Shown here: positions 1-64,000 of the stretch, one piece after another | Layout: every line of letters begins with the position of its first letter | How positions within the stretch are numbered: the first letter of the stretch is position 1 | IMG/VR virus record: IMGVR_UViG_3300021400_000468 | Coordinates: 36,469 to 100,468 of that record | Reading direction: 5' to 3' (one strand) | DNA: 64,000 nucleotides | Source of the DNA: a virus | Taxonomy: Duplodnaviria; Caudoviricetes | Translations under genes and position numbers: made by a program | Notes under the pieces: generated by a model | Database searches by the model: none | What the model was told of the DNA's origin: nothing | What the model saw: the letters and a program-made list of their open reading frames with translations, nothing else

Positions 1-238
1 TCTCTTTGAAATCCCGAAAAACTTCCTCGATTTCGTATGTCCCATCTTCCTGACAGTCAAGAAGAAGTTTGACGGTGTTGTTTTCAAACACCGAATCAGC
101 CAGCTTCTTGTTACACTGGATCGCCTTAACGCCAGTGGCTATCAGAATTTTGGTAGCCTTATCTTCAACATTTGGGAGGACTTCATTTTCCACATAATCC
201 ACAATTCCTTTCAGGAATTGATCTTTTGTAACACGCAT
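1..238 (-). CDS. Hypothetical protein, runs off the left edge
   Basis: ATG at 238 (MRVTKDQFLKGIVDYVENEV...), frame open to position 1. Confidence 0.6.
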   Translation of the reverse strand, partial: MRVTKDQFLKGIVDYVENEVLPNVEDKATKILIATGVKAIQCNKKLADSVFENNTVKLLLDCQEDGTYEIEEVFRDFKE

Positions 239-349
239 ATGTATTGCCCTGAACCTTTCTGTATTTTTACACTTTGACGGAAGGGAGGGACGGCGGTCCC
301 CTCAGAACCGACCGGGAATCGCCGTCCCGTTTTAACTTATGCGGTCAGA

Positions 350-823
350 TCAACCGCCAGTGCCGGTGGTCGTGGTGGTGCCAGCGGCGTCAGTAGGAGG
401 CGTCACAGGAGGATAGGGCGGGAACGGAGGAAACGGTCTCACGGCGGCAGGACCCCATCCGGGAGCAACATGCGCGTTCGGAACGACGAGCTGCGTGATG
501 CTGTAGAGCTGCTGGATCTGCTGAGCCATGAATCCGGTAGTGGCGGTAGCACCCGCGATGTACGCATGAACTTCGGCCAGCTTATTGTCCGTGTTCTGGT
601 TCGCCTTCAGCAGAACGATCTCATCATCCTTCCTCGCGCTCTCCCGGATCAGCTCCATCTCATATCTGGTGACAGGACGATCACCGGAATCCGCAGACTG
701 CGCCTTGGGGCCGACACCGAGAATCCCGGCAAGCCCACCAGCGCCGTTGATTGCGCCGAGCGCAGTTCCGATAATACCGGTAGTCAGACCGGCATTGGCA
801 ACGCCTCTGCTTGCATATTCCAT
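350..823 (-). CDS. Hypothetical phage protein (Gly-rich hydrophobic N-terminus, Pro/Thr-rich tail)
   Basis: 157-aa ORF with AAGGAGG RBS. Confidence 0.7.
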   Translation of the reverse strand: MEYASRGVANAGLTTGIIGTALGAINGAGGLAGILGVGPKAQSADSGDRPVTRYEMELIRESARKDDEIVLLKANQNTDNKLAEVHAYIAGATATTGFMAQQIQQLYSITQLVVPNAHVAPGWGPAAVRPFPPFPPYPPVTPPTDAAGTTTTTGTGG

Positions 824-931
824 TTTATAGTCCTCCTTGATAAAAGAATTTGGAATATCATGGTTTGCTCTCTATTCTTGGAACTGATATCGCGAGTACA
901 GATCCTCAAACTTCGAGTATAGCGGATATAT

Positions 932-965
932 AAAAGCGCACCGGTGATCGGTCGATGCGCTTTTA
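932..965. terminator. Intrinsic terminator-like hairpin downstream of the RBP gene
   Basis: aaaagcgca...tgcgctttt inverted repeat. Confidence 0.6.
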
Positions 966-981
966 TTCAGGGATTAAGATT

Positions 982-1005
982 GCCTCACGGGGAGGCGGGG
1001 GGGGG
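982..1005 (-). other. GC-rich tract and hairpin just after the C-terminal variable repeat (DGR IMH/hairpin-like)
   Basis: gcctc-acggg-gaggc stem at 982-996 and a G9 run, within 35 nt of the stop codon. Confidence 0.5.
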
Positions 1006-1015
1006 AGCGCGAAGA

Positions 1016-1135
1016 TTAAGTACAGAAGCCGAGCGCGACCCCGTAGCTGACGTTCGCAGTGTTGAAGTCGTAGCCGCCGCTGGTGGTGACCCTAGCGAAG
1101 CCAGTCGCAGAGAAGGCGGAGCGGGTCCACCAGTT
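1016..1135 (-). repeat. DGR-type variable repeat (terminal)
   Basis: WWTRSA...GVALGFCT; variable codons mostly NNC/NNT, as expected from AAY template codons. Confidence 0.65.
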
Positions 1136-4100
1136 AGACGCGGACGCAGACCCCAGCTTGCTCTTCTTTCGTAAAGTGCCGGATGAAAACAGCCCGGTGT
1201 ACTCCACTCCTGTGGTCTCGTACATGGAACCGAAGACTTCTCTGCCGGAAGGAATCCAGACGGTATCTGTGGAAGCCGAGTTGTTGACCGCCGTTTCGGA
1301 AGCGTTGTAGATCTTCGTATACTTCGTGACTTCCTTGATGGCGCCCCGGATCACGGCGGGGATACCCGGCAGGATGGTCTCCCGCAGATAGGTCCGCATC
1401 TCGGATTTCTCCCAGCCGCCCAGCGTACCGGTTCCCTCTTTTCCGGAACTCTTTGAGGGATTCATCCGGTGATTGTCCTTCAGCAGATACTTGGAGACCC
1501 AGGCGATCTTGGCTTTTCCGCTACCGTCAGCCAGCGGGTCGGCGTTGTCTCCCATGGCGGCGATCTGCATTCTCACAGGCTCGCCGTCGAGGTACATCAC
1601 CTTAGTATCGCCAAGGCTGTACTTCGTACTGTATGTCCCGTCTTCTTCTGCCGCAAGGATGTCAGACCAACTGTCCGTGATCTCATGCTCTTCAACAGAA
1701 GCACCGAGACAGAAGCCGAGGCAGACTCCTCTCGTGAAAGACGCAAAGCTGCTGTTATCGCCGCCAGCTGCGCTCACACTCCTAAAGTACTTCACTGCAC
1801 TCGCGGAGCGCAGCCACCATTCGACGGCGCTGGTACTTTCGACGATACACTTCTTACGGGAAGCGTTATCCTTGAAGGCAAGGCTGTAAACCGGCCCGAG
1901 CGTCTCATAGGAAGTACCGAAGCCAATTTCATGGTTGGAAGGAATCCAGAGGTCATCTGTACTCACAATGTTCTTCTTAACTCCGCCATTGTAGTGACAA
2001 GAATACTTTGTGACAGGCTTGATCGCCGACTTCACATCGTCTGGAATAAGGCCGTAGATTGTGCTGTTGAGATACGTTCTCATTGCCGAGGCTGCCCAGC
2101 CTCCAGAGGTGGTGTCGGAGGAATTCATGTTGTGCTTCGTCTTCAGCAATTCCTTGCCGATCATCGTAATCGGAGCTTTCCCGGAACCGTCCGCCATGTC
2201 GTCCTCATTCATCGCCACGATCTGCATATTGATGGTGCCTTCCGTTCCGAGATCAAGCGGCTTGTAGTTGCCGAGCTTATACTTGGTCTTGTAAGTTCCA
2301 TTGTCGATGTTCGCAAGGATGGTCGCCCAATCGTCCGTGATTTCCACATCCTCAAAGGCTGACTCAAACGCCGCATACACTGTCTTGTTCGCCGTGATAT
2401 TCTTCAGAATATCCGGATCTGCAACACTCTGCCCACTCGAAGCTGCCCAGCCGAGGAACTCCAGCGACTCATCTTCACTGCTCACGGGCGTCTCTCCGGT
2501 ATATACTGCCGTTCCTCCTTCCAAAACGGAAACGGTCTGGAGCAGAGTCGAGCCATTGTAGAAATACACGTTGTACTTCGGCGTGTAAGTCGCGGTATAG
2601 GTTGCATTCCCCATCACCGTTGTAACCGTAGGAGTCCATCCACGGAAGGCTCCGCCGCTGGTATCCGGGTTCTGCGGCGTGGACCCGTTGTACTTCGGCG
2701 TGGACCCGTAGGCAACACCGGTGTCCGTTTCCAGAACAGTTCCGTTGCTGTTCTTCCACGTCACGGTGTAGGTCCGGACGGTCGCGGTGTAGGCCGCATA
2801 CACATTCCGGTCGGTGGTCACGGCCTTTGTCGCGTTCGCGTCAGCCGCAGTCGCGTTTTTGTTCTTGTTCCAACCAACGAAGGTGTAGCTGTACTGCGCC
2901 GTCGCGGTCCGTTCGGGAGTTCCGGCATAGGTTCCGTTCCCGCCGTCCACGATCTCTTCCGTGTGCAGAAGCTCCGTGCCGTCGTAGTTGTAGTAGCGCA
3001 GATCGCAGGTGATATGCTGATACTCGATATTGATGTTCGGATACCGGGACTTCTTATCCGCCAGCCAAGCGCCGGTAATGGAATCCAGCCCCGTGATCGT
3101 TCCGGAAACGACCGCTTTATCAAGGTTTCCGCCCGATTCATCCAAACCACGCATCGTGTCAAGATGATCGTAGAACGCATCCACTTCCTCAGTCGTGGTC
3201 ATCACAGCGGCAAAGCCGAGGATTCTCACACGGCTGTTCGCGGGGATCTCTGCCAGAATATCCTCAACCGGAATTCCGGGGCAGTTCTCCACGCGCAGGG
3301 TCGTGATGTTCTCATAGTCCGGCATGACGAAGGACGTGATACCGGGCTGATTCCTCACCGTCAGGTTGGTCACGGTTTCCGGAAGGTGCAGGGTTTTCAG
3401 AATACCGCCGTTCGGGAGGGCAACACCGGTGACGGCAGTTCCTTCCAGAAGAACGGTTTCGATGTTCGCCGCACCCGACAGGTCCACCGTACCGACAAGG
3501 GACGTGCAGTTCCGGGCATCCACACTCCCCAACAGGGGATTCGTGCCAACGCTCAAACCGGTCAGGTTCTGGTTTGTGTACCCCGCCGCATCGGAGCCAA
3601 CCTTGATGGACTGGAGCTTCGTCGCCTTGGAGAAGTCGGCAAAGCCCACCTTCAGCCCGGAAAGATCGCCCACCGAGGCAAGCTGTGAAGCGGAGTAGAT
3701 ATAGATTTCAGTATCATTCACGTTGTCGAGGGGGCACGCCAGCGTCTGCGGAACGCCGTGCTTTCCTCTTGCCTGAACCGGAACGGAGCCGTACTTGATG
3801 GTCGGATAGATGTCCGCGTAGGGCGTGACCGTGATATCGGCCTTGGCATAACCTCTGAGCTGGATCACGTCAGACAAAGCGTCTCCCGCGTTCCACTTGG
3901 AATCCATATACCGGAACCGATTGTACAGCCACCACTTCCGCTGCTCGGCCTTGGAACCCTGAAGCATAGGCAGGTAAACAGCAGTCGGAGCCTTGCCGGG
4001 ATCGGGATTCACCAGAGGATCCAGATACTTAAACTGTGCATCCTCGTTGAAGATCGCCTCCGGCCATTTTGCCTGATGGTCGGTGAACCGGGCGGAAACC

Positions 4101-7100
4101 GTGGCGTAGGACAGAATACCGGCAGAACGGAGATTCTTGTACATCTGCGCGATTTCCGGGCCGAATGCGTCTCTCAGGTTGCACCACAGGACGGAGTTCT
4201 GTCCATTGAACACATCCGCACCACCCGCCAGATGGTCGGTGTCCTCAAGACCGTAATCAAACACCAGCGACCCTTCGTTGTTCGTGCCGATGGCTGTATC
4301 CATGTCGTAGGGCTCCGCCACGGCCTTCCGGTCGAGGTGTTCAAGCCCGGATGTCGCCTCACCCGAGAAGCCGATGAACAGGTTCTTGGCCCGGGAGTCC
4401 ACCATGAGGAACAGCTCCGTGAAGATGTAGTAGAAGATGAACGAATCCACTTCCGCATACTTGCCGAACTCATGATGGAAGCGGGATAGACGGTATTCCG
4501 CCGTATCCTTGGTGTAGGTTACATCCTCCGTCACAAGCCGCTCCACATAGTCCACGGCTCCGGTTTCCGGATCCACCACCTCATCATAGACGGTATGGGT
4601 CTCCTGATAGGTCACGGGCGTTTCCAGATCATTCCCCGTCGCTCCGGCCCGGTAGGTCGAGAAGACGAAGGACTGGAACTCCTGAAGTTTGGAATAGTCC
4701 ACCCATTCGTCGGACGGGAAACGGGCTTCATAGTCGTACCGCCATGCGGCCTTGACCTCTCCGGTGGAGGGATCAGCCTGAGGTGCCTCGGAGAAATAGT
4801 CGCTCAAGAAAAGCATGAGGTTGGATGTGTTGTTCTGGAACTCCCATGACTCCATATCTCCGCTGTACCCATAGGGGCCGGGAGCGCGTTTCGGCAGGTT
4901 GAAGTTATACTTGCCCATGAACTGCTCAGAGCCGTCCGCAGGATTGCGCCAGAACAGAACAATCGGGAAGCCGTAGATACCCTTTCTGACCTTGGCATTC
5001 GACAGTTCTTCGGGGCGTTTGTACGGGTCGGCGTCGCAGAACAGCTTCACCAGCTCCACGTTGTTTGCGGATTCCGAGGACGCCACATCCGCTTTCAGAA
5101 CGAAACGGTTGAAGGGGATGATACCGGGGGCCAGCTCGTAGTTGTCCGCCTCCGTACCTCCGGGCATGACGAAGCCGCCCTTGAACTGCATATCGTAGTT
5201 CTTCCGGGCATACGGAGCGGAGGAAGTACCCTGAACGTTGGCCTGACAGCCGGTAGCCGTGAAGGACCGGGCCGGGGTCACGGGATCGGTGTATTCCACG
5301 GAGACGGACTTTTTGTCACCTTTGTACTGCGGCAGTTCTTCCGCCTCGATGATCATGAACGGCAGATCATTCGGGAGCTTGGAGATAACCACTCGCCCGT
5401 ATTCATCAAACACATCGTTGTGGGCGTGGCGGGCCAGCATCGCCGTAATGTTCTGGGTGTCCGCGATCCAGTTCCCGACGATCTGGAACCGGGTCAGGTT
5501 GTTGTCGTAAATCCGGATATTGTACAGATCGGTGGTGCAGGTATTCGCTCCGACCGAAATGTTTACCGGGTTCTGCTGAGAGAAGTCATCATCATCCGGG
5601 TACTCCACAACTCCGGACATAATGCCGTTGATGTAGATATACAGCAGACGATTTTCTGTTCTCTTCTCCGCCACAAACGCGATCCGGACGTGCTCGTCTT
5701 CCTTGTACTGCGTGGAGATTTCAGACCGTTCGGATTTCAGCGTCGCCCGCTGGGAGGTAAGCCGGAAGCCCCGGTTCCCGCTGAAACAGGATACCAGAAT
5801 GGCGTCATAATCCAGCACGTCCCGGGTTGCAAACTCGAATTCGAGGGTCTTGCCGGTAGACCGGAAATCTTTCTCGAAGGGCTTGTACGGGATCGTGACG
5901 CGGGCATCCCCGGAGACCCGGAGAACGGTGTTGCCGTCCTTGTCCGCCACCCAGCCGTTTGAGACGAAGTTGAACCCGCTGAGCGTGCAGGAGATGTTTC
6001 GCTCCTCATCCCTCCAGATTTCCGGATGCTCTTCGTTGTTGGACCGTCCCTGACTGGACAGGCGCAGGGCAAGGGAATCTTCCTCCGGCTCCACGTCGAT
6101 GTCGGACTGCTCCACGTCGATCACGAAATGAACGACAGCCGTTCCGCTCCGGATGTACAGGTCCAGCTCCCCGTATCCGTCGCAGCGGTAGTTCCACGTT
6201 TGCTCCGTCCGGTCCACGGTCAGGTCGGTGATCTTTGTGTTCCCGGCATACAGGCTGACCACGGAAGTCAGGCTTCCCGGTGTGTAGACGCGGTACGGGA
6301 TGAACAGGGTTTCGTACTGGACGGCCTCGGAGGTCCGGAACGCGGAAGCGATGATCGGCGCGGTCGAATCCCCGACAACCACCATATCGAAGTACAGGGT
6401 GTTGGAGGAAACTTCCTCGCCGTCAATGTCCGCCGTGAACCAGACCTTCAAGCTGTGCGCCCCGTGCTCCATAGCCGGTAGGCTGAAGCTCTGCTGTCTG
6501 CCGGAAGCCGCCACAACCTGCGTCCCGACCTCGGTCCCGTCCACCACAAAATGCGTGGTCTTGGAGACGGAGCCGTAAGGCGTGTAGGTGAAAACCACAG
6601 CCTCCCCCGCCGTGAACTCCGACACCGTGGAGAACGAGCTGGTCAACTTCAGATCAACGGACTTGATCGTGAAATTGATGCTCTTCGTATTCTCATACAC
6701 ATCGGTGACGGAGACCTTTACCTTGTTGGAACCGGTCGCCAGAATATCCTTGATATTGACGCGGACGATTCCCTGCGAAATGTCCAGCGTCCGCTTCAAC
6801 ACATTGTTGACCCGGATGGTCAGGATGCCCGCGCCGGTCTCCATCTCATTTTCCAGAGACGACCAGTCGATGGAAATGTAGCAGTCCGCGCCGGTGCTGA
6901 TCGTGTGGGCCAGCCAGCCGGTCATGTTGGTCACGGTCAGGATGGCATTATTGCCGGAACCCCCACCACCGCCACCGCCGCCCCCGGCGATGTAAACGGG
7001 ATCCACCACGTCTTCCCCATTCTTGTAAAAATGGAGCATCCGGGTCTCTTCGTCCATGACCACCTCATCAAAGGCGGTGGTGGAAAACTCTTCCCAAGAG

Positions 7101-7267
7101 TACACGCCGTCTTCACTGTAGGTACACTTCCAGAAGATGCCGGTATTGGAGTTGTAGTAGAACTGACCCAGATTGCCCTCGGTCTCGGAAGTGGGATCCT
7201 CCTCGCCGACGATGTGGGTCTCCATGTTGTACTCAACTCCGTTAATCCGCAGTTTCTTGTAGTACAT
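1016..7267 (-). CDS. Large tail/receptor-binding protein (LamG-like, CotH-like region, LRR-like repeats, InlB-B-like repeats, two C-terminal DUF6273-like domains)
   Basis: 2083 aa after the baseplate genes; YTVTW/FxGW repeats; two WWxRSA...GVxLGFC motifs. Confidence 0.8.
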   Translation of the reverse strand: MYYKKLRINGVEYNMETHIVGEEDPTSETEGNLGQFYYNSNTGIFWKCTYSEDGVYSWEEFSTTAFDEVVMDEETRMLHFYKNGEDVVDPVYIAGGGGGGGGGSGNNAILTVTNMTGWLAHTISTGADCYISIDWSSLENEMETGAGILTIRVNNVLKRTLDISQGIVRVNIKDILATGSNKVKVSVTDVYENTKSINFTIKSVDLKLTSSFSTVSEFTAGEAVVFTYTPYGSVSKTTHFVVDGTEVGTQVVAASGRQQSFSLPAMEHGAHSLKVWFTADIDGEEVSSNTLYFDMVVVGDSTAPIIASAFRTSEAVQYETLFIPYRVYTPGSLTSVVSLYAGNTKITDLTVDRTEQTWNYRCDGYGELDLYIRSGTAVVHFVIDVEQSDIDVEPEEDSLALRLSSQGRSNNEEHPEIWRDEERNISCTLSGFNFVSNGWVADKDGNTVLRVSGDARVTIPYKPFEKDFRSTGKTLEFEFATRDVLDYDAILVSCFSGNRGFRLTSQRATLKSERSEISTQYKEDEHVRIAFVAEKRTENRLLYIYINGIMSGVVEYPDDDDFSQQNPVNISVGANTCTTDLYNIRIYDNNLTRFQIVGNWIADTQNITAMLARHAHNDVFDEYGRVVISKLPNDLPFMIIEAEELPQYKGDKKSVSVEYTDPVTPARSFTATGCQANVQGTSSAPYARKNYDMQFKGGFVMPGGTEADNYELAPGIIPFNRFVLKADVASSESANNVELVKLFCDADPYKRPEELSNAKVRKGIYGFPIVLFWRNPADGSEQFMGKYNFNLPKRAPGPYGYSGDMESWEFQNNTSNLMLFLSDYFSEAPQADPSTGEVKAAWRYDYEARFPSDEWVDYSKLQEFQSFVFSTYRAGATGNDLETPVTYQETHTVYDEVVDPETGAVDYVERLVTEDVTYTKDTAEYRLSRFHHEFGKYAEVDSFIFYYIFTELFLMVDSRAKNLFIGFSGEATSGLEHLDRKAVAEPYDMDTAIGTNNEGSLVFDYGLEDTDHLAGGADVFNGQNSVLWCNLRDAFGPEIAQMYKNLRSAGILSYATVSARFTDHQAKWPEAIFNEDAQFKYLDPLVNPDPGKAPTAVYLPMLQGSKAEQRKWWLYNRFRYMDSKWNAGDALSDVIQLRGYAKADITVTPYADIYPTIKYGSVPVQARGKHGVPQTLACPLDNVNDTEIYIYSASQLASVGDLSGLKVGFADFSKATKLQSIKVGSDAAGYTNQNLTGLSVGTNPLLGSVDARNCTSLVGTVDLSGAANIETVLLEGTAVTGVALPNGGILKTLHLPETVTNLTVRNQPGITSFVMPDYENITTLRVENCPGIPVEDILAEIPANSRVRILGFAAVMTTTEEVDAFYDHLDTMRGLDESGGNLDKAVVSGTITGLDSITGAWLADKKSRYPNINIEYQHITCDLRYYNYDGTELLHTEEIVDGGNGTYAGTPERTATAQYSYTFVGWNKNKNATAADANATKAVTTDRNVYAAYTATVRTYTVTWKNSNGTVLETDTGVAYGSTPKYNGSTPQNPDTSGGAFRGWTPTVTTVMGNATYTATYTPKYNVYFYNGSTLLQTVSVLEGGTAVYTGETPVSSEDESLEFLGWAASSGQSVADPDILKNITANKTVYAAFESAFEDVEITDDWATILANIDNGTYKTKYKLGNYKPLDLGTEGTINMQIVAMNEDDMADGSGKAPITMIGKELLKTKHNMNSSDTTSGGWAASAMRTYLNSTIYGLIPDDVKSAIKPVTKYSCHYNGGVKKNIVSTDDLWIPSNHEIGFGTSYETLGPVYSLAFKDNASRKKCIVESTSAVEWWLRSASAVKYFRSVSAAGGDNSSFASFTRGVCLGFCLGASVEEHEITDSWSDILAAEEDGTYSTKYSLGDTKVMYLDGEPVRMQIAAMGDNADPLADGSGKAKIAWVSKYLLKDNHRMNPSKSSGKEGTGTLGGWEKSEMRTYLRETILPGIPAVIRGAIKEVTKYTKIYNASETAVNNSASTDTVWIPSGREVFGSMYETTGVEYTGLFSSGTLRKKSKLGSASASNWWTRSAFSATGFARVTTSGGYDFNTANVSYGVALGFCT
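1705..1822 (-). repeat. Second DGR-type variable repeat (internal)
   Basis: WWLRSA...GVCLGFCL, same length and anchors as the terminal copy. Confidence 0.5.
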
Positions 7268-7277
7268 TCAAACCTCC

Positions 7278-9251
7278 TTATGCGCTTACCTCGGTGAAGG
7301 TTCCTTGAACGGAAGAAATGAATCCCCCTTCATTCCCAACTTTCTGAGCTTGAACTTTGAAATTAAACTTATTACCGCTCTTATTACTCGGGATCGTGGC
7401 AATAAACAAATAGTGCCCCCCAAGAAGTTCTTCATTCAACTTGCCAGAACACTTCTTTTTTCTGCCACCAATACCAGACTCAGTTATAACTCCATCTTCA
7501 GAGGTTGGGACGCAACTTTCCCAATGCTCTCCGTTGTCGGCTGTGACCAAAACCGCAGTAATTCCTCCAGCGGGTATATTCCCACAGATCGAAACCACAG
7601 CCTTATCGATGTTTCTGGCGGACGTGATAGCCTCGGCCATCGTAATCAGACAAGCCCCGACATTCTTCAAAAAGGTAAAGGTTCTGGAAACCGTTACAGC
7701 CCCATCAGAAACAGAAATCGTGATCGAGTGGGAACCATTCAGAACCTTATTCCAGTAGGAAGTAGAAGGGGCGGATCCTGTACGGAAATCGAACGTGTAG
7801 TTCTGATTCCGGACAGCGTTGTTGATGGTCTTCTTTACGACGCCATCCATGATTTCCTTGACGGTCAGGGTATCGGCGGCATTTTCATCGTTCACCTGAT
7901 AGGTAAAGCTGAAAGCCTCGCTCTTTGTGCCGAGATCTTCACCATCAGCATGTGAACATGTGATCGTAGGAATGACGTTGGCAGATACGGCCTTTGTATT
8001 TGCAGTCAGATAACCGGAAGCAGCGCCATGTACATCTACCGCTTTAACGCGGTAGGTTACAGTGTTCCAACTTCCGACGGCATCCGTATAATTCCTTGAA
8101 GTGCCTCTGTAAATCTCCGTGTAGGAGGTCAGGTTATCCACGGACCGCTCAAGGACATACTCAAATTCATCCTCGTCCTCATCCGTGGACTGGCCCCAAG
8201 AAATAACCGCCTGAATGCCGGTGGTCAACGAGGCCGGGGTAACAGTAATCGGGGAGGCTGGGACCGTCGGAGCGTGATTGTTGGTGACTGTAATATCGCC
8301 AGAAGCAGGGGCGAACCTATAACCGGACTGAGCATCGTAGGTATCATAGGCACACACGCGATAACGAACGCGGGAAGTACCGGCTATCAGGGTGTCCGTA
8401 GTATTAAGAGCGGTGCCCTTATAGACTTGGGTCCAGCGTTCACCGCCGTCAATGGAACGCTGAAGGATATATCCGGCAAGGTTTCCATCCGGGTCGGAAG
8501 ACGTGCCCCAGCTTACAGGAAAAGAAGAACCTGCAGCGATTTCTTCCGGGACAGTCAAAGAAGCGGGAATTGACGGCGCGGCGTTGGCGACAACGGTCTT
8601 TGTGGCGGTGACGGCGTAGTCGCTGTAGGTCCCATCGGACACGTCATACCGCCAGAAAACCTGACCACCATTGTAATTTGGCGGAATAGTGTCTGAAATT
8701 GTCCCGTCGCTGGTAACGCCGCTCTGGATCGTGGTGTCCGTCAACGCGGACGCTCCCGCCGCCATGTAATACCGTTTGACCGTACCGGTGATCGGGGATC
8801 CTCCGGTGACCGTACACCGCAGGGAAACCGCGCCTCCCGCATAGATGGAGGAAGACAGAAGGGAGATGCCGCAAGAGGGGGCTTCGTGGATCGTTGCGCC
8901 GGAATAGGTGTCCGTAGTGACGGCTCTCGCGGTTCCCCCGGAACCCCCAATGAATTCGAAAGTCCAAAGGAACGTCACGGTTCCGGACGTTTTTTGCGCA
9001 AACCAGGATCCACTGAAACGTATATCTTTTTCTGTTGAATCCCCTTTTCCCCAGTAAAATTGCTCAGGCGACGTTCCTTCGTGGTCATAGACTTTCAACA
9101 CGGCCCTGATCGGATATGCCCCGGAATTCCACTCAATCAGGTTTGCGTAAGCGGTCCAAATGATTCTGTCGCCGGACGGAACGACGGACGTGGTAATATC
9201 GTATTTTGCGTGGTCATAGCCTGCTCTTACGGTTATAATTTGATTAGCCAA
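7278..9251 (-). CDS. Tail protein with fibronectin type III/Ig-like repeats
   Basis: Repeated NxAPxxP...W..S.D.D...Y.L.RS...YRVxAxD units. Confidence 0.75.
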   Translation of the reverse strand: MANQIITVRAGYDHAKYDITTSVVPSGDRIIWTAYANLIEWNSGAYPIRAVLKVYDHEGTSPEQFYWGKGDSTEKDIRFSGSWFAQKTSGTVTFLWTFEFIGGSGGTARAVTTDTYSGATIHEAPSCGISLLSSSIYAGGAVSLRCTVTGGSPITGTVKRYYMAAGASALTDTTIQSGVTSDGTISDTIPPNYNGGQVFWRYDVSDGTYSDYAVTATKTVVANAAPSIPASLTVPEEIAAGSSFPVSWGTSSDPDGNLAGYILQRSIDGGERWTQVYKGTALNTTDTLIAGTSRVRYRVCAYDTYDAQSGYRFAPASGDITVTNNHAPTVPASPITVTPASLTTGIQAVISWGQSTDEDEDEFEYVLERSVDNLTSYTEIYRGTSRNYTDAVGSWNTVTYRVKAVDVHGAASGYLTANTKAVSANVIPTITCSHADGEDLGTKSEAFSFTYQVNDENAADTLTVKEIMDGVVKKTINNAVRNQNYTFDFRTGSAPSTSYWNKVLNGSHSITISVSDGAVTVSRTFTFLKNVGACLITMAEAITSARNIDKAVVSICGNIPAGGITAVLVTADNGEHWESCVPTSEDGVITESGIGGRKKKCSGKLNEELLGGHYLFIATIPSNKSGNKFNFKVQAQKVGNEGGFISSVQGTFTEVSA

Positions 9252-9268
9252 TCCTCACACCTCCTCCA

Positions 9269-10024
9269 TCAGAATTCGATCCGGCACAGGAAATCATTCC
9301 AGTTCCCGGTAACATCCACCCCATCGAGCGTTGCGAACGTCACGATGTACTCATTCTCATAGCCAACATGATCATCGGAGGTGAGGTCGGAAAGTTCCTC
9401 CATAGCCTCGGCAAGGGCAAGGCGGGGATAGACTTTCAGATTCAGGATTCTCTCCATCTCCGAATGGGCTTCAGGATCCCGGTTGTGGGCCGCGATCTTC
9501 TCATCAATCTCAGCCAGAACCAGAGGCTTGATGATCAGGTTGTAATATTCCGCAAGGTCCTCGGCGGTCAGCCAGAGGTCAGTCTTGTAATCGACCACCA
9601 TACCAACATCTTCCCCAATGGCAATGGCGACCGGGAAGCGGCGAACATCCACGCCTCTTGCGGAATTGAAGGGGGCAACATACTGCGGGTAGTCGCCCAG
9701 CGTACCGTAGGCGATCATGACCTCTCCAACAACGGGATCCATGGCCCAGACGCCGAACTCATTCAAGAAGAAACCGCTTTCCAAACCACCGTTCAAGCTG
9801 TTGTTGTATTCGATGGTCATATACGCAATGCCATCTTTGCACTTCGGTTCATCCGACGTGGCCTGAGCGACCGTGTTGTACAGCTCCGTCACGGAGGACA
9901 ACCTGATTCCGTCGGGGATTCTGCCAGAGCCGACCATGATCTTTGTCAGGTGCATAGTCTGTCCGGTAAGCAGACGCGCTATCAGATAACGCCCCGCATC
10001 GGTTACAGCGAATCCATAATCCAT
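9269..10024 (-). CDS. Tail fibre proximal/collar protein
   Basis: TDAGR..IA, GSG and F.LNEFGVWA.DP motifs; follows the baseplate wall gene. Confidence 0.7.
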   Translation of the reverse strand: MDYGFAVTDAGRYLIARLLTGQTMHLTKIMVGSGRIPDGIRLSSVTELYNTVAQATSDEPKCKDGIAYMTIEYNNSLNGGLESGFFLNEFGVWAMDPVVGEVMIAYGTLGDYPQYVAPFNSARGVDVRRFPVAIAIGEDVGMVVDYKTDLWLTAEDLAEYYNLIIKPLVLAEIDEKIAAHNRDPEAHSEMERILNLKVYPRLALAEAMEELSDLTSDDHVGYENEYIVTFATLDGVDVTGNWNDFLCRIEF

Positions 10025-10030
10025 TTATCC

Positions 10031-10900
10031 TTAACCTCCTGTTATAATGAGCGTCTTGGTGCGAAGTTCCTCTTCCACGGTAAGCCCTTCGTTCAGAATG
10101 GCAATCGTCAGATTCTCGTCATCCGTCTGTACCGCCGTGGTGTGGTTGCCGAGCATATCAAGATAATCCAATATTTCAAGCGTTATTTTTTTCGGAATTT
10201 CATGGACAACCCATCCAATGCGGGTCTCATCCCGGTCAATGACCGTCTTATACCAGCGAGGCATCATGCCTGACACCCACAAGCCAATATCACCGGGCCA
10301 TTCAGGGAAGACCTCCGGGATTGGCGTAACCACCAGACCACGCCCAAGATGGGACATGGTATAAAGCTGCGAAGTCTGCTCATCGGCCTGAGTGATTGCC
10401 GTGATCCAGATTCCCACGCCCGCCGCACGGATGATCGGAGCCTGAAACAGCTTCAGCACGTCCATCTCCCCCGGCTTCATGACGGAGGTTTCAAAAAGCA
10501 TGGTGGCGGGTTTATCGGGATCTTCATGGTAATACAGGGGCTTGTCCCAGAACATCCGGAACGCTTTCAGAACATCGTAGTACGTGCAGTTGTTCGTGTT
10601 CTTCCAGATTTTGAAAATGAGGTACTTCCGGTATTCATCATCCGGAAGCACCTCAACCGACTGGTCTATGCAAGCCATATACCCGGCTTCGCCACGGGAC
10701 AGGCAGACGATATCGCCGATCCGGTCAAGCTGGATACCCTCCGCCTGATCGAGCCAACGACGGACCTTCAGCTCCGTAAAAAAGTCGCAGACGCTCCGGA
10801 ACTGCTCCTCAATCACCTCAGCCAGCGCGGAGATATTCGGCTGATCCTGAAACTGTGTTACCAGATCCTTTTTCAGGTCAACGCTGTATTCAAGTTCCAC
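10031..10900 (-). CDS. Baseplate wall protein (DUF2612-like)
   Basis: LDQAEGIQLDRIGDIV...DDEYR motif; follows baseplate J. Confidence 0.75.
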   Translation of the reverse strand: MELEYSVDLKKDLVTQFQDQPNISALAEVIEEQFRSVCDFFTELKVRRWLDQAEGIQLDRIGDIVCLSRGEAGYMACIDQSVEVLPDDEYRKYLIFKIWKNTNNCTYYDVLKAFRMFWDKPLYYHEDPDKPATMLFETSVMKPGEMDVLKLFQAPIIRAAGVGIWITAITQADEQTSQLYTMSHLGRGLVVTPIPEVFPEWPGDIGLWVSGMMPRWYKTVIDRDETRIGWVVHEIPKKITLEILDYLDMLGNHTTAVQTDDENLTIAILNEGLTVEEELRTKTLIITGG

Positions 10901-12347
10901 CGAGCGTCACCTCAATCCTGCCGGGATTGGTTTTGGCCCGCTGCCTGTCCGTAATGGTGACCCGGCGGTCAGGATATCCGGACGGCGTTCCGGTTTCATC
11001 ATCGGTGGAGTATAGATATATGTCGAAATAATCCACGCCGGGGATTGTGGCGTACAGCTTATGAATGATCGTCTGCGGAGCCACATCGTCCCCTGCGGCG
11101 AGGGTGTCCATCCAATCCGTTATGATCCCTTCAATCAGGTCCACATAGTTGGTCGGGGCGTTCGTGGTGCCGTTCATGAAAACAACCACCTTGAACCAGA
11201 CGTAAATCGGAATCGGGTGGTTATAGCGGATCATAATAGGCTCCCCGTAAAGACCGGGAAGCTCGATCTCTCTTGAGCCGTATGTATTGATGCCACCGGC
11301 TTTGGTGTTCAGGATAACTTGCGCCAGAAGCGTCTCATCGAAGTCTCCGTCTGCCACAACCTCAACTGAATGCGGGTAACGCCCGTATGCGTCCAATTCA
11401 TTCGTGAAGTTCTCATAGACGGTGCAGGTTGTAACCCCCTGAACCTGTTCGAGGATTGCGGACCGGATGCTCTCAGCCATGGAGGATGAGCGGTTGTAAA
11501 TTTTATCCACATAGGACTGCCGGAGTTCGGTATCGGTCTCGGCCTTTCGACCGGCGATATACGATCCGACATTCGTGACGGATTCCAGCCCCGCGACTGC
11601 CATCATGATCTTCGTGATGACGCCCGGAGGAATCAGGATATCCCCATCCTCCACGGTGGAGAACGTGATAACGGAGCCGATGGATTCCGTGGTCAGGTTT
11701 TCCGACAGGACGAGCGTATTGGAGCTGATCTCGTCCGCAGCTCTCAGAAGCAGAACGCCATCCTCAACGGACGCGGTAAAACCGTCTGCGGTGTTCAGAA
11801 CCTCCGCAAGGGCGGCGAGGTTTTCAGCGTCGGTCTTGGATGCGTCGGGCTGAACGGAATACAGGTTGCTGTTCAGCTCTACCGCGAGGACGGATCTTGT
11901 TCCGGCCTCCGCGATGATGATATTCGCGGCGTTGAAATCCGCGCTTGTGATCTGCGCGTTTTCCGTGATCGTAAGCTGGGTGGCAGGGGTCGTGTTGGAC
12001 GCGATAATGGTCCGGGCGGGGATGATCGTTCCGTCCTTGCCGGTACACAGGATCCGGTAGTAGGACTTCGCCGCCGCCTCACGGACGATGCCGCCGTACT
12101 GCGCCGAATAATCCAGACTTGCCCCTTCTGCTGAGGTGGGGTACTGCGAATAATACACATCCTCGCCAAAGGCCCAGAGGTCGGCGAGCTGGTCCGCTAT
12201 GTTGGTCAGAAGATGGTTGAGGAAGGACTGCGGATCCTTCCGGGTATTGACGCCCCATGCCTCGGACAGCTTATTGTGCATCTCGTCCAGAATCACATCA
12301 AGCCGTTTGATGTGCGGCCCGGTAGGGGTCAATCCGTAATCAGGCAT
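10890..12347 (-). CDS. Baseplate J/gp47-family wedge protein
   Basis: YGLTPTG, AEGASLD, GRxAETDxELR and PHSVEVV motifs. Confidence 0.85.
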   Translation of the reverse strand: MPDYGLTPTGPHIKRLDVILDEMHNKLSEAWGVNTRKDPQSFLNHLLTNIADQLADLWAFGEDVYYSQYPTSAEGASLDYSAQYGGIVREAAAKSYYRILCTGKDGTIIPARTIIASNTTPATQLTITENAQITSADFNAANIIIAEAGTRSVLAVELNSNLYSVQPDASKTDAENLAALAEVLNTADGFTASVEDGVLLLRAADEISSNTLVLSENLTTESIGSVITFSTVEDGDILIPPGVITKIMMAVAGLESVTNVGSYIAGRKAETDTELRQSYVDKIYNRSSSMAESIRSAILEQVQGVTTCTVYENFTNELDAYGRYPHSVEVVADGDFDETLLAQVILNTKAGGINTYGSREIELPGLYGEPIMIRYNHPIPIYVWFKVVVFMNGTTNAPTNYVDLIEGIITDWMDTLAAGDDVAPQTIIHKLYATIPGVDYFDIYLYSTDDETGTPSGYPDRRVTITDRQRAKTNPGRIEVTLGGT

Positions 12348-12702
12348 ACAGTGTCACCTCCTCCCTGAATGTGTCTTCATCCGTTGTTGCGGAATAGATA
12401 AAGGTCGCGGATCGTCCGGCGGGGTCAAAGGTGACGCTTTCCACCTTTGCGGCCCGGACGCCCTCAACCTTCAAAATCTCTGTGCGGATATCCCGCTTGA
12501 TTCGTTCTATATCGGGGTTCTTGATGAAAACATCCTCCCAATACGGGAAGCCGAAATCGGGGCCGAGCCTCCACTCAGAAAAAATCCACCGGAGGTGGAT
12601 CAAGATTGCCTGTTGTATGCTGTTGGTGATCTTTATATCACCGGTATCGGTCAGGACGATATCTCCGTCCCTCGTCAACCAAATATCCGGTCGTTCCATC
12701 AT
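12340..12702 (-). CDS. Baseplate wedge/sheath initiator (gp25-like)
   Basis: EWRLGPDFGFPY motif, 120 aa, position. Confidence 0.7.
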   Translation of the reverse strand: MMERPDIWLTRDGDIVLTDTGDIKITNSIQQAILIHLRWIFSEWRLGPDFGFPYWEDVFIKNPDIERIKRDIRTEILKVEGVRAAKVESVTFDPAGRSATFIYSATTDEDTFREEVTLYA

Positions 12703-12839
12703 GTCAGTCGGCCTCCTTTTTCAACGGACTATTTGTAAGGCCCGTGGAGCTGTTATACGCCCACTTTCCCTTCCGGTGGATGGAAATATGTTCCCGGGAT
12801 AAATCCCGCGTATAACAGCCCCTCGAAGGTCTCTAACGG

Positions 12840-13376
12840 TTATTCTTCCTCTTCCTTGGTTTCCGAATTCCCCACGAACGGCGCGGTGCAGAAGTGGACG
12901 CCTCTTGAATCATTGGCGAAAACCTCGCGGGCAATGTCCTGCATGATGCCGCTCCAGTTCCCGTTCAGATCGGAGATGTCATCATTGAAGAACTGAACCA
13001 CCCTCGGCGTAAACATGACGTAGGTGTGCTTCGTGCCGGTGAAGTCCTCCCCGGAGACGATTTCGGACAGAACGGGATTCCCCTCAAAAATGGTCTTGAA
13101 CAGGGCTTCGCTGTCCTGCTCCACACCATTCTCTTCGTCGTACAGGAAGATGGCGATTCTGATATTGCCGAAGGTGCGGACCTTGGGAAGAACACGGTCG
13201 AGGGCGATGTACTTTTCGTGGTTCTTCACCTCGATATCGAAGGCGTAGTCGGCAACCGGATCATCCAGTTCAAAAACTTCTCCGACTTCGATATCGGGAT
13301 CGTACCGGAACAGGGCGTGAATCTTTCTCTGGTAGGTGTACCACGGAGACGAGAGATTCAGGTTGATTTTTTCCAT
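12840..13376 (-). CDS. Hypothetical protein within the baseplate operon
   Basis: 178-aa ORF with GGAGG RBS. Confidence 0.65.
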   Translation of the reverse strand: MEKINLNLSSPWYTYQRKIHALFRYDPDIEVGEVFELDDPVADYAFDIEVKNHEKYIALDRVLPKVRTFGNIRIAIFLYDEENGVEQDSEALFKTIFEGNPVLSEIVSGEDFTGTKHTYVMFTPRVVQFFNDDISDLNGNWSGIMQDIAREVFANDSRGVHFCTAPFVGNSETKEEEE

Positions 13377-13416
13377 TTTTGACCTCCATATTTATCCGGC
13401 TTTGCCGGTGATTGAC

Positions 13417-14370
13417 TTATTCTTTATCCGGGGCAGTCGTAGGCCCTCCCACGCTGTCCGTATGAGTATGATTTTCCAGACTGACCTGATTGGCAAGAAC
13501 ATCTCCCGTTGCCACGATAGAACCGTTGACGGTCAGGTCCCCATCAAAGGACAAGGGCGGGTTATCCGGATCGGGAACCGCAGGTTCCGCACCATTCATC
13601 AACACCCGCTTTGCATTCAGTTCTATCGTTTCTTCGGCGTTCAGGATTATGTCCTTCCCTGCATTGATCGTAACGACTCCGGGATCCGGCTCTTCTTCAT
13701 CGGGGGCGGTTTCCTCATCTTCGATGTAGCAGTTCACCGTCACATCCCGCTCCGCATTGACGATTGCATCCCGTTCTACGTTCAGGGTTGCATCCTGTTT
13801 GGCATTGACAGTCACGTCACGATCTGAGTTTACGGTGACGTCACGGTCGGCGTTCACGGTTACATCCCGCAGAACGTTGATGACGGTATCCCGCTGGGTG
13901 TCGATAATCACATCATCTTCCTTGATCTTGACGAAGGTATCCTGACGCTGGATGATGATGGCTTCTTCATCCTGTGCGATCTTCGCCAGCTTATTCGGCT
14001 TGGCGAACAGGCCGGGAATGCAGATCGCCTCGGAGAGGTCGAACATCAAATCCTGCTCCGTCTGCTGTCCGAAAAGCCAGTAGTCGATGGGGCGCTCCAT
14101 CAGCAGGACAAGCACCTCATCATCTTTCTTGATGGGGTATACGAAGGTGGAGGTCTGCCCGAAGGTCTGGGGCCACCAGACGGGAACATCCTTCAGCTCC
14201 GGGTATTCGATCCACTCGCCGTTCGGTTTCTTGTACTGCATGACGGGCTGAACGTCGCACATCCCTTTTTCCGGGTAGTATGTCACGACCTTTCCGGGAA
14301 CCGCCGTGTGCATCTTCTTCAGGTGCTTGCGGACAAGCTCCTGCGTCATGTTGACCAGTTCTTGAAGCAT
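13417..14370 (-). CDS. Baseplate central spike (Gp138/gpV-like)
   Basis: HTAVPGKV N-terminus, 8-aa RDVTVNAx beta-helix repeats, C-terminal HTH metal motif (ENHTH). Confidence 0.8.
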   Translation of the reverse strand: MLQELVNMTQELVRKHLKKMHTAVPGKVVTYYPEKGMCDVQPVMQYKKPNGEWIEYPELKDVPVWWPQTFGQTSTFVYPIKKDDEVLVLLMERPIDYWLFGQQTEQDLMFDLSEAICIPGLFAKPNKLAKIAQDEEAIIIQRQDTFVKIKEDDVIIDTQRDTVINVLRDVTVNADRDVTVNSDRDVTVNAKQDATLNVERDAIVNAERDVTVNCYIEDEETAPDEEEPDPGVVTINAGKDIILNAEETIELNAKRVLMNGAEPAVPDPDNPPLSFDGDLTVNGSIVATGDVLANQVSLENHTHTDSVGGPTTAPDKE

Positions 14371-14375
14371 GGTTA

Positions 14376-15239
14376 TCAATACCCCTTTCCACGTTCCAAC
14401 AGACGCATCTTCGTAACCCAATCACCGGATTGAGAATCTCCTGTGTACTCGATGGAATAAACCCGGAAATAACCGGTTGCCGTTCTCGATACCAAGTGAA
14501 CGTAATCGTCGATATGAATATCCCCATTCAGCAGGGTCGTCACCTCATACCCAACAAGTTTATCCCCCGTCTCCATGCTTCCGGCAAGACAAACTCTGAC
14601 CGGCATTTCAATCATGCCTGTTTTTGCAGATACCTCATAAACCTCAGGTTCCGGAATAGTGTCTGAAATCTTCTTCATTTGGACAACACCATCTTGAACG
14701 CTCCAAGACAGGCCGTTGCTTTCTCCGGCTTTCATGAAAATATCATCGGCAAGGCCCACAAACTGAAAGCCCGTGTCTATTTCCTTGAACTCTGCGTTAT
14801 ATCCGTATTTTATCGGGACCCCAAGCTGCCCAGCGGCCTCATCGGTGATCGTTTTCCAATTCGTGCCGGGGGCAAACGAGAGCGAAACATACGAATCCCG
14901 CTGAGGTTCAAGGGTATCAATCACTTCAATATCGGTACGCCAATCTGCTCCATCCATAGCAGTCGATGAAAAGCTAACCGTACCAGAAAAAATCTGCGAG
15001 ATATGGTCTTTATACCCAGCCTGTAAGGTCAATTTGGCATTTTCTTCCCCATCTATCAGCATTGCGGTGTGGGCCGGTGACAAATTCCAGACGGACAAAT
15101 TGCCGGTATTGGGGGAATACAGATCAGTTTTCTGGAAGCTAAAATTGATATGAAGGGGAAACTCTTCCCCTCCAAATTCAAAACCGCCTCCCGGCCCAAC
15201 TATCGTGCATTTATATTTTCTCTGGAAATTCTCACTCAT
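14376..15239 (-). CDS. Baseplate hub protein
   Basis: SVWNLS, LQAGY, IFSG and WSVQDG motifs; upstream of the spike gene. Confidence 0.75.
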   Translation of the reverse strand: MSENFQRKYKCTIVGPGGGFEFGGEEFPLHINFSFQKTDLYSPNTGNLSVWNLSPAHTAMLIDGEENAKLTLQAGYKDHISQIFSGTVSFSSTAMDGADWRTDIEVIDTLEPQRDSYVSLSFAPGTNWKTITDEAAGQLGVPIKYGYNAEFKEIDTGFQFVGLADDIFMKAGESNGLSWSVQDGVVQMKKISDTIPEPEVYEVSAKTGMIEMPVRVCLAGSMETGDKLVGYEVTTLLNGDIHIDDYVHLVSRTATGYFRVYSIEYTGDSQSGDWVTKMRLLERGKGY

Positions 15240-15550
15240 TTTTCAATCTCCGCGTAAAAAAACTCCGCATTTCCATTCCAGAAATCCTCATGCCCGACCC
15301 GATCCAGCTTCGTCTTTACCGCGAACAATACGTTAGGGTACGGTCGCTTCCAAAACGAGTGGTTGATCGGGATTCCGGGGACGATCTTAATATCCTGAAT
15401 GATGGGATTTCTTTCTGTATCAAAAAGCCCGAACTTCCAACAATCCGTAGGGTGATTATATGTAAAACGGATCTCCCACACTTTGTTGTCAAGAACAATT
15501 CTGGAGAAACTGTCATTCATTCTCGGAACAGATATTACCGTGTATTTCAT
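15236..15550 (-). CDS. Baseplate plug-like protein
   Basis: 104 aa between Dit-like and hub genes. Confidence 0.6.
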   Translation of the reverse strand: MKYTVISVPRMNDSFSRIVLDNKVWEIRFTYNHPTDCWKFGLFDTERNPIIQDIKIVPGIPINHSFWKRPYPNVLFAVKTKLDRVGHEDFWNGNAEFFYAEIEK

Positions 15551-16134
15551 CTGTTAGAAGCCACACCTCCCAAGAAATCGGATATTACTCCATGTGCCAC
15601 ATCATCCAAAACCGCACCAAGGGTTTGATTGGACGACAAGAAATCACTTCCTCCATCTGTTGTGTTCGCCATCCCAGCGGTAGCACCGGTTTCCCCGGAC
15701 CCTCCATAAGATGCCGGAGGGCCTTCCACTACGCGAGTGGAGGTTTTCCGAACCTTCTTAAACGTGACCGGAATCTCTTTTGCATATCCGATTTCAAGCG
15801 ACTTTTGAAACGTGATGGACTGGATAGCCATTGACGTGTAAACGGCATCCGTCGTTTCGATTGTAATAGGCTCTTTCCCAAAATAGATTTGTTCAAGTCT
15901 GTTACAAACGTCATCAGCATGACGCCCGCTGTGAATATTCCTCCATGTTACGGGGGAATCAGTCACATACAGGGTCATGCTGATTGTCTCCGCGTCGATG
16001 ATAACAGCATCCGAAATTTGGAAGCCCTCTTCGGTCGCATACTGCGGGATCTCTGCGTCTAGTTGTCTCTGCTCGTCTATCAGCGCATCGAATTCAATCC
16101 CCGCAACCCTAACGGGATGCCTTGCTCTCGGCAT
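15547..16134 (-). CDS. Dit-like tube initiator/baseplate protein
   Basis: FDALIDE...EEGFQISD motif; follows tape measure. Confidence 0.7.
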   Translation of the reverse strand: MPRARHPVRVAGIEFDALIDEQRQLDAEIPQYATEEGFQISDAVIIDAETISMTLYVTDSPVTWRNIHSGRHADDVCNRLEQIYFGKEPITIETTDAVYTSMAIQSITFQKSLEIGYAKEIPVTFKKVRKTSTRVVEGPPASYGGSGETGATAGMANTTDGGSDFLSSNQTLGAVLDDVAHGVISDFLGGVASNR

Positions 16135-16140
16135 AACTCA

Positions 16141-18666
16141 TCACCTCGCAAACTGCAACGCCCTGCCCATCTCTGCCGTAACATCTTTTGCTGCTCTACT
16201 CATAGCTTCATGAGATTTCTTCTGACCAGCCGTATCACCATTGAATGTGTTTTCGATGTTCACATTCTGAACAACGCTCTTGTTAGTATTGCTTCTATCG
16301 CTTATAGATGATGCGGTATCGGTGTGAACAATTGTAACCCCGGTTATCGCAGATAAGCCTTCCCCAACAGACCCGAACAGGTCACCTGCGTTGGATTTTA
16401 TCCAATCCATGAAACCTTGCTTGTCAGCTTCGGATTGTTCCGCATTTCCTTTCGATCTGAATAATGACTTTATCCATCCACCAACAATCGAATCTTTTTC
16501 AGAATCGGCTTCTTTATTTCCGGGAGTTAAGAAATCTTTAATCCCTTGAACGAGCCCACTTTCAGAAACCCATTCCTTTGTTTTTTCCACTCCGGGAGCC
16601 ATGGAATCAACAAACATTTTCTTGAGTCCGCCACCAATGTCGAAAAGTCCATCCCAGCCTTTCTTCGCATCTTCAAGCGCAGCAGGAAAATCTCCCCTTA
16701 GAAGATCGATCAAGAATTCGAGGTCAGAAATCAGCGTCGAAACCACACCGGAAAGAAGCTGAGTGAAACCGCCCAGAATAATCATCAATTGCTCAATGGC
16801 GGTTTGGAATGCTTCACCAAACACCTTATCAAGCACTTCTTGGAGAGGAGCGATCTTCTCATTGATCTCATCAGACAACTCCGTGAATTTTTCGATAAGA
16901 TCCGAAATATCTTCAATGATCGGTTCGAAGTAAGGGTCTACATTTTCGACCCATCCTTCAGCAATCTTTTGGGCAAAACCAGAGATTGCGTCTCCGGCTC
17001 TCTCCAGACCTTTTGCGATACTCTCAAGCGACATCGATCCGAGGGTGAGAAGGTTTTCCACCAATTTGGATAACGCAGTACCTTCTCCCTCGATATTCGC
17101 TTTGTCGAGAATTATTCCGATAGCCTCACCAATATCTTGGATAACGGTTTTCGATACCTTCCCTATCGCGGTGACCAACCGGCTGAAGGATGACACAAAA
17201 CGACCAAAGGCTTCTCCAAGCTCAAAGGTAACAAAATGGTCAAGGAATTTCCCTATGGCATCTCCGACTTTTTCTACCACATTTGATGAAACCTCAACGA
17301 TTGTATCGAAAAGGTCTCCAAGGGTATTGATCAGCTCCTTGAGTGTGTCGAGAGCAGGGGATTCCTTAAAGCCATCGAAAAACCGTTTGACGGCGGTAGC
17401 GGTCTTCGAGATTATAGTCCAAGCGGAACCTGAGAATTTCCCGATGAACTTGCCGACTTCTTCCGTGATTTCTTTGATCCTTCCTACAATAGAAGAGCCA
17501 TTTTGGTTCCACCACTGTTTCAGCCAAACCGCACCAGAGCTGAACAGTTCTTTTACTTTCTTCCACGCTTCCGTTATGGTCTCGCGGACTTCATCAGCAT
17601 TGATTCCTGCTTTGTCGAAGATCCTCCCCAGCAAGGAATCCTTCCCCTGCATGAAACCGATGAAGTCTTCGATCCCAAGCAAGATCAGGGCTATGATCGC
17701 CACAATAGCCATTCCTTTTAGTCCAAGTCCGCTGAAAACCCCGGTCAGACTTTTTACACCCTGAACAATCTTGTCGAAATTCATAGCCACGGCAAATGAC
17801 GCCGCAATTATGGCAAGAAGTTTTAGGGTGTTCTGCATACCGCCCAGCTTTTGGTTGAGAAACACAACACCGCTGCGAGCTTTCTGAAGCCAGCTCATAA
17901 CCGTCTGAAATCCACTCTGTAGAAATTTGGCAATTTCCCTCGTGATTCCGAACATTTCATCGGTTTCTTCGATGAAATACTTGAGCTGGCTTCGGGCCGA
18001 AGACATAACGTCCGAAATCCTCGGCCCCATCTCACTAAAGGCTTTATCCACCGATTCCCCGGCATCCATAAACGCTTTCTGAATATCTTTTGCTTTCAGG
18101 ATACCGGCCTGAGCCATGGTACGGAGCTTTCTTTCGGAAACACCGTAATAGTCAGTCAGAATTTTGATTGCTTGCGGGGCTTTGGCAAATAAGGATTCGA
18201 GGGAACCGCCGTCGAACTTTCCGTTCTTCATGGCCGAAGCCATACTTGAGACAAGGCCTGCCGCATCGGAATTACTGCCGCCACTCAACTTTGTGAGCTT
18301 TGTCATGATTTCCGTGAATCGGGTGGCGTTATCCAAATCGAATAACGTCTTATTGTTCTTTACGAGATCCCCCACATTTTTGGCAATGTCTTCATAGTTG
18401 CCGACAACATCTTTTGAGGTTTCCAGAATCTTTTTCTGGATCTCATCCATATCGCCGAACTGCCCGACCGCACTTTCCAACGCCAGATTCACAGAACGAA
18501 CCTGTTCCACGGCGTCGTTCAAAGCCTTTAGACTAAATCCAATTCCGATTGCGCCGAGGGCCTTTCCGATCATGCTCTTAATCCCACGGACTGTATTGTT
18601 GACCTGCTGAACGCTTTTAGGGTCAACCAAAAACTTCACCGCGGATTCAAGTGTGAATTCAGGCAT
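16141..18666 (-). CDS. Tape measure protein
   Basis: ~840 aa, helical, hydrophobic central segments; after tail chaperone. Confidence 0.85.
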   Translation of the reverse strand: MPEFTLESAVKFLVDPKSVQQVNNTVRGIKSMIGKALGAIGIGFSLKALNDAVEQVRSVNLALESAVGQFGDMDEIQKKILETSKDVVGNYEDIAKNVGDLVKNNKTLFDLDNATRFTEIMTKLTKLSGGSNSDAAGLVSSMASAMKNGKFDGGSLESLFAKAPQAIKILTDYYGVSERKLRTMAQAGILKAKDIQKAFMDAGESVDKAFSEMGPRISDVMSSARSQLKYFIEETDEMFGITREIAKFLQSGFQTVMSWLQKARSGVVFLNQKLGGMQNTLKLLAIIAASFAVAMNFDKIVQGVKSLTGVFSGLGLKGMAIVAIIALILLGIEDFIGFMQGKDSLLGRIFDKAGINADEVRETITEAWKKVKELFSSGAVWLKQWWNQNGSSIVGRIKEITEEVGKFIGKFSGSAWTIISKTATAVKRFFDGFKESPALDTLKELINTLGDLFDTIVEVSSNVVEKVGDAIGKFLDHFVTFELGEAFGRFVSSFSRLVTAIGKVSKTVIQDIGEAIGIILDKANIEGEGTALSKLVENLLTLGSMSLESIAKGLERAGDAISGFAQKIAEGWVENVDPYFEPIIEDISDLIEKFTELSDEINEKIAPLQEVLDKVFGEAFQTAIEQLMIILGGFTQLLSGVVSTLISDLEFLIDLLRGDFPAALEDAKKGWDGLFDIGGGLKKMFVDSMAPGVEKTKEWVSESGLVQGIKDFLTPGNKEADSEKDSIVGGWIKSLFRSKGNAEQSEADKQGFMDWIKSNAGDLFGSVGEGLSAITGVTIVHTDTASSISDRSNTNKSVVQNVNIENTFNGDTAGQKKSHEAMSRAAKDVTAEMGRALQFAR

Positions 18667-18702
18667 AATCTTCACCTCCCCGTTTTGGAATTGTAAATTA
18701 CA

Positions 18703-18978
18703 TTATCTTTTTGAATCATGCTCCCGCTGAATTTCTTCGGCTCTTGCCGCTTGTATGTCTTGTTCCATCTGGTACAAAGCGTACAACTTCAAGGCTTCAT
18801 CGAGAGTATAACAAGTTTCAAGTTCATATTTCGACGCGAGGCGAGCCTTAATTAAGACATACATCCTCATCTCCAAATCGGAGAATGACGTCAGGTCGAG
18901 CTTGCCATATCGCTCGAATTCAGATTCTCCATAGACGCGATTTGGTCTCCAAATTGGCGACCTATGTTCTTGAAAAAA
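18703..18978 (-). CDS. Frameshifted C-terminal extension of tail assembly chaperone (gpGT-like)
   Basis: In-frame T TTT TTC slippery heptamer at 18972-18978; -1 frame open to TAA at 18703. Confidence 0.7.
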   Translation of the reverse strand, partial: FFQEHRSPIWRPNRVYGESEFERYGKLDLTSFSDLEMRMYVLIKARLASKYELETCYTLDEALKLYALYQMEQDIQAARAEEIQREHDSKR

Positions 18979-19427
18979 CTCTGGAAATTGAGATTGATAA
19001 CATCCCAGCAGAGCACGAAAATATCCTGAGTCTCACCACAGAAGATTTCGTTAAACAGGTCAAGATCCAGAGGTTTTACCTTTCCTTCTGTAACAGGGCC
19101 ACTTACAGATATATTGTTGTAATCCAACAGAAGGCGTTTGATAATTCTTTCCATCTCATCTCCATCCAATGTGCCGAGGGACGAACCAATGACCGATACG
19201 GCATCCTTCGGATCAATACCATCAAGGATTCCATTCGCATCGCCATCAGATTTTCTGCCCTGTTCACCGGTTCCAATCAGGGAAAACAGCCCCCCGATGG
19301 CGGGGCCAATTACTTTCGCCAGATCCGCAGAGATGCTGGCACTTTTCATAGCCGGAAACTTATTCACAAAAAAGGAATGCCCGCATACCAGAAATTCCTT
19401 TTTCTCAGTCTGTTTCATAACGTACAT
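18891..19427 (-). CDS. Tail assembly chaperone (gpG-like)
   Basis: Between tube and tape measure genes; contains slippery site. Confidence 0.75.
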   Translation of the reverse strand: MYVMKQTEKKEFLVCGHSFFVNKFPAMKSASISADLAKVIGPAIGGLFSLIGTGEQGRKSDGDANGILDGIDPKDAVSVIGSSLGTLDGDEMERIIKRLLLDYNNISVSGPVTEGKVKPLDLDLFNEIFCGETQDIFVLCWDVINLNFQSFFKNIGRQFGDQIASMENLNSSDMASST

Positions 19428-19494
19428 TTTTTAACCTCCATTCAAAGAAACGGGGGGAGAACCACCCCCTTGATCCTCCCCCTTTTCAAACATC

Positions 19495-19926
19495 TTACTC
19501 GCCCTCTTCGGTGAGATCCGCTTCACCGGTGGACAGTTCCCACTCAAGGTCGGGAGCCTGACGCCCGAACTGCCGAGGCGCGGAACGCACCACCCAGCAA
19601 GCGTCGGAGGCAAAAACCATGCCGCCCTTGAGATCCTTAATCAGGATCGGGAACAGTGCATTGCCGTTTTCCACATCTTCATCGAACTTATCCTGAAGGA
19701 ACTTCGCGGACGCGGATGATCTCAGCAGAACGATCCGGATGTTGTAGGTTCTGTCAGGGCTGATAGAACGGACGATTTCGCCGTCACAGCCTACCTTCTT
19801 GGTGATGCCGTCCCCGTTCGGCTCAATCTGGATGAAGCTGTCCTCTGCGTACCCTTCCACGATATGGGAACCGAGGGAACAGGTCACTTCACGGGGGTTA
19901 TAGGTTTTGATTCTTCCCGCTGCCAT
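19495..19926 (-). CDS. Tail tube protein (DUF3277-like)
   Basis: TYNP.EV, GCDGE and FPILIKD motifs; follows sheath. Confidence 0.8.
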   Translation of the reverse strand: MAAGRIKTYNPREVTCSLGSHIVEGYAEDSFIQIEPNGDGITKKVGCDGEIVRSISPDRTYNIRIVLLRSSASAKFLQDKFDEDVENGNALFPILIKDLKGGMVFASDACWVVRSAPRQFGRQAPDLEWELSTGEADLTEEGE

Positions 19927-19944
19927 CTATTTCACCATCCTTTC

Positions 19945-21084
19945 TTACAGCTCATAGGTCAGGCTGCCCTTGATTTCGGCGAAATGAATCGCACCGGCGA
20001 GTCTCGCCTTGAACTTGCAGCCACGGAGAATACGGGACGCTTTTTCGGAAGCGGTGAGGCTGGAGGCCAGCGGAACGGAGGTGGCAAAGCCGGGAATACG
20101 GACGCCATCTTCGTCAAACTCATCCCGAGCGATGCCGCCCATGACCTGACCGCGCTTCAAGGAGGCGATCATGGCATTGTGGATCAGGGCGATGCCCTCG
20201 TCGGTATACGGGATCTTGGTGTTCATGATGAAAAGATTCACGACCCGGACCTGCATATCGTTCTTCAGCCAGTCACGGAACCGGATCACATCGGCCCACT
20301 CACCGGAGCGGGTCTTGCCGTTCATGGTGATATTGCGGTTGCCGACCGTAATGAAGTAGCACAGGCAGTCATCCACAAGGCTTGCGATCTGCGTGGAGGT
20401 GAGCTGGGAAGGATAGACGGACGTGAGCTGCTTGAACGCGGTGGTTTCGGAACCGGGCTGATAGTTCAGCCACTTGGCAACGAACGCCACGTTGATGTAC
20501 TTGTTGGCGCGAGGCATATCCGCGACAACCTGAGTACCGGTTTCGGGGCCGAACACACCAACGGTACGGTTGTAGACAGCACCGGTAGAGGCGGTCTTGC
20601 TGTTGCGGAGATATTCAGTCTCGGTATAGACGAACATCTTGTCAAACGCCTCGATATACTCGGCGATTTCCTCATACCAGCTCGAATCAACACCCGCGGT
20701 GCAGAGGACGTACCACGTCACGTTGTCGATGGATCGTTCGATGGCCTTCAGCGGGGACACAACAGTCTGCACATTGGAGCCTTCGCCCTTCTGAACCGTA
20801 TCGGTGCTCTTGATGGGCGCGATGTAAATGACGGTCGGGCGCGGGGTCTGGGAGAACGCTACCTGCGCGGCTTCCGCGATGGGATCATGCGCTTCGAGGC
20901 TCCACCCGGTATCCAGCACCTCATCCAGAGACCTGTATGCGCCGAACTCAGGCGGCTCTTCATCAGGCGTCACGGACGGCGCGGGGCCGACGATCAACAA
21001 GTTATCGAAACTGGTATCGTCCACAATCGGGGACACGATATCAATATCGACTGTTGCGATCAAATCGTAATTTTTCTTTGCCAT
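19945..21084 (-). CDS. Tail sheath protein (DUF3383-like)
   Basis: [22 protein letters not shown] and LAGAIH motifs. Confidence 0.85.
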
Positions 21085-21141
21085 TCGGATTTTTCCTCCG
21101 TTTCTATGATTTATGGGAATTGCGCGGTCCGGTTAGAGGAA

Positions 21142-22098
21142 TCAAGGCTTCCTGCCACGGCGGATGATGAGGGTCTTGTTTTCATCGTCCGTTTCAACGA
21201 TCAGATCATCGTCGGTGACATAGGTGACGGAATGATTCGGGTCGAAGTCTGCCGTAACGGGATAGAAGCCCAGCTTTTCGAGATAGTCCAGAAGCCGCTT
21301 CACCGTCTCGTCAAGGTGTCCTCTGACCGCAAAGCCCCTGGACACATATTCGCCCTTGGGCGTATACGGGACAAACTCCACCTCGGCTTCGGTGAAGTAT
21401 CCGGTATTGAACATGGCGAGGATTTCCGTACCGCCGCCGCTGTCGGTAGGCGTGAATTGAGGATCTACAGTTGCCCGCTTCTCCGCATCCTCTTCCGGAC
21501 TTCCGAAACCGCCGGTCGTACTGGTCTTCCGGACAGGCGCTCCGGGGGCAAATATCTCTTCATCCCCGTTGAACTTACCGGTCGGATAAATGATGCTGTT
21601 CTCATCCACAACCCCGGCGTGTTCGATGGACAGGGAGACATAGGACAGCCGAAGCCTCATTCTGGCGCGGTATTCGTAAGAGGTTTCACCGATAATCCCG
21701 GTCAGGTCCTCCACATCTCCATCCCGCATAAACGAAATGGAATGGATGTCGCACCATTCCACGGCATATTCAGATTGGAGATAATCTTCAAAGGCACAGA
21801 GGTCATCGACGGCGGTATTCTCCCGGGCCACCACGCCGAGCTGCGGATCGGTAACAGGAGCACCGTGGGTAAACAGGTCGATATCGACCTGAACGCTGGA
21901 CGCATACTGGCCCACATTCACCCCGTCAAAGACCTTGATGTTCGGTCTTGTGGGACGGACTACCGCTCCGAAGGTAAGCAGAACCAGAGGCAGCTCCGGT
22001 TTCGGAATTCGGCTCTGTCTTGCAAGCAGGACGTTCGCTTCTCCGAAATACTCCTTGGTCAGTTGCCGGAACAGTTCACGGGCTTCCTTTAATCTCAT
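21142..22098 (-). CDS. Tail terminator/neck protein
   Basis: Directly before sheath; 318 aa. Confidence 0.6.
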   Translation of the reverse strand: MRLKEARELFRQLTKEYFGEANVLLARQSRIPKPELPLVLLTFGAVVRPTRPNIKVFDGVNVGQYASSVQVDIDLFTHGAPVTDPQLGVVARENTAVDDLCAFEDYLQSEYAVEWCDIHSISFMRDGDVEDLTGIIGETSYEYRARMRLRLSYVSLSIEHAGVVDENSIIYPTGKFNGDEEIFAPGAPVRKTSTTGGFGSPEEDAEKRATVDPQFTPTDSGGGTEILAMFNTGYFTEAEVEFVPYTPKGEYVSRGFAVRGHLDETVKRLLDYLEKLGFYPVTADFDPNHSVTYVTDDDLIVETDDENKTLIIRRGRKP

Positions 22099-22499
22099 GA
22101 CCCGCCCCCTTCCTCAAGATGCGGAGGGTCAAAGTCGATCTTCGATCCTTCGGCGTTATCCGGGACCAAAGCGAACCGGTAGTTGTAATGGGTCAGGATG
22201 GTATGAAACCACAGCTCGCAGGATACGCATTCGTACCAGTGGCCATTGAAATACAGCATGTCCGCTTTCGTCCCCGCGTCTCTGTCCGAAATCCTGATCT
22301 CAACCTCTCCATGACCCTCCAGCCGTCTCGCTACGCTCTCACCGGCTCCGTCGCGGTCCGAAACCTGATCGCCCCCGGACGGGTGGACATGGATGCTGAC
22401 CATGGTATCATCATAACCGGACACCATATATCCGCGCACTTCATGGGGTTCCTTGAATCTGCGGAGGGGATATTTCCGGTTGAACAATCTTATATTCAT
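22095..22499 (-). CDS. Head closure/neck protein
   Basis: ADMLYFNGHWYE motif; position. Confidence 0.6.
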   Translation of the reverse strand: MNIRLFNRKYPLRRFKEPHEVRGYMVSGYDDTMVSIHVHPSGGDQVSDRDGAGESVARRLEGHGEVEIRISDRDAGTKADMLYFNGHWYECVSCELWFHTILTHYNYRFALVPDNAEGSKIDFDPPHLEEGGGS

Positions 22500-22503
22500 G
22501 GAA

Positions 22504-22965
22504 TCACTTCACCTTTTCGGTATAGTAGGATATTGACTTCTTCATCAAGCCGGTTTCATACAAGGGCTTGTTGAAGCCCTTTCTGGCAACCGTTGACGGG
22601 GCGTTGGGGACAAATTCACCGCGTTCAATTTCGTCCGCAATATCCTGCTTGACCTTCGTGCCGAACTTGCGTATCAAGGGGGCTGTGTTCTGACCTTTGA
22701 CCATGGCATTGAAGATGTTCTCGCATTCTTCAATATACTCTGCTTCGTGCCGTTTGAAGGATTGCTCCATAAACGGACGGGCGGGAATCTTAGAAGTGCC
22801 GAACTCATTATACATAGCCACATCAGCCACATCGGTTCCATCCTCATATACCCCCTTACCACGCTGAAATCCAACGTGGATAGTCCGGTCGGCAAGCCAG
22901 TTCAGCTCGGCCATGAATTTAGCCCCTTTCGGGGTCATTTTCAAATCGTGGAATCCAAGTTGCAT
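22504..22965 (-). CDS. Neck/tail completion protein
   Basis: NEFGT..IPARPF and PNAPST..RKG..KPL..TG motifs. Confidence 0.75.
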
Positions 22966-23363
22966 GGGACATACCCTCTTTCTCCATCCACATGGATCGG
23001 AACGATCACCATACGGCGGATGCTCAGATATTGCAGTCCATAGGTGGTCAGGGCAAGCTCGGCGTCATTGGCGAGGTTGGAAGATTGGGAAGCCCCGAAC
23101 GAAATGGAGGAACCACCCTCAGACACACTTGAAACGCCGAAGCCAAGATTTGCCATGTTGAACTCATCGCCGAGAGGATTTGTCCCTTCGCCGATCAGCT
23201 TCAGCTTATGGCAGACGAGAAGGGCAAGGCCCTGTTCGTACAGTTTCCCGAACTGTTTCTTGGACACCATGGGCCGGACTATTTCAAGCCACAGGTTGAT
23301 GGTCTCATCCGAAACATCCTTGAACTCTGTTCCGATCACGCGGATCATTTCAAGTGCGGTCAT
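22941..23363 (-). CDS. Head-tail adaptor (DUF4054-like)
   Basis: SSVSEG..SISF...TTYGLQY motif. Confidence 0.75.
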
Positions 23364-23387
23364 TTTGTCACCTCATTTCAGGCGGGT

Positions 23388-23750
23388 TCAGGTGGTCTTC
23401 TTCGTGGGCTTTCTGCCGGGCTTGTTGGGCTTTTCTTCCGGATCGGGAGTATTCTCCTGTTCAGGAGAATCGGGAGCCTCTTCTTTGCTTTCGTCTTCCG
23501 ACTCTTCATAGATGGTGCGGACAGGCCCGACGTTTTCAGCCTTGGGGACGGTAACGACGTCCACCAGTTCGAGGATGCCGAGTCTCAGGAAGGTCTTCAC
23601 CACTTCAACATCGGAATACTTCTCAGCTCCGAGGTGGTCGGAAACCTGCTTCGCCACCGGAATATCATTCTCGATTCTCTGGTCGGGCAGGAGCATTACG
23701 GAGCTTCCGAGGAAAACGGCCTTGCCGGATTTGTTCTGAATGTACAGCAT
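23388..23750 (-). CDS. Hypothetical virion-associated protein
   Basis: ORF between capsid and adaptor genes, GGAGG RBS. Confidence 0.6.
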   Translation of the reverse strand: MLYIQNKSGKAVFLGSSVMLLPDQRIENDIPVAKQVSDHLGAEKYSDVEVVKTFLRLGILELVDVVTVPKAENVGPVRTIYEESEDESKEEAPDSPEQENTPDPEEKPNKPGRKPTKKTT

Positions 23751-23836
23751 ATTTATACAGACCTCCAATTATAGATTGAGGGAGGGACGTTCCCTTACGC
23801 CCCTCCCCATCTTCCGAACTTGCTTTCAGGAGCCGA

Positions 23837-24871
23837 TCAGGAAATACCGACGGCGATCATAGCGGACAGCGGGTAGTACACGATGACACCGGCGGTCCGG
23901 GATTCGCAGGGGATGACGGTTTCCAGATTCTTGGGCTGAGCGGAATACTGGCGGTAGGCCATGGGATTCTCAAGCGCGAGCTTGTCTTCCTTGTTGGTGA
24001 ACAGGAAAGCGACGCCCTGACCGTTGGAAGCGGCGGCAAAGGGGTTGGTCTCGACGGAATCGGCATTCAGCTCAGCGGTGGAAACGATATCCTTGATGTA
24101 GGGGCTGTTATCCAGCAGGAACTTCAGGATAGTCAGGCCGGTGTCCGGGATTCTCTTCGTGGCGATGTACATATACACGTCTGCGGGGATGCAGAGGGTA
24201 TCGGGACGCTCCACGTTCTTCGTGGTCACGGCGACGGTCTTCGCCATTCCGTTGATGTCATCGAGGATCTCATCCGGGGTCTTCTCAAACCACTTGGTCT
24301 TGCCGGAAGCGTTGGCAGGGATGGTGTACAGAGGGATGGACTGACCGGTGGACAGAACACCCATCAGGCCGGAGGTATCGTCGCCTCTCCACGCGATAGT
24401 GTTGACGGTCTTGTCGTTGGAGTACCGGGCGGCTTCGGCCTTTCTGGAATCGAGGTTCTTGTTCGCCAGACGGGAAGCTCTCATCTCCTGAACGGAATAG
24501 CCGTAGGACACGCCGATAGACTTGATCTTCGCCGTGGAGGGCTTGCCATCCACATCGGCTCTCGGCAGGTCATCGGAGTAGTTGTCGATGATCTTAGCGA
24601 GACCCTTCTTATCGTAGGAGTAGTAGGTGACGGTCTCAGCGCCCTCATCCACATCATGGGTGATCGGGAAGATCTGGAGGGCGGTCAGTTCGGGATATTC
24701 AACGTCATAGGATTTGGACTTGACGTAATCCAGTTCTCTGGCGAAGAATACGGACGCTTCCTCGGCGCTGTCGAAACGAGCCTGCTTGGAAGCCTGAATC
24801 GCTTCGGCGATGCCGGAATCCTTGATCGCACGAGCGTCCTTTCTGCTGTAGGACTTATGCTTGTTTGCCAT
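23837..24871 (-). CDS. Major capsid protein (DUF2184-like)
   Basis: FFARELDYV, DDLPRADV, YGYSVQE and RTAGVIVYYP motifs. Confidence 0.9.
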   Translation of the reverse strand: MANKHKSYSRKDARAIKDSGIAEAIQASKQARFDSAEEASVFFARELDYVKSKSYDVEYPELTALQIFPITHDVDEGAETVTYYSYDKKGLAKIIDNYSDDLPRADVDGKPSTAKIKSIGVSYGYSVQEMRASRLANKNLDSRKAEAARYSNDKTVNTIAWRGDDTSGLMGVLSTGQSIPLYTIPANASGKTKWFEKTPDEILDDINGMAKTVAVTTKNVERPDTLCIPADVYMYIATKRIPDTGLTILKFLLDNSPYIKDIVSTAELNADSVETNPFAAASNGQGVAFLFTNKEDKLALENPMAYRQYSAQPKNLETVIPCESRTAGVIVYYPLSAMIAVGIS

Positions 24872-24901
24872 TCGTTTTATCCTCCTTGTTGATTCTCAGA
24901 C

Positions 24902-25387
24902 TCAGTGGTTGTAGAGTTCCACGGGAGCGATGCCGTTGGCGGCTTCACCGAGGAAACGACCATTCACGGCGGTAGCGTTTTCGCTTCCAGATTCACCGGC
25001 GGTATTGGTGAAGAAACCGGTCTCGTCGCCGGACTTCACGACATACAGCGGGTCATTATAGGCGACCTCAACGCCGGTGGCGACTCTGACATAGACGCGG
25101 CCCCAGCGGACAACGCCCACGCCAGCGCCCTTGTGCATCCGGATATGACCGTCAAGGTCATATTCGGTGGTGCGGTTGTTGTTCACAACGCCCTCGAAGG
25201 TGCCGGAGCCGGTGAACTTCTTGATCTGCTTACCGGCAACAGTACCGGACATAGCCGCAAGACCCGGCTTCAGGACGCCGGTATCCTCTTCGTTGATGAA
25301 GCTGTCGATAGCGTGGGGGGTGAGGTCTACGAGACCACCCGCGATGCCGCGACCGGTGGTCCAGTTATAAGCGGTCTGAACTGCCAT
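24902..25387 (-). CDS. Capsid cement/decoration protein
   Basis: 161 aa, Gly-rich, GRVYV motif; directly before capsid gene. Confidence 0.7.
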   Translation of the reverse strand: MAVQTAYNWTTGRGIAGGLVDLTPHAIDSFINEEDTGVLKPGLAAMSGTVAGKQIKKFTGSGTFEGVVNNNRTTEYDLDGHIRMHKGAGVGVVRWGRVYVRVATGVEVAYNDPLYVVKSGDETGFFTNTAGESGSENATAVNGRFLGEAANGIAPVELYNH

Positions 25388-25401
25388 TGATTCTTTCCTC
25401 C

Positions 25402-27210
25402 TTAGTTCTTTTTGCCGTTGTTACGACGGCTGTTTTCCTTCTTGATCATGCCGTCGCGGTGTGCTTCCGCAGAGTCGCGATCCGTTCTGCTGTCGGCGTT
25501 GTAAGCCTTCTGGAACATCTGGCGTCTCTGATAGGCCGTATCCTTCTTGGTGGCCTTCTTCACGTCATCGACGCAGAGGCGGTACAGAGCATCGATGTAG
25601 GCCTCGGACTTACCGTCAAGACGGATGCCGGGGCGGACCTTCTTGATGATCTTCTTCTTCGCCGTGGGAATGGGCTGATACTCCAGACCATCAAGGTTCA
25701 GACGGGAACCGATCTTGGCGATTTCCATCCGCTTGCGAAGCTGCTTCTGGACGATGGCATCGATGGAATCCTGATTCATGCGGGAAGGGATGCAGTCATC
25801 GTCACCATCTTCCTCGAATTCCTCTTCTTCCTCGTCATCTTCATCCTCGGCGATTTCCTCATCATCGCCGGACTTGGGCGGGAAGGGAGCGGGAGCATCG
25901 GTATCCTCGTCTTCGTCCTCTTCGAACTCCTCTTCTTCCTCATCCTCATCTTCAACGATGTCTTCGTCTTCGTCATCGTCGGAATCGCAGTTTGCCTTAT
26001 CCTCGCAATCCGCTCCGTCCTCGTTGGTTTCTTCGGGATCATCCTCTTCATCGGAATCGGCCTGAGCTTCGGCACGGTCTTCATCTGTGAGGTTGGGCTT
26101 GGCGGCGGCTTCCTCCTTGCTGTTGGCAGGGATGGGATCGGTATCCGCATCGGTATTTCCGGAACCACCCTTACCACCAAAATCTCTCTCGGCAAGCAGG
26201 GTGTCGATGAGGTCATACAGGAAATCGAGGTCCTCGTCCTGTTCGGCAATCTGCTCCATTGCGCCGTTCATGTCTTCAGGATCACCCTTCTCATCTCTGA
26301 GATCACGGCGGTTCTTCACGGCCTGAAGTTTCTCATCCACGGGTTTGGACTGATCGGGAAGCGCAGGAGCTTCCTGCTCGGGCTTGGGGAGGCTATCCTT
26401 CTTAACGGGAACGGCTTTAGGATTTTCGACAGCCGGTTCCTTCGTGGGAACTTCCTCCTGAGGCTTAACGACTTCCTGGTCGGCCAGCTTAGCGGCCTTG
26501 GCCTCGGAATCATCCTCATCGGTCTTTGCAGCCGCACGTCTCGCCTTGTAATCCGCAATGGCTTTCTGAAGCTCTTCCTGACTCAGAATGCTGTCATTGT
26601 GAATCGCAGACTTCTTAGCGGCTTTTCTCTTTGCCATAGTCTTGTGTCCTCCTGTCATAATGGTTTTATCGGCCCGGCTGTCGATATTGAGCCGCGCCTG
26701 ATCACCTGCCCTTGCTTCCCGTACAACGGCAAGATGATTCACTCTAATATTGCGCTGAATGGCATCATACTTCTGCCCATTCCACACACCCGGCGTTTCC
26801 TCAAGGTCGAGGTTATAGCCGAGGGATAGTTCCTTATAACGGCACTCTTTCAGCGCATCGGTATCATGGATGACGATTTCTGCCCGAACATCGTCTCCAT
26901 CCTTTTCCCCTTCGGTCAGGATCGTGCCGATCTGATTGTCGTGGACGTTATCCGTATTGATCAGGCCAGCATCATGCGTAATGACGATTGGCTTGCCTTT
27001 ATACGACGCCAGACTTTCTGGATCAAACACATCCTCCGGAAGCCGAAGCTCCCGTCTTGTTGTACCGTCGGAGTTCTTATATTCAAAAATACCGGTGGAG
27101 GTCAGGATGGGCTTATCCTTCAAATACCCCTCTTCGGTATAATTGGCGCGAAATGCAGGAAAGCTGTCCAATCTGGTAACATGAACCAGCTTCATAGGTT
27201 TTTCACTCAT
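25402..27210 (-). CDS. Prohead protease-scaffold fusion (DUF2213-like) with long acidic region
   Basis: TEEGYL, GKPIVITH, ELSLGY and NHLAVVREARAG motifs; Asp/Glu-rich C-terminal half. Confidence 0.85.
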   Translation of the reverse strand: MSEKPMKLVHVTRLDSFPAFRANYTEEGYLKDKPILTSTGIFEYKNSDGTTRRELRLPEDVFDPESLASYKGKPIVITHDAGLINTDNVHDNQIGTILTEGEKDGDDVRAEIVIHDTDALKECRYKELSLGYNLDLEETPGVWNGQKYDAIQRNIRVNHLAVVREARAGDQARLNIDSRADKTIMTGGHKTMAKRKAAKKSAIHNDSILSQEELQKAIADYKARRAAAKTDEDDSEAKAAKLADQEVVKPQEEVPTKEPAVENPKAVPVKKDSLPKPEQEAPALPDQSKPVDEKLQAVKNRRDLRDEKGDPEDMNGAMEQIAEQDEDLDFLYDLIDTLLAERDFGGKGGSGNTDADTDPIPANSKEEAAAKPNLTDEDRAEAQADSDEEDDPEETNEDGADCEDKANCDSDDDEDEDIVEDEDEEEEEFEEDEDEDTDAPAPFPPKSGDDEEIAEDEDDEEEEEFEEDGDDDCIPSRMNQDSIDAIVQKQLRKRMEIAKIGSRLNLDGLEYQPIPTAKKKIIKKVRPGIRLDGKSEAYIDALYRLCVDDVKKATKKDTAYQRRQMFQKAYNADSRTDRDSAEAHRDGMIKKENSRRNNGKKN

Positions 27211-27497
27211 GTTCCCATCTCTCCCAACTCATCTTCGTATTCATCGGTCGGAGTATAATCTGACTGATCCGTTTCTTCGGGGCGTCCGTCCTTCTTCCCT
27301 ACCGCACCGGTAAGGAGAATGGTCAACTCCTGAAGCTGTCCGAGAACGGATACCTCCAAGTCTCCGAAATGATCCGCCATCTCATCCTCTCCATTATCCT
27401 GAAGAGAACGAATACTGTTCTCATACTCCACAATCATGGCGGAACACTGACCAATTTTTTTGCAGATCTCTTCAATAGCGTTCGGTTTGGTTTCCAC
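27207..27497 (-). CDS. Hypothetical protein
   Basis: 96-aa ORF overlapping protease start (ATGA). Confidence 0.6.
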   Translation of the reverse strand: METKPNAIEEICKKIGQCSAMIVEYENSIRSLQDNGEDEMADHFGDLEVSVLGQLQELTILLTGAVGKKDGRPEETDQSDYTPTDEYEDELGEMGT

Positions 27498-27519
27498 GGT
27501 GCATCACCTCCCGTTGGCT

Positions 27520-27687
27520 TTATTTTCCATACTTGTTGACGTGAAATGTCTTGCGCCAATCTCTCATCTTGTCACGCTCGACAATATCAGGGGTACAGTG
27601 CTTCCTGCACCTTGGGTTGTCCAGCATGCAGATGCAGACTGTTTCGCCCTTTTCAAAACGAACAAGAACACGGATATACTCTTTCAT
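27520..27687 (-). CDS. Small Cys-containing hypothetical protein
   Basis: MKEYIRV... ORF tiling the operon. Confidence 0.45.
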   Translation of the reverse strand: MKEYIRVLVRFEKGETVCICMLDNPRCRKHCTPDIVERDKMRDWRKTFHVNKYGK

Positions 27688-27697
27688 GGTTTTTTCT

Positions 27698-27874
27698 TTA
27701 CGGTTGTTCCGTGATTTCACAGCAAATCATGGGGGTTCTGATTTCTGCTTCAATGATCATAGCCCATTCTTCTTTATAGGACTGAAGTTCTGCTTCCGTA
27801 CAGACGGAATATACAATACGCTTGCGGTAACCGGACAAATCGCGGAAAACAAGGCGGTAACGCTTCTTTGCCAT
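27698..27874 (-). CDS. Small hypothetical protein
   Basis: GGGAGG RBS before MAKKRYR... Confidence 0.5.
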   Translation of the reverse strand: MAKKRYRLVFRDLSGYRKRIVYSVCTEAELQSYKEEWAMIIEAEIRTPMICCEITEQP

Positions 27875-27909
27875 GGCAAGCCTCCCGGTTTTTGAAAGCA
27901 AAACGGCAT

Positions 27910-27933
27910 AAAAAAAGCGCACTTCCGTGCGCT
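27910..27933 (-). terminator. Intrinsic terminator closing the GNAT-like cassette
   Basis: agcgcac-ggaa-gtgcgct followed by a T run on the minus strand. Confidence 0.7.
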
Positions 27934-28027
27934 CTATATTCTGTTGTGGTCTGGATCATTCCCTACCGGAGCCGATAATCAACAACTTTATTATTCATCC
28001 TCCCTCCAAGCACTCCACACAGAGAAA

Positions 28028-28318
28028 TCAATAGCTCATCATCATGTTATAGCCCACGGCGGAAGCCTCGGCTTTGCAAGCAGCCTCAAACGTCATGTGT
28101 CCACACTTCCGCTGATAACTTTCCTCATCCTTCCACAGGGCGGCAAAATCATCATAGGCGATATTGACATATTCTTCCGCTTCTTCGGTTTTGAGGTACG
28201 CCTTGGCTCGCTCTTCCGTACCCTCCCATGCAGACCTCAGAAACGCATCTTCACAAAGCTCTCTGAACTCTTCACGGGTAATGGGCAGTTCACCGCGACT
28301 GTTTCCTTTTCCGCTCAT
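28028..28318 (-). CDS. Small acidic protein, putative immunity/antitoxin
   Basis: 96 aa, ATGA-coupled to the upstream effector gene. Confidence 0.55.
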   Translation of the reverse strand: MSGKGNSRGELPITREEFRELCEDAFLRSAWEGTEERAKAYLKTEEAEEYVNIAYDDFAALWKDEESYQRKCGHMTFEAACKAEASAVGYNMMMSY

Positions 28319-29169
28319 CTTCCTACCTCTTTGTCTCTTTCCGAATAAGCCGTGTCATAATCAGCGCTGTAAGGAATATTCTTCCGAACATCAGCCAAGG
28401 TCTGGTTCTTCACATTCCCGATCCCGACATATTTGTAGAAGATGATATCTTCTCTGCTATCCCGGTCGGGATTCCATCCCTGTGCTTTCGCACTGTCCTC
28501 ATATGCGGAATCCCATTGACACCGGCTCACCGCTTCAAAACCATTCCGGGCATAAAACTGGTGGTTGCCCTCATAGCTGTCCAACTTGGTTCCGCCGTTC
28601 TTAACAGCGTAGGCCAGAATATCATGCCCTCTGAGCATCCCGCCCTTGCCGTCTCCGGGGCCGACACAGACTGCAACTATATCCCCATTGTCAATGGCAA
28701 TGGTGCTTCCCCCATCCGTAATGTGCATCCGGGCATTGGGATGCCAGTCAGCCATCTCCTGACTGCTCATGGAGCTTACGCGCCACGCATTTTCCGGATT
28801 CTGGGATTTCTTCGCTGCCGCCAGTTTCTTGGTGAAGGTCTTTCTGCTTCCTGCGGTATTGAACTTCACCTTGTTCGATCCGGGATTCCCACTTTCGGAG
28901 TAGAAATCAGACGGGCTTTTGCCGGTTTTCTCTTTCAAGGCATCCCACGCATCCTGAGGGGTGGAGCCTTTCGGAAGGTTGATTCCAAACTTCTTACACA
29001 GACCGAACGCCAACCGCTGACTGGCGTCATACCGGGTCGCTCCATCCATATTATACACCTTATTACGGCTTTTGTCAAACCCGTCCGACAACTTTTTCTC
29101 ATCGGCGTTTAGCCGGGAAACGAGACGTTGATACCGGCGATTTCGATACTCCAGAATTTTGCTGTTCAA
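28315..29169 (-). CDS. Head-associated protein with C-terminal GNAT-like domain
   Basis: G..IL..AVKNGGTKLD.Y....FYARNGF resembles GNAT motifs A/B; N-terminal KILEY..RR..RL. Confidence 0.55.
   Translation of the reverse strand: MNSKILEYRNRRYQRLVSRLNADEKKLSDGFDKSRNKVYNMDGATRYDASQRLAFGLCKKFGINLPKGSTPQDAWDALKEKTGKSPSDFYSESGNPGSNKVKFNTAGSRKTFTKKLAAAKKSQNPENAWRVSSMSSQEMADWHPNARMHITDGGSTIAIDNGDIVAVCVGPGDGKGGMLRGHDILAYAVKNGGTKLDSYEGNHQFYARNGFEAVSRCQWDSAYEDSAKAQGWNPDRDSREDIIFYKYVGIGNVKNQTLADVRKNIPYSADYDTAYSERDKEVGR
29050..29078 (-). promoter_or_regulatory. Intragenic sigmaA consensus promoter
   Basis: TTGACA-aaagccgtaataaggtg(17)-TATAAT. Confidence 0.8.
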
Positions 29170-30127
29170 TGATCTTACCCCTCAACTTTTCCTCTGAACC
29201 TTCACTTACAGGCAGGTTCACCGTATCCTGATCAAATACAGGGATCGCCATGCAGCGACAACAAAAATCCTCGCCGGGATGACAAAACCGCCCGGTATAA
29301 ACCTTCCCTCTGGATTTGGTCATATACCAGCTCGGAGGAGGATCGTCCCATGAAAAGATCTTACCGTTATATTCACGGTGACTTTCTCTGACCCGGCTAT
29401 CATTTCTGGACTTCCATCTATAATGGGTACATCCGGCGTCGGTCTGCTGCTTCCGTGTAATCTGGGAGCAAAGAGTTCCCATCTGGTCTATTGCAAGGGA
29501 CTTGGCTTTTCGCTTCGACACTCCGAAGGACCTGACAATTTCATTCCGGATCTTGGTAATGCCCCAGCCCTCATAATAACCGTTCTGTATGATCTGGCGC
29601 ATGGTGGCAAGTGATTCCTCGGGTATGGATCGAACATAGCCAACATTCTCTTCGGTCCAACGGTCGATCAAATCCCCCCATGTTCCCTTGTTGTAGTAAT
29701 GACCATCAAGATCAACGCCGAAGGTTTTTTTGATGAGGTTTTTCCACTGTCGGACGTTGGTACCGTTTGCCCGCTTAGCCACCTTGCGGATGAAGACATC
29801 GGTCTTGAAATCATCCAGTTTTTCAGCAAGCTCTCTTTCCATCTTCCTGATGGTCTTGCTGAAATGTTCCGTAAAGCTGAGAATCCGGGCGTCCTCACGG
29901 ACCTCGGAGGAATCAACCCGGCTTTCACGAAAAATCTGAATGATTTCAGGAAGATGTTCCTTTATGATATCACGGGCCATATTCGCATGGCGCATAGCCA
30001 CGGAAGCATACTCCCTTTCTGCGGATTCAGGATACAAAAGAGTCCCTTGAACTCTTTTACCTCTTGTGAGGCCGGAGGAGCCTCTGTGGGCGTTTTTCCA
30101 AACCGGAACAGGTATTTTATCAGCCAT
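29099..30127 (-). CDS. MuF/SPP1 gp7-like minor head protein (no toxin extension)
   Basis: YRW....DSRVR.SH....GKIFSWDDPP...HPGEDFCCRC.A.P. Confidence 0.85.
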   Translation of the reverse strand: MADKIPVPVWKNAHRGSSGLTRGKRVQGTLLYPESAEREYASVAMRHANMARDIIKEHLPEIIQIFRESRVDSSEVREDARILSFTEHFSKTIRKMERELAEKLDDFKTDVFIRKVAKRANGTNVRQWKNLIKKTFGVDLDGHYYNKGTWGDLIDRWTEENVGYVRSIPEESLATMRQIIQNGYYEGWGITKIRNEIVRSFGVSKRKAKSLAIDQMGTLCSQITRKQQTDAGCTHYRWKSRNDSRVRESHREYNGKIFSWDDPPPSWYMTKSRGKVYTGRFCHPGEDFCCRCMAIPVFDQDTVNLPVSEGSEEKLRGKIIEQQNSGVSKSPVSTSRFPAKRR

Positions 30128-30219
30128 GCACAAAACCCTCCGAAAACATCCTTCTCGCTCCTCTCTAATACATCTGGGAATAAACGCCGTCCCTCAACCC
30201 TTATCCGAAACTATCGGAA

Positions 30220-30256
30220 CGAAAAAAAGGACACTTTCAACGGCGTCCTTTTTTCG
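30220..30256. terminator. Intrinsic terminator closing the zeta-toxin cassette
   Basis: aaaaaaggac...gtcctttttt inverted repeat. Confidence 0.7.
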
Positions 30257-30264
30257 TCTCTGAT

Positions 30265-30519
30265 TCAGGTATCGGATTCCATCATCTCGAAGGTAACGGG
30301 AAAGAGAATCTTTCCGTACTGACTGATCATCTTCTCTTCTTCCGCTTTCTTCTGCTTCATGAGGCGGTCATAGAACCACTGTTCAACCTCGCCCCATTCT
30401 CCGCCGGATTCGCTGGGATCATCCCCTTCATTTACGCAGCGGATAATGCGGTTGTGCCACTTGGCATCCTTCTCGCAGAACTCACTCCAGATCTTGGGAT
30501 CGACTTTTTCGTTTTCCAT
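30265..30519 (-). CDS. Small acidic protein, putative antitoxin/immunity
   Basis: AAGGAGG RBS at the zeta stop codon; 84 aa. Confidence 0.55.
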   Translation of the reverse strand: MENEKVDPKIWSEFCEKDAKWHNRIIRCVNEGDDPSESGGEWGEVEQWFYDRLMKQKKAEEEKMISQYGKILFPVTFEMMESDT

Positions 30520-30529
30520 GCTTTCCTCC

Positions 30530-31921
30530 TTAGTCATGGATTTCAACCTCACCCTTGTCGTTAATCACATAACGACCGGGTGTACGGCTCTTGTCAAGAA
30601 ATGCTCTGAGCTTATCCTTATCCACGGCGGTAATGGGCTTTCCTCCACCACCGGTGGCAATCAGAACAGGCTCGGATCCCATCGGGCCGCTGTTGTCATA
30701 CAGGCTGAACTCATCAAAATACTGAGCACACGCAACCGATGTATCGGTAACGGCTCCATGAATCTTTCTGACTTCATCCTCGGCAACAAGGCGGGGCGGA
30801 ACCTTACTTCTACCGGCTTCGTATTCAGCCTTGGCATGTTCATACCGACCCTGATTTCTCTTGAGAGCTTCTTCAATATCAAGGGTCATGTAGGAACCCA
30901 CCGCTCTGCACCCTGCGGCATGAGCCTGATCAATCTTCTTCTTCAGGCTCTTTACGCTTCCGTCGCCAGTTCCATCATAAACCGCATTCAAACCGGAATC
31001 CAGCGTTGCGGAATACAGGGACTTGGCAAGACCAGAGCTTTCCTCGTGATAATACCCGGCAGCTTTGGTGGACTTGGAAGCCATATCCTCATAACCGGGA
31101 AGCGCGGCTTTCATCTCATCCGGGTCAATTCCCACGCAGGAATTTTCGGGAAGAGCTTTTTCAGCCATCTTTCTCAGCCTTGACTTACCGGAAGCAGGTC
31201 CGCCGCCGAGAATCGTAACGACCCTCTGTCCTTCGGGCTGAGGAATCTTCCCTTCCAACTTATCACGGATAATCTCTCTGTGAACCTCCTGACGCTCTCT
31301 CGTGAAGTTTCCGTTCTTATCCAGATACTTCTTCGCGGAGTTGGGCTTGGTCTCGGTTCGGCAGTCATCGGCATTCACCGGCTTGCTCGAAATGCTCTCC
31401 CTACTAAGAGGAGTCCCGACCTTAACCGGAGAGGTCTTTCCCTGCTTCGCCCCGGAAGCGGTACTTCCAACACCAGCGGAAGCCCCGGAAGAACCGGAAG
31501 ATCCGGAAGAACTCTTCTTACTCTCAGCGTTCTTCTTGGCCTCGGCCTTGACCTCCTTGATATTCTTTCCGGTCATGGCATTAGGACCGGCGACCACTTC
31601 ACCCTCTTCATTCAAGGCAAAGTGCTTGCCGTTCTTCGTGGTTCTCCACTGGACGTCTTCGCCGTTTACCTGATCGGCATCAAACCGGCTTCCCGCCCCG
31701 CTATTATTATACCACATTTCGCCACGTTTGTCAATAGGAAGTTTATTGAAATCCCTATTTATTTCCGGGAGATTACGTTTGGCAAGCCGCTTGTTTCTGC
31801 GGTTATAAAACGCATCCACACTATCGGTGCGGACTTCCCCATCTCCAGACAGCCCGCGCTTGGCAAGTCTGGCATCCCGACGCTTCTTGTATTCGAGGAT
31901 TTTCTTGCGGTCATTCTGCAT
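30530..31921 (-). CDS. Head-associated protein with C-terminal zeta-toxin-like P-loop kinase
   Basis: LGGGPASGKS, IDPDEMK, HEESS, DGTG and LYDNSG motifs. Confidence 0.8.
   Translation of the reverse strand: MQNDRKKILEYKKRRDARLAKRGLSGDGEVRTDSVDAFYNRRNKRLAKRNLPEINRDFNKLPIDKRGEMWYNNSGAGSRFDADQVNGEDVQWRTTKNGKHFALNEEGEVVAGPNAMTGKNIKEVKAEAKKNAESKKSSSGSSGSSGASAGVGSTASGAKQGKTSPVKVGTPLSRESISSKPVNADDCRTETKPNSAKKYLDKNGNFTRERQEVHREIIRDKLEGKIPQPEGQRVVTILGGGPASGKSRLRKMAEKALPENSCVGIDPDEMKAALPGYEDMASKSTKAAGYYHEESSGLAKSLYSATLDSGLNAVYDGTGDGSVKSLKKKIDQAHAAGCRAVGSYMTLDIEEALKRNQGRYEHAKAEYEAGRSKVPPRLVAEDEVRKIHGAVTDTSVACAQYFDEFSLYDNSGPMGSEPVLIATGGGGKPITAVDKDKLRAFLDKSRTPGRYVINDKGEVEIHD
31706..31734 (-). promoter_or_regulatory. 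Intragenic sigmaA consensus promoter (extended -10)
   Basis: TTGACA-aacgtggcgaaatgtgg(17)-TATAAT. Confidence 0.8.
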
Positions 31922-31984
31922 GGCTACACCCCATTCTCAAGGCCCCAAAACAGGCTTGTTTTTTCCTTCCATTTTAGATTAAAA

Positions 31985-32180
31985 TATACAGTACAGTAAC
32001 AGATACAGTACAGTACAGATACAGTAAAAAAGGGATTTTTTCGATACCGTATCCATACCCTATCGACACGGTATCCTTGATGTACCTCAAACCCAACAGG
32101 GACAACGGACAGAGACACTTTGATAAAAATAGTTTATTCATTAAAGCTGTTTTAGGATACGGTATCCATACCCTATCGAA
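31985..32180. repeat. Iteron-like 11-bp repeats plus TACAG(T/A) short repeats (origin-like)
   Basis: Five GATA(C/G)(C/G)GT(A/G)T units at 32043-32075 and 32156-32179; TACAG array at 31987-32025 beside AT-rich DNA. Confidence 0.6.
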
Positions 32181-32292
32181 AAACAGCCCAAATTCACTCT
32201 CTCTTTGTAGAAAAATCGATGTAGTTAAAGATTGTTCACAGATTATTCATCCAGATCAAGAGTAGTTTAATGTTAAACTATTCGGATTGGAC

Positions 32293-32325
32293 ATGAGAAA
32301 AGGGCGATTTCTCGCCCCATCTCAT
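32293..32325 (-). terminator. Intrinsic terminator closing the portal-toxin cassette
   Basis: gggcga-gaaa-tcgccc-tttt on the minus strand. Confidence 0.65.
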
Positions 32326-32340
32326 CTTCATTTTTGACCA

Positions 32341-32598
32341 TTACTCGGAATCGGAGTCACCTTCATCCGGGATGATCTCAATGTCCTTGATCTCATCTTC
32401 CCAGAGGACAAGCCCCATATCATCATCGTCAAGAGAAACCATGATCGAAGAAAACGCACCGTCCTCACGGTCACAGTCGCCCCTGCCCTCATACTCATCC
32501 ACAAAACACTTGATTGTCTTTCCGTCTGTGGTCTTGATCACAGCATGATGATCAGTGGCATGCCACATGAGATTGTCGATTTCCTTGCCCTTATCCAT
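32341..32598 (-). CDS. Small acidic protein, putative immunity protein
   Basis: 85 aa, overlaps the portal-fusion stop by 8 nt. Confidence 0.6.
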   Translation of the reverse strand: MDKGKEIDNLMWHATDHHAVIKTTDGKTIKCFVDEYEGRGDCDREDGAFSSIMVSLDDDDMGLVLWEDEIKDIEIIPDEGDSDSE

Positions 32599-35377
32599 TC
32601 TTACCCTCTGCTTTCGCTTTTTCTTCTTTCGCCTTTTCGTCCAACGCTTCCTTCAACCTCTGTTTATAATCCTTCGGTTTGGCGGGGACGAAATGACAGC
32701 CATCTTTTGCATAATGCACCGTCATACGATCCGTTTTAAGCCAGCAATCATGATCCCGATCATAGAAACGTCCAACAATCTTGCCAGCCGAGATGGTTTC
32801 CCGATAACAGGTATTACTGTCCGGCTTTCCATATGAAACACCATTTCCGTGATTTTGACTCAATATACTCTGAAGCTCTTTATCACTTACCGTGGTGTAG
32901 CTCGGAGGATTCCCATCTTTAATGCGCTGGTTATATTCGGCAGAGTCTTTCCTGTGAGGATTCTGCTTCTTCTTGTTCAGCCTATCGCTCACTATGCCAG
33001 ACGCAATTACGTAATCAAGCTGCTTGGACGGAATCTTTACGGGAGGATCATCCTGATATGATGGCGAACCTTTATTTGAAGATCCTCCTACCGATCCAGG
33101 TCTACCTCCATGTCCGAAGTTCCCGCTTCCGGGGCCTCCATCCATACTTATTATACCACCTTCTTCGTCAATTGTCAATATCTCAGACAACTTTTCAAAC
33201 AAAAGGTTCATGGATATTTTGAAGGGGCCAAACAGGTTATGACTGAATATATCGGGGATGGTACGGAACCGCTGATTATCCATTTCAAAATCGGCGGTAA
33301 TCATCTCACCCTCATACTCAGTGCAGAAGAACACAGCGGGAATAAGACCAGTATCCTCTTCAAAATCACCAAGACCGATCAACTTCAGGTTCAAGGGGGT
33401 AATGCCAAACTCTTCCTGCGTTTCCCGGACCGCAGCATCAGTTAGAGATTCACCGGGTTCCACATGACCACCGGGACCACAGAGCTGACCGAAGTGATCG
33501 ATATCCTTTCTGGTTCCGGTCAGGATCTTCATCTGCTTAAGATTCAGGACGAACACACCGACCGAACGGATACGTCGGAGAATGTCATCGTCCAACCACT
33601 CCTCGCTGGTCACATCTTCGACGGGATGGACAAGATCGGATTCGACAGCAGGAGAATCATCCTGTGATCCAGAGGCATCGTCTTCATGATCAGGTTCTTC
33701 TTCCTGATCAACCTCTTCTTGTACAGCCTCTTCTACCTGCTCAACCTCTTCCTGATCCTGCGGGAGTTTGGTAGCTTCGGGGGCGGATTCGGGGGCATTG
33801 CCGTATTCGGCATAATCATCGAAGTCGCCCTGTTCCATGAGATGACCGTCACCCTGAGCGGGTTGAGGAGCGACGCCCATCTGCGGAGCGGCACCTCCCA
33901 TGGCTTCCATACCGCCCATGCCACCTTCACCACCCTCTGCTCCCTGCTGACCCTGCGGTGCGCTTTCCATAAGCTCTTCTTCAGACATATCGTCGAGCAT
34001 GGATTCCACATCAAGATCATCGGGTTTGCCGAGGCCAACACGGACTTCTTTAGGATCGAGGACTTCCATACCGACATAGGTATTGGCAATGTTGGCACGG
34101 GTAAGCTCGTTCTGGAGCTTGGAGGATTCAAGCTGAACCTCTTCCGTCTCGGACATGGACCAAAGCGGATTGAAGGAAACTTTGAACTCCGGAACCTTCT
34201 CCACTTCCCCGGTATGCAGACCCGCCGCAAAAATCACGGAAAGCAGATACCGAAGGTTGGAGCGGAGCATCCTCTTCTGGATCCGTTCCACATAGTTATA
34301 GTAGTTCTCAAAGTCACTTTCACCGGTGGCATTCATACCGGCGGGAGAACGACCAAACAGAATGGTTTGGGGAATTGAGGTAATGGCCGAAAGCCAATTG
34401 CAAGAGGCATCGATTACTTCTTGCACTCCGGTGAATCCAAACGTCTGGAAGCTGTAATCCTCACCCTCTGCATCAATCGTAATGGAATTCAGAAGTCCGC
34501 GCGCAGTATCAATGGCCTCCAGTCTGCGGAGGACCTTATCCTCACCCTCTTCGGTTGCCAACAGGGCGGCGAGGTCCTTCATCCGATATACGGGTTGGAC
34601 GGATTTGGAAAGCATCTTCGGGGCGCTCTCATGGGCTACCTCGGCATTGCGGATGGCGCGGTTAATCCGGACGTATTCCGGAATGCCCCAAAGCCTGTAA
34701 TTCTCATAGCTGGTGTTCAGCGGAAGCATTCCGTTTCTGAACGCCAGCACACGGCTGTCATGAACCCAGAAATGCCCCCCGGTAATGGGATTGTTAATTT
34801 CATACCATTCCGGCGTACCGAGTCTGCTTCCGCGAGTTTGAAACGGATCGTTGGGTTCATGGTCGTATATCGAGGCATAATCCGGATTGATACAGGAGCG
34901 GTCAAAAACAAGGATATCATCAATGGACCGGATCCTCTTCCAGTCCAGCGGCTCTTCAAGGCCATGACCATCGTTGATGAGCATAATGGCGAGGGAACCG
35001 CCGAAAAGCCGCGCCCACTTGATTCCGGTCATTGCCACTTCTTCCCAATCAAGCTCGTCAAGGGCAGATTGGTAGAATTCAATCAGGTCCTTATCTTCAA
35101 CATCATCCAGTTCAAAACCATGCTTGACGGCTTCTTCAGCGGGAGTGTCTATGATCTTGGCAAACAGGCCGTTGTTCTCGTAGAACATCTCCAGAAGCAT
35201 ATCATCCACTACCGGTTCAGGCTGATAACGGTAGGCTTCGGTATCGTCCTTTTTGGTTCCGTACCGATTGACCATATTGACATAGCCGTCAAACCGATGA
35301 AGGGGAATCGCATTCCCGGTCTGCTTGCGCAGGACGTTTTCATATCTGCGCATATCGAATGCCATATCTCTATCCAC
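32591..35377 (-). CDS. Portal protein (DUF1073-like) fused to a Nudix hydrolase and a C-terminal Ntox50-like toxin domain
   Basis: KIIDTPAEE, WARLFGG, IPQTILFGRSPAGMNATGESD; Nudix box GGHVEPGESLTDAAVRETQEEFG; KQNPH...GKIVG...TVHYAKDGCHFVP. Confidence 0.85.
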   Translation of the reverse strand: MDRDMAFDMRRYENVLRKQTGNAIPLHRFDGYVNMVNRYGTKKDDTEAYRYQPEPVVDDMLLEMFYENNGLFAKIIDTPAEEAVKHGFELDDVEDKDLIEFYQSALDELDWEEVAMTGIKWARLFGGSLAIMLINDGHGLEEPLDWKRIRSIDDILVFDRSCINPDYASIYDHEPNDPFQTRGSRLGTPEWYEINNPITGGHFWVHDSRVLAFRNGMLPLNTSYENYRLWGIPEYVRINRAIRNAEVAHESAPKMLSKSVQPVYRMKDLAALLATEEGEDKVLRRLEAIDTARGLLNSITIDAEGEDYSFQTFGFTGVQEVIDASCNWLSAITSIPQTILFGRSPAGMNATGESDFENYYNYVERIQKRMLRSNLRYLLSVIFAAGLHTGEVEKVPEFKVSFNPLWSMSETEEVQLESSKLQNELTRANIANTYVGMEVLDPKEVRVGLGKPDDLDVESMLDDMSEEELMESAPQGQQGAEGGEGGMGGMEAMGGAAPQMGVAPQPAQGDGHLMEQGDFDDYAEYGNAPESAPEATKLPQDQEEVEQVEEAVQEEVDQEEEPDHEDDASGSQDDSPAVESDLVHPVEDVTSEEWLDDDILRRIRSVGVFVLNLKQMKILTGTRKDIDHFGQLCGPGGHVEPGESLTDAAVRETQEEFGITPLNLKLIGLGDFEEDTGLIPAVFFCTEYEGEMITADFEMDNQRFRTIPDIFSHNLFGPFKISMNLLFEKLSEILTIDEEGGIISMDGGPGSGNFGHGGRPGSVGGSSNKGSPSYQDDPPVKIPSKQLDYVIASGIVSDRLNKKKQNPHRKDSAEYNQRIKDGNPPSYTTVSDKELQSILSQNHGNGVSYGKPDSNTCYRETISAGKIVGRFYDRDHDCWLKTDRMTVHYAKDGCHFVPAKPKDYKQRLKEALDEKAKEEKAKAEGKNG
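33150..33178 (-). promoter_or_regulatory. Intragenic sigmaA consensus promoter (extended -10)
   Basis: TTGACA-attgacgaagaaggtgg(17)-TATAAT. Confidence 0.8.
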
Positions 35378-35395
35378 TCCTTCGTTTCATGGGCG

Positions 35396-36805
35396 TTACA
35401 GAAGATTATTGATGTTAAACTGCGCCCTCAATTCTACTTCCGCAAAGCCATTCGCGGAGGCATCCACCATATCCTTGAACTTCCATTCCGGGAAGTTCTC
35501 AAGCTGCTCCAGATATGCCTCATTCCAGTCTGCATGAAGAATATCGAAATTTCCGGCTTGCCACTGAGCTGCCATAGGCTCTGCCCGGGACTCCTTACTT
35601 CCGGATTCAGAAACCGCCGTAACATCAAAACCGGACAACAGCTTTATGTATGACTGCGCCTGTTCCTTTCCGGCCTGACCGGGGTCCTGCGGCAACCTGA
35701 TCCGAACACGTTTGAACTCGGCCCTGTCCTTCTGTGCCGTGAGACGGATTGTCTGGCGCACATCGGAAGCAGCCATCTGTTTATTGATAACGTCCGCTAC
35801 AAGGTAACGTCCGTTTTTTCTCTTTCCTATCAACACCCCGGCTGTATACGCCGCGTCCCCGTTCTCATCCTTTTCGGTGGCGGCAAGGTCCCAGCATCTC
35901 ACCCACTGGATCACATCATTCGGAATGACCTCAAGAATATTGCCAAGCTGTGTGCGCTTGAAATACAGACCGGCACTCGGCTTGATCTTCCAGTTTCCGT
36001 AAAGAAGACGCTCCCTTTCCACAATGGACAGGGATTTCAGGTTTGCCAGATAGCTTGGGTTGACCTTCAGGAGTTCCTTATTGTCATAGATTGAAGAGGC
36101 AATAAAGGTAACGGATTTCGGCTCTTCCCTCTCTTCCGTGGTTTTGAGGTCGAACTGCTTCCACAACTCCGTTCGGCTGTCGGCCCAATACAGTTGCTCG
36201 TCACGACGGATGAACCACCTCTTGACGCCGCTTCTTTCCTGAATGGCATAACCGGAATCCTGATCAATCCACCACGAAATAAACTCCGCGACCCATGAAT
36301 TGGCGTCCGGGTTGCAAGTGGCGCGAACAAAGGGCTTTACGCCGCAGGTACTACGGTTACGGGACAGCATGTAGAAAAACTGACGCTCAGAAAAATGGGT
36401 AAGCTCATCCCAACAGATTTCCGCTATCTGCGAACCCTGCCAATTATGGACGGCATCATCTCTGTCCAAGTGGGCGAACTTTACTCTTCCGAGAATTTCC
36501 CCCTCCGGACTTCTGAACATCCACGACCCATCGCCGCCTCTCTTCTCGGCTCCGGGAATACTGTGGTATATCTTGTCGGCTTCATCCCAAAGACCGCCTT
36601 GGCTGAAGATCTGATTGTAGTTCTTACGAAAGATGGTACAGGTAAACCCCGGAACGTTTTTGTACCGCAGGGGAGTAAGCAAAAGGCCGTAGCTCTTCCC
36701 TCCACCGGCGGAACCGCCATAAATGCAGATGTCAGCGCTTGTGGCAAGAAATCGTTCCTGCGGTCCGGGCTGAGGCTTGATAATCATTGTTTCTTTTCCA
36801 GCCAT
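35396..36805 (-). CDS. terL: Terminase large subunit
   Basis: PQPGPQ, YGGSAGGGKS Walker A, WDELTHF Walker B, WDLA and DMVDA nuclease motifs. Confidence 0.92.
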   Translation of the reverse strand: MAGKETMIIKPQPGPQERFLATSADICIYGGSAGGGKSYGLLLTPLRYKNVPGFTCTIFRKNYNQIFSQGGLWDEADKIYHSIPGAEKRGGDGSWMFRSPEGEILGRVKFAHLDRDDAVHNWQGSQIAEICWDELTHFSERQFFYMLSRNRSTCGVKPFVRATCNPDANSWVAEFISWWIDQDSGYAIQERSGVKRWFIRRDEQLYWADSRTELWKQFDLKTTEEREEPKSVTFIASSIYDNKELLKVNPSYLANLKSLSIVERERLLYGNWKIKPSAGLYFKRTQLGNILEVIPNDVIQWVRCWDLAATEKDENGDAAYTAGVLIGKRKNGRYLVADVINKQMAASDVRQTIRLTAQKDRAEFKRVRIRLPQDPGQAGKEQAQSYIKLLSGFDVTAVSESGSKESRAEPMAAQWQAGNFDILHADWNEAYLEQLENFPEWKFKDMVDASANGFAEVELRAQFNINNLL

Positions 36806-37215
36806 TACGCATCTTCATTCTCCTCCGGATCTTCTTCTATCGCGGGCAGATAAATCATTACATCCGGGACGTTGGTAACATCCACCGAACTTTCTGGAGC
36901 ATTGATCTCCACAAGCGGTCTGTCGGTCTGTCCCAAGAACTGCTTACCGAGAAAAATAGCCATAGCCGCAGATTTTTCAGACAGCTTAAGCTGATTCCGG
37001 CGCAGTTTGATTTTCAGAGCCATGGATCCGTTTTGTCTGGAATACTCTTGAAAACTCATTCCGAACGTCCGCTTGCACCATCGGCTCAAGGTATCGCCAT
37101 TCGCAGGTTTCCCGAACTCATCCCGGAACCACCAGCAAATCTCCTCTGCGCTGCATCCGAGTCCTACGAGATCGATAAACTGCTTCTCATCAAATTCTTT
37201 CAATGGGCGGGCCAT
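36805..37215 (-). CDS. terS: Terminase small subunit
   Basis: N-terminal HTH, MAIFLGKQFLGQTD motif, abuts terL. Confidence 0.75.
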   Translation of the reverse strand: MARPLKEFDEKQFIDLVGLGCSAEEICWWFRDEFGKPANGDTLSRWCKRTFGMSFQEYSRQNGSMALKIKLRRNQLKLSEKSAAMAIFLGKQFLGQTDRPLVEINAPESSVDVTNVPDVMIYLPAIEEDPEENEDA

Positions 37216-37234
37216 TGAAGACACCCCCTCTGTT

Positions 37235-37924
37235 TTACTTGATCGCTAACCATCCGGCGAAGTTCAGGTATCTCCAGAAGCAGTCCACTTTGGAGAATCC
37301 GGTGGTGCGAAGAAGGTCCTCATTCCAATGGGCGGTAATGGGAACCAAAACACCCTCAAGGCTTTTCCGCTTCGCGGCGATCTGTTCCTGCGTATACAGG
37401 TTGTCTGCCTTGATCTGGTAGTATTCGGTCACGAGAACGTCATCAATCTCGTCGGTATTGCCGAGGACCTTTTCCACCATAATCAAAGCACCACCGGGAA
37501 CCAGCCGGTCATAGGCACTCCGGACAATCTTCTGACGGTATTCTATCGGCGTGAACTGAAGCGTCAGAATGCTGAGAATCAGACTGCATTCAACTTCCGG
37601 AAGACCCTTCGTAATATCATACAGCCTTGCATCAATATAACCGAACCTCTTCTTCAGTTCCTCAATCATAGGCTCGCTTACATCAAGACACACATAACCG
37701 AAATCGTCTCCAAACTTCCGGACAAACGGAGCAATGGCATTTCCATTACTGCACCCGATATCCATGATGGTTGTATTCGGCTTCAGGTAATGACATCCGA
37801 TCTTTGTGACCAGCTCCCGCATATCGTTATATCCGGGAATGGAACGCTCCAGCATTTCATCGAAACAGTCAGTCACTTCCTGATCAAATTTCCATTTTCC
37901 ATCGGGCATGACCTGATCCTTCAT
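37235..37924 (-). CDS. cmoA: CmoA-like carboxy-S-adenosylmethionine synthase
   Basis: WKFD.EV...FDEM..RSIPGY, DIGCS.G, LTLQF, EK and AKRKSL motifs, matching E. coli CmoA. Confidence 0.8.
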   Translation of the reverse strand: MKDQVMPDGKWKFDQEVTDCFDEMLERSIPGYNDMRELVTKIGCHYLKPNTTIMDIGCSNGNAIAPFVRKFGDDFGYVCLDVSEPMIEELKKRFGYIDARLYDITKGLPEVECSLILSILTLQFTPIEYRQKIVRSAYDRLVPGGALIMVEKVLGNTDEIDDVLVTEYYQIKADNLYTQEQIAAKRKSLEGVLVPITAHWNEDLLRTTGFSKVDCFWRYLNFAGWLAIK

Positions 37925-38769
37925 TTCTTCAACTCCTTCGCAATGTCATTGTACACGCCAATAATGGCCTTATGCTTCTTCGGATTGTATTTGCTTGCTA
38001 ACAACCTATCATGACATTCCCTCAATCGAGAATTTATCTGATAGCTATGGTCGGTCTGGTCACGATAATATGCCCCCTTCTTATAGTAGTCATCAAACGC
38101 CTTGATGCTGGCATATTTCGGAACAGGTTTATTGATCGCCGCAAGGGAGAACTGCCCAATATAATCGAAGATGGCTGGGGTATTGTAAAAGTCCGTGTTC
38201 TTCTTTCCAAACTGTCCGGCATAACGAGCGATATTCCCAGCGGAAAAATCCAGATCATCGCTGTAGCACTTCCGATATTTGGCTACGGCCTGATCTCCCC
38301 CATCATGAAACGCAACCTGCACCTTCCTCTGGGTACAGAAAAGGTCATCTCCACCGATCCCTGTAATTATATGATTTTCATCCATACGCGCATAAATATA
38401 CTTCCACGGAATCATGCACTGAATGATGGTCTTTTTTACGAGATGACAATACGGAATGACCTCCCGGATATCCCGGTACATTCTATCCACATCGGAAGGA
38501 ACACAGATTTCAGTCAACTCAAACCCAAAATCTTTTGCCAGCTTTCTGGATGATTTCAGATCTGCGGACAAAATGCCATCCATATAGAAGGTATAACAGT
38601 GAGGCTTCCGTCCGGTCTCCAACATGGAAAACAGAACCGTTATGGAATCCGTTCCGCCGCTCAACGCAAGGGCGGAAGTCCCATCCGGATCTATCTCCTT
38701 CACACGGTCAAGGCAGATTTGCCTAAACTTATCCGCGTCCTCACGCGAGAAATGCGTTTTCCATTCCAT
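37921..38769 (-). CDS. Asparagine-synthetase-like ATP-dependent amide ligase (synthetase domain only)
   Basis: PP-loop LSGGTDS and TGIGGDDLF; no N-terminal glutaminase domain. Confidence 0.75.
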   Translation of the reverse strand: MEWKTHFSREDADKFRQICLDRVKEIDPDGTSALALSGGTDSITVLFSMLETGRKPHCYTFYMDGILSADLKSSRKLAKDFGFELTEICVPSDVDRMYRDIREVIPYCHLVKKTIIQCMIPWKYIYARMDENHIITGIGGDDLFCTQRKVQVAFHDGGDQAVAKYRKCYSDDLDFSAGNIARYAGQFGKKNTDFYNTPAIFDYIGQFSLAAINKPVPKYASIKAFDDYYKKGAYYRDQTDHSYQINSRLRECHDRLLASKYNPKKHKAIIGVYNDIAKELKK

Positions 38770-39613
38770 CTTGTTTCAGCCTTTCGCTCAATTCCTCGGC
38801 GGCTACCGCATCTGCCGTAGCTACACCATACAGATAAACCACACCCAGCAGACATTTTCCCCTGTGATGATCGAGCTGAATGAAATCATGCTCTCTCTGA
38901 TCGTAAGGAAATTCCTCATGGTAATGTGCCTTGATCTGGTCGGTATAATCGGTATAGCTCGGTCGGCAATACCTGAACGATTCATCAAGATAATACCCGC
39001 AGTCCAAAGCCACAATCAGCTTCGGCCCCCACAGCTTATCAGCACCAATGCTCTCGGCCTTATCGCAGGTGGATACACAGGTAACCACCACATCGCACTC
39101 ATTGAGGAGCTGCATGGTATCACTGGTATCAACAGATACATTGCGGCAGACGGACATAAAATCGCCCACGTTCTTCGCATAATTGCGAGGGGATCCGCGC
39201 ACGACAATATCCTCAACCCCAAACGCTTTCTGGATCGCTATGCAGTTGGCGAGGTTGGTTCTTCCGGTTCCGATAAAGCCGACCTTATGTACTTCACCAA
39301 CATTCATTAACCGAATAGCAAGAGCTGTCATGGCGCCGCAGCGATATCTGGTCAGACCGGCATCGAAAAAACGTAGAGTCTTATGACCGTCATGAATATC
39401 GATGATCTCACTGGTCTCTCCACTCTCATCATCGATGGAGATCACCTTTTCTACTAAATTGCCCTTGACGGTTTTTGCGGACATATAGGTATCGGTTTCA
39501 ACAGCAACGCCGGAATCGTTCCTACGGCTTACATTCACTGATTTGGGATCGCAAAGGGAATCTGCGGTTCCGATCTTTGCGCTCCAATATTCATTGACAA
39601 ACCTTGAAAGCAT
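38741..39613 (-). CDS. Ornithine cyclodeaminase/mu-crystallin-like protein
   Basis: DAGLTRYRCGA..ALA followed by Rossmann VGFIGTG; DVVVTC. Confidence 0.65.
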   Translation of the reverse strand: MLSRFVNEYWSAKIGTADSLCDPKSVNVSRRNDSGVAVETDTYMSAKTVKGNLVEKVISIDDESGETSEIIDIHDGHKTLRFFDAGLTRYRCGAMTALAIRLMNVGEVHKVGFIGTGRTNLANCIAIQKAFGVEDIVVRGSPRNYAKNVGDFMSVCRNVSVDTSDTMQLLNECDVVVTCVSTCDKAESIGADKLWGPKLIVALDCGYYLDESFRYCRPSYTDYTDQIKAHYHEEFPYDQREHDFIQLDHHRGKCLLGVVYLYGVATADAVAAEELSERLKQDGMENAFLA

Positions 39614-39616
39614 GAC

Positions 39617-40714
39617 TTACTTTCCTATCTTATCCAGAATCTCAGTCTGTATGGTTTTGGAGATATGCATCATCATAACAGGGGGAACCATCCTTCCCGC
39701 TCTTTCCCACTTCTGACGGAAATCGCCGGTCAGTTTGAAATCATCGGGAAGGGACGTAATCCTCTTCAGTTCTTCAATGGTGAACTTCCGATCCTCCAGC
39801 GGGTGCATGTTTCCAGCAGAACTTAACGCGCCGCTCGAAGCCAGAACAGTGGAGCACGGGCAATACATGGATTCTCTGGAAAGATTGAACCATGAGCCGT
39901 TCATAACACTGGATCCCTTAACCGGACGCGGAGGATTCTTCGGGAGCTTTTTCAAGATCTGGGCCAGCTTCGTGGACTTGATCCCCTCGCGAAGCATATC
40001 GGCTTCTTCACGGTTATAGCTTACACCTTCAAAGGCATCTTTCAGCGTATAGTAATACGGAAGCGGTTTCGGGAAAACCGGATCCATATTCAGATCATTT
40101 CTCACCCCTACAAAAATGACACGCTCACGAGCCTGTGGAACACCAAGCCACTTTGAATTAAGAAGCTGTGCCTTGGCACGATATCCGCAGTTCTTCATAT
40201 CATTCAGGAAGATCTTGAAATACCCGATTGCGGTTCCCTTCACAAGACCGCTTACATTCTCGGCAACGAAGCACTTGGGCTGAAGATCATTCAGGAGACG
40301 GATATACTCGTAAAACAGGGTTTCAATCTGTTGGACCTTCCCATCGGAATAGTCACGTTCCTTCCCCCAGCCCTTCTCTCTTTTACCGGCAGTAGAAAAC
40401 GCACAACAGGGCGGAGACCCATCAAACAGATCAAGCTCTCCCTGCTTCAGTCCGGTACGGTCGAATATATCCTGTGCCTTGACCTGACGAATATCTCTCG
40501 TATCCAGATAGGCATCCGGATGGTTCATGCGGTATGTTCTCTGAGCTTCTTCCACAAACTCATTGGCCCATACGACATGATATCCTGCCATGCGATAACC
40601 GAGGCAGGAACCACCACCGCCGCTGAAGGTCGAAACGACTTTATATCCATTCCACGGAATCGCTTCGATCTCCTCCATGCTCGGCACTTTATAGGGGGGC
40701 TTAGTTCCACTCAT
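39617..40714 (-). CDS. C5-cytosine DNA methyltransferase homologue, probable carboxymethyltransferase
   Basis: FSGGGG (I), GSPPC (IV), ENV (VI), QARER (VIII); motif X reads GRMVPP instead of GN(A/S)VP. Confidence 0.85.
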   Translation of the reverse strand: MSGTKPPYKVPSMEEIEAIPWNGYKVVSTFSGGGGSCLGYRMAGYHVVWANEFVEEAQRTYRMNHPDAYLDTRDIRQVKAQDIFDRTGLKQGELDLFDGSPPCCAFSTAGKREKGWGKERDYSDGKVQQIETLFYEYIRLLNDLQPKCFVAENVSGLVKGTAIGYFKIFLNDMKNCGYRAKAQLLNSKWLGVPQARERVIFVGVRNDLNMDPVFPKPLPYYYTLKDAFEGVSYNREEADMLREGIKSTKLAQILKKLPKNPPRPVKGSSVMNGSWFNLSRESMYCPCSTVLASSGALSSAGNMHPLEDRKFTIEELKRITSLPDDFKLTGDFRQKWERAGRMVPPVMMMHISKTIQTEILDKIGK

Positions 40715-41201
40715 ATCCACACTCCGGACAAATCCATTTTACTGCCATCTCTTCCGTGAACTCCTTGAACTCGGGCGGAACCTCATCCTCTTCAACCTCC
40801 GGGGGTTCCTCTTCCGGATCATAATCCGCAGAATCACCGTCAAGGGAAGAGAAATCAAGGTCAAATCCCTCGAAGTCAAGCCCTTCCCGGTCGGTTTCCA
40901 GAAGCTCATAATCCCACGGGCTTTCATTGGTCTTGTTATCAACGATCCGAAGCTCTCGGATTTCCTCTTCCGTCAGGTTATCGGCGACCACGCAGGGGAC
41001 TTCATTCATCCCCAAATACTTAGCGGCCTGAAAACGGCATTCACCGATGACGATCTCTCCATCAACAGTAATTACGATAGGCTGCCGGAACCCATACCTC
41101 TGAATGGAGTTGGCAACATTCTTAATCTGCCTGTTGTCATGTATCTTCGCGTTCTTGCTGTACCCATGCAAGAAGCTAATGGACTTCATCTCAATTTTCA
41201 T
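40701..41201 (-). CDS. ParB/sulfiredoxin-like protein with C-terminal CxxC
   Basis: NAKIH, SIQRYGFRQPIV, LRIVDNK, CPECG. Confidence 0.8.
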   Translation of the reverse strand: MKIEMKSISFLHGYSKNAKIHDNRQIKNVANSIQRYGFRQPIVITVDGEIVIGECRFQAAKYLGMNEVPCVVADNLTEEEIRELRIVDNKTNESPWDYELLETDREGLDFEGFDLDFSSLDGDSADYDPEEEPPEVEEDEVPPEFKEFTEEMAVKWICPECGYEWN

Positions 41202-41677
41202 TTGCCAAGCCTCCGCGCAATCGCTCCACACCGAGGGCATCTGCACACCTCTTCGGTTTTTTCTGCCGGTTCCTTCTTCTCCTTCGGCTGAACATCGCCC
41301 GGATCCTCAAACAGATCATCGAACATAGGCTCAAAACCGTCAAAACCAAGATCGCTGATATCATCCTTCAGGACTGCATAATCCCATGGACTTTCGTTCA
41401 GCTTATTGTCTACGATCCGAAGCTCCTGAATCTCCTCATCGGTAAGATCATCCGCATAGGTAACAGGAACGGTTTCAAGACCGAGGCGCTTTGCCGCAAG
41501 CAGTCGGCAATGACCGATGATTACGACGTTGTTTGCATCCACAACAAGAGGCTGACGCCAGCCAAAACGCTTAATGGAATTGGCTACGTTAGACACCTGC
41601 ATCTCACTATGGATCTTGGCGTTCATATCGTAAGGTATCAGATCGGACACCTTTACTTCCTTAACAACAATTGACAC
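41198..41677 (-). CDS. ParB/sulfiredoxin-like protein with C-terminal CxxC (paralogue)
   Basis: NAKIH, FGWRQPLVVD, GHCRLLAAK, LRIVDNK, CPRCG. Confidence 0.8.
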   Translation of the reverse strand: MSIVVKEVKVSDLIPYDMNAKIHSEMQVSNVANSIKRFGWRQPLVVDANNVVIIGHCRLLAAKRLGLETVPVTYADDLTDEEIQELRIVDNKLNESPWDYAVLKDDISDLGFDGFEPMFDDLFEDPGDVQPKEKKEPAEKTEEVCRCPRCGAIARRLGK

Positions 41678-41696
41678 GATTGACCTCCCCTGTCTT

Positions 41697-42509
41697 TCAG
41701 ACTGTCAGATATTTATAGGGGGTTATCAGCCCCCATTCCGCAAACTTCTCAAATCCACCGATCTTGTTGATGAACCCCCTCGCCAGCTCAACTATAAGCT
41801 GGTACTCTATTCCGTTCACGGTATCATCCCCAATAGCGCAACACAGCTCCACAGGCTTTCCGTCATGCTGGGCAAGGAGCCAAGCATATATGTTCACGCT
41901 CACATCGGCCTTGGAAAGATCCTTCCCATGAAGACCGCCTCCGGTAACGGAATCCCCCATATCACTCCCCAGCTTACGATTGGTGGCCCCGGTATCCACA
42001 TCCGTACCGCCAGTCCATTCACCCAGCGGATTGATAACGGCACCGGGGAACTTTGCGGTCAAATCTTCATTCGCTGCGTTGCTCTGGCAAATAATCAGCT
42101 TGTCATCCTTTTCGGACAGAATATACTTCCCGTCACTTTGATATGTTCTGTACAGCTCTTCCGCGATCCCGGTGAGCTTTCTCTGCTCTTCTGTAACCGG
42201 AACCCCTTTGAAAATGCCATTGTCTCCGCATCGGAATCCATGAGCCTGATTATCGGCAAGGTGGGCATCCTGCGGGACAATATCATATTCCACACAAATA
42301 GGACCGGCAATCCTGTGGATTATCTCTTCGGCCTCTCTCCACGAAATCCGAACCGAGGATTCCATGATAACATTGCAAAGGCCATGACCGATCAACACCT
42401 CAACGGCGATCTTCGGATCATGTTCCTTTTTATAGGCCAAATCGACAAGCGCTCCCGCTATGCGATCCGCAATCTTATCCGGATGGGCGGGATTCACCTT
42501 CTCAAACAC
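41697..42509 (-). CDS. metK: S-adenosylmethionine synthetase-like protein (short phage form)
   Basis: HPDKIADRIA, GDNG, GG...DTGATNRK, GGGLHGKDLSKAD. Confidence 0.8.
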   Translation of the reverse strand: MFEKVNPAHPDKIADRIAGALVDLAYKKEHDPKIAVEVLIGHGLCNVIMESSVRISWREAEEIIHRIAGPICVEYDIVPQDAHLADNQAHGFRCGDNGIFKGVPVTEEQRKLTGIAEELYRTYQSDGKYILSEKDDKLIICQSNAANEDLTAKFPGAVINPLGEWTGGTDVDTGATNRKLGSDMGDSVTGGGLHGKDLSKADVSVNIYAWLLAQHDGKPVELCCAIGDDTVNGIEYQLIVELARGFINKIGGFEKFAEWGLITPYKYLTV

Positions 42510-42705
42510 GCTGTATCACCCTTTCTTTTTTTCATTAGGGGCTTCTCAGACGTCCGAGAACGGCTCTGAAATCTCATTTGCTGCTTCACCAATACATCTT
42601 ACATGGTAAAAGTGCTAATGGCTCCAGAAAATACTGTTCAGACCTCCGAAAAACAAAAACGGACGATCCCTCATCGCCCGCTCGGTTCATCCAAATTTGA
42701 CAGCG

Positions 42706-42737
42706 TAACTATACCACACGATAACATGTATGTGCAA
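42706..42737 (-). promoter_or_regulatory. Candidate late promoter upstream of the modification/packaging operon
   Basis: TTGCAC-N18-TATAGT with TG extension, in an intergenic gap. Confidence 0.35.
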
Positions 42738-42841
42738 GTGAAAAAATAGTGAGACTTTATGAAGCAAAAGTGATAATCACTCATGAAAAATCCCCCGGAT
42801 CCCAATCAAAACAAGGAATCCAGGGGTGTTGATCATACGGT

Positions 42842-43516
42842 TCAAACGGCATCCCTCAAAACCGATTTGGTGGTGAACTGTTTTCCATCCTGATATCCGT
42901 CCAGATAATCAGTCTTGGAAATCTCATCCACGGCCCTACTTTCAAACTCCTGATGGGCCATATCGGAAACAGATTTCTTGACCTCGTTCGGGGTCTTCAG
43001 CACAAGGCCCCATTCCTGTTTCTGACCATTCTGCCGTTCAATAGCTTCCTGAAGACCAATGGTGAACCCATATCCGTAGCTGTTCTTAACCTGACGGATA
43101 TAACTGGCTGACGCTCCGATCCCATCAAGCTCTGCGGCAAGCCTTTTGTTCCGATCCTCTATACACCTTACAGCATAGGCAAAGAGTTCGTTACACAGGG
43201 AAACATCTTCCTCGAAGCCGATAATGCCAATCGTATACGTTTTCGATCTTTCCGCTCTTGAGACCATGGGAAGGCACCGATACGCGGAGGAAATAACTCC
43301 CATCAACGGAACCATCCACGGGTTGGTCTGTTTCGTGCAGGTGAACGTCGTTCTGAACCGAATGATGTTCTGCTTATCTTCTCCGAGGCATTCCGCTTCA
43401 GACAGTTTATGCTCGGCCATCAGTTCCCGGGCCTTAAGCATCGCGGCCTGAGCCTCTCCCTCATTCGGGCTTTCCGCCAGCGCAAGGAGCTTTCTGATCT
43501 TTGCTCGATAATCCAT
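42842..43516 (-). CDS. DUF2786-domain protein
   Basis: KIRKLLALAESPNEGEA.AA..KA.ELM. Confidence 0.75.
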   Translation of the reverse strand: MDYRAKIRKLLALAESPNEGEAQAAMLKARELMAEHKLSEAECLGEDKQNIIRFRTTFTCTKQTNPWMVPLMGVISSAYRCLPMVSRAERSKTYTIGIIGFEEDVSLCNELFAYAVRCIEDRNKRLAAELDGIGASASYIRQVKNSYGYGFTIGLQEAIERQNGQKQEWGLVLKTPNEVKKSVSDMAHQEFESRAVDEISKTDYLDGYQDGKQFTTKSVLRDAV

Positions 43517-43564
43517 AAATACCTCCTGTCTTCGTGCTTTAGCTTGTCTCTTCCTTACGTAAGT

Positions 43565-43593
43565 ATTATATCATATATCTCGACAATTGTCAA
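43565..43593 (-). promoter_or_regulatory. sigmaA consensus promoter
   Basis: TTGACA-attgtcgagatatatga-TATAAT. Confidence 0.8.
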
Positions 43594-43664
43594 TACAGTT
43601 TGATAAAATTGTTTGACAATTGTACTCTGCCGACTCCGGATCAGAACGCCACAGTACTTACACT

Positions 43665-44204
43665 TTATCCCTTCTTCTCGTCGGATTGTCTGATCCGCTT
43701 TGCGGTGGTCTTAATACTGGTTAGCCGACTCAAAATCCTAGCACGATCCACACCAAGCGAATCAGCACATCCGCGCACAGACCATCCATCCCTGTAAATC
43801 AGATTCACGATGGTTTTATCTTCATCATTCAACAGGGACATAAACTCTTCGCACCAGCTTTCCAGTTCTTCCGGAGAATCAGGAAGAGGAACATTCTTAT
43901 TCATGGCTCCCCAAAAACCAACCATCCAGTTTTCTGGTTTTTTCTGACGGAATCCATACCGCTGTCTGCGCTTCTCAAACTCTTCCATATCACCGCCGAC
44001 ATTACGAAGAACGGCATAACAGTTTACACACAGACCATTTGCATAATACCGGCCTCCGCAATACTGACACTTCCGGATTTTCCGCAGCTCATCCCTCACG
44101 GAAATCATCTCATGAATCCGATCTTCATAAGCCCGGACCACACCATCCAGCCTTATCTGGAACTCTCTTTCTTCGTCGCTGATTCTGACCTGCTTTGTTC
44201 TCAT
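43665..44204 (-). CDS. Protein with Zn-finger-like Cys pairs and sigma-70 region-4-like HTH
   Basis: CQYCG/CVNC; L..EDKTIV.L.Y.DGWS....A..LGV. Confidence 0.6.
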   Translation of the reverse strand: MRTKQVRISDEEREFQIRLDGVVRAYEDRIHEMISVRDELRKIRKCQYCGGRYYANGLCVNCYAVLRNVGGDMEEFEKRRQRYGFRQKKPENWMVGFWGAMNKNVPLPDSPEELESWCEEFMSLLNDEDKTIVNLIYRDGWSVRGCADSLGVDRARILSRLTSIKTTAKRIRQSDEKKG

Positions 44205-44299
44205 TACTATCCTCCGTCCGACAGATTTCCGTCTTTACACCTTAATTTCGCATCGGAAACCTATGAGATAAAATATACGGGGCAATCCCCTGCGCCATT

Positions 44300-44328
44300 A
44301 TTATACCACACAGCCGGACATTTGTCAA
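44300..44328 (-). promoter_or_regulatory. sigmaA consensus promoter
   Basis: TTGACA-aatgtccggctgtgtgg-TATAAT. Confidence 0.75.
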
Positions 44329-44666
44329 CCTATCTGGCAATGAACGCGGAATCCATCCGGGGAAATCGACTGAAACCCAATCGAATCCACAAAGAACGCC
44401 TCTTCACCGACAACGATCACATCCGACACGGACATGCTGGTACCGGTATAATCTTCAGGCTTATCTCCCACATTCAGCACAAAAAACATCTCATCCAGAA
44501 AGGAGAACTCATTTTCATAAGCAGAAGGATCATACTCACCTTCCCACACCTTCTGATAGATAGAGGGATCCACTTTACCGGCCCATTCAATAGTCCGTTC
44601 ATAGTTTTCAAAGTGAACGCGCTCCACATCCTTTTCGTGATCGATCTGATATACTGCAAACTTCAT
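44325..44666 (-). CDS. YodL-domain protein
   Basis: YQI, Y..VWEG, PEDY.G.SMSVSDVIV, FFVDSIGF. Confidence 0.8.
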   Translation of the reverse strand: MKFAVYQIDHEKDVERVHFENYERTIEWAGKVDPSIYQKVWEGEYDPSAYENEFSFLDEMFFVLNVGDKPEDYTGTSMSVSDVIVVGEEAFFVDSIGFQSISPDGFRVHCQIG

Positions 44667-44684
44667 TCTATATCCCTTCCCCTC

Positions 44685-45299
44685 TCAAAGGATCTTGATT
44701 TCCTTGTTCCGTGCCCGGATATAGTACCCGGCTTCGTGATCTCCATCCCAATCGTGATAAGGCTCATGAATTACATATCCGATCACGTCACCGAACGTCA
44801 CGGTCTTCAGCCCTTTATACCTTCTGGCAATCTTAACCAGCAAATCGCTGCTTCTCCATGAAAGGAACTGTCTGTTTCTCTGGTCCTCATAATACTTCCG
44901 GATCGACCGCTCCTGTTTTTTTACAAGCAGTTTCTCAGCTTCTTCCTTGGTTACAAACCAAGTATCGCTGAGGCATACCCATTCGGTTTCTTCCAAAACG
45001 GTAAACGCAGAATCGGGATAGCATTCCGTGTAATCACAGGGTTTTTTGTCATTCCGGATACAGGGCATCTCGGAAACACGAAAAGCAATTCGCTCGTAAT
45101 AATAATCCGAAAGTTTACCGTCGGAAAAGGAACACCGCTTCTCTACCGCAACGCGGACAACAGACCTATCATTCCGGAGATCAACCTTCCCAATCTCTCT
45201 GCCATAGGTCCGGATGGTCTGCACATCAATGGTGTACCCCTTAACCAGATACTCCGCAACCTTCTGGGAGAACAGTCTTTCGATTTCTGAAAACTTCAT
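44685..45299 (-). CDS. Hypothetical protein
   Basis: 204-aa ORF with RBS. Confidence 0.65.
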   Translation of the reverse strand: MKFSEIERLFSQKVAEYLVKGYTIDVQTIRTYGREIGKVDLRNDRSVVRVAVEKRCSFSDGKLSDYYYERIAFRVSEMPCIRNDKKPCDYTECYPDSAFTVLEETEWVCLSDTWFVTKEEAEKLLVKKQERSIRKYYEDQRNRQFLSWRSSDLLVKIARRYKGLKTVTFGDVIGYVIHEPYHDWDGDHEAGYYIRARNKEIKIL

Positions 45300-45320
45300 A
45301 TATGCTTTCTCCTCTCTTGG

Positions 45321-45587
45321 TCAATGATCCTTAAGAATCATCTCGACCTCTTCAACCTCACCACGGATGAAGTACACATCAAGAAACTCAAGCAATTCAA
45401 TCAGACTCATGTCCTCATCTTCGTGAATGATCAGTTTTTCTCCGGAAGGGGAAACGATACCAAGCACCTCATCTCCCTTAAAGAAGGAATCCCCACAATA
45501 ATCACAGTCTCGGACATAATTCTCGTTTCCTTCACCATCCATATCAACGCCAAGCATCTCGTAACGATCATAGTCAACTCTAGGCAT
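45321..45587 (-). CDS. Hypothetical protein (CxxC)
   Basis: ORF tiling the operon. Confidence 0.55.
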   Translation of the reverse strand: MPRVDYDRYEMLGVDMDGEGNENYVRDCDYCGDSFFKGDEVLGIVSPSGEKLIIHEDEDMSLIELLEFLDVYFIRGEVEEVEMILKDH

Positions 45588-45601
45588 CACGCTTCCCCCT
45601 T

Positions 45602-46036
45602 TCAATACCCGAAGCAATACTCTTCATCGTCTTCGTCTTCGCTTTCCTCAACGAACTTAAACGGACCATCGCAATCATAAATCGAACCAACCTTTTCATG
45701 ACCGTTCATCTCATCGAGATATTCTTCAACAAGAAGCAGATCGGCAAGGTCGACAAGAAGGTCCTCATACTCTTCATCATTCATGCAATCAAATACTCTG
45801 GTGAGCACATCACCGAAAGGCGTGTGGGCCAGAAGCCAGTTGGCATAGCTGCTCAGGTCATTGCACCAGCCGCTCATCATTCCGGTGTTGTCAAACACAT
45901 CGCCATCATTATACCACTTATACACCAGCTTGCACACGGCAGTCACGATCTGGGAAGCCATCGTCTCACCCTCACCACAATCCGGAAGATACTTATCGGT
46001 CAGACTGTCAAACTTGTCGAAATAACTCCATTCCAT
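45602..46036 (-). CDS. Hypothetical acidic protein
   Basis: 144-aa ORF downstream of the promoter at 46101. Confidence 0.65.
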   Translation of the reverse strand: MEWSYFDKFDSLTDKYLPDCGEGETMASQIVTAVCKLVYKWYNDGDVFDNTGMMSGWCNDLSSYANWLLAHTPFGDVLTRVFDCMNDEEYEDLLVDLADLLLVEEYLDEMNGHEKVGSIYDCDGPFKFVEESEDEDDEEYCFGY

Positions 46037-46100
46037 ATCTTGTCCTTGCCTTTCTGCCCCTTGGGGGCCTCATCAAACTCACTCTCGACCTCACGATTAT

Positions 46101-46129
46101 ATTATATCACATTGCACGACGTTTGTCAA
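46101..46129 (-). promoter_or_regulatory. sigmaA consensus promoter
   Basis: TTGACA-aacgtcgtgcaatgtga-TATAAT. Confidence 0.8.
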
Positions 46130-46182
46130 TATAAAAGTCTAATTTTATGAAAATATTTTTCTTTTCGGAAAGTTCGGGTCAA

Positions 46183-46599
46183 TTAAATGGCCTCTTTTTC
46201 ATACCACCCATACAAAGGACGAGAGCCGCTATCCCACGTGTCATAATACTTCCCATCAACCACACAAACCACATGATGAGCCACCTTGAGAATAAACGTT
46301 CCTGTCGGATGATCTTTGGCAAACTCATCAACCGTAGGACGGCTCTTCCCGCTTCTTACAGATACCCCATGATAGCTGAACCCAAGTTCTGCAAGAATCT
46401 GATGGCGAACATTGGTGTCCACATCAAAGATGTTATTACACTGATATTTGAGACAATACGGGATCTCCATCTTAAATGCTTCAACCCAGCTCACATTGAA
46501 CGCCTTGGCAAGCGCTCTAATCTGACAATCTCCATAATTGTCCTTAAGATCCATCTGATTCGGCTGAAAATACACGAACCGTTTTGACTGTCTTGCCAT
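46183..46599 (-). CDS. Conserved phage protein with possible Cys-His-Asp triad
   Basis: GDCQIRAL...HHVVCVVDGKYYDTWDS. Confidence 0.6.
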   Translation of the reverse strand: MARQSKRFVYFQPNQMDLKDNYGDCQIRALAKAFNVSWVEAFKMEIPYCLKYQCNNIFDVDTNVRHQILAELGFSYHGVSVRSGKSRPTVDEFAKDHPTGTFILKVAHHVVCVVDGKYYDTWDSGSRPLYGWYEKEAI

Positions 46600-46647
46600 A
46601 TGATCTCCTTCCTTCCCAGCAGAGATTCTCACTTACAGCCACCTTGC

Positions 46648-46890
46648 TTACACGTTCCAATATTTATTATAGGCAAGCTCCGCTTCACTCCAGTACAAGA
46701 GGTTCCGGAAAGTGCTATACGGAACATACCATATGGTAGCAGGTTTACGGCATCTGGGTTCATAGACCTCAACTTCAAGCCGCACAAACTCATAGCCGCT
46801 GCTCTCCACACGAACGGTGAACCGCCAATTCTCTTTCATGATTCCTTCTTCAATAAGGGCCTCGCGAACGATCTCTTCAACTCTTGTCAT
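46648..46890 (-). CDS. Hypothetical protein
   Basis: ORF downstream of the promoter at 46959. Confidence 0.55.
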   Translation of the reverse strand: MTRVEEIVREALIEEGIMKENWRFTVRVESSGYEFVRLEVEVYEPRCRKPATIWYVPYSTFRNLLYWSEAELAYNKYWNV

Positions 46891-46958
46891 CTCAATGCCC
46901 CTTTCACTAATCCACACGATGATCTCTCGATCAAGCACTTCCCTGCCCCAGCATAATT

Positions 46959-46987
46959 ATTATATCACATTTCTCGACGTTTGTCAA
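46959..46987 (-). promoter_or_regulatory. sigmaA consensus promoter
   Basis: TTGACA-aacgtcgagaaatgtga-TATAAT. Confidence 0.8.
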
Positions 46988-47079
46988 TATAGTATACAAA
47001 AATAATGAAAACAATTTTCTCATCAGAAAGCAAAAGGACTGTTCTCTTGCAAACAGCCCTTTTATGTGTACTATGTAAT

Positions 47080-47577
47080 TCACCAAAAACGAAGCTCTGG
47101 GGAAGACGCACAAATGCGGAGGATACTGTCCAGCGCATCACCGTGGATGGTCTGGACATATCTCCGGCATGAATCCACATTATACCTTGTTACGGAAACA
47201 CCTTTATCCGCATATATTCGGCGGGCAATCTCATTCCAATCTTTTCCATCTTCATAACGAAGATTGATCACCTTCTTCTCAATAGGGCGCTTCATCTTGC
47301 TCTCAATCCGGTTTATGATTATCCCCAGCTCCCGGAATTCTTTTTGCATTTCAGAAATATCGGTTTCGATCATCTCCATCTTGGCAACCTTATTGCCGAT
47401 CTTATCTCCAGCCACCGATTTGGCTTTTGGCATATCGGACAGCTCAGGAGAACCGATACTTTCAAGCCTCAGTTCCTCCAGCCTCTCCATCTGATCCGCA
47501 ATGCTCTGAGACAGAAACATATACCGACGCAACGCTTCTTTAAGAAGCAACCGTTCTTGCTTACGGATATCGCTCAC
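47080..47577 (-). CDS. ArpU/RinA-like late transcriptional regulator
   Basis: L.RY, SP.LSDMPK, VINLRY.DG..W.EIA. Confidence 0.7.
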   Translation of the reverse strand: MSDIRKQERLLLKEALRRYMFLSQSIADQMERLEELRLESIGSPELSDMPKAKSVAGDKIGNKVAKMEMIETDISEMQKEFRELGIIINRIESKMKRPIEKKVINLRYEDGKDWNEIARRIYADKGVSVTRYNVDSCRRYVQTIHGDALDSILRICASSPELRFW

Positions 47578-47587
47578 GATGCACCTC

Positions 47588-48091
47588 TCAGTCAGTTAAT
47601 ACGGCGGGATCCATCTGATTCTCATATACTGTTACGCCCACAGCAATGGCTTGCCATACATCGGCTGCAACACCATAAAAGGTGTCTGGGTTCTTCTTGG
47701 TTCCTCTGCCGGTCTTGAAATCATGAACGGCATACCGGTCAATCAGAGCTGTTCGAATATTGCTGTCCTTGGCTTTCATACTATGGCAAAGGCACATCTT
47801 CTCCTGTGAGCGATAAACCAAAATCGGTTCGACACCGTTCATCTTCATCTCCTGCCAAAATCGACCAATCCACACACAGGTGTCAAAAACGGACTTTCCA
47901 ACAGCCATCCCATATGAAGCGATCATTTCAATCGCCGCGTGATCGACGGCTTTTGAAAGAGCGGTAAGCCGCTCTATCAAATCATTGTTATCGATTTTCC
48001 CAAACTCATATAGTTTGAAATCTGGAAGTTCCATAACCGCATAGGCGGACAGAATATTACCAGGGTCCACAGCCAATATTTTCATCTTCAT
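47588..48091 (-). CDS. RuvC-like Holliday junction resolvase
   Basis: KILAVDPG, AIE, D.WQAIAV. Confidence 0.7.
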   Translation of the reverse strand: MKMKILAVDPGNILSAYAVMELPDFKLYEFGKIDNNDLIERLTALSKAVDHAAIEMIASYGMAVGKSVFDTCVWIGRFWQEMKMNGVEPILVYRSQEKMCLCHSMKAKDSNIRTALIDRYAVHDFKTGRGTKKNPDTFYGVAADVWQAIAVGVTVYENQMDPAVLTD

Positions 48092-48107
48092 TCCCTCGCA
48101 AGCATTC

Positions 48108-48692
48108 TCAGACGCCGGAAGAGCTTCCAGACTGCCCTTTTTCAGCCTGTCCATCCTCCAACACCTTCCCGTTCCTCTGCTGCATCAGAAATATCCTGTA
48201 CGTCACCGGCAATGATGATTCAAACTCCATGCGCCCCTTCATACTGTCAATCTGTTTCATGAACAGGCCCTTGTCTACGGTGTCCAAAGTCTGTGGATCA
48301 TGGGCGGCATGATCACGGAACCACTGAGGACTCTGGCAATACCGCTTCAAAATGGGAGGCAGCTTCTCAAAATACGCCTCTGCTCCATTCAGACCATCTG
48401 CCGCCCCGGTTCGGAGAATATGCCACAGTTCTTCGTAGGTCGGTTCCGACAACGCCGCCGCATTCAGCTCACGGATCATCCCCTTTACATCCGCAATGGT
48501 CGGAGGATATCCGGCATGAGTCTCAATCAGACGATACAGGGCCATCTTTACAACTTCCAGTTTTTCATTGGCGAACATATCGGACCACAGACTCATCGCG
48601 GCTTTGGCTTCATCGTTGTCCATATCCCGATAGAACTGCGGATAGGCGGCTTTAAGTATCAACAAGGTATTGGCGGTTTCCTGCCTCGTCAT
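48108..48692 (-). CDS. Replicative helicase loader/inhibitor (G39P-like)
   Basis: MTRQET..LL.ILKAAYP...W...PPTIAD. Confidence 0.75.
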   Translation of the reverse strand: MTRQETANTLLILKAAYPQFYRDMDNDEAKAAMSLWSDMFANEKLEVVKMALYRLIETHAGYPPTIADVKGMIRELNAAALSEPTYEELWHILRTGAADGLNGAEAYFEKLPPILKRYCQSPQWFRDHAAHDPQTLDTVDKGLFMKQIDSMKGRMEFESSLPVTYRIFLMQQRNGKVLEDGQAEKGQSGSSSGV

Positions 48693-49636
48693 AGCTGACC
48701 TCCGGATGCTTCATCCTGAATCACCTTCCAACCTCCGGACATTCCAGAATTGGTATGATTCTTGTTCTGATAATTCCCCTCAAGAATCTTTATGAAGTTT
48801 GAGGGAAGCATAGCCCAATCAAAACTTGCAGACCATTCACTACTTCTTCCGGTAAGAAAATCGGACCTTTCCATGTTCACGAACACTTCCCGAAAGATTT
48901 CTATATTTTCTCCATACTCGGACCATCTGGCTGCAACGTTAACCTTACGGGTTTTCCCCATCTGCCTCAACTTGGGCAATGAGATGCAGATCTCGTTGAA
49001 CATCTCCTTGATCTCTTCATATGGACAAGAATCTTCTTTCTTGCCGCCCTTTGTCTTTGGGGATTCCGGTACAAGCTCTACCGGTGGATTGAACTCAGCC
49101 GAATCAGATGATTCCAATCGACCGGAATCTGATACACTGGCTGATTCCACTATGTCCATCTGGAGTTGCTGACCATCTTCTGCTTCGAGGGATTCTTCCA
49201 CAAAATCCTCGAGCTCTATTGGTCTTGTCCTTCCATCCAAAACGGTAGGGCGGTTGTTATACAGCTCGACCAGAGACCGTCTGAAGCGATGACTTTTGAT
49301 TTCAAGGATCCCCTCACGGATCACCGCATCCAGTTTCGGACTGTCTGTCCAATTGTACTTGTGCCAGTTCTTTACGAACAACTCCCGCGTGTCCTTGTCA
49401 TACAGAACGGTCCCATGGTAGTCATCCCGAAACCTTGCCAGAATCTTCTCAACCTTCTCACGGTTGTACCCCATATCATCGCTGATGCGTTTGAGGGAAA
49501 TCTGATAACACCCACACATATTTGTGTTGGGGTTGGTGAGAACGTAGAGCATGAAGTATTTGTCCTCTGGCAGGAAGTCCTCTTCCACCGTCGGATCGGT
49601 CCAAAAGCTCATGTATATTGCTCTATAAACAGCCAT
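48689..49636 (-). CDS. Replication initiator (replisome organiser)
   Basis: FWTD, KYFMLYVLTN, KNWHKYN; C-terminal SDFLTGR..W.ASFDW...NFIKILEGNY. Confidence 0.8.
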   Translation of the reverse strand: MAVYRAIYMSFWTDPTVEEDFLPEDKYFMLYVLTNPNTNMCGCYQISLKRISDDMGYNREKVEKILARFRDDYHGTVLYDKDTRELFVKNWHKYNWTDSPKLDAVIREGILEIKSHRFRRSLVELYNNRPTVLDGRTRPIELEDFVEESLEAEDGQQLQMDIVESASVSDSGRLESSDSAEFNPPVELVPESPKTKGGKKEDSCPYEEIKEMFNEICISLPKLRQMGKTRKVNVAARWSEYGENIEIFREVFVNMERSDFLTGRSSEWSASFDWAMLPSNFIKILEGNYQNKNHTNSGMSGGWKVIQDEASGGQL

Positions 49637-49669
49637 CTCTTTCTGCCCTTCTCATATCACCAGCCCCGG

Positions 49670-50176
49670 TCACGCGGCTTTCTCATTCCGGGCCATGCTG
49701 ATTCTGATTTTGAACTCGCTGTATGTTTTAAACAACTGATCAAAATAGTCCTCTATTTCTTCACAACTCTTCAGCTCATCCTCCGTGATATCCCCATCTT
49801 GAGCGATATCGATCATATAGTTCATGTACCGCTCCACTTCATTTGGCCTTAGTTGTTTTACAACCTTAACCGCAATCCGCTCCATCGGAACCACTTCACA
49901 GGATAAAATCTCTGACCGATATTCCTTCAACGGGCACTCATGAACGCAATAATAATTTATCAGACGGGGAGCATTATACACATCGGCCATTCGCTTCACA
50001 ATATCCGGGGGAACGGACTTATGCTTGCCAAGCTCTATACTGGACAGATTGGATACGGACATATCAAGAAGTTCGGAAGCACTCTCGCGGCTCGAAAGAA
50101 CTGGGTTGAATTCTGAAGCCCTTTTCCTCTCTTCAAAGTAGATGTTGGGACTATCTTTCATACAATCACCCTGCAT
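49670..50176 (-). CDS. HTH regulator (CII-like)
   Basis: SRE.ASELL..S.SNL..IELG; DG.I..DE. Confidence 0.65.
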   Translation of the reverse strand: MQGDCMKDSPNIYFEERKRASEFNPVLSSRESASELLDMSVSNLSSIELGKHKSVPPDIVKRMADVYNAPRLINYYCVHECPLKEYRSEILSCEVVPMERIAVKVVKQLRPNEVERYMNYMIDIAQDGDITEDELKSCEEIEDYFDQLFKTYSEFKIRISMARNEKAA

Positions 50177-50537
50177 TGCTCTGATCCCCCATCTGTGGTA
50201 TACTTTCAGCAGATTCAGGAAACCCCAATTTCCTCTTGGAAACAGGAACCAACAAAAAAACGAGATCGTCCTGTTCTTCATCGGGATTGGACTTCATCTC
50301 TCCCAATTTACCACCGTACAGGATCTTATCGAACTCATCATACGACATGTGAAACAAATCACGCATCATCAGCTTTTCATAATCCTTCAAAAAAGTCTTG
50401 CCGGACTCTTTGGATTTGTATGCTCCGATACTCATCCCCAACATTTCGGCAGCTTCGGATTGGGCAATACGAGATCGCTTACGGATCGCTTTCAATCTCT
50501 CAGAATCGACTCTAATGATATAATCTTGCTTATCCAA
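50166..50537 (-). CDS. Cro-like XRE HTH regulator
   Basis: LKAIRKR..IAQSEAAEMLGMS..AY..KESG; divergent from repressor. Confidence 0.7.
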   Translation of the reverse strand: MDKQDYIIRVDSERLKAIRKRSRIAQSEAAEMLGMSIGAYKSKESGKTFLKDYEKLMMRDLFHMSYDEFDKILYGGKLGEMKSNPDEEQDDLVFLLVPVSKRKLGFPESAESIPQMGDQSNAG

Positions 50538-50565
50538 ATCATGAACACCTCGCTTTCTAATAAGA

Positions 50566-50594
50566 ATTATATACCTCTTTTCGGAAAATGTCAA
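50566..50594 (-). promoter_or_regulatory. Lytic (cro-side) promoter
   Basis: TTGACA-ttttccgaaaagaggta-TATAAT. Confidence 0.8.
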
Positions 50595-50646
50595 CCCCCA
50601 AAGCCATTTTTCTGTCCAAAAATTCATTTTTCTTTACGGAAAAGTG

Positions 50647-50675
50647 TTGATTTCCGATCAACCTTCCGATATAAT
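50647..50675 (+). promoter_or_regulatory. Repressor promoter
   Basis: TTGATT-N17-TATAAT; TTCCGA/TCGGAA half-sites recur in both switch promoters (possible operators). Confidence 0.65.
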
Positions 50676-50708
50676 CATACCATCCACAACCAACGGAGGA
50701 AGAACGCC

Positions 50709-51074
50709 ATGGCAAAACGCAACGACGAATACCGCATGAACATGATCGCGACCATTCAGAATAACCTCACCACTCTTATGAGGGCGCGCGGATGGGAGAA
50801 CACCGATCTCTCCACCGCAACAGGAATCGGTCTCTCCGACCTCTCCAAATACCGGAACATCGAGTACAACGTCCTCCCCCGCGTGACCGAAATCGCGAAA
50901 CTCTGCGAAGCCTTTCAGGTTACATTCGACTTCATGGTCGGCCTTGATCCAGCCGGACGTTATGCTGGACTCAGCGATGAGGAAAAGAAAATCCTCCATC
51001 TTTACACCTTGGCAGATGACAGGGATAAAATGCTGGTCAAGACAATCCTCGCCAAGAACGATCCCGACACTTAA
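50709..51074 (+). CDS. CI-like XRE repressor
   Basis: NL..LM..RGW...DLS.ATGI..S.LSKY...P.....KLC..F.VT.DF.VG; GGAGG RBS. Confidence 0.8.
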   Translation: MAKRNDEYRMNMIATIQNNLTTLMRARGWENTDLSTATGIGLSDLSKYRNIEYNVLPRVTEIAKLCEAFQVTFDFMVGLDPAGRYAGLSDEEKKILHLYTLADDRDKMLVKTILAKNDPDT

Positions 51075-51109
51075 TCATCTCCAAAGCCCAATTACCATTT
51101 ATTGGATAA

Positions 51110-51405
51110 ACTAAGGTTAACTTTTGGTTAACTACGCCATGATATGTTAACCTCAAAAATGGTCCGGAATTCCACACCATCATACGCAAACCCTTACGAC
51201 ACAAGGCTTCCAGAGTTACCGCTAAACGATGCAAAACGCCAGCGATAAAGCTCATAACCCGGAGGTCATGTGGTTCAAATCCCTTCCCCGCAAGCGAAAA
51301 AGTAACCTTTTTGAGGCTAAAACCCCTTGAAAAGGTTCTTTTTGTGAATAAAATAGACTTGGCAATAATTACCACCTCCTTCTGTGGTTAACAAAAGGTT
51401 AACTC
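51110..51405. mobile_element. attP: tRNA-fMet 3'-half core flanked by GGTTAAC arm-type repeats
   Basis: GCTCATAACCCGGAGGTC...GGTTCAAATCC...CCCCGCAA at 51250-51293; paired GGTTAAC at ~51115-51133 and ~51385-51404; directly downstream of integrase. Confidence 0.75.
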
Positions 51406-51435
51406 ATCTTTTTTCCGCAGAGGATTTTTTCTTCC

Positions 51436-52626
51436 TTAATTCTCTCCGAGGAACGCTTCGTTCAGGATATCTGCATTCTCTTTGTCGGCCTTCTCAATCA
51501 CATGGGCGTAGATGTTGGCGGTTGTGCTGACCTGAGCATGACCGAGACGGCGGGAAATGCTCACGCTGTCCGCTCCGTTGAAGTACAGGATCGACGCCAT
51601 ACTGTGGCGGAACGCATGGGGATTGATATGGGGAAGGCCATGCCTTTCAGAAAACCGCTCCAGCCAGCGGTTCGGACTGTCCGGGTGCATGGGATTCCCA
51701 TTATCCTTCGTAAACAGAAAGTCCTCATCTTCATAACACATCCCAACACGGATCTTTTCGCTTCCCTGCCATGCCTTTAGCTGACGGAGCAGTTTCATGG
51801 TTCCGGACGGAACGGCAATAACACGATATCCCCTTTTGGTCTTAGGGGTATCCACATAAACGCCCTTTCCGGGAGTATACTGGATGTTCCTCTGGATTGA
51901 GATCGTATTCTTCTCAAAATCAATGTCAGACCACTTCAGGCCAAGCACTTCCCCACGCCTCGCTCCTGTAATCAACATGACATGGACAAGAGCTTTCCAC
52001 TTTATCGGCTCACCCTCCAACGCCTCCCTGATCGCTTCAATTTCCTCTGGCTGAAAATACCGAACATCCGCTTTTTCTGCTTTCGGGGGAATCACCCTGT
52101 CGGCTGGATTGATTGGCAACTGTCCTTCCATAACGGCCTCCTTCAAAACAGCATGAATCAGCCGGTGATATTCCAAAACGGTTTTTCCGGAGAGCTTACC
52201 TCCGGTCTTTTTATTCATTCCATCCTGACCGAGCCACGAATAAAACGAATTCAGAGTGTCAGGATGAATATCCCTGATCTTCATATACCCCATCCGTTCA
52301 TTGATCCTCTCAGCCAGCTCCCTGTATCGGGCAATCGTAGAGGTCTTGACCTTCCGTTCTTCCTTCAGATTGATTACATACTCGCAATACTGAGAGAAGG
52401 TATAACGGGTATCGGTTGCCATTCCCTCCTTGCAAGCCTTCTCATAATTAGCTGCAAAGGCCTCCGCTTTCTTCCGTGCGGTTTTCTCAGACCATCCCGG
52501 TTCCACCTTGAACGTCGTGATATAAGGCTTGAGCTGCTTTCCCTCATTATCCCGTCCGCGATGAACCAGAATCTTATAGCCGGTCAAAACCCCTTCCTTA
52601 TTTCTTCGCTCCTGAAGCGATGCCAT
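51436..52626 (-). CDS. int: Tyrosine integrase
   Basis: TGARRGEVLGLKW, PKT, HAFRH, LGHA..STT.NIYAH. Confidence 0.92.
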   Translation of the reverse strand: MASLQERRNKEGVLTGYKILVHRGRDNEGKQLKPYITTFKVEPGWSEKTARKKAEAFAANYEKACKEGMATDTRYTFSQYCEYVINLKEERKVKTSTIARYRELAERINERMGYMKIRDIHPDTLNSFYSWLGQDGMNKKTGGKLSGKTVLEYHRLIHAVLKEAVMEGQLPINPADRVIPPKAEKADVRYFQPEEIEAIREALEGEPIKWKALVHVMLITGARRGEVLGLKWSDIDFEKNTISIQRNIQYTPGKGVYVDTPKTKRGYRVIAVPSGTMKLLRQLKAWQGSEKIRVGMCYEDEDFLFTKDNGNPMHPDSPNRWLERFSERHGLPHINPHAFRHSMASILYFNGADSVSISRRLGHAQVSTTANIYAHVIEKADKENADILNEAFLGEN

Positions 52627-52750
52627 AATCTCACCTCGTTTCCTCGGTGATATTGTACCACGGATGATCCCCTCATTCAACGGTAATCATCCAGAAAAAT
52701 CATTTTTGTAGCCGCGCACAAGATTTCCGTTCGGAAATCTGTTTTTCTTA

Positions 52751-52779
52751 TTGACAATCAACTATCATGGTGATATAAT
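52751..52779 (+). promoter_or_regulatory. sigmaA consensus promoter for the xis-like gene
   Basis: TTGACA-atcaactatcatggtga-TATAAT. Confidence 0.75.
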
Positions 52780-52810
52780 ATAGATGAAGGAAACTTTCAG
52801 AGAGGTAGCC

Positions 52811-53014
52811 ATGAACAGACAAGAAAAGCCACAGCTCATGTCCATCAGGCAAGTAGCCAGAACCGGTGTGCTTCCGGAACACTTCTTGCGGCAGTTACAG
52901 AAAAGGGGAGTTCTCCCGGGATTCCTCAGCGGGAAAAAATTCATCGTCAACTATTCACTCCTACTGGAAATGCTGAACGATCCGAACAGCGATCTATACA
53001 GGGGTAACAAATAA
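52811..53014 (+). CDS. Excisionase-like HTH protein
   Basis: MSIRQVA..G......LR......LPG..SGKKF.VN; divergent from integrase. Confidence 0.65.
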   Translation: MNRQEKPQLMSIRQVARTGVLPEHFLRQLQKRGVLPGFLSGKKFIVNYSLLLEMLNDPNSDLYRGNK

Positions 53015-53040
53015 GGGCGGGATTCCTCCCGCCTTTATTT
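53009..53040. terminator. Bidirectional terminator between convergent genes
   Basis: aaataagggcggga...tcccgcctttattt. Confidence 0.7.
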
Positions 53041-53053
53041 CTGTGGCATAAAA

Positions 53054-53287
53054 TCAAAAGCCCGGTTCACCAGACCATTCTGAACTCGATACGTGGCGGG
53101 GGAGCTTGTCTTCAACTCCGCGAACACATTCGGAGGCCATATCGATGATGTTCTTCAAGGCTTCCAAATCTTCATCCTCCACACTGTCTGCGCCGACAAG
53201 GATATTCTCTGCGGCATGAAGAAGGGATTTGATCCGGGATACCCCAATCTCCACACTGTCCAGTTCCATAACGGGTTTTTCGTTCAT
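53054..53287 (-). CDS. Hypothetical protein
   Basis: ORF with RBS. Confidence 0.5.
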   Translation of the reverse strand: MNEKPVMELDSVEIGVSRIKSLLHAAENILVGADSVEDEDLEALKNIIDMASECVRGVEDKLPRHVSSSEWSGEPGF

Positions 53288-53404
53288 TTTTTGGTGTCCT
53301 TTCCTGATGATGTTATAGACAATTCCTTCCGCACGAAACTTCCTACATTTTAGCACAAACAATAAATGATTTCATGAAAACGAAAGATTTTTCACAGATC
53401 AGAA

Positions 53405-53623
53405 TCATTCATCATTCGTAAGATCCAACACGGTTTCGGTATTATCCTGATTGTACCAGCCTATCGAAATATTGCCACAGCGAACACAGCGGGAAACCAC
53501 CACAGTAACATTGCGGAAAATCTGCACATCTTTATACAGACAAGGATCCAGCTCATTCACCCCATCCGGTCGAACCGATATTCCCTCCCCCCATGTACAT
53601 TTCTTTCGCTCCCGTTCATCCAT
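53405..53623 (-). CDS. Hypothetical protein (Cys-containing)
   Basis: 72 aa, GGGAGG RBS. Confidence 0.55.
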   Translation of the reverse strand: MDERERKKCTWGEGISVRPDGVNELDPCLYKDVQIFRNVTVVVSRCVRCGNISIGWYNQDNTETVLDLTNDE

Positions 53624-53625
53624 AA

Positions 53626-54150
53626 TCAGACCTCCCTGTGAATGCTCTTATCCTTGTCAAAGCGTTCCGGGTATCTCCTCTTCAACTTATCTATGTTCTT
53701 CTGCATTACCTCGGAGAGATCAACTCCAAGAGCATAGGCTATCAGGGAGGCATACCAAAGCACATCCCCAAGCTCTTCCACAAGATCCTCTTTATTGAGT
53801 TCGTGACCCTGAAACCTTGCTTTCTTGACAATATCTATGCACTCCCCAGCTTCCCCATTCAAACCCATCACGCCATTGAGAAGCAATTCTTCCGGGCCGA
53901 ACGTATCTACCTGCGCGGTCCTCAAAGAGGCTCTTTGATAATCATTGGCGGTTAATCCATCCCCTTCCAAAAGGGTCTTGAGATGCTGACAATAAAACAG
54001 GGCATCAATGGCCTCTTCCTGAATATGCTCGATCCTCTGGATGGAGGAAAGGGTCACGTTATCCTCCAACACAACCCCATATTTATGTAGACCCTTATCA
54101 GTCTGGGCCTCCATCATCTTTTCGATGTCTATCTGATACATGGTTTTCAT
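53626..54150 (-). CDS. MazG-like nucleotide pyrophosphohydrolase
   Basis: GLNGEAGE..D..KK, EELGDVLWY, N..KL..RYP. Confidence 0.8.
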   Translation of the reverse strand: MKTMYQIDIEKMMEAQTDKGLHKYGVVLEDNVTLSSIQRIEHIQEEAIDALFYCQHLKTLLEGDGLTANDYQRASLRTAQVDTFGPEELLLNGVMGLNGEAGECIDIVKKARFQGHELNKEDLVEELGDVLWYASLIAYALGVDLSEVMQKNIDKLKRRYPERFDKDKSIHREV

Positions 54151-54151
54151 C

Positions 54152-54439
54152 TTATAACCGCTCCTTCCCACTAATCGCTTCTTCCAACAATTTATTGAAA
54201 TCCCGCTGCATCCTCTGAAGAACCACAACAGCCTGTTCAAGGGTATAATCCCCCTTGGACAATGCGTCCCTCTGCGCAGATCTCATAACTGCCGCTATCG
54301 CTGATGCAAGCGTTCCATGATAGGAAACTGGATAATAAACCGGTTCTCCAGTTTCCTTGTCCTTCTGTCCACGATCCACAACTACGTTATATCCGTAACT
54401 CGTAGGTTTGATCAGGTATCCGTTACCAAGATCGATCAT
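54152..54439 (-). CDS. Hypothetical protein
   Basis: 95-aa translationally coupled ORF. Confidence 0.6.
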   Translation of the reverse strand: MIDLGNGYLIKPTSYGYNVVVDRGQKDKETGEPVYYPVSYHGTLASAIAAVMRSAQRDALSKGDYTLEQAVVVLQRMQRDFNKLLEEAISGKERL

Positions 54440-54702
54440 GACATACCTCCTGTAAGTCCAAGAATTAAGAAAATAAACGAAACAATCAGTTCGAGAACGC
54501 CGCTCAGGTATCCTCCAACCGACAGGGAGGACAGGTACGCATTCATTCTGTGATCTGCTTCGCTGTAGTCATGCCTGTCCCAATCAAACACAGGTGTATC
54601 CCCTATCCCTTTGAAGCGGGTTTCTCGGTATACTCTCGCGGCATTCGCCCCGACTATCGATAAGATTCCAAGGGTAAAGGCGATGATGAATGCAATGATC
54701 AT
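54436..54702 (-). CDS. Small two-TM membrane protein
   Basis: Two hydrophobic segments; paralogous to 56516..56776. Confidence 0.6.
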   Translation of the reverse strand: MIIAFIIAFTLGILSIVGANAARVYRETRFKGIGDTPVFDWDRHDYSEADHRMNAYLSSLSVGGYLSGVLELIVSFIFLILGLTGGMS

Positions 54703-54704
54703 TT

Positions 54705-55160
54705 TCAGTTTATAGAACCGAACGCGGTTTTGATGGCCTCCGGAAGCACTTCTTTCAGCTTCTTTTCAAAGGCGTCGTTGATGATATTGGTTATCCTCCG
54801 GGCAAGATAATCGTATACGCTCTCTCCGTTAAGTCGCAGGGCGTATGCAAGGCTTTCCTCGTATGATTTTTCCGCACTTCTGCGGATCAGTTGTACATCT
54901 CTTGAACACGTATCCACGGCTTTTCTGATCTCGGAGTGTAGAGCGGATGTCATGGCGTTATCTATGATACTGACCAATTTCGAACTGCCGTATCCCTCCA
55001 GAACACTCTTGATCCTTCCTTCGACCACCCTTCCCAGCTCTTCCTCCATGGCTTTATCCACAGCATTCCGGACCACCTGTTTCGCCATGGCTTCGTAAGC
55101 GTTCTTGACTTCCTTCTCAAACTCCTGATCATCCGGAAGATCAATGATCAGTCTCGGCAT
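54705..55160 (-). CDS. Hypothetical helical protein
   Basis: ORF with GGAGG RBS. Confidence 0.6.
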   Translation of the reverse strand: MPRLIIDLPDDQEFEKEVKNAYEAMAKQVVRNAVDKAMEEELGRVVEGRIKSVLEGYGSSKLVSIIDNAMTSALHSEIRKAVDTCSRDVQLIRRSAEKSYEESLAYALRLNGESVYDYLARRITNIINDAFEKKLKEVLPEAIKTAFGSIN

Positions 55161-55464
55161 TCTCCTCACCTCCAGTTTTTTTCACGTCGGTAAATTGGAC
55201 CTGATTCACATAAACGGAATCCAGCATCCCGTTCTCAAGTTCAACGACGGCAACAGGGAACATTCCGGGACCATTCTCGAACTCTTCAAAGTCGGTTCCG
55301 AATGTCCTGAACACCGCCTTTTTCTGCTCCCCGCCTCTATAGGTGACGATACAATGGCGACCGTACATGGGGATTTCCCAAGGCTCAACCGGCCTGAGAA
55401 CGCTCGAACCATTCGATGGTGGGAAAGCCTTTACTTCTGGTTCTTTTGGGTTATAAGGGCTCAT
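55141..55464 (-). CDS. Hypothetical protein
   Basis: ORF tiling the operon. Confidence 0.55.
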   Translation of the reverse strand: MSPYNPKEPEVKAFPPSNGSSVLRPVEPWEIPMYGRHCIVTYRGGEQKKAVFRTFGTDFEEFENGPGMFPVAVVELENGMLDSVYVNQVQFTDVKKTGGEENAETDH

Positions 55465-55471
55465 CTCTTTT

Positions 55472-55825
55472 TCACCTCTTGATCGTGATTTTTCTCGTGA
55501 CCGCATCCTTCTTCACGATGCACTGTGACCCATCCTGAAGGGTGATAACGGCCTTGGTAAACAAACCGGCAGATACCAAAACGATCACATGGTTCAATGC
55601 GGACAGTTCTTCGGGGCCTACAGGAATAAACGATTTGGAACAGTCCGGACAATTCTCTCCGAAGAGTTCATCCAGAAGAGTCTGCATATCCTCAAGGGTC
55701 TCCGCATCCGCCGCGTATCTGACGGCATCGGCGCATCGGCAAAGTCTTTCAGGCTTTACGTCGTGGCCGCACATAATCAACTGTCCGCAGAACGGACAAG
55801 CCTTTTCTTCAAGCTCAACATCCAT
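55472..55825 (-). CDS. Hypothetical Zn-finger-like protein
   Basis: CPFCGQ...CRC...CPDC. Confidence 0.6.
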   Translation of the reverse strand: MDVELEEKACPFCGQLIMCGHDVKPERLCRCADAVRYAADAETLEDMQTLLDELFGENCPDCSKSFIPVGPEELSALNHVIVLVSAGLFTKAVITLQDGSQCIVKKDAVTRKITIKR

Positions 55826-55840
55826 GATTGATTTCTCCTT

Positions 55841-56272
55841 TCATTCCCACCGCATTCCGCCCGGGCCGAACGCGACTTTCTTCCACTCGTTCCCGACCTT
55901 CAACTCCATATCCGGGCATGGATTGGGCAGGAGCGGATACCTATTATCGCCATAGGCGATCCGCAAAAGCTGGTAAATATCGAACGCCCTGTCTGCATCC
56001 TTGAATTTTCCATAGCCGTAGGATGTTCCGATATGACGTCCCAAATCCGGGTACAGGACCTCCCGGGCCTGATACAGCAGATCCTCCAACTTCTCCTGAC
56101 GCTGACAATAATCGTCGGTCGGCAATTGGATATCAAGGAAGTTCCAGATGATCTCCTTGAACTGCCCCATCTTTATCCGGGCATAAAACTCACAGGATTT
56201 TGCCACAAGCCTTGCTTCATCCTCCGTCATGGTCAGGCGGATGGTTTTCTCCGGCACTTTTTCTTTGTTCAT
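55841..56272 (-). CDS. Hypothetical protein
   Basis: ORF tiling the operon. Confidence 0.6.
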   Translation of the reverse strand: MNKEKVPEKTIRLTMTEDEARLVAKSCEFYARIKMGQFKEIIWNFLDIQLPTDDYCQRQEKLEDLLYQAREVLYPDLGRHIGTSYGYGKFKDADRAFDIYQLLRIAYGDNRYPLLPNPCPDMELKVGNEWKKVAFGPGGMRWE

Positions 56273-56511
56273 GCAATCCACCCCAACAGCGTAATCAGAG
56301 CCGACGCGAGGAAGAAAACCCCGGCATAAACGGCTTTAAACTGCAAGTCCCACAGCCGTGCATCCTTCTTAAATTCGTCACCGGTAACTTTGTGCATCAG
56401 GACCGGGTTGTAAAGATGCCGGAAGTAACGCGCCCGGTAGACCCTTATCACGGTTGCAGAAATGAAGCAAACCGCCGAAATAATAAAGAACACGATAGAC
56501 ATCAGCACCAT
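56269..56511 (-). CDS. Small two-TM membrane protein
   Basis: Two hydrophobic segments. Confidence 0.55.
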   Translation of the reverse strand: MVLMSIVFFIISAVCFISATVIRVYRARYFRHLYNPVLMHKVTGDEFKKDARLWDLQFKAVYAGVFFLASALITLLGWIA

Positions 56512-56515
56512 AGCT

Positions 56516-56776
56516 TCACCCTCTCATTTGGCCGATGGCTACGAAAAACATGACCATGGCCACGAAAATAACGACCGTGCCAACCGCAAACCCGGCGTAA
56601 GACAGCCCGGACAAAACGGCGTACATTTGGCAGTCCTTTTCGTCGTACTTTTTACTTTCGCTGTCATAGGTTGAATCGATTCCTTTATACCGGGTTCCCT
56701 TGTACGTGTAGGCAATCCCGGCCCCGGTCAGAATAATCACCCCCAAAGAGAATAAGACAATCGATGTAAGAATCAT
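56516..56776 (-). CDS. Small two-TM membrane protein
   Basis: Two hydrophobic segments; Y..TRYKGI motif. Confidence 0.6.
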   Translation of the reverse strand: MILTSIVLFSLGVIILTGAGIAYTYKGTRYKGIDSTYDSESKKYDEKDCQMYAVLSGLSYAGFAVGTVVIFVAMVMFFVAIGQMRG

Positions 56777-56789
56777 TCCTTCCCCTCCA

Positions 56790-57140
56790 TCAAGCCACCT
56801 CAAAGACCTTTTTCACAAGACGCTTATTCACGGTCCACCCGCAACTGCTTTTGCGCTCTCCATCGGCCAGCCACCTTATAAATCTTGATGTATATCCTGT
56901 CAGGCAAGCGACCTCTTCGGCAGAACCGACGATATCATCTTCATTCGGGTTTGTCGCCGTATATTCCCACACAGCTTTATACAATCTCCGAATCTTCCAG
57001 CCATCGGCGGTCCTCAGATTACGATCATCTTTTTTACGGACAAGCTCTGTGCTGATCCCCAAACACTTGGAAATCTCCCTTATGTTCCCGCAGATTTTTT
57101 CATCCCCGCGTTCTGCCAAATAGACAACTGCCATTTCCAT
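56790..57140 (-). CDS. Hypothetical protein, possible duplicated small DNA-binding module
   Basis: G..REI...LG / GSAEEVA...G repeats, each ending in GW. Confidence 0.5.
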   Translation of the reverse strand: MEMAVVYLAERGDEKICGNIREISKCLGISTELVRKKDDRNLRTADGWKIRRLYKAVWEYTATNPNEDDIVGSAEEVACLTGYTSRFIRWLADGERKSSCGWTVNKRLVKKVFEVA

Positions 57141-57793
57141 TACTGCACCTCGATCCCGAAGATCTCTTTGAAATAAGGAACTTCCTGAACAATCGTCCGG
57201 CAGAACTCACGCCACTCGGCCAACTTGTGGTTCTTCCGGGCCTGATACATGCTCCAGAGGACTTCGTAATTCAGAAACAAGGTCCGCTTCTGATTATAGG
57301 AAGTCGGAAGAAGCTGGATCATATCATCCCAAAAAGCGTTGTCCTTTGTCTCCACGAATTTCAGGCGCCGTTCCTCCAATACCTCAATGGTATGATCCAG
57401 ACAAGCCAGAGCCACGTCGCTCATGCGGTCGCAGGAGAAATCCTGCCGAACGAAGGGCTTTGACTGAATCTTGTGCATGGTGGAGCAGGAATTGGCCACG
57501 GTTCCCACTTTATAGGTGTCGTATTCCTTCCACCAATAGAGGGGGGCAGTCACGTCCATCATGACCGGCAGCATTCTGAGATACTTCCGGTGGTCGCTCC
57601 CTGCTTTGGCCAGCTTCCGCATCAGAGCCATGTCTGCCTCTCCAATGTCAACGAAAGGTTCATTGACTTCACTGGAATAGCACACTTCACTGTCTGACTT
57701 CGCCCAACTATTCATCGGATTCCTCATCCCCCGTATTACCGCCTTCCACTGAGAGAAGGATGGGGGGATTATTTTCTCAATCTTGATGCTCAT
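57140..57793 (-). CDS. ThyX (Thy1)-fold-like phage protein
   Basis: AG.DHRKYLR, APLYWWKEYDTY, NSCSTMH, LP.SY, R..H.L.EW; lacks canonical RHR. Confidence 0.5.
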   Translation of the reverse strand: MSIKIEKIIPPSFSQWKAVIRGMRNPMNSWAKSDSEVCYSSEVNEPFVDIGEADMALMRKLAKAGSDHRKYLRMLPVMMDVTAPLYWWKEYDTYKVGTVANSCSTMHKIQSKPFVRQDFSCDRMSDVALACLDHTIEVLEERRLKFVETKDNAFWDDMIQLLPTSYNQKRTLFLNYEVLWSMYQARKNHKLAEWREFCRTIVQEVPYFKEIFGIEVQ

Positions 57794-58182
57794 TCTTTCA
57801 CCTCGAATGATTCCGGATGATACATCCTGCATACGGTATATTGGGCGCACAAATCCCCTAAAACAGAATTATGGTCATCCCAATACTCGTCCGCCGCGAT
57901 CTTTCTGGGGTTGTTCTTCCACTTCTCTTTCAACTCGGGAAGGTTATCATTCACTGCATCGAATTCAAGGCCCTGCTCCCGGCAAGCCTCGACCGCCGCG
58001 TCAAGCTCCGGCCCTTCCCGGCAAGTCCAGAGAATCAACTTCGCCCCTTCTTTTCTCAGCACCTTTGCCAACTCAATAACGGGGCTTATGGGCTTGATGA
58101 TCTCAGGATAATCCGTCTCAAACAACGTGCCGTCAAAATCAATGGCAATTACAGCATAGTCTCGATCCATGCTTTCCCTCAT
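57790..58182 (-). CDS. HAD-superfamily hydrolase
   Basis: IAIDFDGTL, LWTCREG, RKI.AD.YWDD. Confidence 0.75.
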   Translation of the reverse strand: MRESMDRDYAVIAIDFDGTLFETDYPEIIKPISPVIELAKVLRKEGAKLILWTCREGPELDAAVEACREQGLEFDAVNDNLPELKEKWKNNPRKIAADEYWDDHNSVLGDLCAQYTVCRMYHPESFEVKE

Positions 58183-58430
58183 TTCTGTACAAGCAGAACG
58201 TTTGTGGAATGAGTCAGGTAAACTTTGCCATCGATCTGAACCTGAACCATGTCGCTGCTATCGTAGTTCCACCACTTCTCGACTGCGCCCTCAACGACGA
58301 GCTTGTCGCCGAAGTAGATGTAGGCGTAATCGAACCTCTGGTGGAAGTCGGTGATCCCCCGGTTGCAGGATGCCATTGAAAGCATCAGAGCGGCAAGACA
58401 CCCCGCCGCCACAATCCTTGTACGCTTCAT
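58179..58430 (-). CDS. Putative lipoprotein
   Basis: MKRTR + hydrophobic stretch + MASC lipobox. Confidence 0.65.
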   Translation of the reverse strand: MKRTRIVAAGCLAALMLSMASCNRGITDFHQRFDYAYIYFGDKLVVEGAVEKWWNYDSSDMVQVQIDGKVYLTHSTNVLLVQK

Positions 58431-58431
58431 T

Positions 58432-58767
58432 TCAGAAATCCTCCTTTCTGATTTCTTCCATCTCTTTTTCACTGATACCAACGATCCCGGCAGATTCGCT
58501 TGAATCGGTGGATCGGAAGTGCGCTCCCGGAACCTGCGGAAACATGAACTCGAACATGGCATAATTTGAGGCGTCCACAAGGTATTCCGTGTTCCCTGTT
58601 TCTCGGTACTTGTCAATGCACTTCTTCATCGTGGCAAGGGCGTCGATGTTGCCGGTACGGTAATTTTTCCTGACACTCCCGTACTTAAGATGGCTCATCA
58701 TGACCCGGTTTTTCATCATCTCCACAAACAGGGGTGACCAGTCTTCCATCCAGTTATCCACCATCAT
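58432..58767 (-). CDS. Hypothetical protein
   Basis: KYG...TGNTEYLVDASNYAMFEF; AGGAGG RBS. Confidence 0.65.
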   Translation of the reverse strand: MMVDNWMEDWSPLFVEMMKNRVMMSHLKYGSVRKNYRTGNIDALATMKKCIDKYRETGNTEYLVDASNYAMFEFMFPQVPGAHFRSTDSSESAGIVGISEKEMEEIRKEDF

Positions 58768-58951
58768 GGGCTTCCCTCCTTAATCCTGAGATATCTTTAA
58801 TTAAAGAAATCGGCTTTTTCCTTTAATTACAACCGGAAAATCCGGATGCAAGTAAAAAGGTCTTTATTTCATCTGCCCACAAAAGGGGCCAACCTAAGTC
58901 AACGGAAACTCGTTACCGGCTCCCTTCACAGTAGAATCACCCCCTTTCAAA

Positions 58952-58983
58952 GTTGCAAATTTGTTGCAAGTTGGTTGCAAGTT
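58952..58983. repeat. Three GTTGCAA direct repeats at 11-bp period
   Basis: Copies start at 58952, 58963 and 58974. Confidence 0.7.
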
Positions 58984-58986
58984 AAA

Positions 58987-59057
58987 CAGGGGATGAAGGG
59001 CTCGAACCTTCTCCGTGGGTTCCAAAGACCCATGTACTACCGTTATACGAATCCCCC
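58987..59057 (-). tRNA. tRNA-Gln(UUG)
   Basis: GGGGGAT/ATCCCCT acceptor; TGGGT-CTTTGGA-ACCCA; GAAGG-TTCGAGC-CCTTC. Confidence 0.85.
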
Positions 59058-59062
59058 AAATC

Positions 59063-59494
59063 TCAAGCCATTACTTCATGAACACTCACATAATACCGGT
59101 CCGGAAGGTAGTCTGCATAGGCGACGGTCTTTCTCTGTCGGTAAATCTTGATTCCGGATCCATCATCAACTGTCATCCAGACATACTTCACATTGTTGCT
59201 GTACCTCGGATCATTCACCCGATACTCCTGTCCGGGCTGGATAATGAAACGGGTTTCTTCTGGCTCTGCAAAGAACTCAATGAACGCCCCGTAATCTCCA
59301 ATTACAATCCTGTCATAGAAATCACAGACCTTCGTTCCTTTTGAGGTGAACAGAGGACGATCATCTCCATCAACCTTCAGCCACCCCGGAACATTATCCA
59401 GAAAATACTGCCGATACTTCTCAGACAGATCACCGGGAAGGGGTTTATAGCCATACTTCTTAGCAAGCAGGGCTTCGATTCTCAACGTATTCAT
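59063..59494 (-). CDS. Hypothetical protein within the tRNA cluster
   Basis: 143 aa; RIVIGDYGAFIE motif. Confidence 0.65.
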   Translation of the reverse strand: MNTLRIEALLAKKYGYKPLPGDLSEKYRQYFLDNVPGWLKVDGDDRPLFTSKGTKVCDFYDRIVIGDYGAFIEFFAEPEETRFIIQPGQEYRVNDPRYSNNVKYVWMTVDDGSGIKIYRQRKTVAYADYLPDRYYVSVHEVMA

Positions 59495-59513
59495 TTGCTT
59501 TCCTCTTCATCAA

Positions 59514-59559
59514 TGGGGGCGGAGGGACTCGAACCCTCACGCCTTTCGGCTTCAGATTA
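59514..59559 (-). pseudogene. Orphan 3' half of a class II (Leu-like) tRNA
   Basis: AATCTGAAGCCGAAAGGCGTGAGGGTTCGAGTCCCTCCGCCCCCA with no matching 5' half. Confidence 0.7.
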
Positions 59560-59561
59560 TA

Positions 59562-59643
59562 TGGGGGATATGGGATTCGAACCCACACACCTTAAGGCAG
59601 TTGTTTTTGAGACAACCCTGTTTTCCCATTACAGCAATCCCCC
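59562..59643 (-). tRNA. tRNA-Leu(CAA)
   Basis: GGGGGAT/ATCCCCC-A; GTTGT-CTCAAAA-ACAAC; long variable arm; GGTTCGAATCC. Confidence 0.85.
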
Positions 59644-59647
59644 ATTT

Positions 59648-60190
59648 TTAGATATATTTCCATATAACACCAAAACAAGATTTTCGATAACCCTTTGTTG
59701 CTCTCCAAATCATAGTTTTTACTTCGGCAAAGGGCAAATTCTTTTCCTGACTATAATACCTCGCCGCATCAGATAGACTATCAAACTCCTTGACAATGGC
59801 TCCGAGTTTAGTTTTCCCCGCTATTGGCTTACTTCTGGATTTCCCAATTTTCTTTTTCAAAACTTCTTTCGCATGGAACATATTTTCCTGCGGTGTCACC
59901 CACTCTAAATTCTCCAATTTATTATTGTTGTGGACTCCATCAATGTGGTTTACTTGCAGATCATCTGCTTTATCACAAGGATCGAATTGCATTAAAACCA
60001 ATCTATGAACAGAATAGGAACACGGCGTCCCATTCTTCATCAAAGTTACGATTTCATATCCACGCGGATTAAGGGAAGTCTTAAAGGGCTTTCCTCTTTT
60101 GGTATATACAACCCCATTTGTATCTATCATGTAATCCTCATGCCCTTTTATCCTTTCTCTCCTATACAACTCAACCACCTCATTTTCCAA
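59648..60190 (-). CDS. HNH homing endonuclease (I-HmuI/NUMOD-like)
   Basis: SVHRLV..F, VNHIDG...NN...NLEWVT..EN..HA; EFDSLSDAAR; AT-rich relative to flanks. Confidence 0.85.
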   Translation of the reverse strand: MENEVVELYRRERIKGHEDYMIDTNGVVYTKRGKPFKTSLNPRGYEIVTLMKNGTPCSYSVHRLVLMQFDPCDKADDLQVNHIDGVHNNNKLENLEWVTPQENMFHAKEVLKKKIGKSRSKPIAGKTKLGAIVKEFDSLSDAARYYSQEKNLPFAEVKTMIWRATKGYRKSCFGVIWKYI

Positions 60191-60194
60191 TTTT

Positions 60195-60569
60195 TAAGAT
60201 CGCCCCACCTGACCCCGATTCTCACTATTGATACTCTACGCCGAAACACTGTCAGTTGGTTTGCGTAGCCTCTCCAAAACTTCCTCGCCTCTCATAGCTC
60301 AGACCGGGGCCGGGTAGGACTTCCCCAAAAACGACAGTCGCTTCTACGCACGTTGCCACCAGCGCGGGATGCGCACACAACCCTTGGCGGACCGTCGTTC
60401 CGTTCATTCTATACCAGCCGTTGCATTTATTATTGACCCTCTATGTACGTTCCCCGGTCTTACGTGCCGGTAGGATCATAACGCCGTTGTACGGAAGCTC
60501 CGCAGTAAGGACTACGGAACTTTTTACCTCCATCCCTTTTGATGGCAACGGACCGGATGGGCGATCCTA
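60195..60569 (-). ncRNA. Candidate ~375-nt structured non-coding RNA
   Basis: 11-bp terminal helix TAGGATCGCCC/GGGCGATCTTA enclosing several internal stems; no credible ORF. Confidence 0.55.
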
Positions 60570-60591
60570 TGTCGCTTCCAGATCAATTTGA

Positions 60592-60664
60592 TTGCGCGGG
60601 CAGGATTCGGACCTGCGGCCTCCAGCTTATGGGGCTGGCGAGCTGACCTCTGCTCCACCGCGCT
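60592..60664 (-). tRNA. tRNA-Met(CAU), initiator-like
   Basis: AGCGCGG/CCGCGCA with 1:72 mismatch; TGGAGCAG D arm; CCAGC-CCCATAA-GCTGG; atypical T loop TCCGAAT. Confidence 0.7.
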
Positions 60665-60666
60665 AT

Positions 60667-60813
60667 ATAGGGGGACGGGATTTGCACCCGTCATGGGCCG
60701 ACGTCTGCCCGGATTGGAGGGAATCGAACCCATAGGGGAAGTACCAGATTACGTTTTTATCCGTACCCCTGTCACCTGACCGTCTCCGCGTCTACCTATT
60801 CCGCCACCCCAGT
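60667..60813 (-). ncRNA. tRNA-like scaffold RNA A
   Basis: TGGCGGAATAGGTAGACGC D arm, variable insert, GACGGG-TGCAAAT-CCCGTC. Confidence 0.6.
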
Positions 60814-60818
60814 TCAGA

Positions 60819-60928
60819 TTATGCGGGAGAGGATTTGCACCTCTCATATCGGTTTTCAGAATTGAGCAACCGTGAACCGACGAAAGGCTCAAATCTGGAT
60901 GTGCGTCTACCTATTCCGCCACCGCATA
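60819..60928 (-). ncRNA. tRNA-like scaffold RNA B
   Basis: TATGCGG/CCGCATA acceptor; identical D arm; GAGAGG-TGCAAAT-CCTCTC. Confidence 0.65.
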
Positions 60929-60933
60929 CTGTT

Positions 60934-61158
60934 CAGCGAAGGTGAGGATTTGCACCTCACATGGGAATGTTATTGCAACCTCGCACGACCGGGAGTCGAA
61001 CCCGACCGTAGGGGGAGTCGAACCCCTATTCACACTCCTCTTGACACCGTGAAATCAGCGTCTACTCTTTACGGCCTGACTGGTCATCCGCCTTTACCAT
61101 GATGCAGAGGCCGGGTGGCATTCCGGTCCCTACACCCTGTCTATTCCGCCACTTCGCC
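60934..61158 (-). ncRNA. tRNA-like scaffold RNA C (inserts in D loop and anticodon position)
   Basis: GGCGAAG/CTTCGCT acceptor; TGGCGGAATAG...GTAGACGC split by an insert; GTGAGG-TGCAAAT-CCTCAC. Confidence 0.6.
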
Positions 61159-61160
61159 GA

Positions 61161-61239
61161 TGGGACATGTGGGATTCGAACTCACATCTCACGGTACTTT
61201 CACCGTTGCGCCGCGTTTTGCCAATTAAACTAATGTCCC
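61161..61239 (-). tRNA. tRNA-like gene with aberrant anticodon arm (undetermined)
   Basis: GGGACAT/ATGTCCC-A; recognisable D and T arms; anticodon region GCGGCGCAACGGTGAAAGTACCGTG. Confidence 0.55.
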
Positions 61240-61454
61240 TGTGCAGAAATCCCTTGTACTTCAGGACCTTGACGGCATCCTGCCAGTGCCGACTCAACAC
61301 TTTACCTTTTACTTCTCGTGGAGTTTGGAAGAAGGCTCCGGATTTTATACTCTCGTACCAGATGTGCACCTCTGGCGGCTCCAGAGCAAGCCGTTTTGAT
61401 GTTCGAGATTTTGCGCTGCGTTCATGCCGCCGTCTTCGCATCTCTCCCACCAAA

Positions 61455-61527
61455 TGGGACGTGAAGGATTTGAACCTTCGGCTACCGAATTATGAGTTCG
61501 GTCCCATAACCACTTGGGTAACGTCCC
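61455..61527 (-). tRNA. tRNA-CAU (elongator Met or Ile2)
   Basis: GGGACGT/ACGTCCC-A; CCGAA-CTCATAA-TTCGG; GGTTCAAATCC. Confidence 0.85.
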
Positions 61528-61615
61528 TTGTTGATGCGGAATCGGTTGGCCTTCCCGATTTACAGCCCCGCATCATGACCGGATATGCGCTCTGACCTCC
61601 AGCATATCGGTGTAG

Positions 61616-61690
61616 GGATCCCGCCCGGATTTGAACCGGTGATTTACGGGTTTATACCGCCCGTCGCTTTATCCATTAAGCCACAGGACC
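61616..61690 (-). tRNA. tRNA-like gene with 9-nt anticodon loop (undetermined)
   Basis: GGTCCTG/CGGGATC; ACGGG-CGGTATAAA-CCCGT; GGTTCAAATCC. Confidence 0.6.
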
Positions 61691-61695
61691 ATATA

Positions 61696-61780
61696 CGCCG
61701 GGGGTGGGATTCGAACCCACGGAGGATTCATCCTCTTCGGTGTTCAAAGCCGCTGCCTTAGACCTCTCGACCACCCCGGC
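61696..61780 (-). tRNA. tRNA-Ser(UGA)
   Basis: GCCGGGG/CCCCGGC-G; loop TTTGAAC; long variable arm; anticodon stem has two mismatches. Confidence 0.75.
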
Positions 61781-61784
61781 AAAG

Positions 61785-61857
61785 AGCTGACGGAGGGAGT
61801 CGAACCCTCAATCTGACGCTTACAAGACGCCCGCTCTGCCAATTGAGCCACGCCAGC
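61785..61857 (-). tRNA. tRNA-Thr(UGU)
   Basis: GCTGGCG/CGTCAGC-T; GGCGT-CTTGTAA-GCGTC; GGTTCGACTCC. Confidence 0.85.
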
Positions 61858-62592
61858 TTATGGCTTTTCCATCTCCTTCCGAAGACTTTCCTTGATGTAG
61901 TAGTTCCTCCCCAACTCCTTGCAGAGGCGTTCCACATCATGACCGAACTTCTTCCAATCGATATCGCTGGCATGGTAGTTCAGCTTTCCGATCTTCCAGA
62001 GGTCAATGAAGGCTGCGTCAAAGCGCCCTATGTAGGCCAACACATCTTCTGCATTCAATACCGGCTCGCAGGACACCCAAGTATTGATCCCCTTTATATC
62101 GGCTTGCAGAATCGCCATCAGACGCATTGCAATCGATCCGCTTCCGGGTTCTGCCATCGGAGACGGCTGATAATAGTCCTGCTCCGAATATCCCGCATAC
62201 GTGATCCCGAACCAGTCTTCCGAATCCAGAAGGTCAAAATCCCTTACTGCATCCTGACCATTTTTCGTCAGAATCTGGACGTGCGCCCCATGGCCCTTAA
62301 TGAGCTTGATGATCTCCCGCGTTGCGGTCGAATCGTGCCCCTTCGGGTATGGATCACACGTAAAGCAGAGGTGAATCGTTTTCCCGGAGAAGTCCTCGGT
62401 ATCAAGCTGCTTCTTCGTTTCCTCCACGATGTTCTTCCTCGGCACGGCAATCGTGTGGAAGGTCTCCCTTGTACGGTGCAGGACGTTCGGACAGTAGCAG
62501 TACCAGCAGTTATGAGGACAACCCTGATAGATATTCAGAGCATACTCCCCATACTCGGCGGCAGGTCCCTTCGGTTTATAAATCGGCTTCAA
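61858..62592 (-). CDS. Radical SAM protein (SPL-like subgroup)
   Basis: LNIYQGCPHNCWYC (CxxxCxxC), DPYP, ILTK, WVSCEP. Confidence 0.8.
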   Translation of the reverse strand: MKPIYKPKGPAAEYGEYALNIYQGCPHNCWYCYCPNVLHRTRETFHTIAVPRKNIVEETKKQLDTEDFSGKTIHLCFTCDPYPKGHDSTATREIIKLIKGHGAHVQILTKNGQDAVRDFDLLDSEDWFGITYAGYSEQDYYQPSPMAEPGSGSIAMRLMAILQADIKGINTWVSCEPVLNAEDVLAYIGRFDAAFIDLWKIGKLNYHASDIDWKKFGHDVERLCKELGRNYYIKESLRKEMEKP

Positions 62593-63194
62593 ATCTCCAC
62601 CCCCATGGCAAGGGATCTTCTTTCCAGATCCTCTTTATACTCTGTGCAGAACAGGTCCCCCTGTTCGGTGCATTGCAGATACGACTTCCAGAACTCCGAA
62701 AACCGCTTCCGGCATTCGGTATAGTACCGGGTCAACCGGACTTCTCCGAATCCGTATGTTTCCCTCAGATACAGGGCCGTCATATACCAGATCGGCGCGA
62801 TGCTCAAATCTATGGATTCGAGGTAGGCGCGTCTTTCGTATGGATTTCCCCTTGACCGGCGGGTCTTTTTCCATCCCTTCGGCTCGACTGGAGCATACTG
62901 CGTGTCGATCTTGCCAACCTCAACGCCTGAATCCTTCAAATCTCGCAGGGAGGCATAATACAGATTCCCGACAGCCTCCACGCACTCCGTATCTCCGCGC
63001 TCCCGGTATCGTTCAAGCCCGTCACGCATCATATCGTTCAAGGCATTCACATACCGGACCTGTCTTTCAGTTCCGAACCGGTACAGATCATGAAGAACCA
63101 TAACGCTGATGCCCAAGTACACCGACATGAGACTGGATGAAGTCTGCATCCGTCTCTGACGGTCCTGATACTTCTTCCCATACGCTGCTTTCAT
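62589..63194 (-). CDS. Hypothetical protein
   Basis: 201 aa; duplicated L...Y.FG..R motif. Confidence 0.6.
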   Translation of the reverse strand: MKAAYGKKYQDRQRRMQTSSSLMSVYLGISVMVLHDLYRFGTERQVRYVNALNDMMRDGLERYRERGDTECVEAVGNLYYASLRDLKDSGVEVGKIDTQYAPVEPKGWKKTRRSRGNPYERRAYLESIDLSIAPIWYMTALYLRETYGFGEVRLTRYYTECRKRFSEFWKSYLQCTEQGDLFCTEYKEDLERRSLAMGVEI

Positions 63195-63208
63195 GATCCA
63201 TCCACCGT

Positions 63209-64000
63209 TTATTCGTCCTCTTCAACCCATCTGTATCTGCCACAGGTTTCGTCCCACCGATAACCGGCTTCTTCGGGGGTCTTGTCCTCCCACAGCCTCA
63301 CAGCAAACTCTACACTGTCCTTGTCTGTGGCAGGGAACTGCTCTTCCTTCTTTTCCCCATCCTGATAGCAGATCATCCCGCAGTTCGATCCGATATCCTC
63401 GTCCGCATACCAGAGTTCAAATCTGACCTCCGGGAAAATCACGGACAAGGCGCGGACAACCGGCTCGGAACAAGTCCATGCGGTATCATATCTCCAGCCG
63501 GGACCATCCTCCAATTCCTCCGCATCCCAGCAGTTCCATTTGGTTCCCCAATGCTCGCAGCACCAGCCATACCATGTCGGGAAACCATAATACAGTTTGT
63601 TCATGGTGTATCGATGACCGGCGATCAAAGCGGGGGCTTCAATCCCTCCCCAAAGATTATCAGGATCAGGGATTAAGCGGTACGACTTTTTCAGCAGATC
63701 TTTATCGGTATCGGTTAAGGTGTAGGCTGGCGGAAAGTATCGTCCGCCATAGACCTTTCCGGCCTCTTCCGAGGTCATGCAGATTTTGTTGAACGTATCT
63801 TCATCAATCCCGAGACCGGGATCGTATATGCTTCCCGGTCGGCAATACCGCGCATACAGGCTCATGACTGTTCCCATATCACCACCGTCAATGACGTTCA
63901 GATCATCAGGCATGGGAACGATCTTCCGGAAATCGAATACACGGTCGGGCTGATTCTCCGCATGGCTTTCAGACCGGACGAACGCCTTGATCTGATCCAT
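63209..64000 (-). CDS. DUF1281/YubB-like protein, possibly 5'-truncated by the window edge
   Basis: FDF.KIVPMP, WY.WC.EHWGTKWN, DTAW, YADEDIG.NCG. Confidence 0.7.
   Translation of the reverse strand: MDQIKAFVRSESHAENQPDRVFDFRKIVPMPDDLNVIDGGDMGTVMSLYARYCRPGSIYDPGLGIDEDTFNKICMTSEEAGKVYGGRYFPPAYTLTDTDKDLLKKSYRLIPDPDNLWGGIEAPALIAGHRYTMNKLYYGFPTWYGWCCEHWGTKWNCWDAEELEDGPGWRYDTAWTCSEPVVRALSVIFPEVRFELWYADEDIGSNCGMICYQDGEKKEEQFPATDKDSVEFAVRLWEDKTPEEAGYRWDETCGRYRWVEEDE

Follow-up and report, generated by a model that had tools for sequence, protein, structure and literature searches.

Our analysis revealed that the toxin-like enzymes encoded in the head module of this phage carry the same Asp-centered motif as its major capsid protein. 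The aligned site in the capsid of coliphage TLS is cut, which makes it probable that these enzymes enter the capsid as precursors and are trimmed inside it.

The source is a gut tailed phage of about 100 kb, whose head module lies within the window (the whole 64,000-nucleotide stretch of DNA that was analyzed). Its closest cultured relative is Faecalibacterium phage FP_Brigit, and the window phage shares its head gene order (portal, MuF, protease, cement, capsid) with T1, TLS, PB1 and FP_Brigit. The structural genes and sites of the module considered here are as follows.

23837..24871 (-): major capsid protein, 344 aa (PF09950, E 1.4e-63; phrog_264)
24764..24778 (-): putative capsid maturation site R32-F33-D34/S35, from alignment with the T1 and TLS capsids
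25402..27210 (-): protease-scaffold fusion, 602 aa (PF09979, E 2.4e-33; phrog_530 'head maturation protease', E 9e-73)
26515..26586 (-): conserved scaffold helix, aa 209-232, with a Y-K-x-R-R pattern, kept in 6/6 relatives
26674..26688 (-): N-I-D/S, aa 175-178, where the protease domain ends, from alignments with relatives
29099..30133 (-): MuF/SPP1 gp7-type minor head protein, 344 aa (PF04233, TIGR01641)

The capsid, whose PDB relatives are those of T1, Pam3 and XM1, provides the link to experiment. Its R32-F33-D34/S35 aligns with K24-Q25-D26/A27 of T1 and K25-N26-D27/A28 of TLS. Edman sequencing placed the mature N-terminus of the TLS capsid directly after the Asp of K-N-D/A (PMC11447400), and the cryo-EM model of the T1 capsid begins at A27, the first residue past K-Q-D (PMC11945409). 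The TLS study infers that 45 residues are removed, yet its Edman sequence begins at residue 28 (PMC11447400). Among 74 capsid relatives, P1 is Asp in every one, P1' is Ser, Ala or Gly in 73, and P3 is Arg, His or Asn in 73. The PB1 capsid carries A-M-D64/S65, and the homologous capsid of E217 is modelled from residue 66. Judging from these alignments, the mature window capsid is predicted to start at S35, and its precursor would be cleaved after Asp by the DUF2213 protease.

The DUF2213 domain occupies aa 24-174 of the protease-scaffold (115.9 bits, against a curated PF09979 cut-off of 22). The scaffold part lies C-terminal to it, forming a long scaffold-like extension with an acidic tract at aa 355-478 (net charge -60), and the gene sits between those for MuF and for cement and capsid. 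H79, S129 and H159 are invariant among eight homologues. The AF2 model of the domain (pLDDT 49.8) was too poor for use. Searching PDB sequences with a profile retrieved no protease, only Pa193 gp24, a 'scaffolding protein'. The assignment of protease activity rests on PHROG and T1/TLS annotation, on the invariant H/S/H residues and on the cleaved T1 and TLS capsids. About six [RNH]-x-D/[SG] sites in the protein (aa 13, 46, 175, 204, 479 and 530) are kept in all relatives, and T1 and TLS carry N-L-D-A and N-L-D-S, respectively, in place of N-I-D-S. The TLS scaffold holds 13 motif sites in 369 aa.

The first-pass annotation had described a recurrent [R/N]-x-D-[S/A/G] motif across the head module. 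Every string that it quoted was found on the minus strand, and its sites were located in the capsid (aa 32), the protease (13, 175, 479 and 530), MuF (72 and 79), the 284-aa protein (40 and 46), the zeta protein (31 and 79) and the portal (28 and 744). The S-M-D-G of the portal lacks the R/N. In the comparison of head with non-head ORFs that it had suggested, only head proteins were enriched: with the pattern [RN].D[SAG], picked post hoc with the data already inspected, 13 head-module proteins contain 29 sites against 7.7 expected from shuffling, a count reached in none of 2000 shuffles, whereas 88 further minus-strand ORFs of this 100-kb contig contain 22, with 25.1 expected. About eight sites are kept across all relatives (38-68% identity), and several window sites are not conserved. 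The terminase subunits, which would not be expected to be substrates, hold four of the 29 sites.

T1 is a second genome, distantly related to the window phage. The original pattern gave 6 sites in T1 head proteins against 2.5 expected (P 0.03); when K was permitted at P3, a change admitted only after T1 had been inspected, there were 20 sites against 4.5 expected, with 27 against 27.4 in non-head proteins. P3 varies elsewhere as well: the PB1 capsid has A there, and many D|GG junctions have S, E, T or V.

Three toxin-like gene products of the head module carry the motif at domain borders.

28315..29169 (-): GNAT-fold protein, 284 aa, TTG start, with a pro-region (AF2 model and structural matches)
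29020..29169 (-): pro-region of the GNAT-fold protein, with a basic helix at aa 1-24, then N-M-D/G (40-43) and R-Y-D/A (46-49)
30530..31921 (-): Zeta-toxin-family kinase, 463 aa, with an N-terminal pro-region (PF06414, E 6.5e-23)
31673..31909 (-): pro-region of the zeta protein, with basic helix 1 (aa 5-24), R-T-D/S (31-34), basic helix 2 (36-52) and R-F-D/A (79-82)
32591..35377 (-): portal (aa 63-422), NUDIX (602-699) and Ntox50 (800-898) in one protein of 928 aa (PF06381, PF00293, PF15542)
33080..33148 (-): junction S-M-D/GG with a glycine-rich motif, aa 744-766, at the NUDIX-Ntox50 border
35282..35377 (-): portal N-terminal 27 aa, then R-F-D/G-Y (aa 28-32), from alignments

The 284-aa protein, whose gene lies directly downstream of MuF and overlaps it, had been called GNAT-like, and this holds at the level of fold. 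Although the profile search matched no Pfam family, its AF2 model (pLDDT 86.7) returned only GNAT proteins among the best 50 Foldseek rows (best E 8e-3), and VIA aligned it with 6ao7 and 1yvk at a moderate Z of 8.8 (rmsd 3.0 over 131 aligned residues). The model contains a helix at residues 2-28 followed by a stretch with pLDDT below 50 (29-50), so that both Asp sites fall in a disordered linker before the globular domain; the mature protein is predicted to start at A49. In 41 homologues, a hypervariable N-terminal region of 4-77 aa ends in x-x-D/A/S directly before the conserved core. P1 is Asp in all 41, the next residue is Ala in 38 and Ser in three, and P3 is R, N, H or K in 39. These N-terminal regions comprise several visibly different sequence types, and 15 of the 41 contain the basic helix. 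Two members of the family have pro-regions of just 4 aa, which shows that the family can do without the helix, provided that their starts are correctly called. A search for longer fused forms of the protein found none, which is weak evidence.

In the zeta protein, the PF06414 match covers aa 227-397 (81.6 bits; cut-off 22.3) and includes a Walker A motif, G-G-G-P-A-S-G-K-S; the Zeta domain occurs within phage polyproteins too. Each half of its pro-region has a net charge of +5. Among its homologues the flanks diverge, and the double helix and both sites are preserved, with R-x-D at site 1 in 5/6 and [RN]-x-D/[AS] at site 2 in 5/5.

The third enzyme is covalently attached to a virion protein: a single 928-aa ORF joins the portal with NUDIX and Ntox50, and with at least two effector domains it counts as a polyvalent protein. 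Near its N-terminus, R-x-D-G-Y is found in 3/3 relatives, with K-H-D-G-Y in T1 and K-E-D-G-Y in TLS, and cleavage may occur there. The S-M-D/GG glycine-rich junction occurs once in the contig and is widespread elsewhere (155 sites in 72 viral loci, at most 12 per locus). The residue preceding it is D in the 4/4 informative records with a canonical DUF2213, K in two records without DUF2213 (one with an HK97-type S78 protease), and L or A where DUF2213 is divergent; in these few records, it thus tracks the phage protease family. Family profile searches found no toxin domain in MuF itself (344 aa), the toxins being separate ORFs or fused to the portal. MuF R-E-D-A (79) is kept as R-x-D-D in 5/5 relatives; R-V-D-S (72) is not kept.

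A common N-terminal tag thus precedes unrelated cargo, Zeta and GNAT-fold in the window phage and an ADP-ribosyltransferase in relatives, and the Asp motif that follows it is retained in both window families. A regular expression for the helix matched only the zeta and 284-aa N-termini in six frames of the contig. Related phages encode stand-alone cargo (ADP-ribosyltransferase, glutamine deamidase and a protein of unknown type) that begins with a like helix, followed by F-[RN]-x-D-G and D/GG. The first-pass annotation had further proposed that the cargo helix mimics the scaffold, in which K-A-I-A-D-Y-K-A-R-R forms aa 216-225. This likeness did not rise above noise: among non-self proteins, an HMM built from the cargo helices matched scaffolds best, though with E values of 0.35-3, and the search in the other direction gave an E of about 4.

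A small acidic ORF overlaps the end of each toxin-like gene.

28028..28318 (-): 96-aa acidic ORF, candidate immunity protein, overlapping the end of the GNAT-fold gene
30265..30552 (-): 95-aa acidic ORF (pI 4.8), candidate immunity protein, overlapping the end of the zeta gene
32341..32598 (-): 85-aa very acidic ORF (net charge -18), candidate immunity protein, overlapping the end of the portal-NUDIX-Ntox50 gene

Profile searches found no family match for the 95-aa ORF, and none was found for the 96-aa or the 85-aa ORF.

We have moderate confidence in a model in which the DUF2213 protease cuts after Asp, tagged toxin precursors are loaded, trimmed and ejected, and the acidic ORFs protect the producer. 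Cleavage after Asp, as first proposed in the first-pass annotation, is supported by the coincidence of the capsid site with the TLS Edman N-terminus and the first modelled T1 residue, by the over-representation of the motif, recurring in T1 head proteins, and by its position at the border between variable region and core in both cargo families, within a disordered linker in the 284-aa model. The protease-scaffold would cleave after Asp in [R/N/H/K]-x-D/[S/A/G], removing a 34-aa N-terminal piece from the capsid protein and fragmenting the scaffold at its roughly six conserved sites; the portal N-terminus and MuF would probably be cleaved too. The three toxin-like enzymes would be synthesized as precursors: the Zeta-type kinase and GNAT-fold protein with a strongly basic N-terminal helix, disordered linker and Asp motif, and the Ntox50 domain tethered to the portal behind its glycine-rich junction. 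The basic pro-helix may recruit the precursor to the assembling prohead, and the simplest guess is that it does so by binding the strongly acidic scaffold (pro-regions have a net charge of +5 each, the scaffold tract -60). The protease would then strip the tag and release the Ntox50 domain, and the mature enzymes would remain in the head and exit with the DNA. Finally, the small acidic ORF behind each toxin gene would shield the producing cell.

The observations can be read in other ways. That the enrichment is a post-hoc or compositional artefact without function is disfavored and, in our view, scarcely credible: the pattern was indeed defined after inspection, some sites lie in terminase subunits or inside folded domains, and the shorter D-[SAG] is not enriched (85 observed, 74 expected), but the 88 non-head ORFs show no enrichment, enrichment recurs in T1 and TLS, the capsid site coincides with an experimental N-terminus, and the Asp is invariant across 74 capsids and 41 cargo homologues. 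With the motif still the protease site of the structural proteins, it is possible, though unlikely, that the toxin helix is no scaffold or capsid tag but a non-covalent MuF/portal adaptor ('split' MuF toxins) or a DNA-binding helix with which the toxins accompany the genome. An adaptor agrees with the overlap of the GNAT-fold gene with the MuF gene directly before it, with the portal bearing cargo in the window phage, and with the covalent fusion of the same toxin domains to MuF or portal in other phages (PMC5576092; PMC5512222). Several visibly different types of pro-region before one conserved boundary fit a loose electrostatic partner better than a specific MuF interface. As for DNA, helices rich in Arg often bind nucleic acid. 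A role in riding the DNA is unlikely, however, if the Asp site is cleaved within the prohead and the helix is lost before DNA enters.

We regard as improbable a further reading, in which the Zeta, GNAT-fold and Ntox50 proteins and their acidic partners are toxin-immunity or exclusion cassettes in the head operon that act within the producer or a lysogen and do not serve as virion cargo. Zeta and GNAT toxins are well known from toxin-antitoxin systems, a small acidic ORF overlaps each toxin-like gene, and the cassettes vary in what they insert among head genes that are themselves conserved. The R/N-x-D with which the cargo cores open could simply be the conserved first residues of the domain, as this reading holds for R/N-x-D/A. 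It leaves unexplained, however, why the variable N-terminal regions always end in the capsid cleavage-site motif, why the same domains occur in portal/MuF polyproteins with a junction P1 that tracks the protease, and why the portal itself carries one of the toxins as a fusion.

Similar systems are known in other phages. One is the capsid maturation protease of the T1-like coliphages (T1 gp50, TLS gp33), a system that shares with the window phage the DUF2213 protease, head gene order, a homologous capsid and the aligned capsid cleavage position, but has K at P3 in place of R/N, and the toxin cargo genes are absent from T1 and TLS. The T1 and TLS capsid papers give no general cleavage rule (PMC11447400, PMC11945409). 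MuF polymorphic toxins were described by Jamet et al. (2017) as head-module toxin domains with small downstream candidate immunity ORFs and presumed capsid delivery; word searches of that paper found no 'cleav', 'linker' or 'motif' (PMC5576092). The window toxins likewise lie beside MuF in the head module, with small candidate immunity ORFs directly downstream; unlike those toxins, they are not fused to MuF, two standing alone with a pro-helix and one being portal-fused. For polyvalent proteins, in which portal or MuF is fused to NUDIX, Zeta kinase or ADP-ribosyltransferase, Iyer et al. (2017) predicted packaging and injection and proposed that zincin-like metallopeptidase domains within the proteins process the multidomain polypeptides (PMC5512222). 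The window proteins, in contrast, have no zincin-like domain, and their junctions bear the prohead protease site.

The prohead protease of the giant phages SPN3US and phiKZ, a relative of T4 gp21, cleaves after Glu. It is reported to process many head-internal proteins, ejection proteins among them, during head assembly (PMC7411985, PMC10052503). We propose the same kind of processing for the window cargo, in a different phage lineage with a different capsid size and a protease of another family. The T4 prohead protease, gp21, likewise cuts after Glu, whereas the window phage has DUF2213 and would cleave after Asp. The T4 internal proteins are diverse effectors with a short common N-terminal tag that directs them to the scaffolding core, where they lose it to the prohead protease; they then exit with the DNA (PMC3012670). 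Unrelated window cargo also has a common N-terminal tag followed by the prohead protease consensus site, and the analogy with T4 targeting drawn in the first-pass annotation is thus apt as a way of working, but not as homology: the window tag, a basic helix of 20 aa that is in some cases doubled, has no sequence homology to T4, and the cargo belongs to the polymorphic-toxin type and comes with immunity-like partners. By this analogy, the cargo of the window phage may be a variation on the capsid cargo that is processed by a protease in T4.

The virus record, of which the window forms the last 64 kb, is 100,468 bp in full and carries almost all of its genes on the minus strand; its nearest cultured relative is the Faecalibacterium phage FP_Brigit (capsid identity, 57.6%). 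Read along the minus strand, the head module and the two terminase genes just beyond the region under study are arranged as follows:

36805-37224 (-), small terminase
35396-36805 (-), large terminase
32591-35377 (-), portal fused to NUDIX and Ntox50, 928 aa
32341-32598 (-), acidic ORF, 85 aa, overlapping the stop of the portal-NUDIX-Ntox50 gene
30530-31921 (-), Zeta-toxin-family kinase, 463 aa
30265-30552 (-), acidic ORF, 95 aa, overlapping the stop of the Zeta gene
29099-30133 (-), MuF
28315-29169 (-), 284-aa protein without a Pfam match
28028-28318 (-), acidic ORF, 96 aa, overlapping the stop of the 284-aa protein gene
27520-27720 (-), Cys-rich ORF, 66 aa (C-x-C ... C-x-x-x-C), between the two 96-aa acidic ORFs
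27207-27497 (-), very acidic ORF, 96 aa, directly upstream of the protease-scaffold with a 4-nt overlap
25402-27210 (-), DUF2213 protease-scaffold, 602 aa
between protease-scaffold and capsid (-), cement protein
23837-24871 (-), capsid

A 742-aa ORF (19864-22092) runs on the plus strand of this otherwise minus-strand genome, where G+C is raised (0.56).

The first-pass annotation had proposed that a [RN]-x-D-[SAG] motif recurs across the head proteins and marks sites cut after Asp by the DUF2213 protease. All motif and helix strings that it quoted were found in the window, and the motif is indeed in excess in head ORFs, with no excess elsewhere. The 13 head-module proteins (4106 aa) contain 29 matches to [RN].D[SAG] versus 7.7 expected from shuffling of each protein (0 of 2000 shuffles reached 29), while 88 further ORFs on the minus strand of the contig (19,563 aa) contain 22 versus 25.1 expected. 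The variable residue is hydrophobic in 11 head and 6 non-head matches. D-[SAG] by itself showed no enrichment in the same head-module test. Because the pattern was picked after the data had been seen, replication elsewhere outweighs these P-values. Phage T1, which is distantly related, served as the second genome: the original pattern occurs 6 times in its head proteins versus 2.5 expected (P = 0.03) and 14 times versus 16.3 in the rest. When K was also admitted at P3 (the third residue before the cut), as the cleavage site of phage TLS requires, the head count rose to 20 versus 4.5 expected, against 27 versus 27.4 for the rest; 12 of these 20 head sites fall in the 370-aa T1 protease-scaffold. 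The TLS scaffold has 13 sites of the K-allowed motif.

Cleavage behind the Asp of this motif is most probable in the capsid protein. The window capsid is homologous to that of T1 (PDB 9KZJ), its R32-F33-D34-S35 aligning with T1 K24-Q25-D26-A27, and residue 27 is the first in the T1 capsid atomic model (PMC11945409). Edman sequencing of the TLS virion capsid protein yielded A-S-D-M-G-I-W (PMC11447400), a string that begins at TLS capsid residue 28 with K25-N26-D27 ahead of it (locus L014, 6486-7460); a homologous capsid is thus cut right behind the aligned Asp. The TLS paper itself inferred that 45 residues are lost (PMC11447400). Since the Edman sequence begins at deposited residue 28, we place the loss at 27 residues, after K-N-D. 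Among 74 IMG/VR capsid relatives (38-71% identity), the spacing from the site to a conserved anchor behind it hardly varies (5-7 residues), with P1 being D in all 74, P1′ S, A or G in 73, and P3 R, H or N in 73. The capsid of phage PB1, which shares protease family and gene order with the window phage, carries A-M-D64-S65, and a cut at D64↓S65 would agree with the E217 homologue, whose visible chain starts at residue 66 (PMC10329688). From these alignments we predict that the window capsid is very probably cut after D34. The PB1 capsid and scaffold (locus L087, 5172-8366) both read A-[MQ]-D↓[SA], with no basic P3.

The capsid rule probably also governs the protease-scaffold, where each of the five relatives compared retains the sites at aa 13, 46, 175, 479 and 530, and relatives likewise share an H/R-x-D-S/G motif at aa 204. 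Site 175 coincides with the exact end of the DUF2213 domain and site 479 lies directly behind the acidic tract; a protease-scaffold fusion would be expected to have its scaffold cut at many places. With a net charge of -60 over its 124 aa, the acidic tract (25777-26148, -) has about twice the length of that in related phages. An AlphaFold2 model of the DUF2213 domain, built from 8 input sequences, was unusable (pLDDT 49.8). Searched against PDB sequences, the domain profile matched solely gp24 of phage Pa193, and no protease; the Pa193 paper terms this DUF2213 homologue a scaffolding protein. Neither the protease, the 284-aa protein nor the small ORFs matched any NCBIfam entry. The titles and abstracts of the publications found to mention DUF2213 contain no apparent cleavage rule.

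We next consider the candidate cargo proteins. For the 284-aa protein we found 52 homologues, and counted boundary residues in the 41 sequences with the conserved core, the window's own included. The residue ahead of the core is D in 41/41 and is followed by A (38) or S (3); P3 is R in 23, N in 13, H in 2, K in 1 and A in 2, and P2 varies. The region upstream ranges from 4 to 77 aa and comprises several visibly distinct sequence types, and 15 of the 41 have a basic helix like that of the window protein. A structural model (46 sequences, pLDDT 86.7) places a helix at aa 2-28 and a disordered segment at 29-50, ahead of a globular domain, and both N-M-D↓G and R-Y-D↓A lie inside the disordered segment. 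The best 50 Foldseek rows for the globular domain were all GNAT enzymes, and a structure comparison with VIA gave Z 8.8 and rmsd 3.0 over 131 aligned residues; as modelled, this domain has a GNAT fold. Matches in the ESM Atlas were limited to unnamed viral clusters. A search for longer, fused versions of the protein found none, which is weak evidence.

Homologues of the Zeta kinase (38-67% identity) retain its double basic helix between divergent flanks; five of six sequences have R-x-D at site one, and five of five have [RN]-x-D↓[AS] at site two. A word-index search with the Zeta N-terminus recovered three close relatives and nothing further. In seven related IMG/VR loci (protease identity, 47-57%), stand-alone head-module proteins begin with a similar helix followed by F-[RN]-x-D-G and then by D↓GG and a glycine-rich motif. 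An ADP-ribosyltransferase domain is present in one such helix-tagged protein, and the others are without a Pfam match; these loci also encode a glutamine-deamidase protein in which a different N-terminus precedes the D↓GG junction. It is fairly likely that the pro-regions of the cargo, that is, the helix and linker ahead of the core, are removed at the Asp sites, and we predict with about even confidence that the cargo is ejected into the host.

A basic-helix regular expression run over all six frames of the contig matched the two cargo N-termini alone. As for entry into the prohead, the chances seem balanced that this helix acts as a loading tag. The first-pass annotation proposed that it does so by imitating a scaffold helix, which is kept in all relatives and resembles the cargo helices by eye. 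Scaffolds were the top non-self match of a cargo-helix HMM and the Zeta N-terminus was second for a scaffold-helix HMM, but with two small HMMs the E-values in both directions (0.35-4) were at noise level, and we discounted these matches as evidence; mimicry appears unlikely. A simpler physical idea would be electrostatic attraction of the basic pro-regions to the acidic scaffold tract, the net charge being +5 per pro-region versus the -60 of the tract.

The S-M-D-G site of the portal fusion opens a glycine-rich motif, GGxGSGNxGHxGRxGxxGGS (aa 744-766; 33080-33148, -), between NUDIX and Ntox50. Scanning IMG/VR, we detected 155 copies of this junction in 72 loci, with at most 12 per locus, placed either at the start of stand-alone cargo proteins or between the domains of polyproteins, those with a portal included. 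Ahead of GG, most loci carry D, two carry K and three carry L or A (after R-x), and a single phage carries R. Canonical DUF2213 (E ~1e-35) was present in four of five D-type records, the fifth being a 38% fragment; the K- and R-type records lacked it, and the L/A-type gave a weak match. One K-type phage encodes an HK97-type S78 protease together with an HK97-type portal, and the HK97 capsid protein is cleaved after Lys. In another record, the K-type phage L034, DUF2213, S78 and ClpP were all not found, and Pfam was silent on the head ORFs. Small as the numbers are, the P1 pattern is the one to be expected if the processing site were adapted to the protease that each phage carries. A literature search for the junction motif strings returned nothing relevant. 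In other Zeta-containing polyproteins (proteins P0061, P0062, P0079, P0087 and others), domains are separated by H-D-x-x-G-R-F-[AT]-S-x-x-G, which also starts some stand-alone homologues (P0054) and might play the part of the glycine-rich junction in a different group of phages.

The 85-, 95- and 96-aa ORFs overlapping the stops of the toxin-like genes have pI values of 4.1-4.8 and gave no family match in the databases searched, NCBIfam among them. They look like candidate immunity or antitoxin partners, and the placement of a small acidic ORF behind each toxin-like gene agrees with what has been described of MuF toxins and their immunity partners (PMC5576092). The 66-aa Cys-rich ORF is kept beside MuF in all related loci. 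These loci also have an ORF at the position of the one upstream of the protease-scaffold, of which blastp finds that of locus L005 alone (29% identity); the 96-aa acidic ORF at 27207-27497 may be an assembly factor. The MuF ORF overlaps the 284-aa gene by 71 nt in a different frame (29099-29169, -), and its final ~28 aa are without counterpart in relatives, a pattern suggestive of a scar left when a cargo cassette entered behind MuF. A programmed frameshift linking MuF to the 284-aa ORF was set aside: a Shine-Dalgarno-like G-A-G-G-G-G lies 8 nt ahead of the TTG, and a 99%-identical homologue has ATG at the same codon.

Taken jointly, these observations would allow a tentative reading, which we hold possible though somewhat improbable, in which DUF2213 head proteases follow a simple Asp-specific code, x-x-D↓S/A/G, that phages exploit in a three-part modular cargo system. 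P3 would be lineage-specific (R/N for gut phages, K for the T1-like and A for the PB1-like). Portable N-terminal basic pro-helices would tag cargo for loading into the capsid, effector domains in portal, MuF and other polyproteins would be set apart by a glycine-rich "cut-here" junction of 20 aa, and the P1 of the junction would be matched to the phage's own prohead protease. The loading and protease trimming of capsid cargo is already known as a way of working, and it would be the protease family and its specificity that differ here. Classically, the capsid targeting sequences of T4 internal proteins are cut off by the prohead protease (PMC3012670); prohead protease cleavage of head proteins is documented for SPN3US (PMC7411985, PMC10052503). 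Toxins fused to MuF (PMC5576092) are also on record, as are polyvalent portal and MuF proteins carrying NUDIX, Zeta and ADP-ribosyltransferase domains, the processing of the latter being ascribed to zincin-like peptidase domains (PMC5512222). The route proposed here for cargo entry and release would stand apart from covalent MuF fusion or self-cleaving metallopeptidases.

The DUF2213 family is common to T1-like coliphages, therapeutic Pseudomonas phages (PB1, E217 and Pa193) and abundant gut phages. For this large and little-studied protease family, the code would provide a testable cleavage rule from which mature capsid, scaffold and cargo could be predicted, and, if true, virion proteomes and injected effector sets would become readable from sequence for thousands of phages. 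The short portable tag and junction cassette could serve to load foreign proteins into capsids, a use to which the T4 targeting sequence has already been put. Our findings further suggest that phages of Faecalibacterium-type hosts in the gut inject toxin-like enzymes in sets, putatively the Zeta kinase, the GNAT-fold protein, NUDIX and Ntox50 here and ADP-ribosyltransferases in relatives, which may aid host take-over or counter-defence.

Follow-up and report, generated by a model that had tools for sequence, protein, structure and literature searches.

The head-gene block of a temperate phage of gut Clostridia encodes three putative polymorphic effectors, namely an RNase-type Ntox50 domain fused together with a NUDIX domain to the portal, a zeta-type kinase and a GNAT-fold enzyme, each followed by a small acidic open reading frame (ORF) and each with an exact consensus promoter inside its coding sequence. 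The reading that we favor, with some reserve, is that these are capsid toxin/antidote cassettes in which the intragenic promoter gives the antidote outside late transcription. Full-length effectors would be produced late, together with the head genes; a leader common to the zeta and GNAT enzymes would presumably target them to the capsid, and each small acidic product would bind and block the enzyme of the preceding gene. One consensus host sigma-A promoter per cassette, placed in a stretch that codes for a disordered linker ahead of the enzyme domain, would delimit, together with the terminator that follows the small ORF, a self-contained transcription unit of ~0.85-1.5 kb. This would allow antidote production without late transcription, be it in a lysogen, against toxin from sibling or related virions, or right after infection. 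Among the products of the phage genome (100,468 bp) are a tyrosine integrase and a Cro/C1-type HTH protein, and since the phage is temperate, a role in lysogens is possible.

The head and packaging genes follow the order TerL, portal, MuF and DUF2213 (Pfam), and the following features were located in the window, the whole stretch of 64,000 nucleotides that was analysed:

35396..36805, minus strand: large terminase, opening the head/packaging block (Pfam Terminase_6N, E 6e-19; Terminase_6C, E 3e-13)
32591..35377, minus strand: portal fusion, 928 aa (Pfam Phage_portal_3, PF06381, E 9e-71; NUDIX, E 2e-13; Ntox50, E 6e-14, full model)
33150..33178, minus strand: putative promoter P1, exact -35/-10, 17-nt spacer, TGn extended -10, between NUDIX and linker
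32341..32598, minus strand: 85-aa acidic ORF, pI 4.1, candidate Ntox50 antidote; GAGGG Shine-Dalgarno, ATG overlapping the portal stop
32293..32325, minus strand: intrinsic terminator T1, hairpin and T-run at 32301-32318 (fold energy -19.8 kcal/mol, z-score -5.8)
30530..31921, minus strand: zeta-toxin protein, 463 aa (Pfam Zeta_toxin, PF06414, E 6.5e-23)
31706..31734, minus strand: putative promoter P2, exact, TGTGG extended -10, within the disordered linker of the zeta gene
30265..30519, minus strand: 84-aa acidic ORF, pI 4.6, candidate zeta antidote; AAGGAGG Shine-Dalgarno
30212..30258, minus strand: intrinsic terminator T2, hairpin and T-run at ~30219-30251 (fold energy -18 kcal/mol, z-score -4.4)
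29099..30133, minus strand: MuF minor head protein, single domain (Pfam Phage_Mu_F, E 7.5e-18)
28315..29169, minus strand: GNAT-fold protein, 284 aa (AF2 mean pLDDT 85; GNAT structure matches)
29050..29078, minus strand: putative promoter P3, exact, without extended -10, within the disordered linker of the GNAT gene
28028..28318, minus strand: 96-aa acidic ORF, pI 4.7, candidate GNAT partner/antidote; ATG overlapping the GNAT stop (ATGA)
27903..27942, minus strand: intrinsic terminator T3, hairpin and T-run at 27914-27935 (fold z-score -2.8), common to the related locus L011, which is without the GNAT cassette
27990..29183, minus strand: insertion of the GNAT gene pair with respect to L011, approximate limits (pairwise DNA alignment, junctions read from it by inspection; AAAGTTG microhomology flanks)

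The first-pass annotation had proposed that the head module encodes several effectors, each with a small cognate partner gene, and this is supported. As described there, an acidic ORF (pI 4.1-4.7) lies next to each gene and an intrinsic terminator behind each gene pair. Each small ORF has a Shine-Dalgarno site and overlaps or abuts the upstream stop codon; the small ORFs are translationally coupled to the upstream gene and co-vary with its domain type. MuF had rightly been called bare, Phage_Mu_F being its sole Pfam domain with the toxin extension absent, and no MuF domain was matched by Pfam in any of the three effectors. The claim of three other carriers holds for the portal, which is recognisable as such, but not for the zeta and GNAT proteins, which are free-standing with an N-terminal leader in common (ILEYRxRRxxRL...).

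In the portal fusion, NUDIX occupies aa 602-699, the DGGPGSGNFGHGGRPG linker ~aa 749-765 and the Ntox50 domain aa 800-898; the same three domains are joined in one ORF in the related locus L009. The 85-aa ORF matches phrog_1865 (E 1.5e-5) and has weak similarity (28% identity, E 0.005) to its positional counterpart in L009.

The zeta protein consists of a helical leader (aa 1-58), a disordered linker (aa 54-80, with pLDDT < 50 in the AF2 model), a small beta module, a low-complexity spacer and the kinase (~aa 190-463), in which the Walker A motif GGGPASGK and further residues do not vary among 40 homologues. Elsewhere, homologues of the zeta domain occur as fusions with MuF, with prohead proteases and with portals. 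Orthologues of the 84-aa ORF (68-72% identical) were found behind the zeta genes of L009 and L010, and the T2 hairpin also follows the zeta pair in L011. A complex model of the zeta domain with the 84-aa product reached an ipSAE of 0.85 versus 0.00 for the best control, with a partner alignment that is shallow (5 rows) and a score that may stem from solved zeta-epsilon structures; a score at that level was obtained for 58 of 80 solved complexes and for 2 of 110 mismatched pairs. Contacts agree between model runs to at least 83%, partner pLDDT is at least 85, and the predicted interface takes in the invariant residues 288, 292-293, 296, 317-319, 321, 325 and 377. The modeling is in favor of the zeta domain binding the product of the adjacent small ORF.

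The GNAT-fold protein gave no match in a Pfam search, and was recognised by structure. A short leader (aa 1-29) and a disordered linker (aa 25-51) precede a helical module and the GNAT fold (~aa 85-252), which aligns to 1yvk_A over 129 of 152 residues (VIA-align Z 9.7, rmsd 3.0); all 50 of the matches listed are GNATs, as are all best Foldseek matches (E 0.02). Among 52 homologues, a small ORF follows the gene in each of the gene contexts inspected. Partners of GNAT proteins are poorly conserved: the 96-aa ORF has a single close homologue, weak similarity to the same-position ORF of L063 (E 0.001) and no family match in Pfam, PHROG or NCBIfam.

The exact TTGACA-N17-TATAAT sequences reported earlier inside all three coding sequences, on the coding strand, were confirmed, as were the peptides that they encode (LTIDEEGGII for P1, IDKRGEMWYN for P2, FDKSRNKVYN for P3). 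Nine exact sites occur in the window versus 0.00 expected from shuffles, and on its gene strand 8 exact sites stand with no one-mismatch site beside them. The whole genome contains 19, with 18 on the gene strand. P1-P3 are the sole intragenic ones, the remaining 16 all being intergenic on a codon-usage gene map, and also the sole exact sites in the ~42-kb structural block. Their density, 3 in 5.3 kb, compares with 4 exact N17 sites in 789 kb of 56 related loci searched on both strands.

The promoters are selected as DNA, to judge from the pattern of conservation. Among five leader modules whose proteins are 40-66% identical, hexamer bases are invariant at 11 of 12 positions versus 116 of 369 elsewhere (p 4e-5), and third-codon positions at 4 of 4 hexamer sites versus 8 of 119 elsewhere (p 5e-5). 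The hexamers are kept among relatives while the spacer, the encoded peptide and even the reading frame vary. In fact, the homologous GNAT leaders of L009 and L013 contain an exact promoter read in another frame (LTT..DII versus FDK..YN here), and the L009 portal gene has one at the same nucleotide (2200) as here, with another spacer and 7 of 10 encoded residues changed. The promoter-coded residues have pLDDT < 50 in both AF2 models (zeta and GNAT proteins), and the stretch is absent from more distant GNAT homologues. It is highly improbable that the sites lack promoter function in vivo and arose instead from a conserved peptide motif or from a recombination or junction sequence borne by the cassettes. 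Such an origin would agree with short similarities that flank two sites (GAAAAGTTGTC upstream of P1 and P3, ATGGATGGAG downstream) and with AAAGTTG at the insertion junctions too. The hexamer bases, however, are conserved even at synonymous positions where the peptide is not, across changes of frame; the same exact consensus is intergenic before small ORFs in relatives; and every promoter-like site in the genome is exact, as expected of a used signal.

The position of the promoters had been described as just before an xxD-[G/A] motif and the C-terminal domain. The motif is not consistent. In the portal gene, the promoter lies ahead of a widespread linker of the form DGGPGSGNxGHxGRPGxxGGS; in the zeta gene, it is away from the domain junction, ~120-170 residues before the kinase, in the conserved N-terminal leader. 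All three promoters are 550-1150 nt upstream of the small ORF, which is odd for its expression and predicts a transcript with a long untranslated leader. This placement upstream of the enzyme domain, instead of just before the small ORF, would be explained if internal transcripts also gave a leader-less or truncated free enzyme, so that each cassette would, in the lysogen, also serve for abortive infection or as a toxin-antitoxin module. A precedent exists in the internal promoters of Salmonella rhs (PMC7043789), and in-frame ATGs lie past the -10 as first reported, at 0 nt in the GNAT gene and at 4 nt in the portal, where a leaderless mRNA for linker plus Ntox50 could start. Nevertheless, a free enzyme from these transcripts is quite improbable. 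In 9 genes, the stretch from promoter to enzyme domain has no in-frame start codon that is conserved and has a Shine-Dalgarno site; the GNAT ATG abuts the -10 and the L009 portal ATG overlaps it, so that both would lie upstream of the transcription start; and in three relatives the promoter is behind the toxin gene. Specifically, L063 has an exact promoter after the zeta stop codon and before an acidic ORF of 69 aa, behind which come a hairpin and T-run; in L009 and L010, an exact promoter lies immediately ahead of an 80-aa ORF behind an ADP-ribosyltransferase gene. The toxin-antitoxin defence module, offered as an alternative in the first-pass annotation, is disfavoured because of the missing conserved start and these promoters directly before small ORFs. 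Location between toxin gene and small ORF in these relatives points to a shared purpose, the separate transcription of the small ORF. Since no conserved start follows the promoters and the small ORFs have their own ribosome-binding sites, internal transcripts would yield mainly antidote. Activity inside a translated gene of the uncultured Clostridia host is here assumed from the consensus match only. A search of public RNA runs found none that contains this DNA.

Exact promoters are limited to a narrow clade, most of 50 portal relatives being without one. Within it, L097 has an exact promoter straight after the portal stop codon, and L093 has exact hexamers with an N16 spacer inside a portal fusion, just ahead of the linker.

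When the promoters would fire bears on their purpose. P1-P3 share the core of the phage's early promoters, P2 being identical to the one at 46959 except for 3 of 29 positions, and they may be early promoters themselves, used during infection only and silenced in the lysogen, whereby antidote would be pre-loaded before a late toxin burst or would act as a timer that ends a short pulse of injected toxin. A temperate phage has to silence its early promoters, the other 16 included, and P1-P3 may be subject to this as well; virion-delivered effectors need neutralising for lysogeny or for use of the host machinery. Yet TTGAC-N4-GTC(R)A, a possible operator palindrome that spans the -35, is found in 14 of the 16 intergenic promoters, together with an A/T tract of stereotyped form upstream and a transcribed leader that is conserved, whereas palindrome, tract and leader occur in 0 of 3 intragenic promoters (Fisher p 0.01) and are also absent from the promoters in relatives' head modules. 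From sequence, the regulation of P1-P3 thus appears to be different, and restriction to infection is rather unlikely.

The capsid cassette with an antidote promoter of its own may, tentatively, be extended: consensus promoters in coding linkers could be a general rule of capsid toxin cassettes in gut Clostridia, with lysogens constitutively immune, which we regard as possible but doubtful. If lack of the palindrome means freedom from repression, P1-P3 would be on in the prophage, lysogens would be immune to sibling toxins, and non-lysogens would be poisoned on injection. Each mobile cassette would then carry its own switch, the missing expression mechanism for the model of phage toxins as inter-strain weapons would be supplied, and the linkers would be a clean natural case of DNA selected as promoter and protein-coding sequence simultaneously.

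Head-borne phage polymorphic toxins and portal-effector fusions are already known (PMC5576092, PMC5512222). MuF polymorphic toxins have the toxin C-terminal to MuF (PF04233 or PF06152-like) and an immunity gene downstream, in the head module of temperate phages (PMC5576092). [quoted passage not shown] In contrast, none of the three effectors here is MuF-fused, and the portal or a short helical leader serves as carrier; one phage has three cassettes, and relatives up to ~six; and each has a consensus promoter inside coding sequence. Polyvalent proteins resemble the portal fusion in combining several effector domains in one virion-associated polypeptide (Iyer 2017, PMC5512222). They include portal and MuF fusions to RNase-type and other effectors, with NUDIX and GNAT beside InPase domains; injection at infection was predicted, and the domains were taken as counter-defence or host-takeover effectors without antidote pairing, whereas here every enzyme has a coupled small partner plus an internal promoter. 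A native intragenic promoter of this sort is absent from these four papers: PMC5576092 and PMC5512222 do not use the word promoter at all (0 occurrences), and PMC12226406 and PMC11699363 use it for expression vectors only.

Promoters within effector genes are known for the V. cholerae T6SS immunity genes tsiV1-3 (Miyata 2013, PMC3857813), which together with rhs resemble the present case at sequence level, in that the effector ORF contains a promoter ahead of the immunity gene. There, immunity expression is uncoupled from the delivery apparatus, so that non-firing cells are still protected. Those are bacterial secretion effectors whose promoters were identified by experiment and do not match the consensus, whereas here the apparatus would be a phage capsid, the exact consensus is kept across reading-frame changes, and the promoters are predicted from sequence.

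With zeta/epsilon (PezT/PezA), the cassette shares a zeta P-loop kinase with a conserved Walker A; according to the model, its small acidic partner docks on the side where the invariant residues lie. In contrast to zeta/epsilon, the partner gene lies downstream, not upstream, and the kinase, encoded in a head operon, is preceded by a leader of 190 aa. Searches of Pfam, NCBIfam and PADLOC gave no family for the 84-aa partner, epsilon/PezA included. The GNAT fold is shared with the GNAT toxins of toxin-antitoxin systems (TacT, AtaT, ItaT), which acetylate aminoacyl-tRNA and are paired with an RHH/DUF1778 antitoxin.

Cassettes are gained or lost between near-identical phages. Behind the same leader, relatives have RSH-like and ADP-ribosyltransferase domains in place of the Ntox50/zeta-type ones: an RSH-like protein also follows the ILEYRxRRxxRL leader, the first ~24 residues of which match the N-terminus of an ADP-ribosyltransferase. 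Swapping of domain plus small ORF at the promoter/xxD junction, as first envisaged, is borne out insofar as relatives swap, add and lose cassettes, but the unit is the whole gene pair with leader and promoter. The promoter was rejected as the recombination junction, since the L011 alignment puts the junctions around the whole gene pair; in the same alignment, the 3' end of the MuF gene continues into the inserted GNAT cassette. T3 was ruled out as part of that cassette, being MuF's resident terminator, which is kept in cassette-free L011.

The most interesting element of this DNA is a consensus promoter preserved inside coding sequence despite changes of frame and peptide. An exact TTGACA-N17-TATAAT, as reported in the first-pass annotation, was found on the gene strand within three genes of the head block:

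33150-33178, minus strand, P1, exact promoter inside the portal gene
31706-31734, minus strand, P2, exact promoter inside the zeta gene
29050-29078, minus strand, P3, exact promoter inside the GNAT gene

Nine such exact sites occur in the window against 0.00 expected, and 19 in the whole genome, 18 of them on the gene strand. The gene strand of the window contains no site with one mismatch; therefore promoter-like sites are either exact or absent. P1-P3 are the only intragenic sites and also the sole exact sites of the structural block of ~42 kb, while the remaining 16 are intergenic, ahead of small-gene operons that lie 2.7-32 kb and 80-89 kb along the genome.

The gene order begins with TerL, a 928-aa portal fused to NUDIX and Ntox50, an 85-aa ORF (ORF85), a terminator and a 420-nt gap, continues with the leader (a shared N-terminal stretch) plus zeta toxin gene (463 aa), an 84-aa ORF (ORF84), a terminator and MuF, and ends with the leader plus GNAT-fold protein (284 aa, ORF284), a 96-aa ORF (ORF96), a terminator and DUF2213. 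The repeated layout of enzyme gene, acidic ORF of 84-96 aa and terminator thus holds for all three cassettes, and MuF, as claimed earlier, lacks a toxin extension. The GNAT assignment is based on an AF2 model (mean pLDDT 85) whose listed matches were all GNATs (VIA-align aligned 129 residues with Z 9.7 and rmsd 3.0; Foldseek E 0.02); sequence searches of the PDB with ORF284 and its family profile gave nothing meaningful, with a leader-HTH match at chance level (E 0.23). The non-coding gap between the portal cassette and the zeta gene (31922-32340) contains two copies of GATAGGGTATGGATACNGTATC, a 22-nt repeat with no further copies in the genome, together with a run of CTGTACTGTA-type repeats; on the plus strand, a hairpin resembling a terminator lies at 31940-31957. 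The gap may be a late-promoter or regulator site. A conserved non-coding RNA in this gap was considered and rejected, as the gaps of the window and of the related contig L009 do not align convincingly. The DUF2213 protein (25402-27210, 602 aa), with an extremely acidic, low-complexity C-terminal half containing long D/E runs, may act as a scaffold.

The 100,468-bp IMG/VR record, of which the window is bases 36469-100468, is rated complete, and a codon-usage gene map places 151 of its 158 genes on the minus strand. Its lysogeny module spans window positions 50566-52779:

51436-52626, minus strand, tyrosine integrase (Pfam E 5e-30)
50709-51074, plus strand, opposite to most genes, Cro/C1-type HTH gene adjoining divergent consensus promoters

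Judged from these two genes, the phage is temperate. Portal relatives were found in MAGs of Oscillospiraceae, Lachnospiraceae and other Clostridia, and near-identical DNA in bovine gut metagenomes. Two metatranscriptome runs whose sample is probably the source of this DNA gave no match to the stretch, a result with no bearing on its expression. The phage GenBank collection offered no relative closer than Faecalibacterium phage FP_Brigit, of which a portal segment matches at 64% identity, and a scan of viral contigs with the zeta protein gave no confirmed match. Elsewhere, the window carries a cluster of 7-8 tRNA genes (58986-61857): Gln, Leu, two Met, Ile, Ser, Thr and a further one (61161-61239) detected by Rfam alone. 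Just upstream of the terminase genes, 37235-42509 encodes a SAM-dependent methyltransferase, a C-5 cytosine DNA methylase and a protein with an S-adenosylmethionine synthetase N-terminal domain, a block that likely serves anti-restriction or DNA modification.

The intergenic and intragenic promoters differ in their surroundings. All 16 intergenic ones are copies of a stereotyped element of ~100 nt, in which the core TTGACAAACGTCGAG...TGTGRTATAAT is preceded by an A/T tract and followed by a conserved leader, TCGTnnGGGG, that is transcribed. In 14 of the 16, GTC occupies spacer positions 5-7 and makes a TTGAC-N4-GTCRA palindrome over the -35, which is found in none of the three intragenic promoters (Fisher p 0.01) and is likewise missing from the head-module promoters of relatives. 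The palindrome-type promoters are:

43565-43593, window, intergenic
44300-44328, window, intergenic
46101-46129, window, intergenic
46959-46987, window, intergenic
10 more, intergenic, between genome positions 2757 and 32267

Should the palindrome act as an operator, repression in a lysogen would not reach the intragenic promoters. The intergenic elements also carry a TRTG extended -10, and their transcribed leader, TCGTnnGGGG..CCCC, could fold into a 5' hairpin; together they look like a distributed operator/promoter system, by analogy with that of phage P1. The consensus promoters flanking the lysogeny module (50566, minus; 52751, plus) are both without the palindrome. An IMG/VR scan with the early-promoter consensus returned 28 single, scattered matches and did not reveal a sister genome. 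The 38-nt core of P2 (31703-31740), and nothing beyond it, was matched by a contig of another element in two bovine gut metagenomes, at depths of about 440 and 96 versus about 9 and 5 for the phage; its presence in a far more abundant element indicates that the same type of promoter sequence is used elsewhere in that community.

Comparison with relatives points to selection on the promoter DNA. Four contigs with close homologues (L009, L010, L011 and L013) carry exact promoters in homologous places. When five leader modules (from zeta and an RSH-like paralogue, with 40-66% protein identity) were aligned by codon, no variation was seen at 11 of the 12 hexamer bases versus 116 of 369 elsewhere, nor at any of the four third-codon positions within the hexamers versus 8 of 119 elsewhere (p about 5e-5), while the 17-nt spacer and its encoded peptide vary. 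The promoter is read in different frames in homologous GNAT leaders; its nucleotide position is identical in the portals of the window and L009, and 7 of the 10 residues it encodes differ between them. A further 56 related loci (789 kb) yielded only four exact N17 sites, among them the homologous L013 site and, in L097, one immediately behind the stop codon of a portal gene. The portal fusion of L093 contains an exact N16 site, immediately ahead of the same linker. The promoter-coded residues have pLDDT below 50 in both AF2 models (GNAT protein aa 25-51; zeta protein aa 54-80), and the stretch is absent from more distant GNAT homologues. Conservation of the hexamers across relatives, together with the disordered location, therefore argues for a DNA signal that is maintained and placed where the protein tolerates it. 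The alternative that the peptide itself matters, as a protease site or conserved motif, was ruled out, since the peptide is not conserved. With hexamers intact through peptide and reading-frame changes, this is a clear case of dual coding.

What the promoters serve is suggested by their positions. In the window, L009, L010, L011, L013 and L093 the promoter precedes the enzyme domain, within the leader or linker. In L063 it stands between the zeta gene and the small ORF, and in L009 and L010 between an ADP-ribosyltransferase gene and the small ORF. In L097 it comes immediately after the portal stop codon. The first two arrangements share a small ORF followed, where checked, by a hairpin and T-run. 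Across nine genes, the stretch from promoter to enzyme domain showed no conserved in-frame start with a Shine-Dalgarno site. The ATG of the GNAT gene directly adjoins the -10 element and that of the L009 portal overlaps it; both would be upstream of the transcription start. Since the small ORF is the common element, a conserved in-frame start is missing and these ATGs are mispositioned, the internal transcripts, of about 0.85, 1.5 and 1.1 kb, read as mRNAs of the candidate antidotes. With such an internal promoter, antidote expression is probably no longer tied to late transcription.

The small ORFs are acidic (pI 4.1-4.7) and have good Shine-Dalgarno sites, and their start codons overlap or directly adjoin the stop codon of the gene upstream. 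They co-vary with the upstream domain type: between phages, identity is 68-83% for the ORFs after zeta and 55% for those after the RSH-like domain. In other phages, a 78-90-aa ORF comes after the GNAT homologues whatever their genome location. When the zeta domain (aa 185-463) was modelled in complex with ORF84, the ipSAE was 0.85 (best control 0.00), a mark that 58 of 80 solved complexes attained, as did 2 of 110 mismatched pairs, though the partner alignment had 5 rows and the score may partly stem from zeta-epsilon complexes that are already solved. Contact agreement between runs was at least 83% with partner pLDDT at least 85, and the contact surface includes residues invariant in 40 homologues. 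Binding of ORF84 to the zeta domain is thus supported by modeling. Homologue searches returned one match for ORF96 and three clusters for ORF84, NCBIfam and PADLOC had no match for the small ORFs or the GNAT protein, and ESM Atlas gave unnamed viral clusters only.

Phage-borne polymorphic toxins are abundant in gut Firmicutes, and their immunity genes sit in operons silent in lysogens. An autonomous consensus promoter in each cassette would offer a concrete, easily tested answer to when immunity genes are expressed, and protection of a lysogen against its own phage's toxins becomes a promoter-knockout question. MuF polymorphic toxins are found in head-module genes of temperate phages; their toxin domains, Ntox50 among them, are swappable, and small immunity genes lie downstream (PMC5576092, PMC12226406, PMC11699363). 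This phage resembles them in temperate lifestyle, head-module location, swappable toxin domains and small downstream ORFs, but its MuF is bare and the defining fusion is absent. Portal-effector fusions and NUDIX and GNAT domains were described among virion polyvalent proteins (PMC5512222). Immunity genes driven by a promoter within the effector gene are documented in the V. cholerae T6SS (PMC3857813) and Salmonella rhs (PMC7043789). The word promoter is absent from PMC5576092 and PMC5512222, and the experimental MuF papers (PMC12226406, PMC11699363) use it for vectors only.

The cassettes appear at varying places. In L011, whose zeta protein is 97% identical, MuF is followed directly by the same terminator; relative to it, the window has ~1.2 kb inserted after MuF between AAAGTTG microhomologies, comprising the entire GNAT gene pair with Shine-Dalgarno site, leader, promoter, enzyme and partner. 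The GNAT pair of L009 and L013 sits between TerL and portal, and L009 has about six cassettes. The promoter as a recombination junction was rejected: paralogous leaders stay similar for ~70 residues past it, and the GNAT insertion is a whole gene pair. The observations of the first-pass annotation stand and its interpretation is supported in part. Mobile cassettes can bring their own regulation when spliced in frame into structural genes. For annotation, a strong promoter or terminator within a phage late operon may be genuine and may point to an effector/antidote pair.

The leader motif, (K)I(L/E)EYRxRRxxRL, stands at the N-terminus of enzymes that are not otherwise related: zeta (30530-31921) and GNAT (28315-29169) in the window and RSH-like proteins in relatives. 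It occurs in L009 at 1346, 6400, 8001 and 10193, and the N-terminus of an ADP-ribosyltransferase of L009 matches the first ~24 residues of the leader. The motif has no Pfam family and is a candidate capsid-targeting signal. A near-invariant linker, DGGPGSGNxGHxGRPGxxGGS (window 32591-33130; loci L014-L040), precedes C-terminal effector domains in many portal fusions and in free-standing head-module proteins of related phages, sometimes twice per protein; several GC-rich relatives have a promoter-like site with two mismatches, encoding PIDKS..., just upstream of it. After the zeta pair, L009 (9633-10076) and L010 (3575-4018) carry a 147-aa ORF with a weak HD_4 match, which may encode an Aph1-type alarmone hydrolase serving the neighbouring RSH-like toxin.

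Follow-up and report, generated by a model that had tools for sequence, protein, structure and literature searches.

A phage portal protein fused to a Nudix domain and an Ntox50-type RNase toxin: one member of a class of head proteins with swappable enzyme cargo

Why should the portal gene of a phage run on, in one reading frame, into a Nudix hydrolase domain and a toxin-like nuclease domain, and what could two such enzymes do at this place in the phage head? The phage is temperate, roughly 100 kb in size, of the E217/Pam3 type, and comes from gut or rumen Clostridia; it encodes a tyrosine integrase, and its relatives occur as prophages in Clostridia genomes. By the window we mean the whole stretch of 64,000 nucleotides analysed here, and the features discussed are collected in Table 1. 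We believe, with a probability of about 0.6, that the sole portal protein doubles as a carrier that would place two enzymes in the capsid, and that release, injection and immunity would follow in the manner proposed below.

An open reading frame without an internal stop does occupy 32591-35377, as the sequence-only reading had it; it lies on the minus strand, which that reading left unsaid, and stays open across all domain junctions. Counted from the GTG at 35377 it gives the 928 aa proposed at that time; however, the true product is probably one of 924 aa that begins at the ATG at 35365, since the GTG lies within an AGGAG ribosome-binding site, this ATG lies 11 nt downstream of the same site, and the database record of an identical protein begins there and counts 924 aa. 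The proposed layout of a portal, an acidic linker, a Nudix domain and an Ntox50 domain agrees with the domain-by-domain Pfam scan, in which all three matches exceed their cut-offs: Phage_portal_3 (PF06381) at aa 63-422 (E 9e-71, 238.8 bits against a cut-off of 33.8, profile positions 4-353 of 357), NUDIX (PF00293) at aa 602-699 (E 1.8e-13, 51.1 bits against 21.1) and Ntox50 (PF15542) at aa 800-898 (E 6e-14, 53 bits against 22.2, profile positions 1-92 of 92). Both peptides quoted in that reading are present as given, the linker DGGPGSGNFGHGGRPGSVGGS at aa 746-766 and the ending TVHYAKDGCHFVP at aa 886-898.

Table 1. Features of the portal-Nudix-Ntox50 locus and its surroundings (window coordinates)
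Feature	Coordinates	Strand	Basis or remark
Major capsid protein	23837..24871	-	PF09950
DUF2213/Pa193_gp24-type protein with long acidic tail, candidate processing enzyme	25402..27210	-	PHROGs name: head-maturation protease
MuF head-morphogenesis protein, without toxin extension	29099..30133	-	Profile matches
463-aa protein: Zeta-toxin/AvrRxo1-like kinase domain and Arg-rich N-terminal leader	30530..31921	-	Profile matches
85-aa acidic ORF, candidate Ntox50 immunity protein	32341..32598	-	Gene order, co-variation, predicted fold
Portal-Nudix-Ntox50 fusion gene	32591..35377	-	Probable start ATG 35365
Lys/Glu-rich C-terminal helix, aa 901-928	32594..32677	-	Sequence, model
Ntox50 (BECR-fold) RNase toxin domain, aa ~779-900	32678..33043	-	Pfam, phmmer, Foldseek
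Junction peptide, aa 746-766	33080..33142	-	Predicted disordered, Gly-rich
Nudix domain, aa ~601-735	33173..33577	-	Pfam, alignment, model, Foldseek
Acidic low-complexity linker, aa ~471-600	33578..33967	-	Differs between relatives
Portal domain (Phage_portal_3; E217/Pam3-type), aa 1 to ~470	33968..35377	-	Pfam 9e-71, solved portals, FP_Brigit gp30
Terminase large subunit	35396..36805	-	Terminase_6N/6C; phrog_979; directly upstream of portal

Could the fusion be an artefact of assembly or annotation, in which a chimeric contig or a missed frameshift joined a normal portal to unrelated downstream genes? The frameshift check recommended by the sequence-only reading found none. The identical 924-aa protein is present on two contigs from independent assemblies and two sources (Logan and ENA), the same portal-Nudix fusion occurs on hundreds of independent contigs as well as in one cultured phage (FP_Brigit), and a single frame crosses all the junctions. 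No point was found that would support an artefact, and we consider its probability practically negligible. In the closest genomic relative (L092), which lies in a metagenome-assembled genome from sheep rumen, the gene is broken across several frames, which shows only that such genes can break in draft assemblies.

Besides Pfam, the portal assignment is supported by the solved portals 9jlf, 9l01, 8hds and 8fvh, which match the domain with E from 1e-23 to 7e-9, and by 52% identity to gp30 of FP_Brigit. The match is the only one to a portal in the whole record of ~100 kb, which CheckV rates as 100% complete; terminal repeats were looked for at the ends of the record and none were found. The gene belongs to the head module, where the terminase large subunit gene ends 18 nt upstream of the fusion ORF, and the genes for the MuF protein, the protease and the capsid protein lie on the other side. 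The 463-aa Zeta-toxin/AvrRxo1-like protein is likely a second head cargo. Portals form a dodecameric ring at one capsid vertex, keep their C-terminus inside the head and are not ejected. With the C-terminus pointing into the head, each starting procapsid would carry up to 12 tethered copies of the extension; the figure of about 12 copies of each enzyme per virion, proposed earlier, would be an upper bound because of the portal stoichiometry and would apply only if nothing is trimmed.

The Nudix box had been described as intact and placed at about 33400-33478. The motif GX5EX7REUXEEXGU is indeed complete, its first U being a T (G640 HVEPG E646 SLTDAAV R654 E655 T Q E658 E659 F G661 I662), and the box residues are invariant among 19 relatives (alignment A2). 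Its aa 640-662 correspond to about 33392-33460 of the window; the interval proposed earlier overlaps this one except for the last few bases. The predicted model of the domain has the Nudix alpha/beta/alpha fold with pLDDT mostly above 85, and a Foldseek search with it returned MutT, MTH1, NUDT15 and RppH (E ~1e-7, target-normalised TM 0.6-0.8). Against the equivalog models (MutT, RppH, NudE, NudC and others) the domain scores far below all cut-offs. Judging by the model, the nearest folds are those of small enzymes of the MutT/MTH1/NUDT15/RppH type, and the sequence leaves the substrate unfixed; the degradation of alarmones or ADP-ribose-type signals, which had been suggested, is one guess among several.

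The C-terminal domain had been called Ntox50-like, with Ntox50 introduced as a “predicted RNase toxin”. The first statement holds, and the second is outdated in so far as one member, YxiD-CTD, now has a solved structure and an assayed tRNase activity (PMC12700104). The residues described as conserved in Ntox50 are H, ..., H and HxVP (Zhang et al. 2012, PMC3482391); the domain has H808, H888 and H895-F-V-P (HFVP), and its three His are invariant in alignment A2. A phmmer search relates it to 9v8i_B (YxiD-CTD) with E 1.8e-8, and Foldseek superimposes its model on the same chain with a target-normalised TM of 0.80 and an rmsd of 2.0 over 103 columns (the BECR fold). By profile, residues and predicted fold, the domain is a putative RNase toxin of the Ntox50 type.

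The fusion is not an isolated case but one cassette of a polymorphic family, which the sequence-only reading had missed. In the database, 641 proteins match its Nudix-Ntox50 part, and of the 120 listed all but a few have both PF06381 and PF00293; the C-termini among these listed matches include Ntox50, ADPrib_exo_Tox, Zeta_toxin, ART, PF15644 and others. In the closest relative (P0004) the identity amounts to 79% for the portal and 68% for the Nudix domain, an insert of ~485 aa lies at the acidic linker, and the similarity ends at query aa 760; in BLASTP against relatives without Ntox50 the similarity generally ends at query aa 760-777, i.e., at the junction. Throughout this large family the portal-Nudix part serves as the unchanging scaffold, and the toxin and the small gene next to it are swapped together, as a cassette, at the junction. 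The comparison shows a constant N-terminal carrier, varying C-terminal toxins and a downstream gene that changes with them, as in polymorphic toxins, and the presence of Nudix and Ntox50 in one polypeptide inside the head module is a trait of polyvalent proteins. The GC content of the cassette is only slightly below that of its neighbours, which tells nothing about the origin of the cassette.

The junction itself has the consensus DGGPGSGNFGHxGRPGxxGGS among relatives, and it is here that the similarity to relatives with other cargo breaks. The motif occurs in 3,996 cluster representatives, and a single protein can repeat it as many as 10 times, at intervals the size of a domain; proteins rich in it carry ART-PolyVal, 2H, ParB and similar domains, and it is also found on ART, MuF, zeta, 2H, Acb1 and Fic proteins encoded beside PF06381 portals. 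The fusion protein of the window has a single copy, located after the Nudix domain. Pfam, NCBIfam and PHROGs hold no named family for this peptide, and a literature search with the motif strings found nothing relevant. A tblastn comparison of the 34-aa junction region with records of cultured phages gave no match, probably owing to masking of the query by the low-complexity filter. A recombination repeat acting at the DNA level is ruled out: the invariant Gly, Ser and Arg use all synonymous codons, even among seven copies in one gene, and, since synonymous codons vary freely, selection acts on the peptide itself. An AT-hook-like DNA handle formed by GRPG is unlikely, as its Pro varies (GRAG, GRKG, GREG). 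The N-x-x-H of the motif resembles, as we presume, the NPTH autocleavage site of FlhB/YscU. The peptide may act as a cut site, a docking handle or an ejection signal.

The small gene next to the fusion is the other variable element. Its ATG overlaps the portal stop codon (ATGGATAA). In an HMM search, an ORF like this one follows 11 of the 12 full Ntox50-ended portals and none of the ~140 loci with other ends; ~16 weak matches driven by the junction peptide had been left out of the Ntox50 set after a check of the domain coordinates. Relatives with another C-terminal domain have a Cys_rich_CPCC ORF after the portal. The ORF at 32341..32598, which the sequence-only reading had chosen as the partner for a toxicity assay, is the right one. 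A word-based search with it returned no match besides itself, Pfam, NCBIfam and PHROGs offer no named family (only phrog_1865, of unknown function), and comparison with PDB sequences gave nothing below E 0.28, the immunity protein YxxD (9V8I chain A) being absent. Relatives gathered from gene neighbourhoods place it in a small acidic family for which an Sm-like barrel is predicted; the best fold matches of its model are Sm/Hfq-like barrels (E ~5e-3), and YxxD is absent from the listed ones. Because it tracks the Ntox50 ends, and considering also the gene order and the predicted fold, we presume that the 85-aa protein is probably the Ntox50 immunity protein. In the 2012 toxin catalogue, Ntox50 stands without an immunity family (Zhang et al. 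2012, PMC3482391), and the 85-aa family is a candidate for one that serves Ntox50 tRNases. One relative (L004) has two tandem copies of the putative immunity gene.

The course of events that we propose is as follows. During head maturation the extension would be cut by the head-maturation protease; the likeliest place is the junction peptide or its immediate surroundings, and a cut within the acidic linker is conceivable as well. Since the portal stays in the capsid, delivery on entry would need such a cleavage, a step that the sequence-only reading had left out of account. Once free, the Ntox50 tRNase would exit together with the DNA and, within the first minutes of infection, cleave some of the tRNAs, or other RNAs, of the next host. 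The Nudix enzyme could accompany it and would hydrolyse an NDP-X compound or an RNA 5' end, or it may stay tethered, because the sole junction peptide follows the Nudix domain. In the producer cell, and probably in lysogens too, the co-translated 85-aa acidic protein would bind the RNase, so that late translation of the phage is spared. The injection of a tRNase into a cell whose translation the phage needs is counter-intuitive, unless the enzyme has a narrow target or is neutralised quickly.

A rival reading dispenses with injection altogether. The portal is known to remain in the capsid, no junction peptide separates portal and Nudix in the protein of the window, and a late co-translated immunity gene fits protection within the producer cell; the extension could then stay covalently attached to the portal throughout, with enzymes that either act only in the producer cell, prior to assembly, or play a structural part at the portal vertex (such as DNA retention or capsid filling), and the fusion would serve mainly for late co-expression. 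However, a purely structural role is made unlikely by the strict conservation of the catalytic residues of both enzymes throughout the family, the cassettes turn over like those of delivered polymorphic toxins, and in many unrelated cargo proteins the junction peptide follows a short N-terminal leader, where a linker would be pointless. We regard permanent tethering as unlikely. Another possibility concerns the beneficiary: the particles would bring the tRNase to non-lysogens as a weapon against other bacteria or phages and kill or stall them, while lysogens are kept safe by the 85-aa gene, and the gain would go to the lysogens as a population and not to the genome that infects. A model of this kind has been published for MuF toxins, including MuF-Ntox50 (PMC5576092), and the integrase, the prophage state of the relatives and the tandem pair of L004, an arrangement common in polymorphic toxin loci, are in agreement with it. 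Yet the putative immunity gene, which overlaps the stop codon of the portal gene, is part of the late head operon, with no sign of a separate lysogenic promoter, and the killing of the infected cell would abort the phage's own infection. We find the weapon distinctly unlikely; this reading overlaps with the portal as a carrier of injected enzymes and does not exclude it.

Returning to the portal as a carrier, we can offer a broader but doubtful suggestion concerning the junction, which we put forward tentatively. GGPGSGN[FWH]GHxGRxGxxGGS might be an undescribed general signal of capsid cargo in thousands of phages with PF06381 portals, marking the place where cargo is cut or handed over to the ejection path; in the present phage, up to 12 copies of the tRNase would be freed from the portal ring for injection, and the phage's own tRNA genes (seven, at 58986-61857 of the window) together with the Sm-like immunity protein would restore translation. 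With its ~4,000 protein clusters, the strongly conserved peptide could help to spot effectors that uncultured phages package in their heads and to map where these are processed.

The fusion is one member of a large and already published class of phage head proteins with swappable enzyme cargo, and portal-Nudix and portal-RNase fusions were described earlier (Iyer et al. 2017, 2022; Jamet et al. 2017). Novelty is lowered accordingly, because such layouts have been published in kind; known work is extended and no new field is opened. Fusions of Nudix with portal, MuF and capsid-protease proteins were described computationally, and head packaging and injection were proposed for them (Iyer et al. 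2022, PMC9503650, section 3.5.2). As here, Nudix is fused there directly to a portal in a late/head gene cluster; that work assigned a T4 NudE-like clade (ADP-ribose, FAD, Ap3A), whereas in our case folds of the MutT/MTH1/NUDT15/RppH type match best and the NudE-like assignment was not confirmed. It is a computational survey with no tested member, and contains neither an Ntox50 cassette nor an immunity partner or junction peptide. The polyvalent phage proteins, including PBECR and 2H fused to MuF or portal, have also been proposed to be packaged in heads (Iyer et al. 2017, PMC5512222), and resemble our case in having several effector domains per polypeptide among portal-terminase genes and BECR-fold RNases on portals; the RNase of the window differs in being Ntox50 rather than of the PBECR clade, and the main text of PMC5512222 does not mention a linker or a glycine-rich motif.

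The polymorphic toxins of the MuF type, which are carried by temperate phages and show an enrichment in gut Firmicutes, likewise join a conserved head-protein carrier to a variable C-terminal toxin, including Ntox50 (PMC5576092; PMC3482391). Their carrier is MuF, present in 1-2 copies per capsid in SPP1 (PMC5576092), whereas here it is the portal, at 12 per head, with a constant Nudix domain interposed. [quoted passage not shown] The Ntox50/BECR fold is also that of Neisseria MafB2-CT2 (8HHJ). To YxxD, the one solved Ntox50 immunity protein, our candidate has no match in sequence or in fold.

In phage T4, the proteins IPI-III and Alt bear a capsid-targeting sequence that is cut by the prohead protease gp21, and, once loaded into the head and trimmed there, they are injected with the DNA and act early (cited in PMC5512222). 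The T4 address is a short N-terminal tag on separate proteins, whereas the enzymes of the window are addressed by being fused covalently to the portal, with a cut that we propose. The cultured counterpart is gp30 of Faecalibacterium phage FP_Brigit (YP_009797051.1, annotated only as “portal protein”), which, apart from its 52% identical portal, has the same Nudix domain and a toxin-like C-terminal domain followed by a small ORF; it differs in that the C-terminal domain is not Ntox50 according to the Pfam scan, the junction reads EADHPRDENGQFAEGEG, and the downstream ORF is Cys_rich_CPCC. With this relative in culture, the fusion is a concrete and testable case of a phage that would load enzymes by way of its portal ring.

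The three-domain portal, Nudix and Ntox50 reading frame that the sequence-only reading had proposed is present and uninterrupted. Its strand, which had been left unstated, is the minus strand, and the protein contains the ending TVHYAKDGCHFVP as well as the Nudix box and the Gly-rich linker. Each of the three domains exceeds its curated Pfam cut-off, and PHROGs concurs (portal phrog_15528, E 8e-164, together with Nudix phrogs). The listed start, GTG 35377, falls within an AGGAG ribosome-binding site; ATG 35365, which is 12 nt downstream, has this site 11 nt upstream of it, and in the database the protein likewise starts at this ATG. The gene is therefore likely to be 32591..35365 (924 aa); residue numbers below run from the GTG.

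The fusion is not an assembly artefact. The identical protein occurs on two contigs from two sources. The record is a 100,468-bp IMG/VR virus genome, 100% complete according to CheckV, and the fusion is its only portal match. In the cultured Faecalibacterium phage FP_Brigit (L001), gp30 (828 aa, annotated as “portal protein”) has a portal 52% identical to that of the window and the same Nudix domain. A query with aa 590-928 returned 641 proteins; 120 were listed, and almost all of these have both PF06381 and PF00293. IMG/VR and the GTDB species genomes each yielded 80 more loci when scanned; those from GTDB are mostly prophages of gut or rumen Clostridia (e.g., Oscillospiraceae, Lachnospiraceae, Acutalibacteraceae). 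L092, from a sheep-rumen Clostridia metagenome-assembled genome, is the nearest genomic relative, with 78% identity across the Nudix and Ntox50 parts. Its portal-Nudix-Ntox50 gene (1036-4263) is broken into at least four reading frames, next to an intact immunity-like ORF, which reflects either a decaying prophage or an assembly error.

Features of the portal fusion and its genome (window positions unless aa is indicated)
Feature	Position	Strand	Remark
Terminase large subunit	35396-36805	minus	first in head module, followed by portal fusion
Portal fusion ORF	32591..35377	minus	uninterrupted open reading frame
Phage_portal_3	aa 63-422		Pfam, E 9e-71, above curated cut-off
NUDIX	aa 602-699		Pfam, E 1.8e-13, above curated cut-off
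Ntox50	aa 800-898		Pfam, E 6e-14, above curated cut-off
Junction peptide GGPGSGN[FWH]GHxGRxGxxGGS	33080-33142	minus	also in related loci L007, L008, L170
85-aa ORF	32341-32598	minus	next after portal fusion
463-aa zeta-toxin-domain protein	30530-31921	minus	after 85-aa ORF; Zeta-toxin/AvrRxo1-like kinase domain
MuF	29099-30133	minus	after zeta-domain protein
DUF2213/Pa193_gp24-type protein	25402-27210	minus	“head-maturation protease” in PHROGs
Cement protein, then major capsid protein		minus	end of head module order
Tyrosine integrase	51436-52680	minus	PF00589, E 4e-31
Seven tRNA genes	58986-61857	minus	Gln-UUG, Leu-CAA, two Met-CAU, Ile-UAU, Ser-UGA, Thr-UGU

Nineteen relatives went into an AlphaFold2 model of aa 589-928 (mean pLDDT 82.7), which consists of two confident domains and a disordered connector (model residues 147-187, approximately aa 735-775). 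According to Foldseek, the first domain matches small Nudix enzymes of the MutT/MTH1/NUDT15/RppH type (target-normalised TM 0.6-0.8); against the equivalog models, every score of this domain was far under the model's cut-off. The second domain superposes on YxiD-CTD (9v8i_B; target-normalised TM 0.80, rmsd 2.0). The Ntox50 member YxiD-CTD is a metal-dependent tRNase with the active-site residues His447, His521 and His528 (PMC12700104); tRNA-Thr(UGU) is among the tRNAs cut by YxiD. In the sequence alignment to YxiD-CTD (E 1.8e-8) these three His residues pair with H808, H888 and H895, which, like the Nudix-box residues, are invariant across the 19-sequence alignment. Both enzyme domains look active.

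The end of the protein varies between relatives. In BLASTP against those retrieved, the Ntox50-ended proteins align to approximately aa 901 and the others only to aa 760-777; in one related protein (P0004) the portal is 79% and the Nudix domain 68% identical, and similarity ends at aa 760. The family thus combines a constant portal-Nudix scaffold with a swappable cassette as its last domain; among the cassettes are Ntox50, ADPrib_exo_Tox, ART, Zeta_toxin and PF15644. Similarity breaks at the peptide DGGPGSGNFGHxGRPGxxGGS, which lies in the stretch predicted to be disordered. Sixty-eight retrieved relatives hold 84 copies of its strict motif, every one of them between globular domains; in the portal-Nudix family, Asp-Gly nearly always precedes it. 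When a profile built from 13 copies was run against 1.84 billion cluster representatives, 3,996 proteins reached E <= 0.001, and 710 reached E <= 1e-10. One protein can hold as many as 10 copies, and the median distance from copy to copy is 224 aa. Of the 148 best matches examined, 78 have their first copy within residues 1-80, behind a short leader. Copy-rich proteins carry ART-PolyVal, ADPrib_exo_Tox, MuF, Zeta_toxin, PI3/4-kinase-like, 2H, Acb1, Fic and GNAT domains, and their genes lie next to those for PF06381 portals and MuF in two of three contexts that were inspected. Every synonymous codon for the invariant Gly, Ser and Arg residues is in use, even among the seven copies of one gene; therefore, the constraint acts on the peptide and not on the DNA. 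Neither Pfam nor NCBIfam has a model covering the peptide, and the motif strings were absent from the relevant papers of the library searched. FP_Brigit gp30 has another junction before its C-terminal domain, EADHPRDENGQFAEGEG (aa ~670-690); an HPRxxxGxF-type motif recurs in other phage head proteins. The DUF2213-type head protease/scaffold protein contains DFGGKGGSGN (26155-26169, minus strand) inside its very acidic C-terminal half, which may be a degenerate form of the first part of the junction peptide.

The ATG of the 85-aa ORF overlaps the portal stop codon within ATGGATAA. In portal loci of the Ntox50 type, the next gene is an acidic 70-85-aa ORF of the same family; P0004, another related protein (P0026) and FP_Brigit gp30 share a different C-terminal domain (closest pair BLASTP 5e-23), and there the next gene encodes a Cys_rich_CPCC protein. 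Co-variation was tested on 78 IMG/VR-derived and 79 genome loci with HMMs built in this analysis. A full-length Ntox50 end is present in 12 loci and, by HMM, is followed by an 85-aa-like ORF in 11 of them; in the twelfth (L114) the following ORF is similar by eye. After portals with other ends, the HMM found such an ORF in 0 of ~140 loci. For the IMG/VR set (7/7 versus 0/71), a hand calculation that ignores shared ancestry gives a one-sided exact P of ~4e-10. Thirteen sequences of the family align well (alignment A5), and their model (pLDDT 85.8) shows a helix and then a small barrel of five strands, with Sm/Hfq-like proteins as the best, weak fold matches (E ~5e-3). The ORF matched no Pfam family, and neither its sequence matches nor its listed fold matches include YxxD, the immunity protein of YxiD; Ntox50 has no immunity family in Zhang et al. 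2012 (PMC3482391). From gene order and co-variation, we read the 85-aa ORF as a candidate cognate immunity protein. Two tandem immunity-like ORFs stand behind the Ntox50 portal of locus L004 (8864-9355).

The portal fusion sits in a minus-strand head module, ordered as in the table, and the capsid gene set is of the E217/Pam3 type. The phage is probably temperate, because a tyrosine integrase is present. The tRNA cluster could be relevant if a packaged tRNase cuts host tRNAs. The zeta-domain gene is followed by an overlapping 95-aa ORF (together 30265-31921, minus strand), and relatives have the same pairing with a 72-83-aa ORF; the two genes resemble a further toxin-antidote pair of the head module. 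An Arg-rich leader, KILEY[KR]xRRxxRL, opens the zeta-domain protein (31865-31900, minus) and a 284-aa ORF after MuF (29122-29157, minus), and also starts ART, zeta and unknown head-module proteins in related loci (L003 13269, L004 13933, L006 10857, L011 6481); it may be a capsid-loading tag. Two probable tail-fibre or decoration proteins are encoded at 1016-9251 (minus): a 2083-aa ORF that contains DUF6273 and weakly matches CotH, and a protein of 657 aa, Hoc-like head decoration according to PHROGs. A possible DNA-modification module in the gene block upstream of the terminase genes (37235-40720, minus) consists of a SAM methyltransferase, an asparagine-synthase-like protein and a C5 cytosine DNA methylase.

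Portals are dodecamers that are not themselves ejected, and their C-terminal crown points into the capsid. We presume that the extension would enter the prohead as part of the portal itself and be cut during maturation at the junction, possibly also in the acidic linker, which would free the RNase, and possibly the Nudix enzyme too, to exit with the DNA; the 12 copies per virion of the sequence-only reading are an upper bound. The main rival is that the extension remains tethered to the portal and acts in the producer cell only. It can also be proposed that the particles are weapons benefiting the lysogen population, a reading that overlaps with the release of packaged enzymes.

Portals fused to Nudix or BECR domains, and phage head proteins that carry Ntox50, are kinds already published. 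The present analysis connects the portal fusion with the recently solved Ntox50 tRNase, proposes a candidate Sm-like immunity family that co-variation strongly supports, and describes the junction peptide in quantitative terms. The mechanism that we infer, with release of the packaged extension, agrees with the packaging proposal of Iyer et al. for Nudix, 2H and BECR domains fused to portal or MuF head proteins (PMC5512222, PMC9503650), and also with that of Jamet et al. for MuF toxins (PMC5576092).
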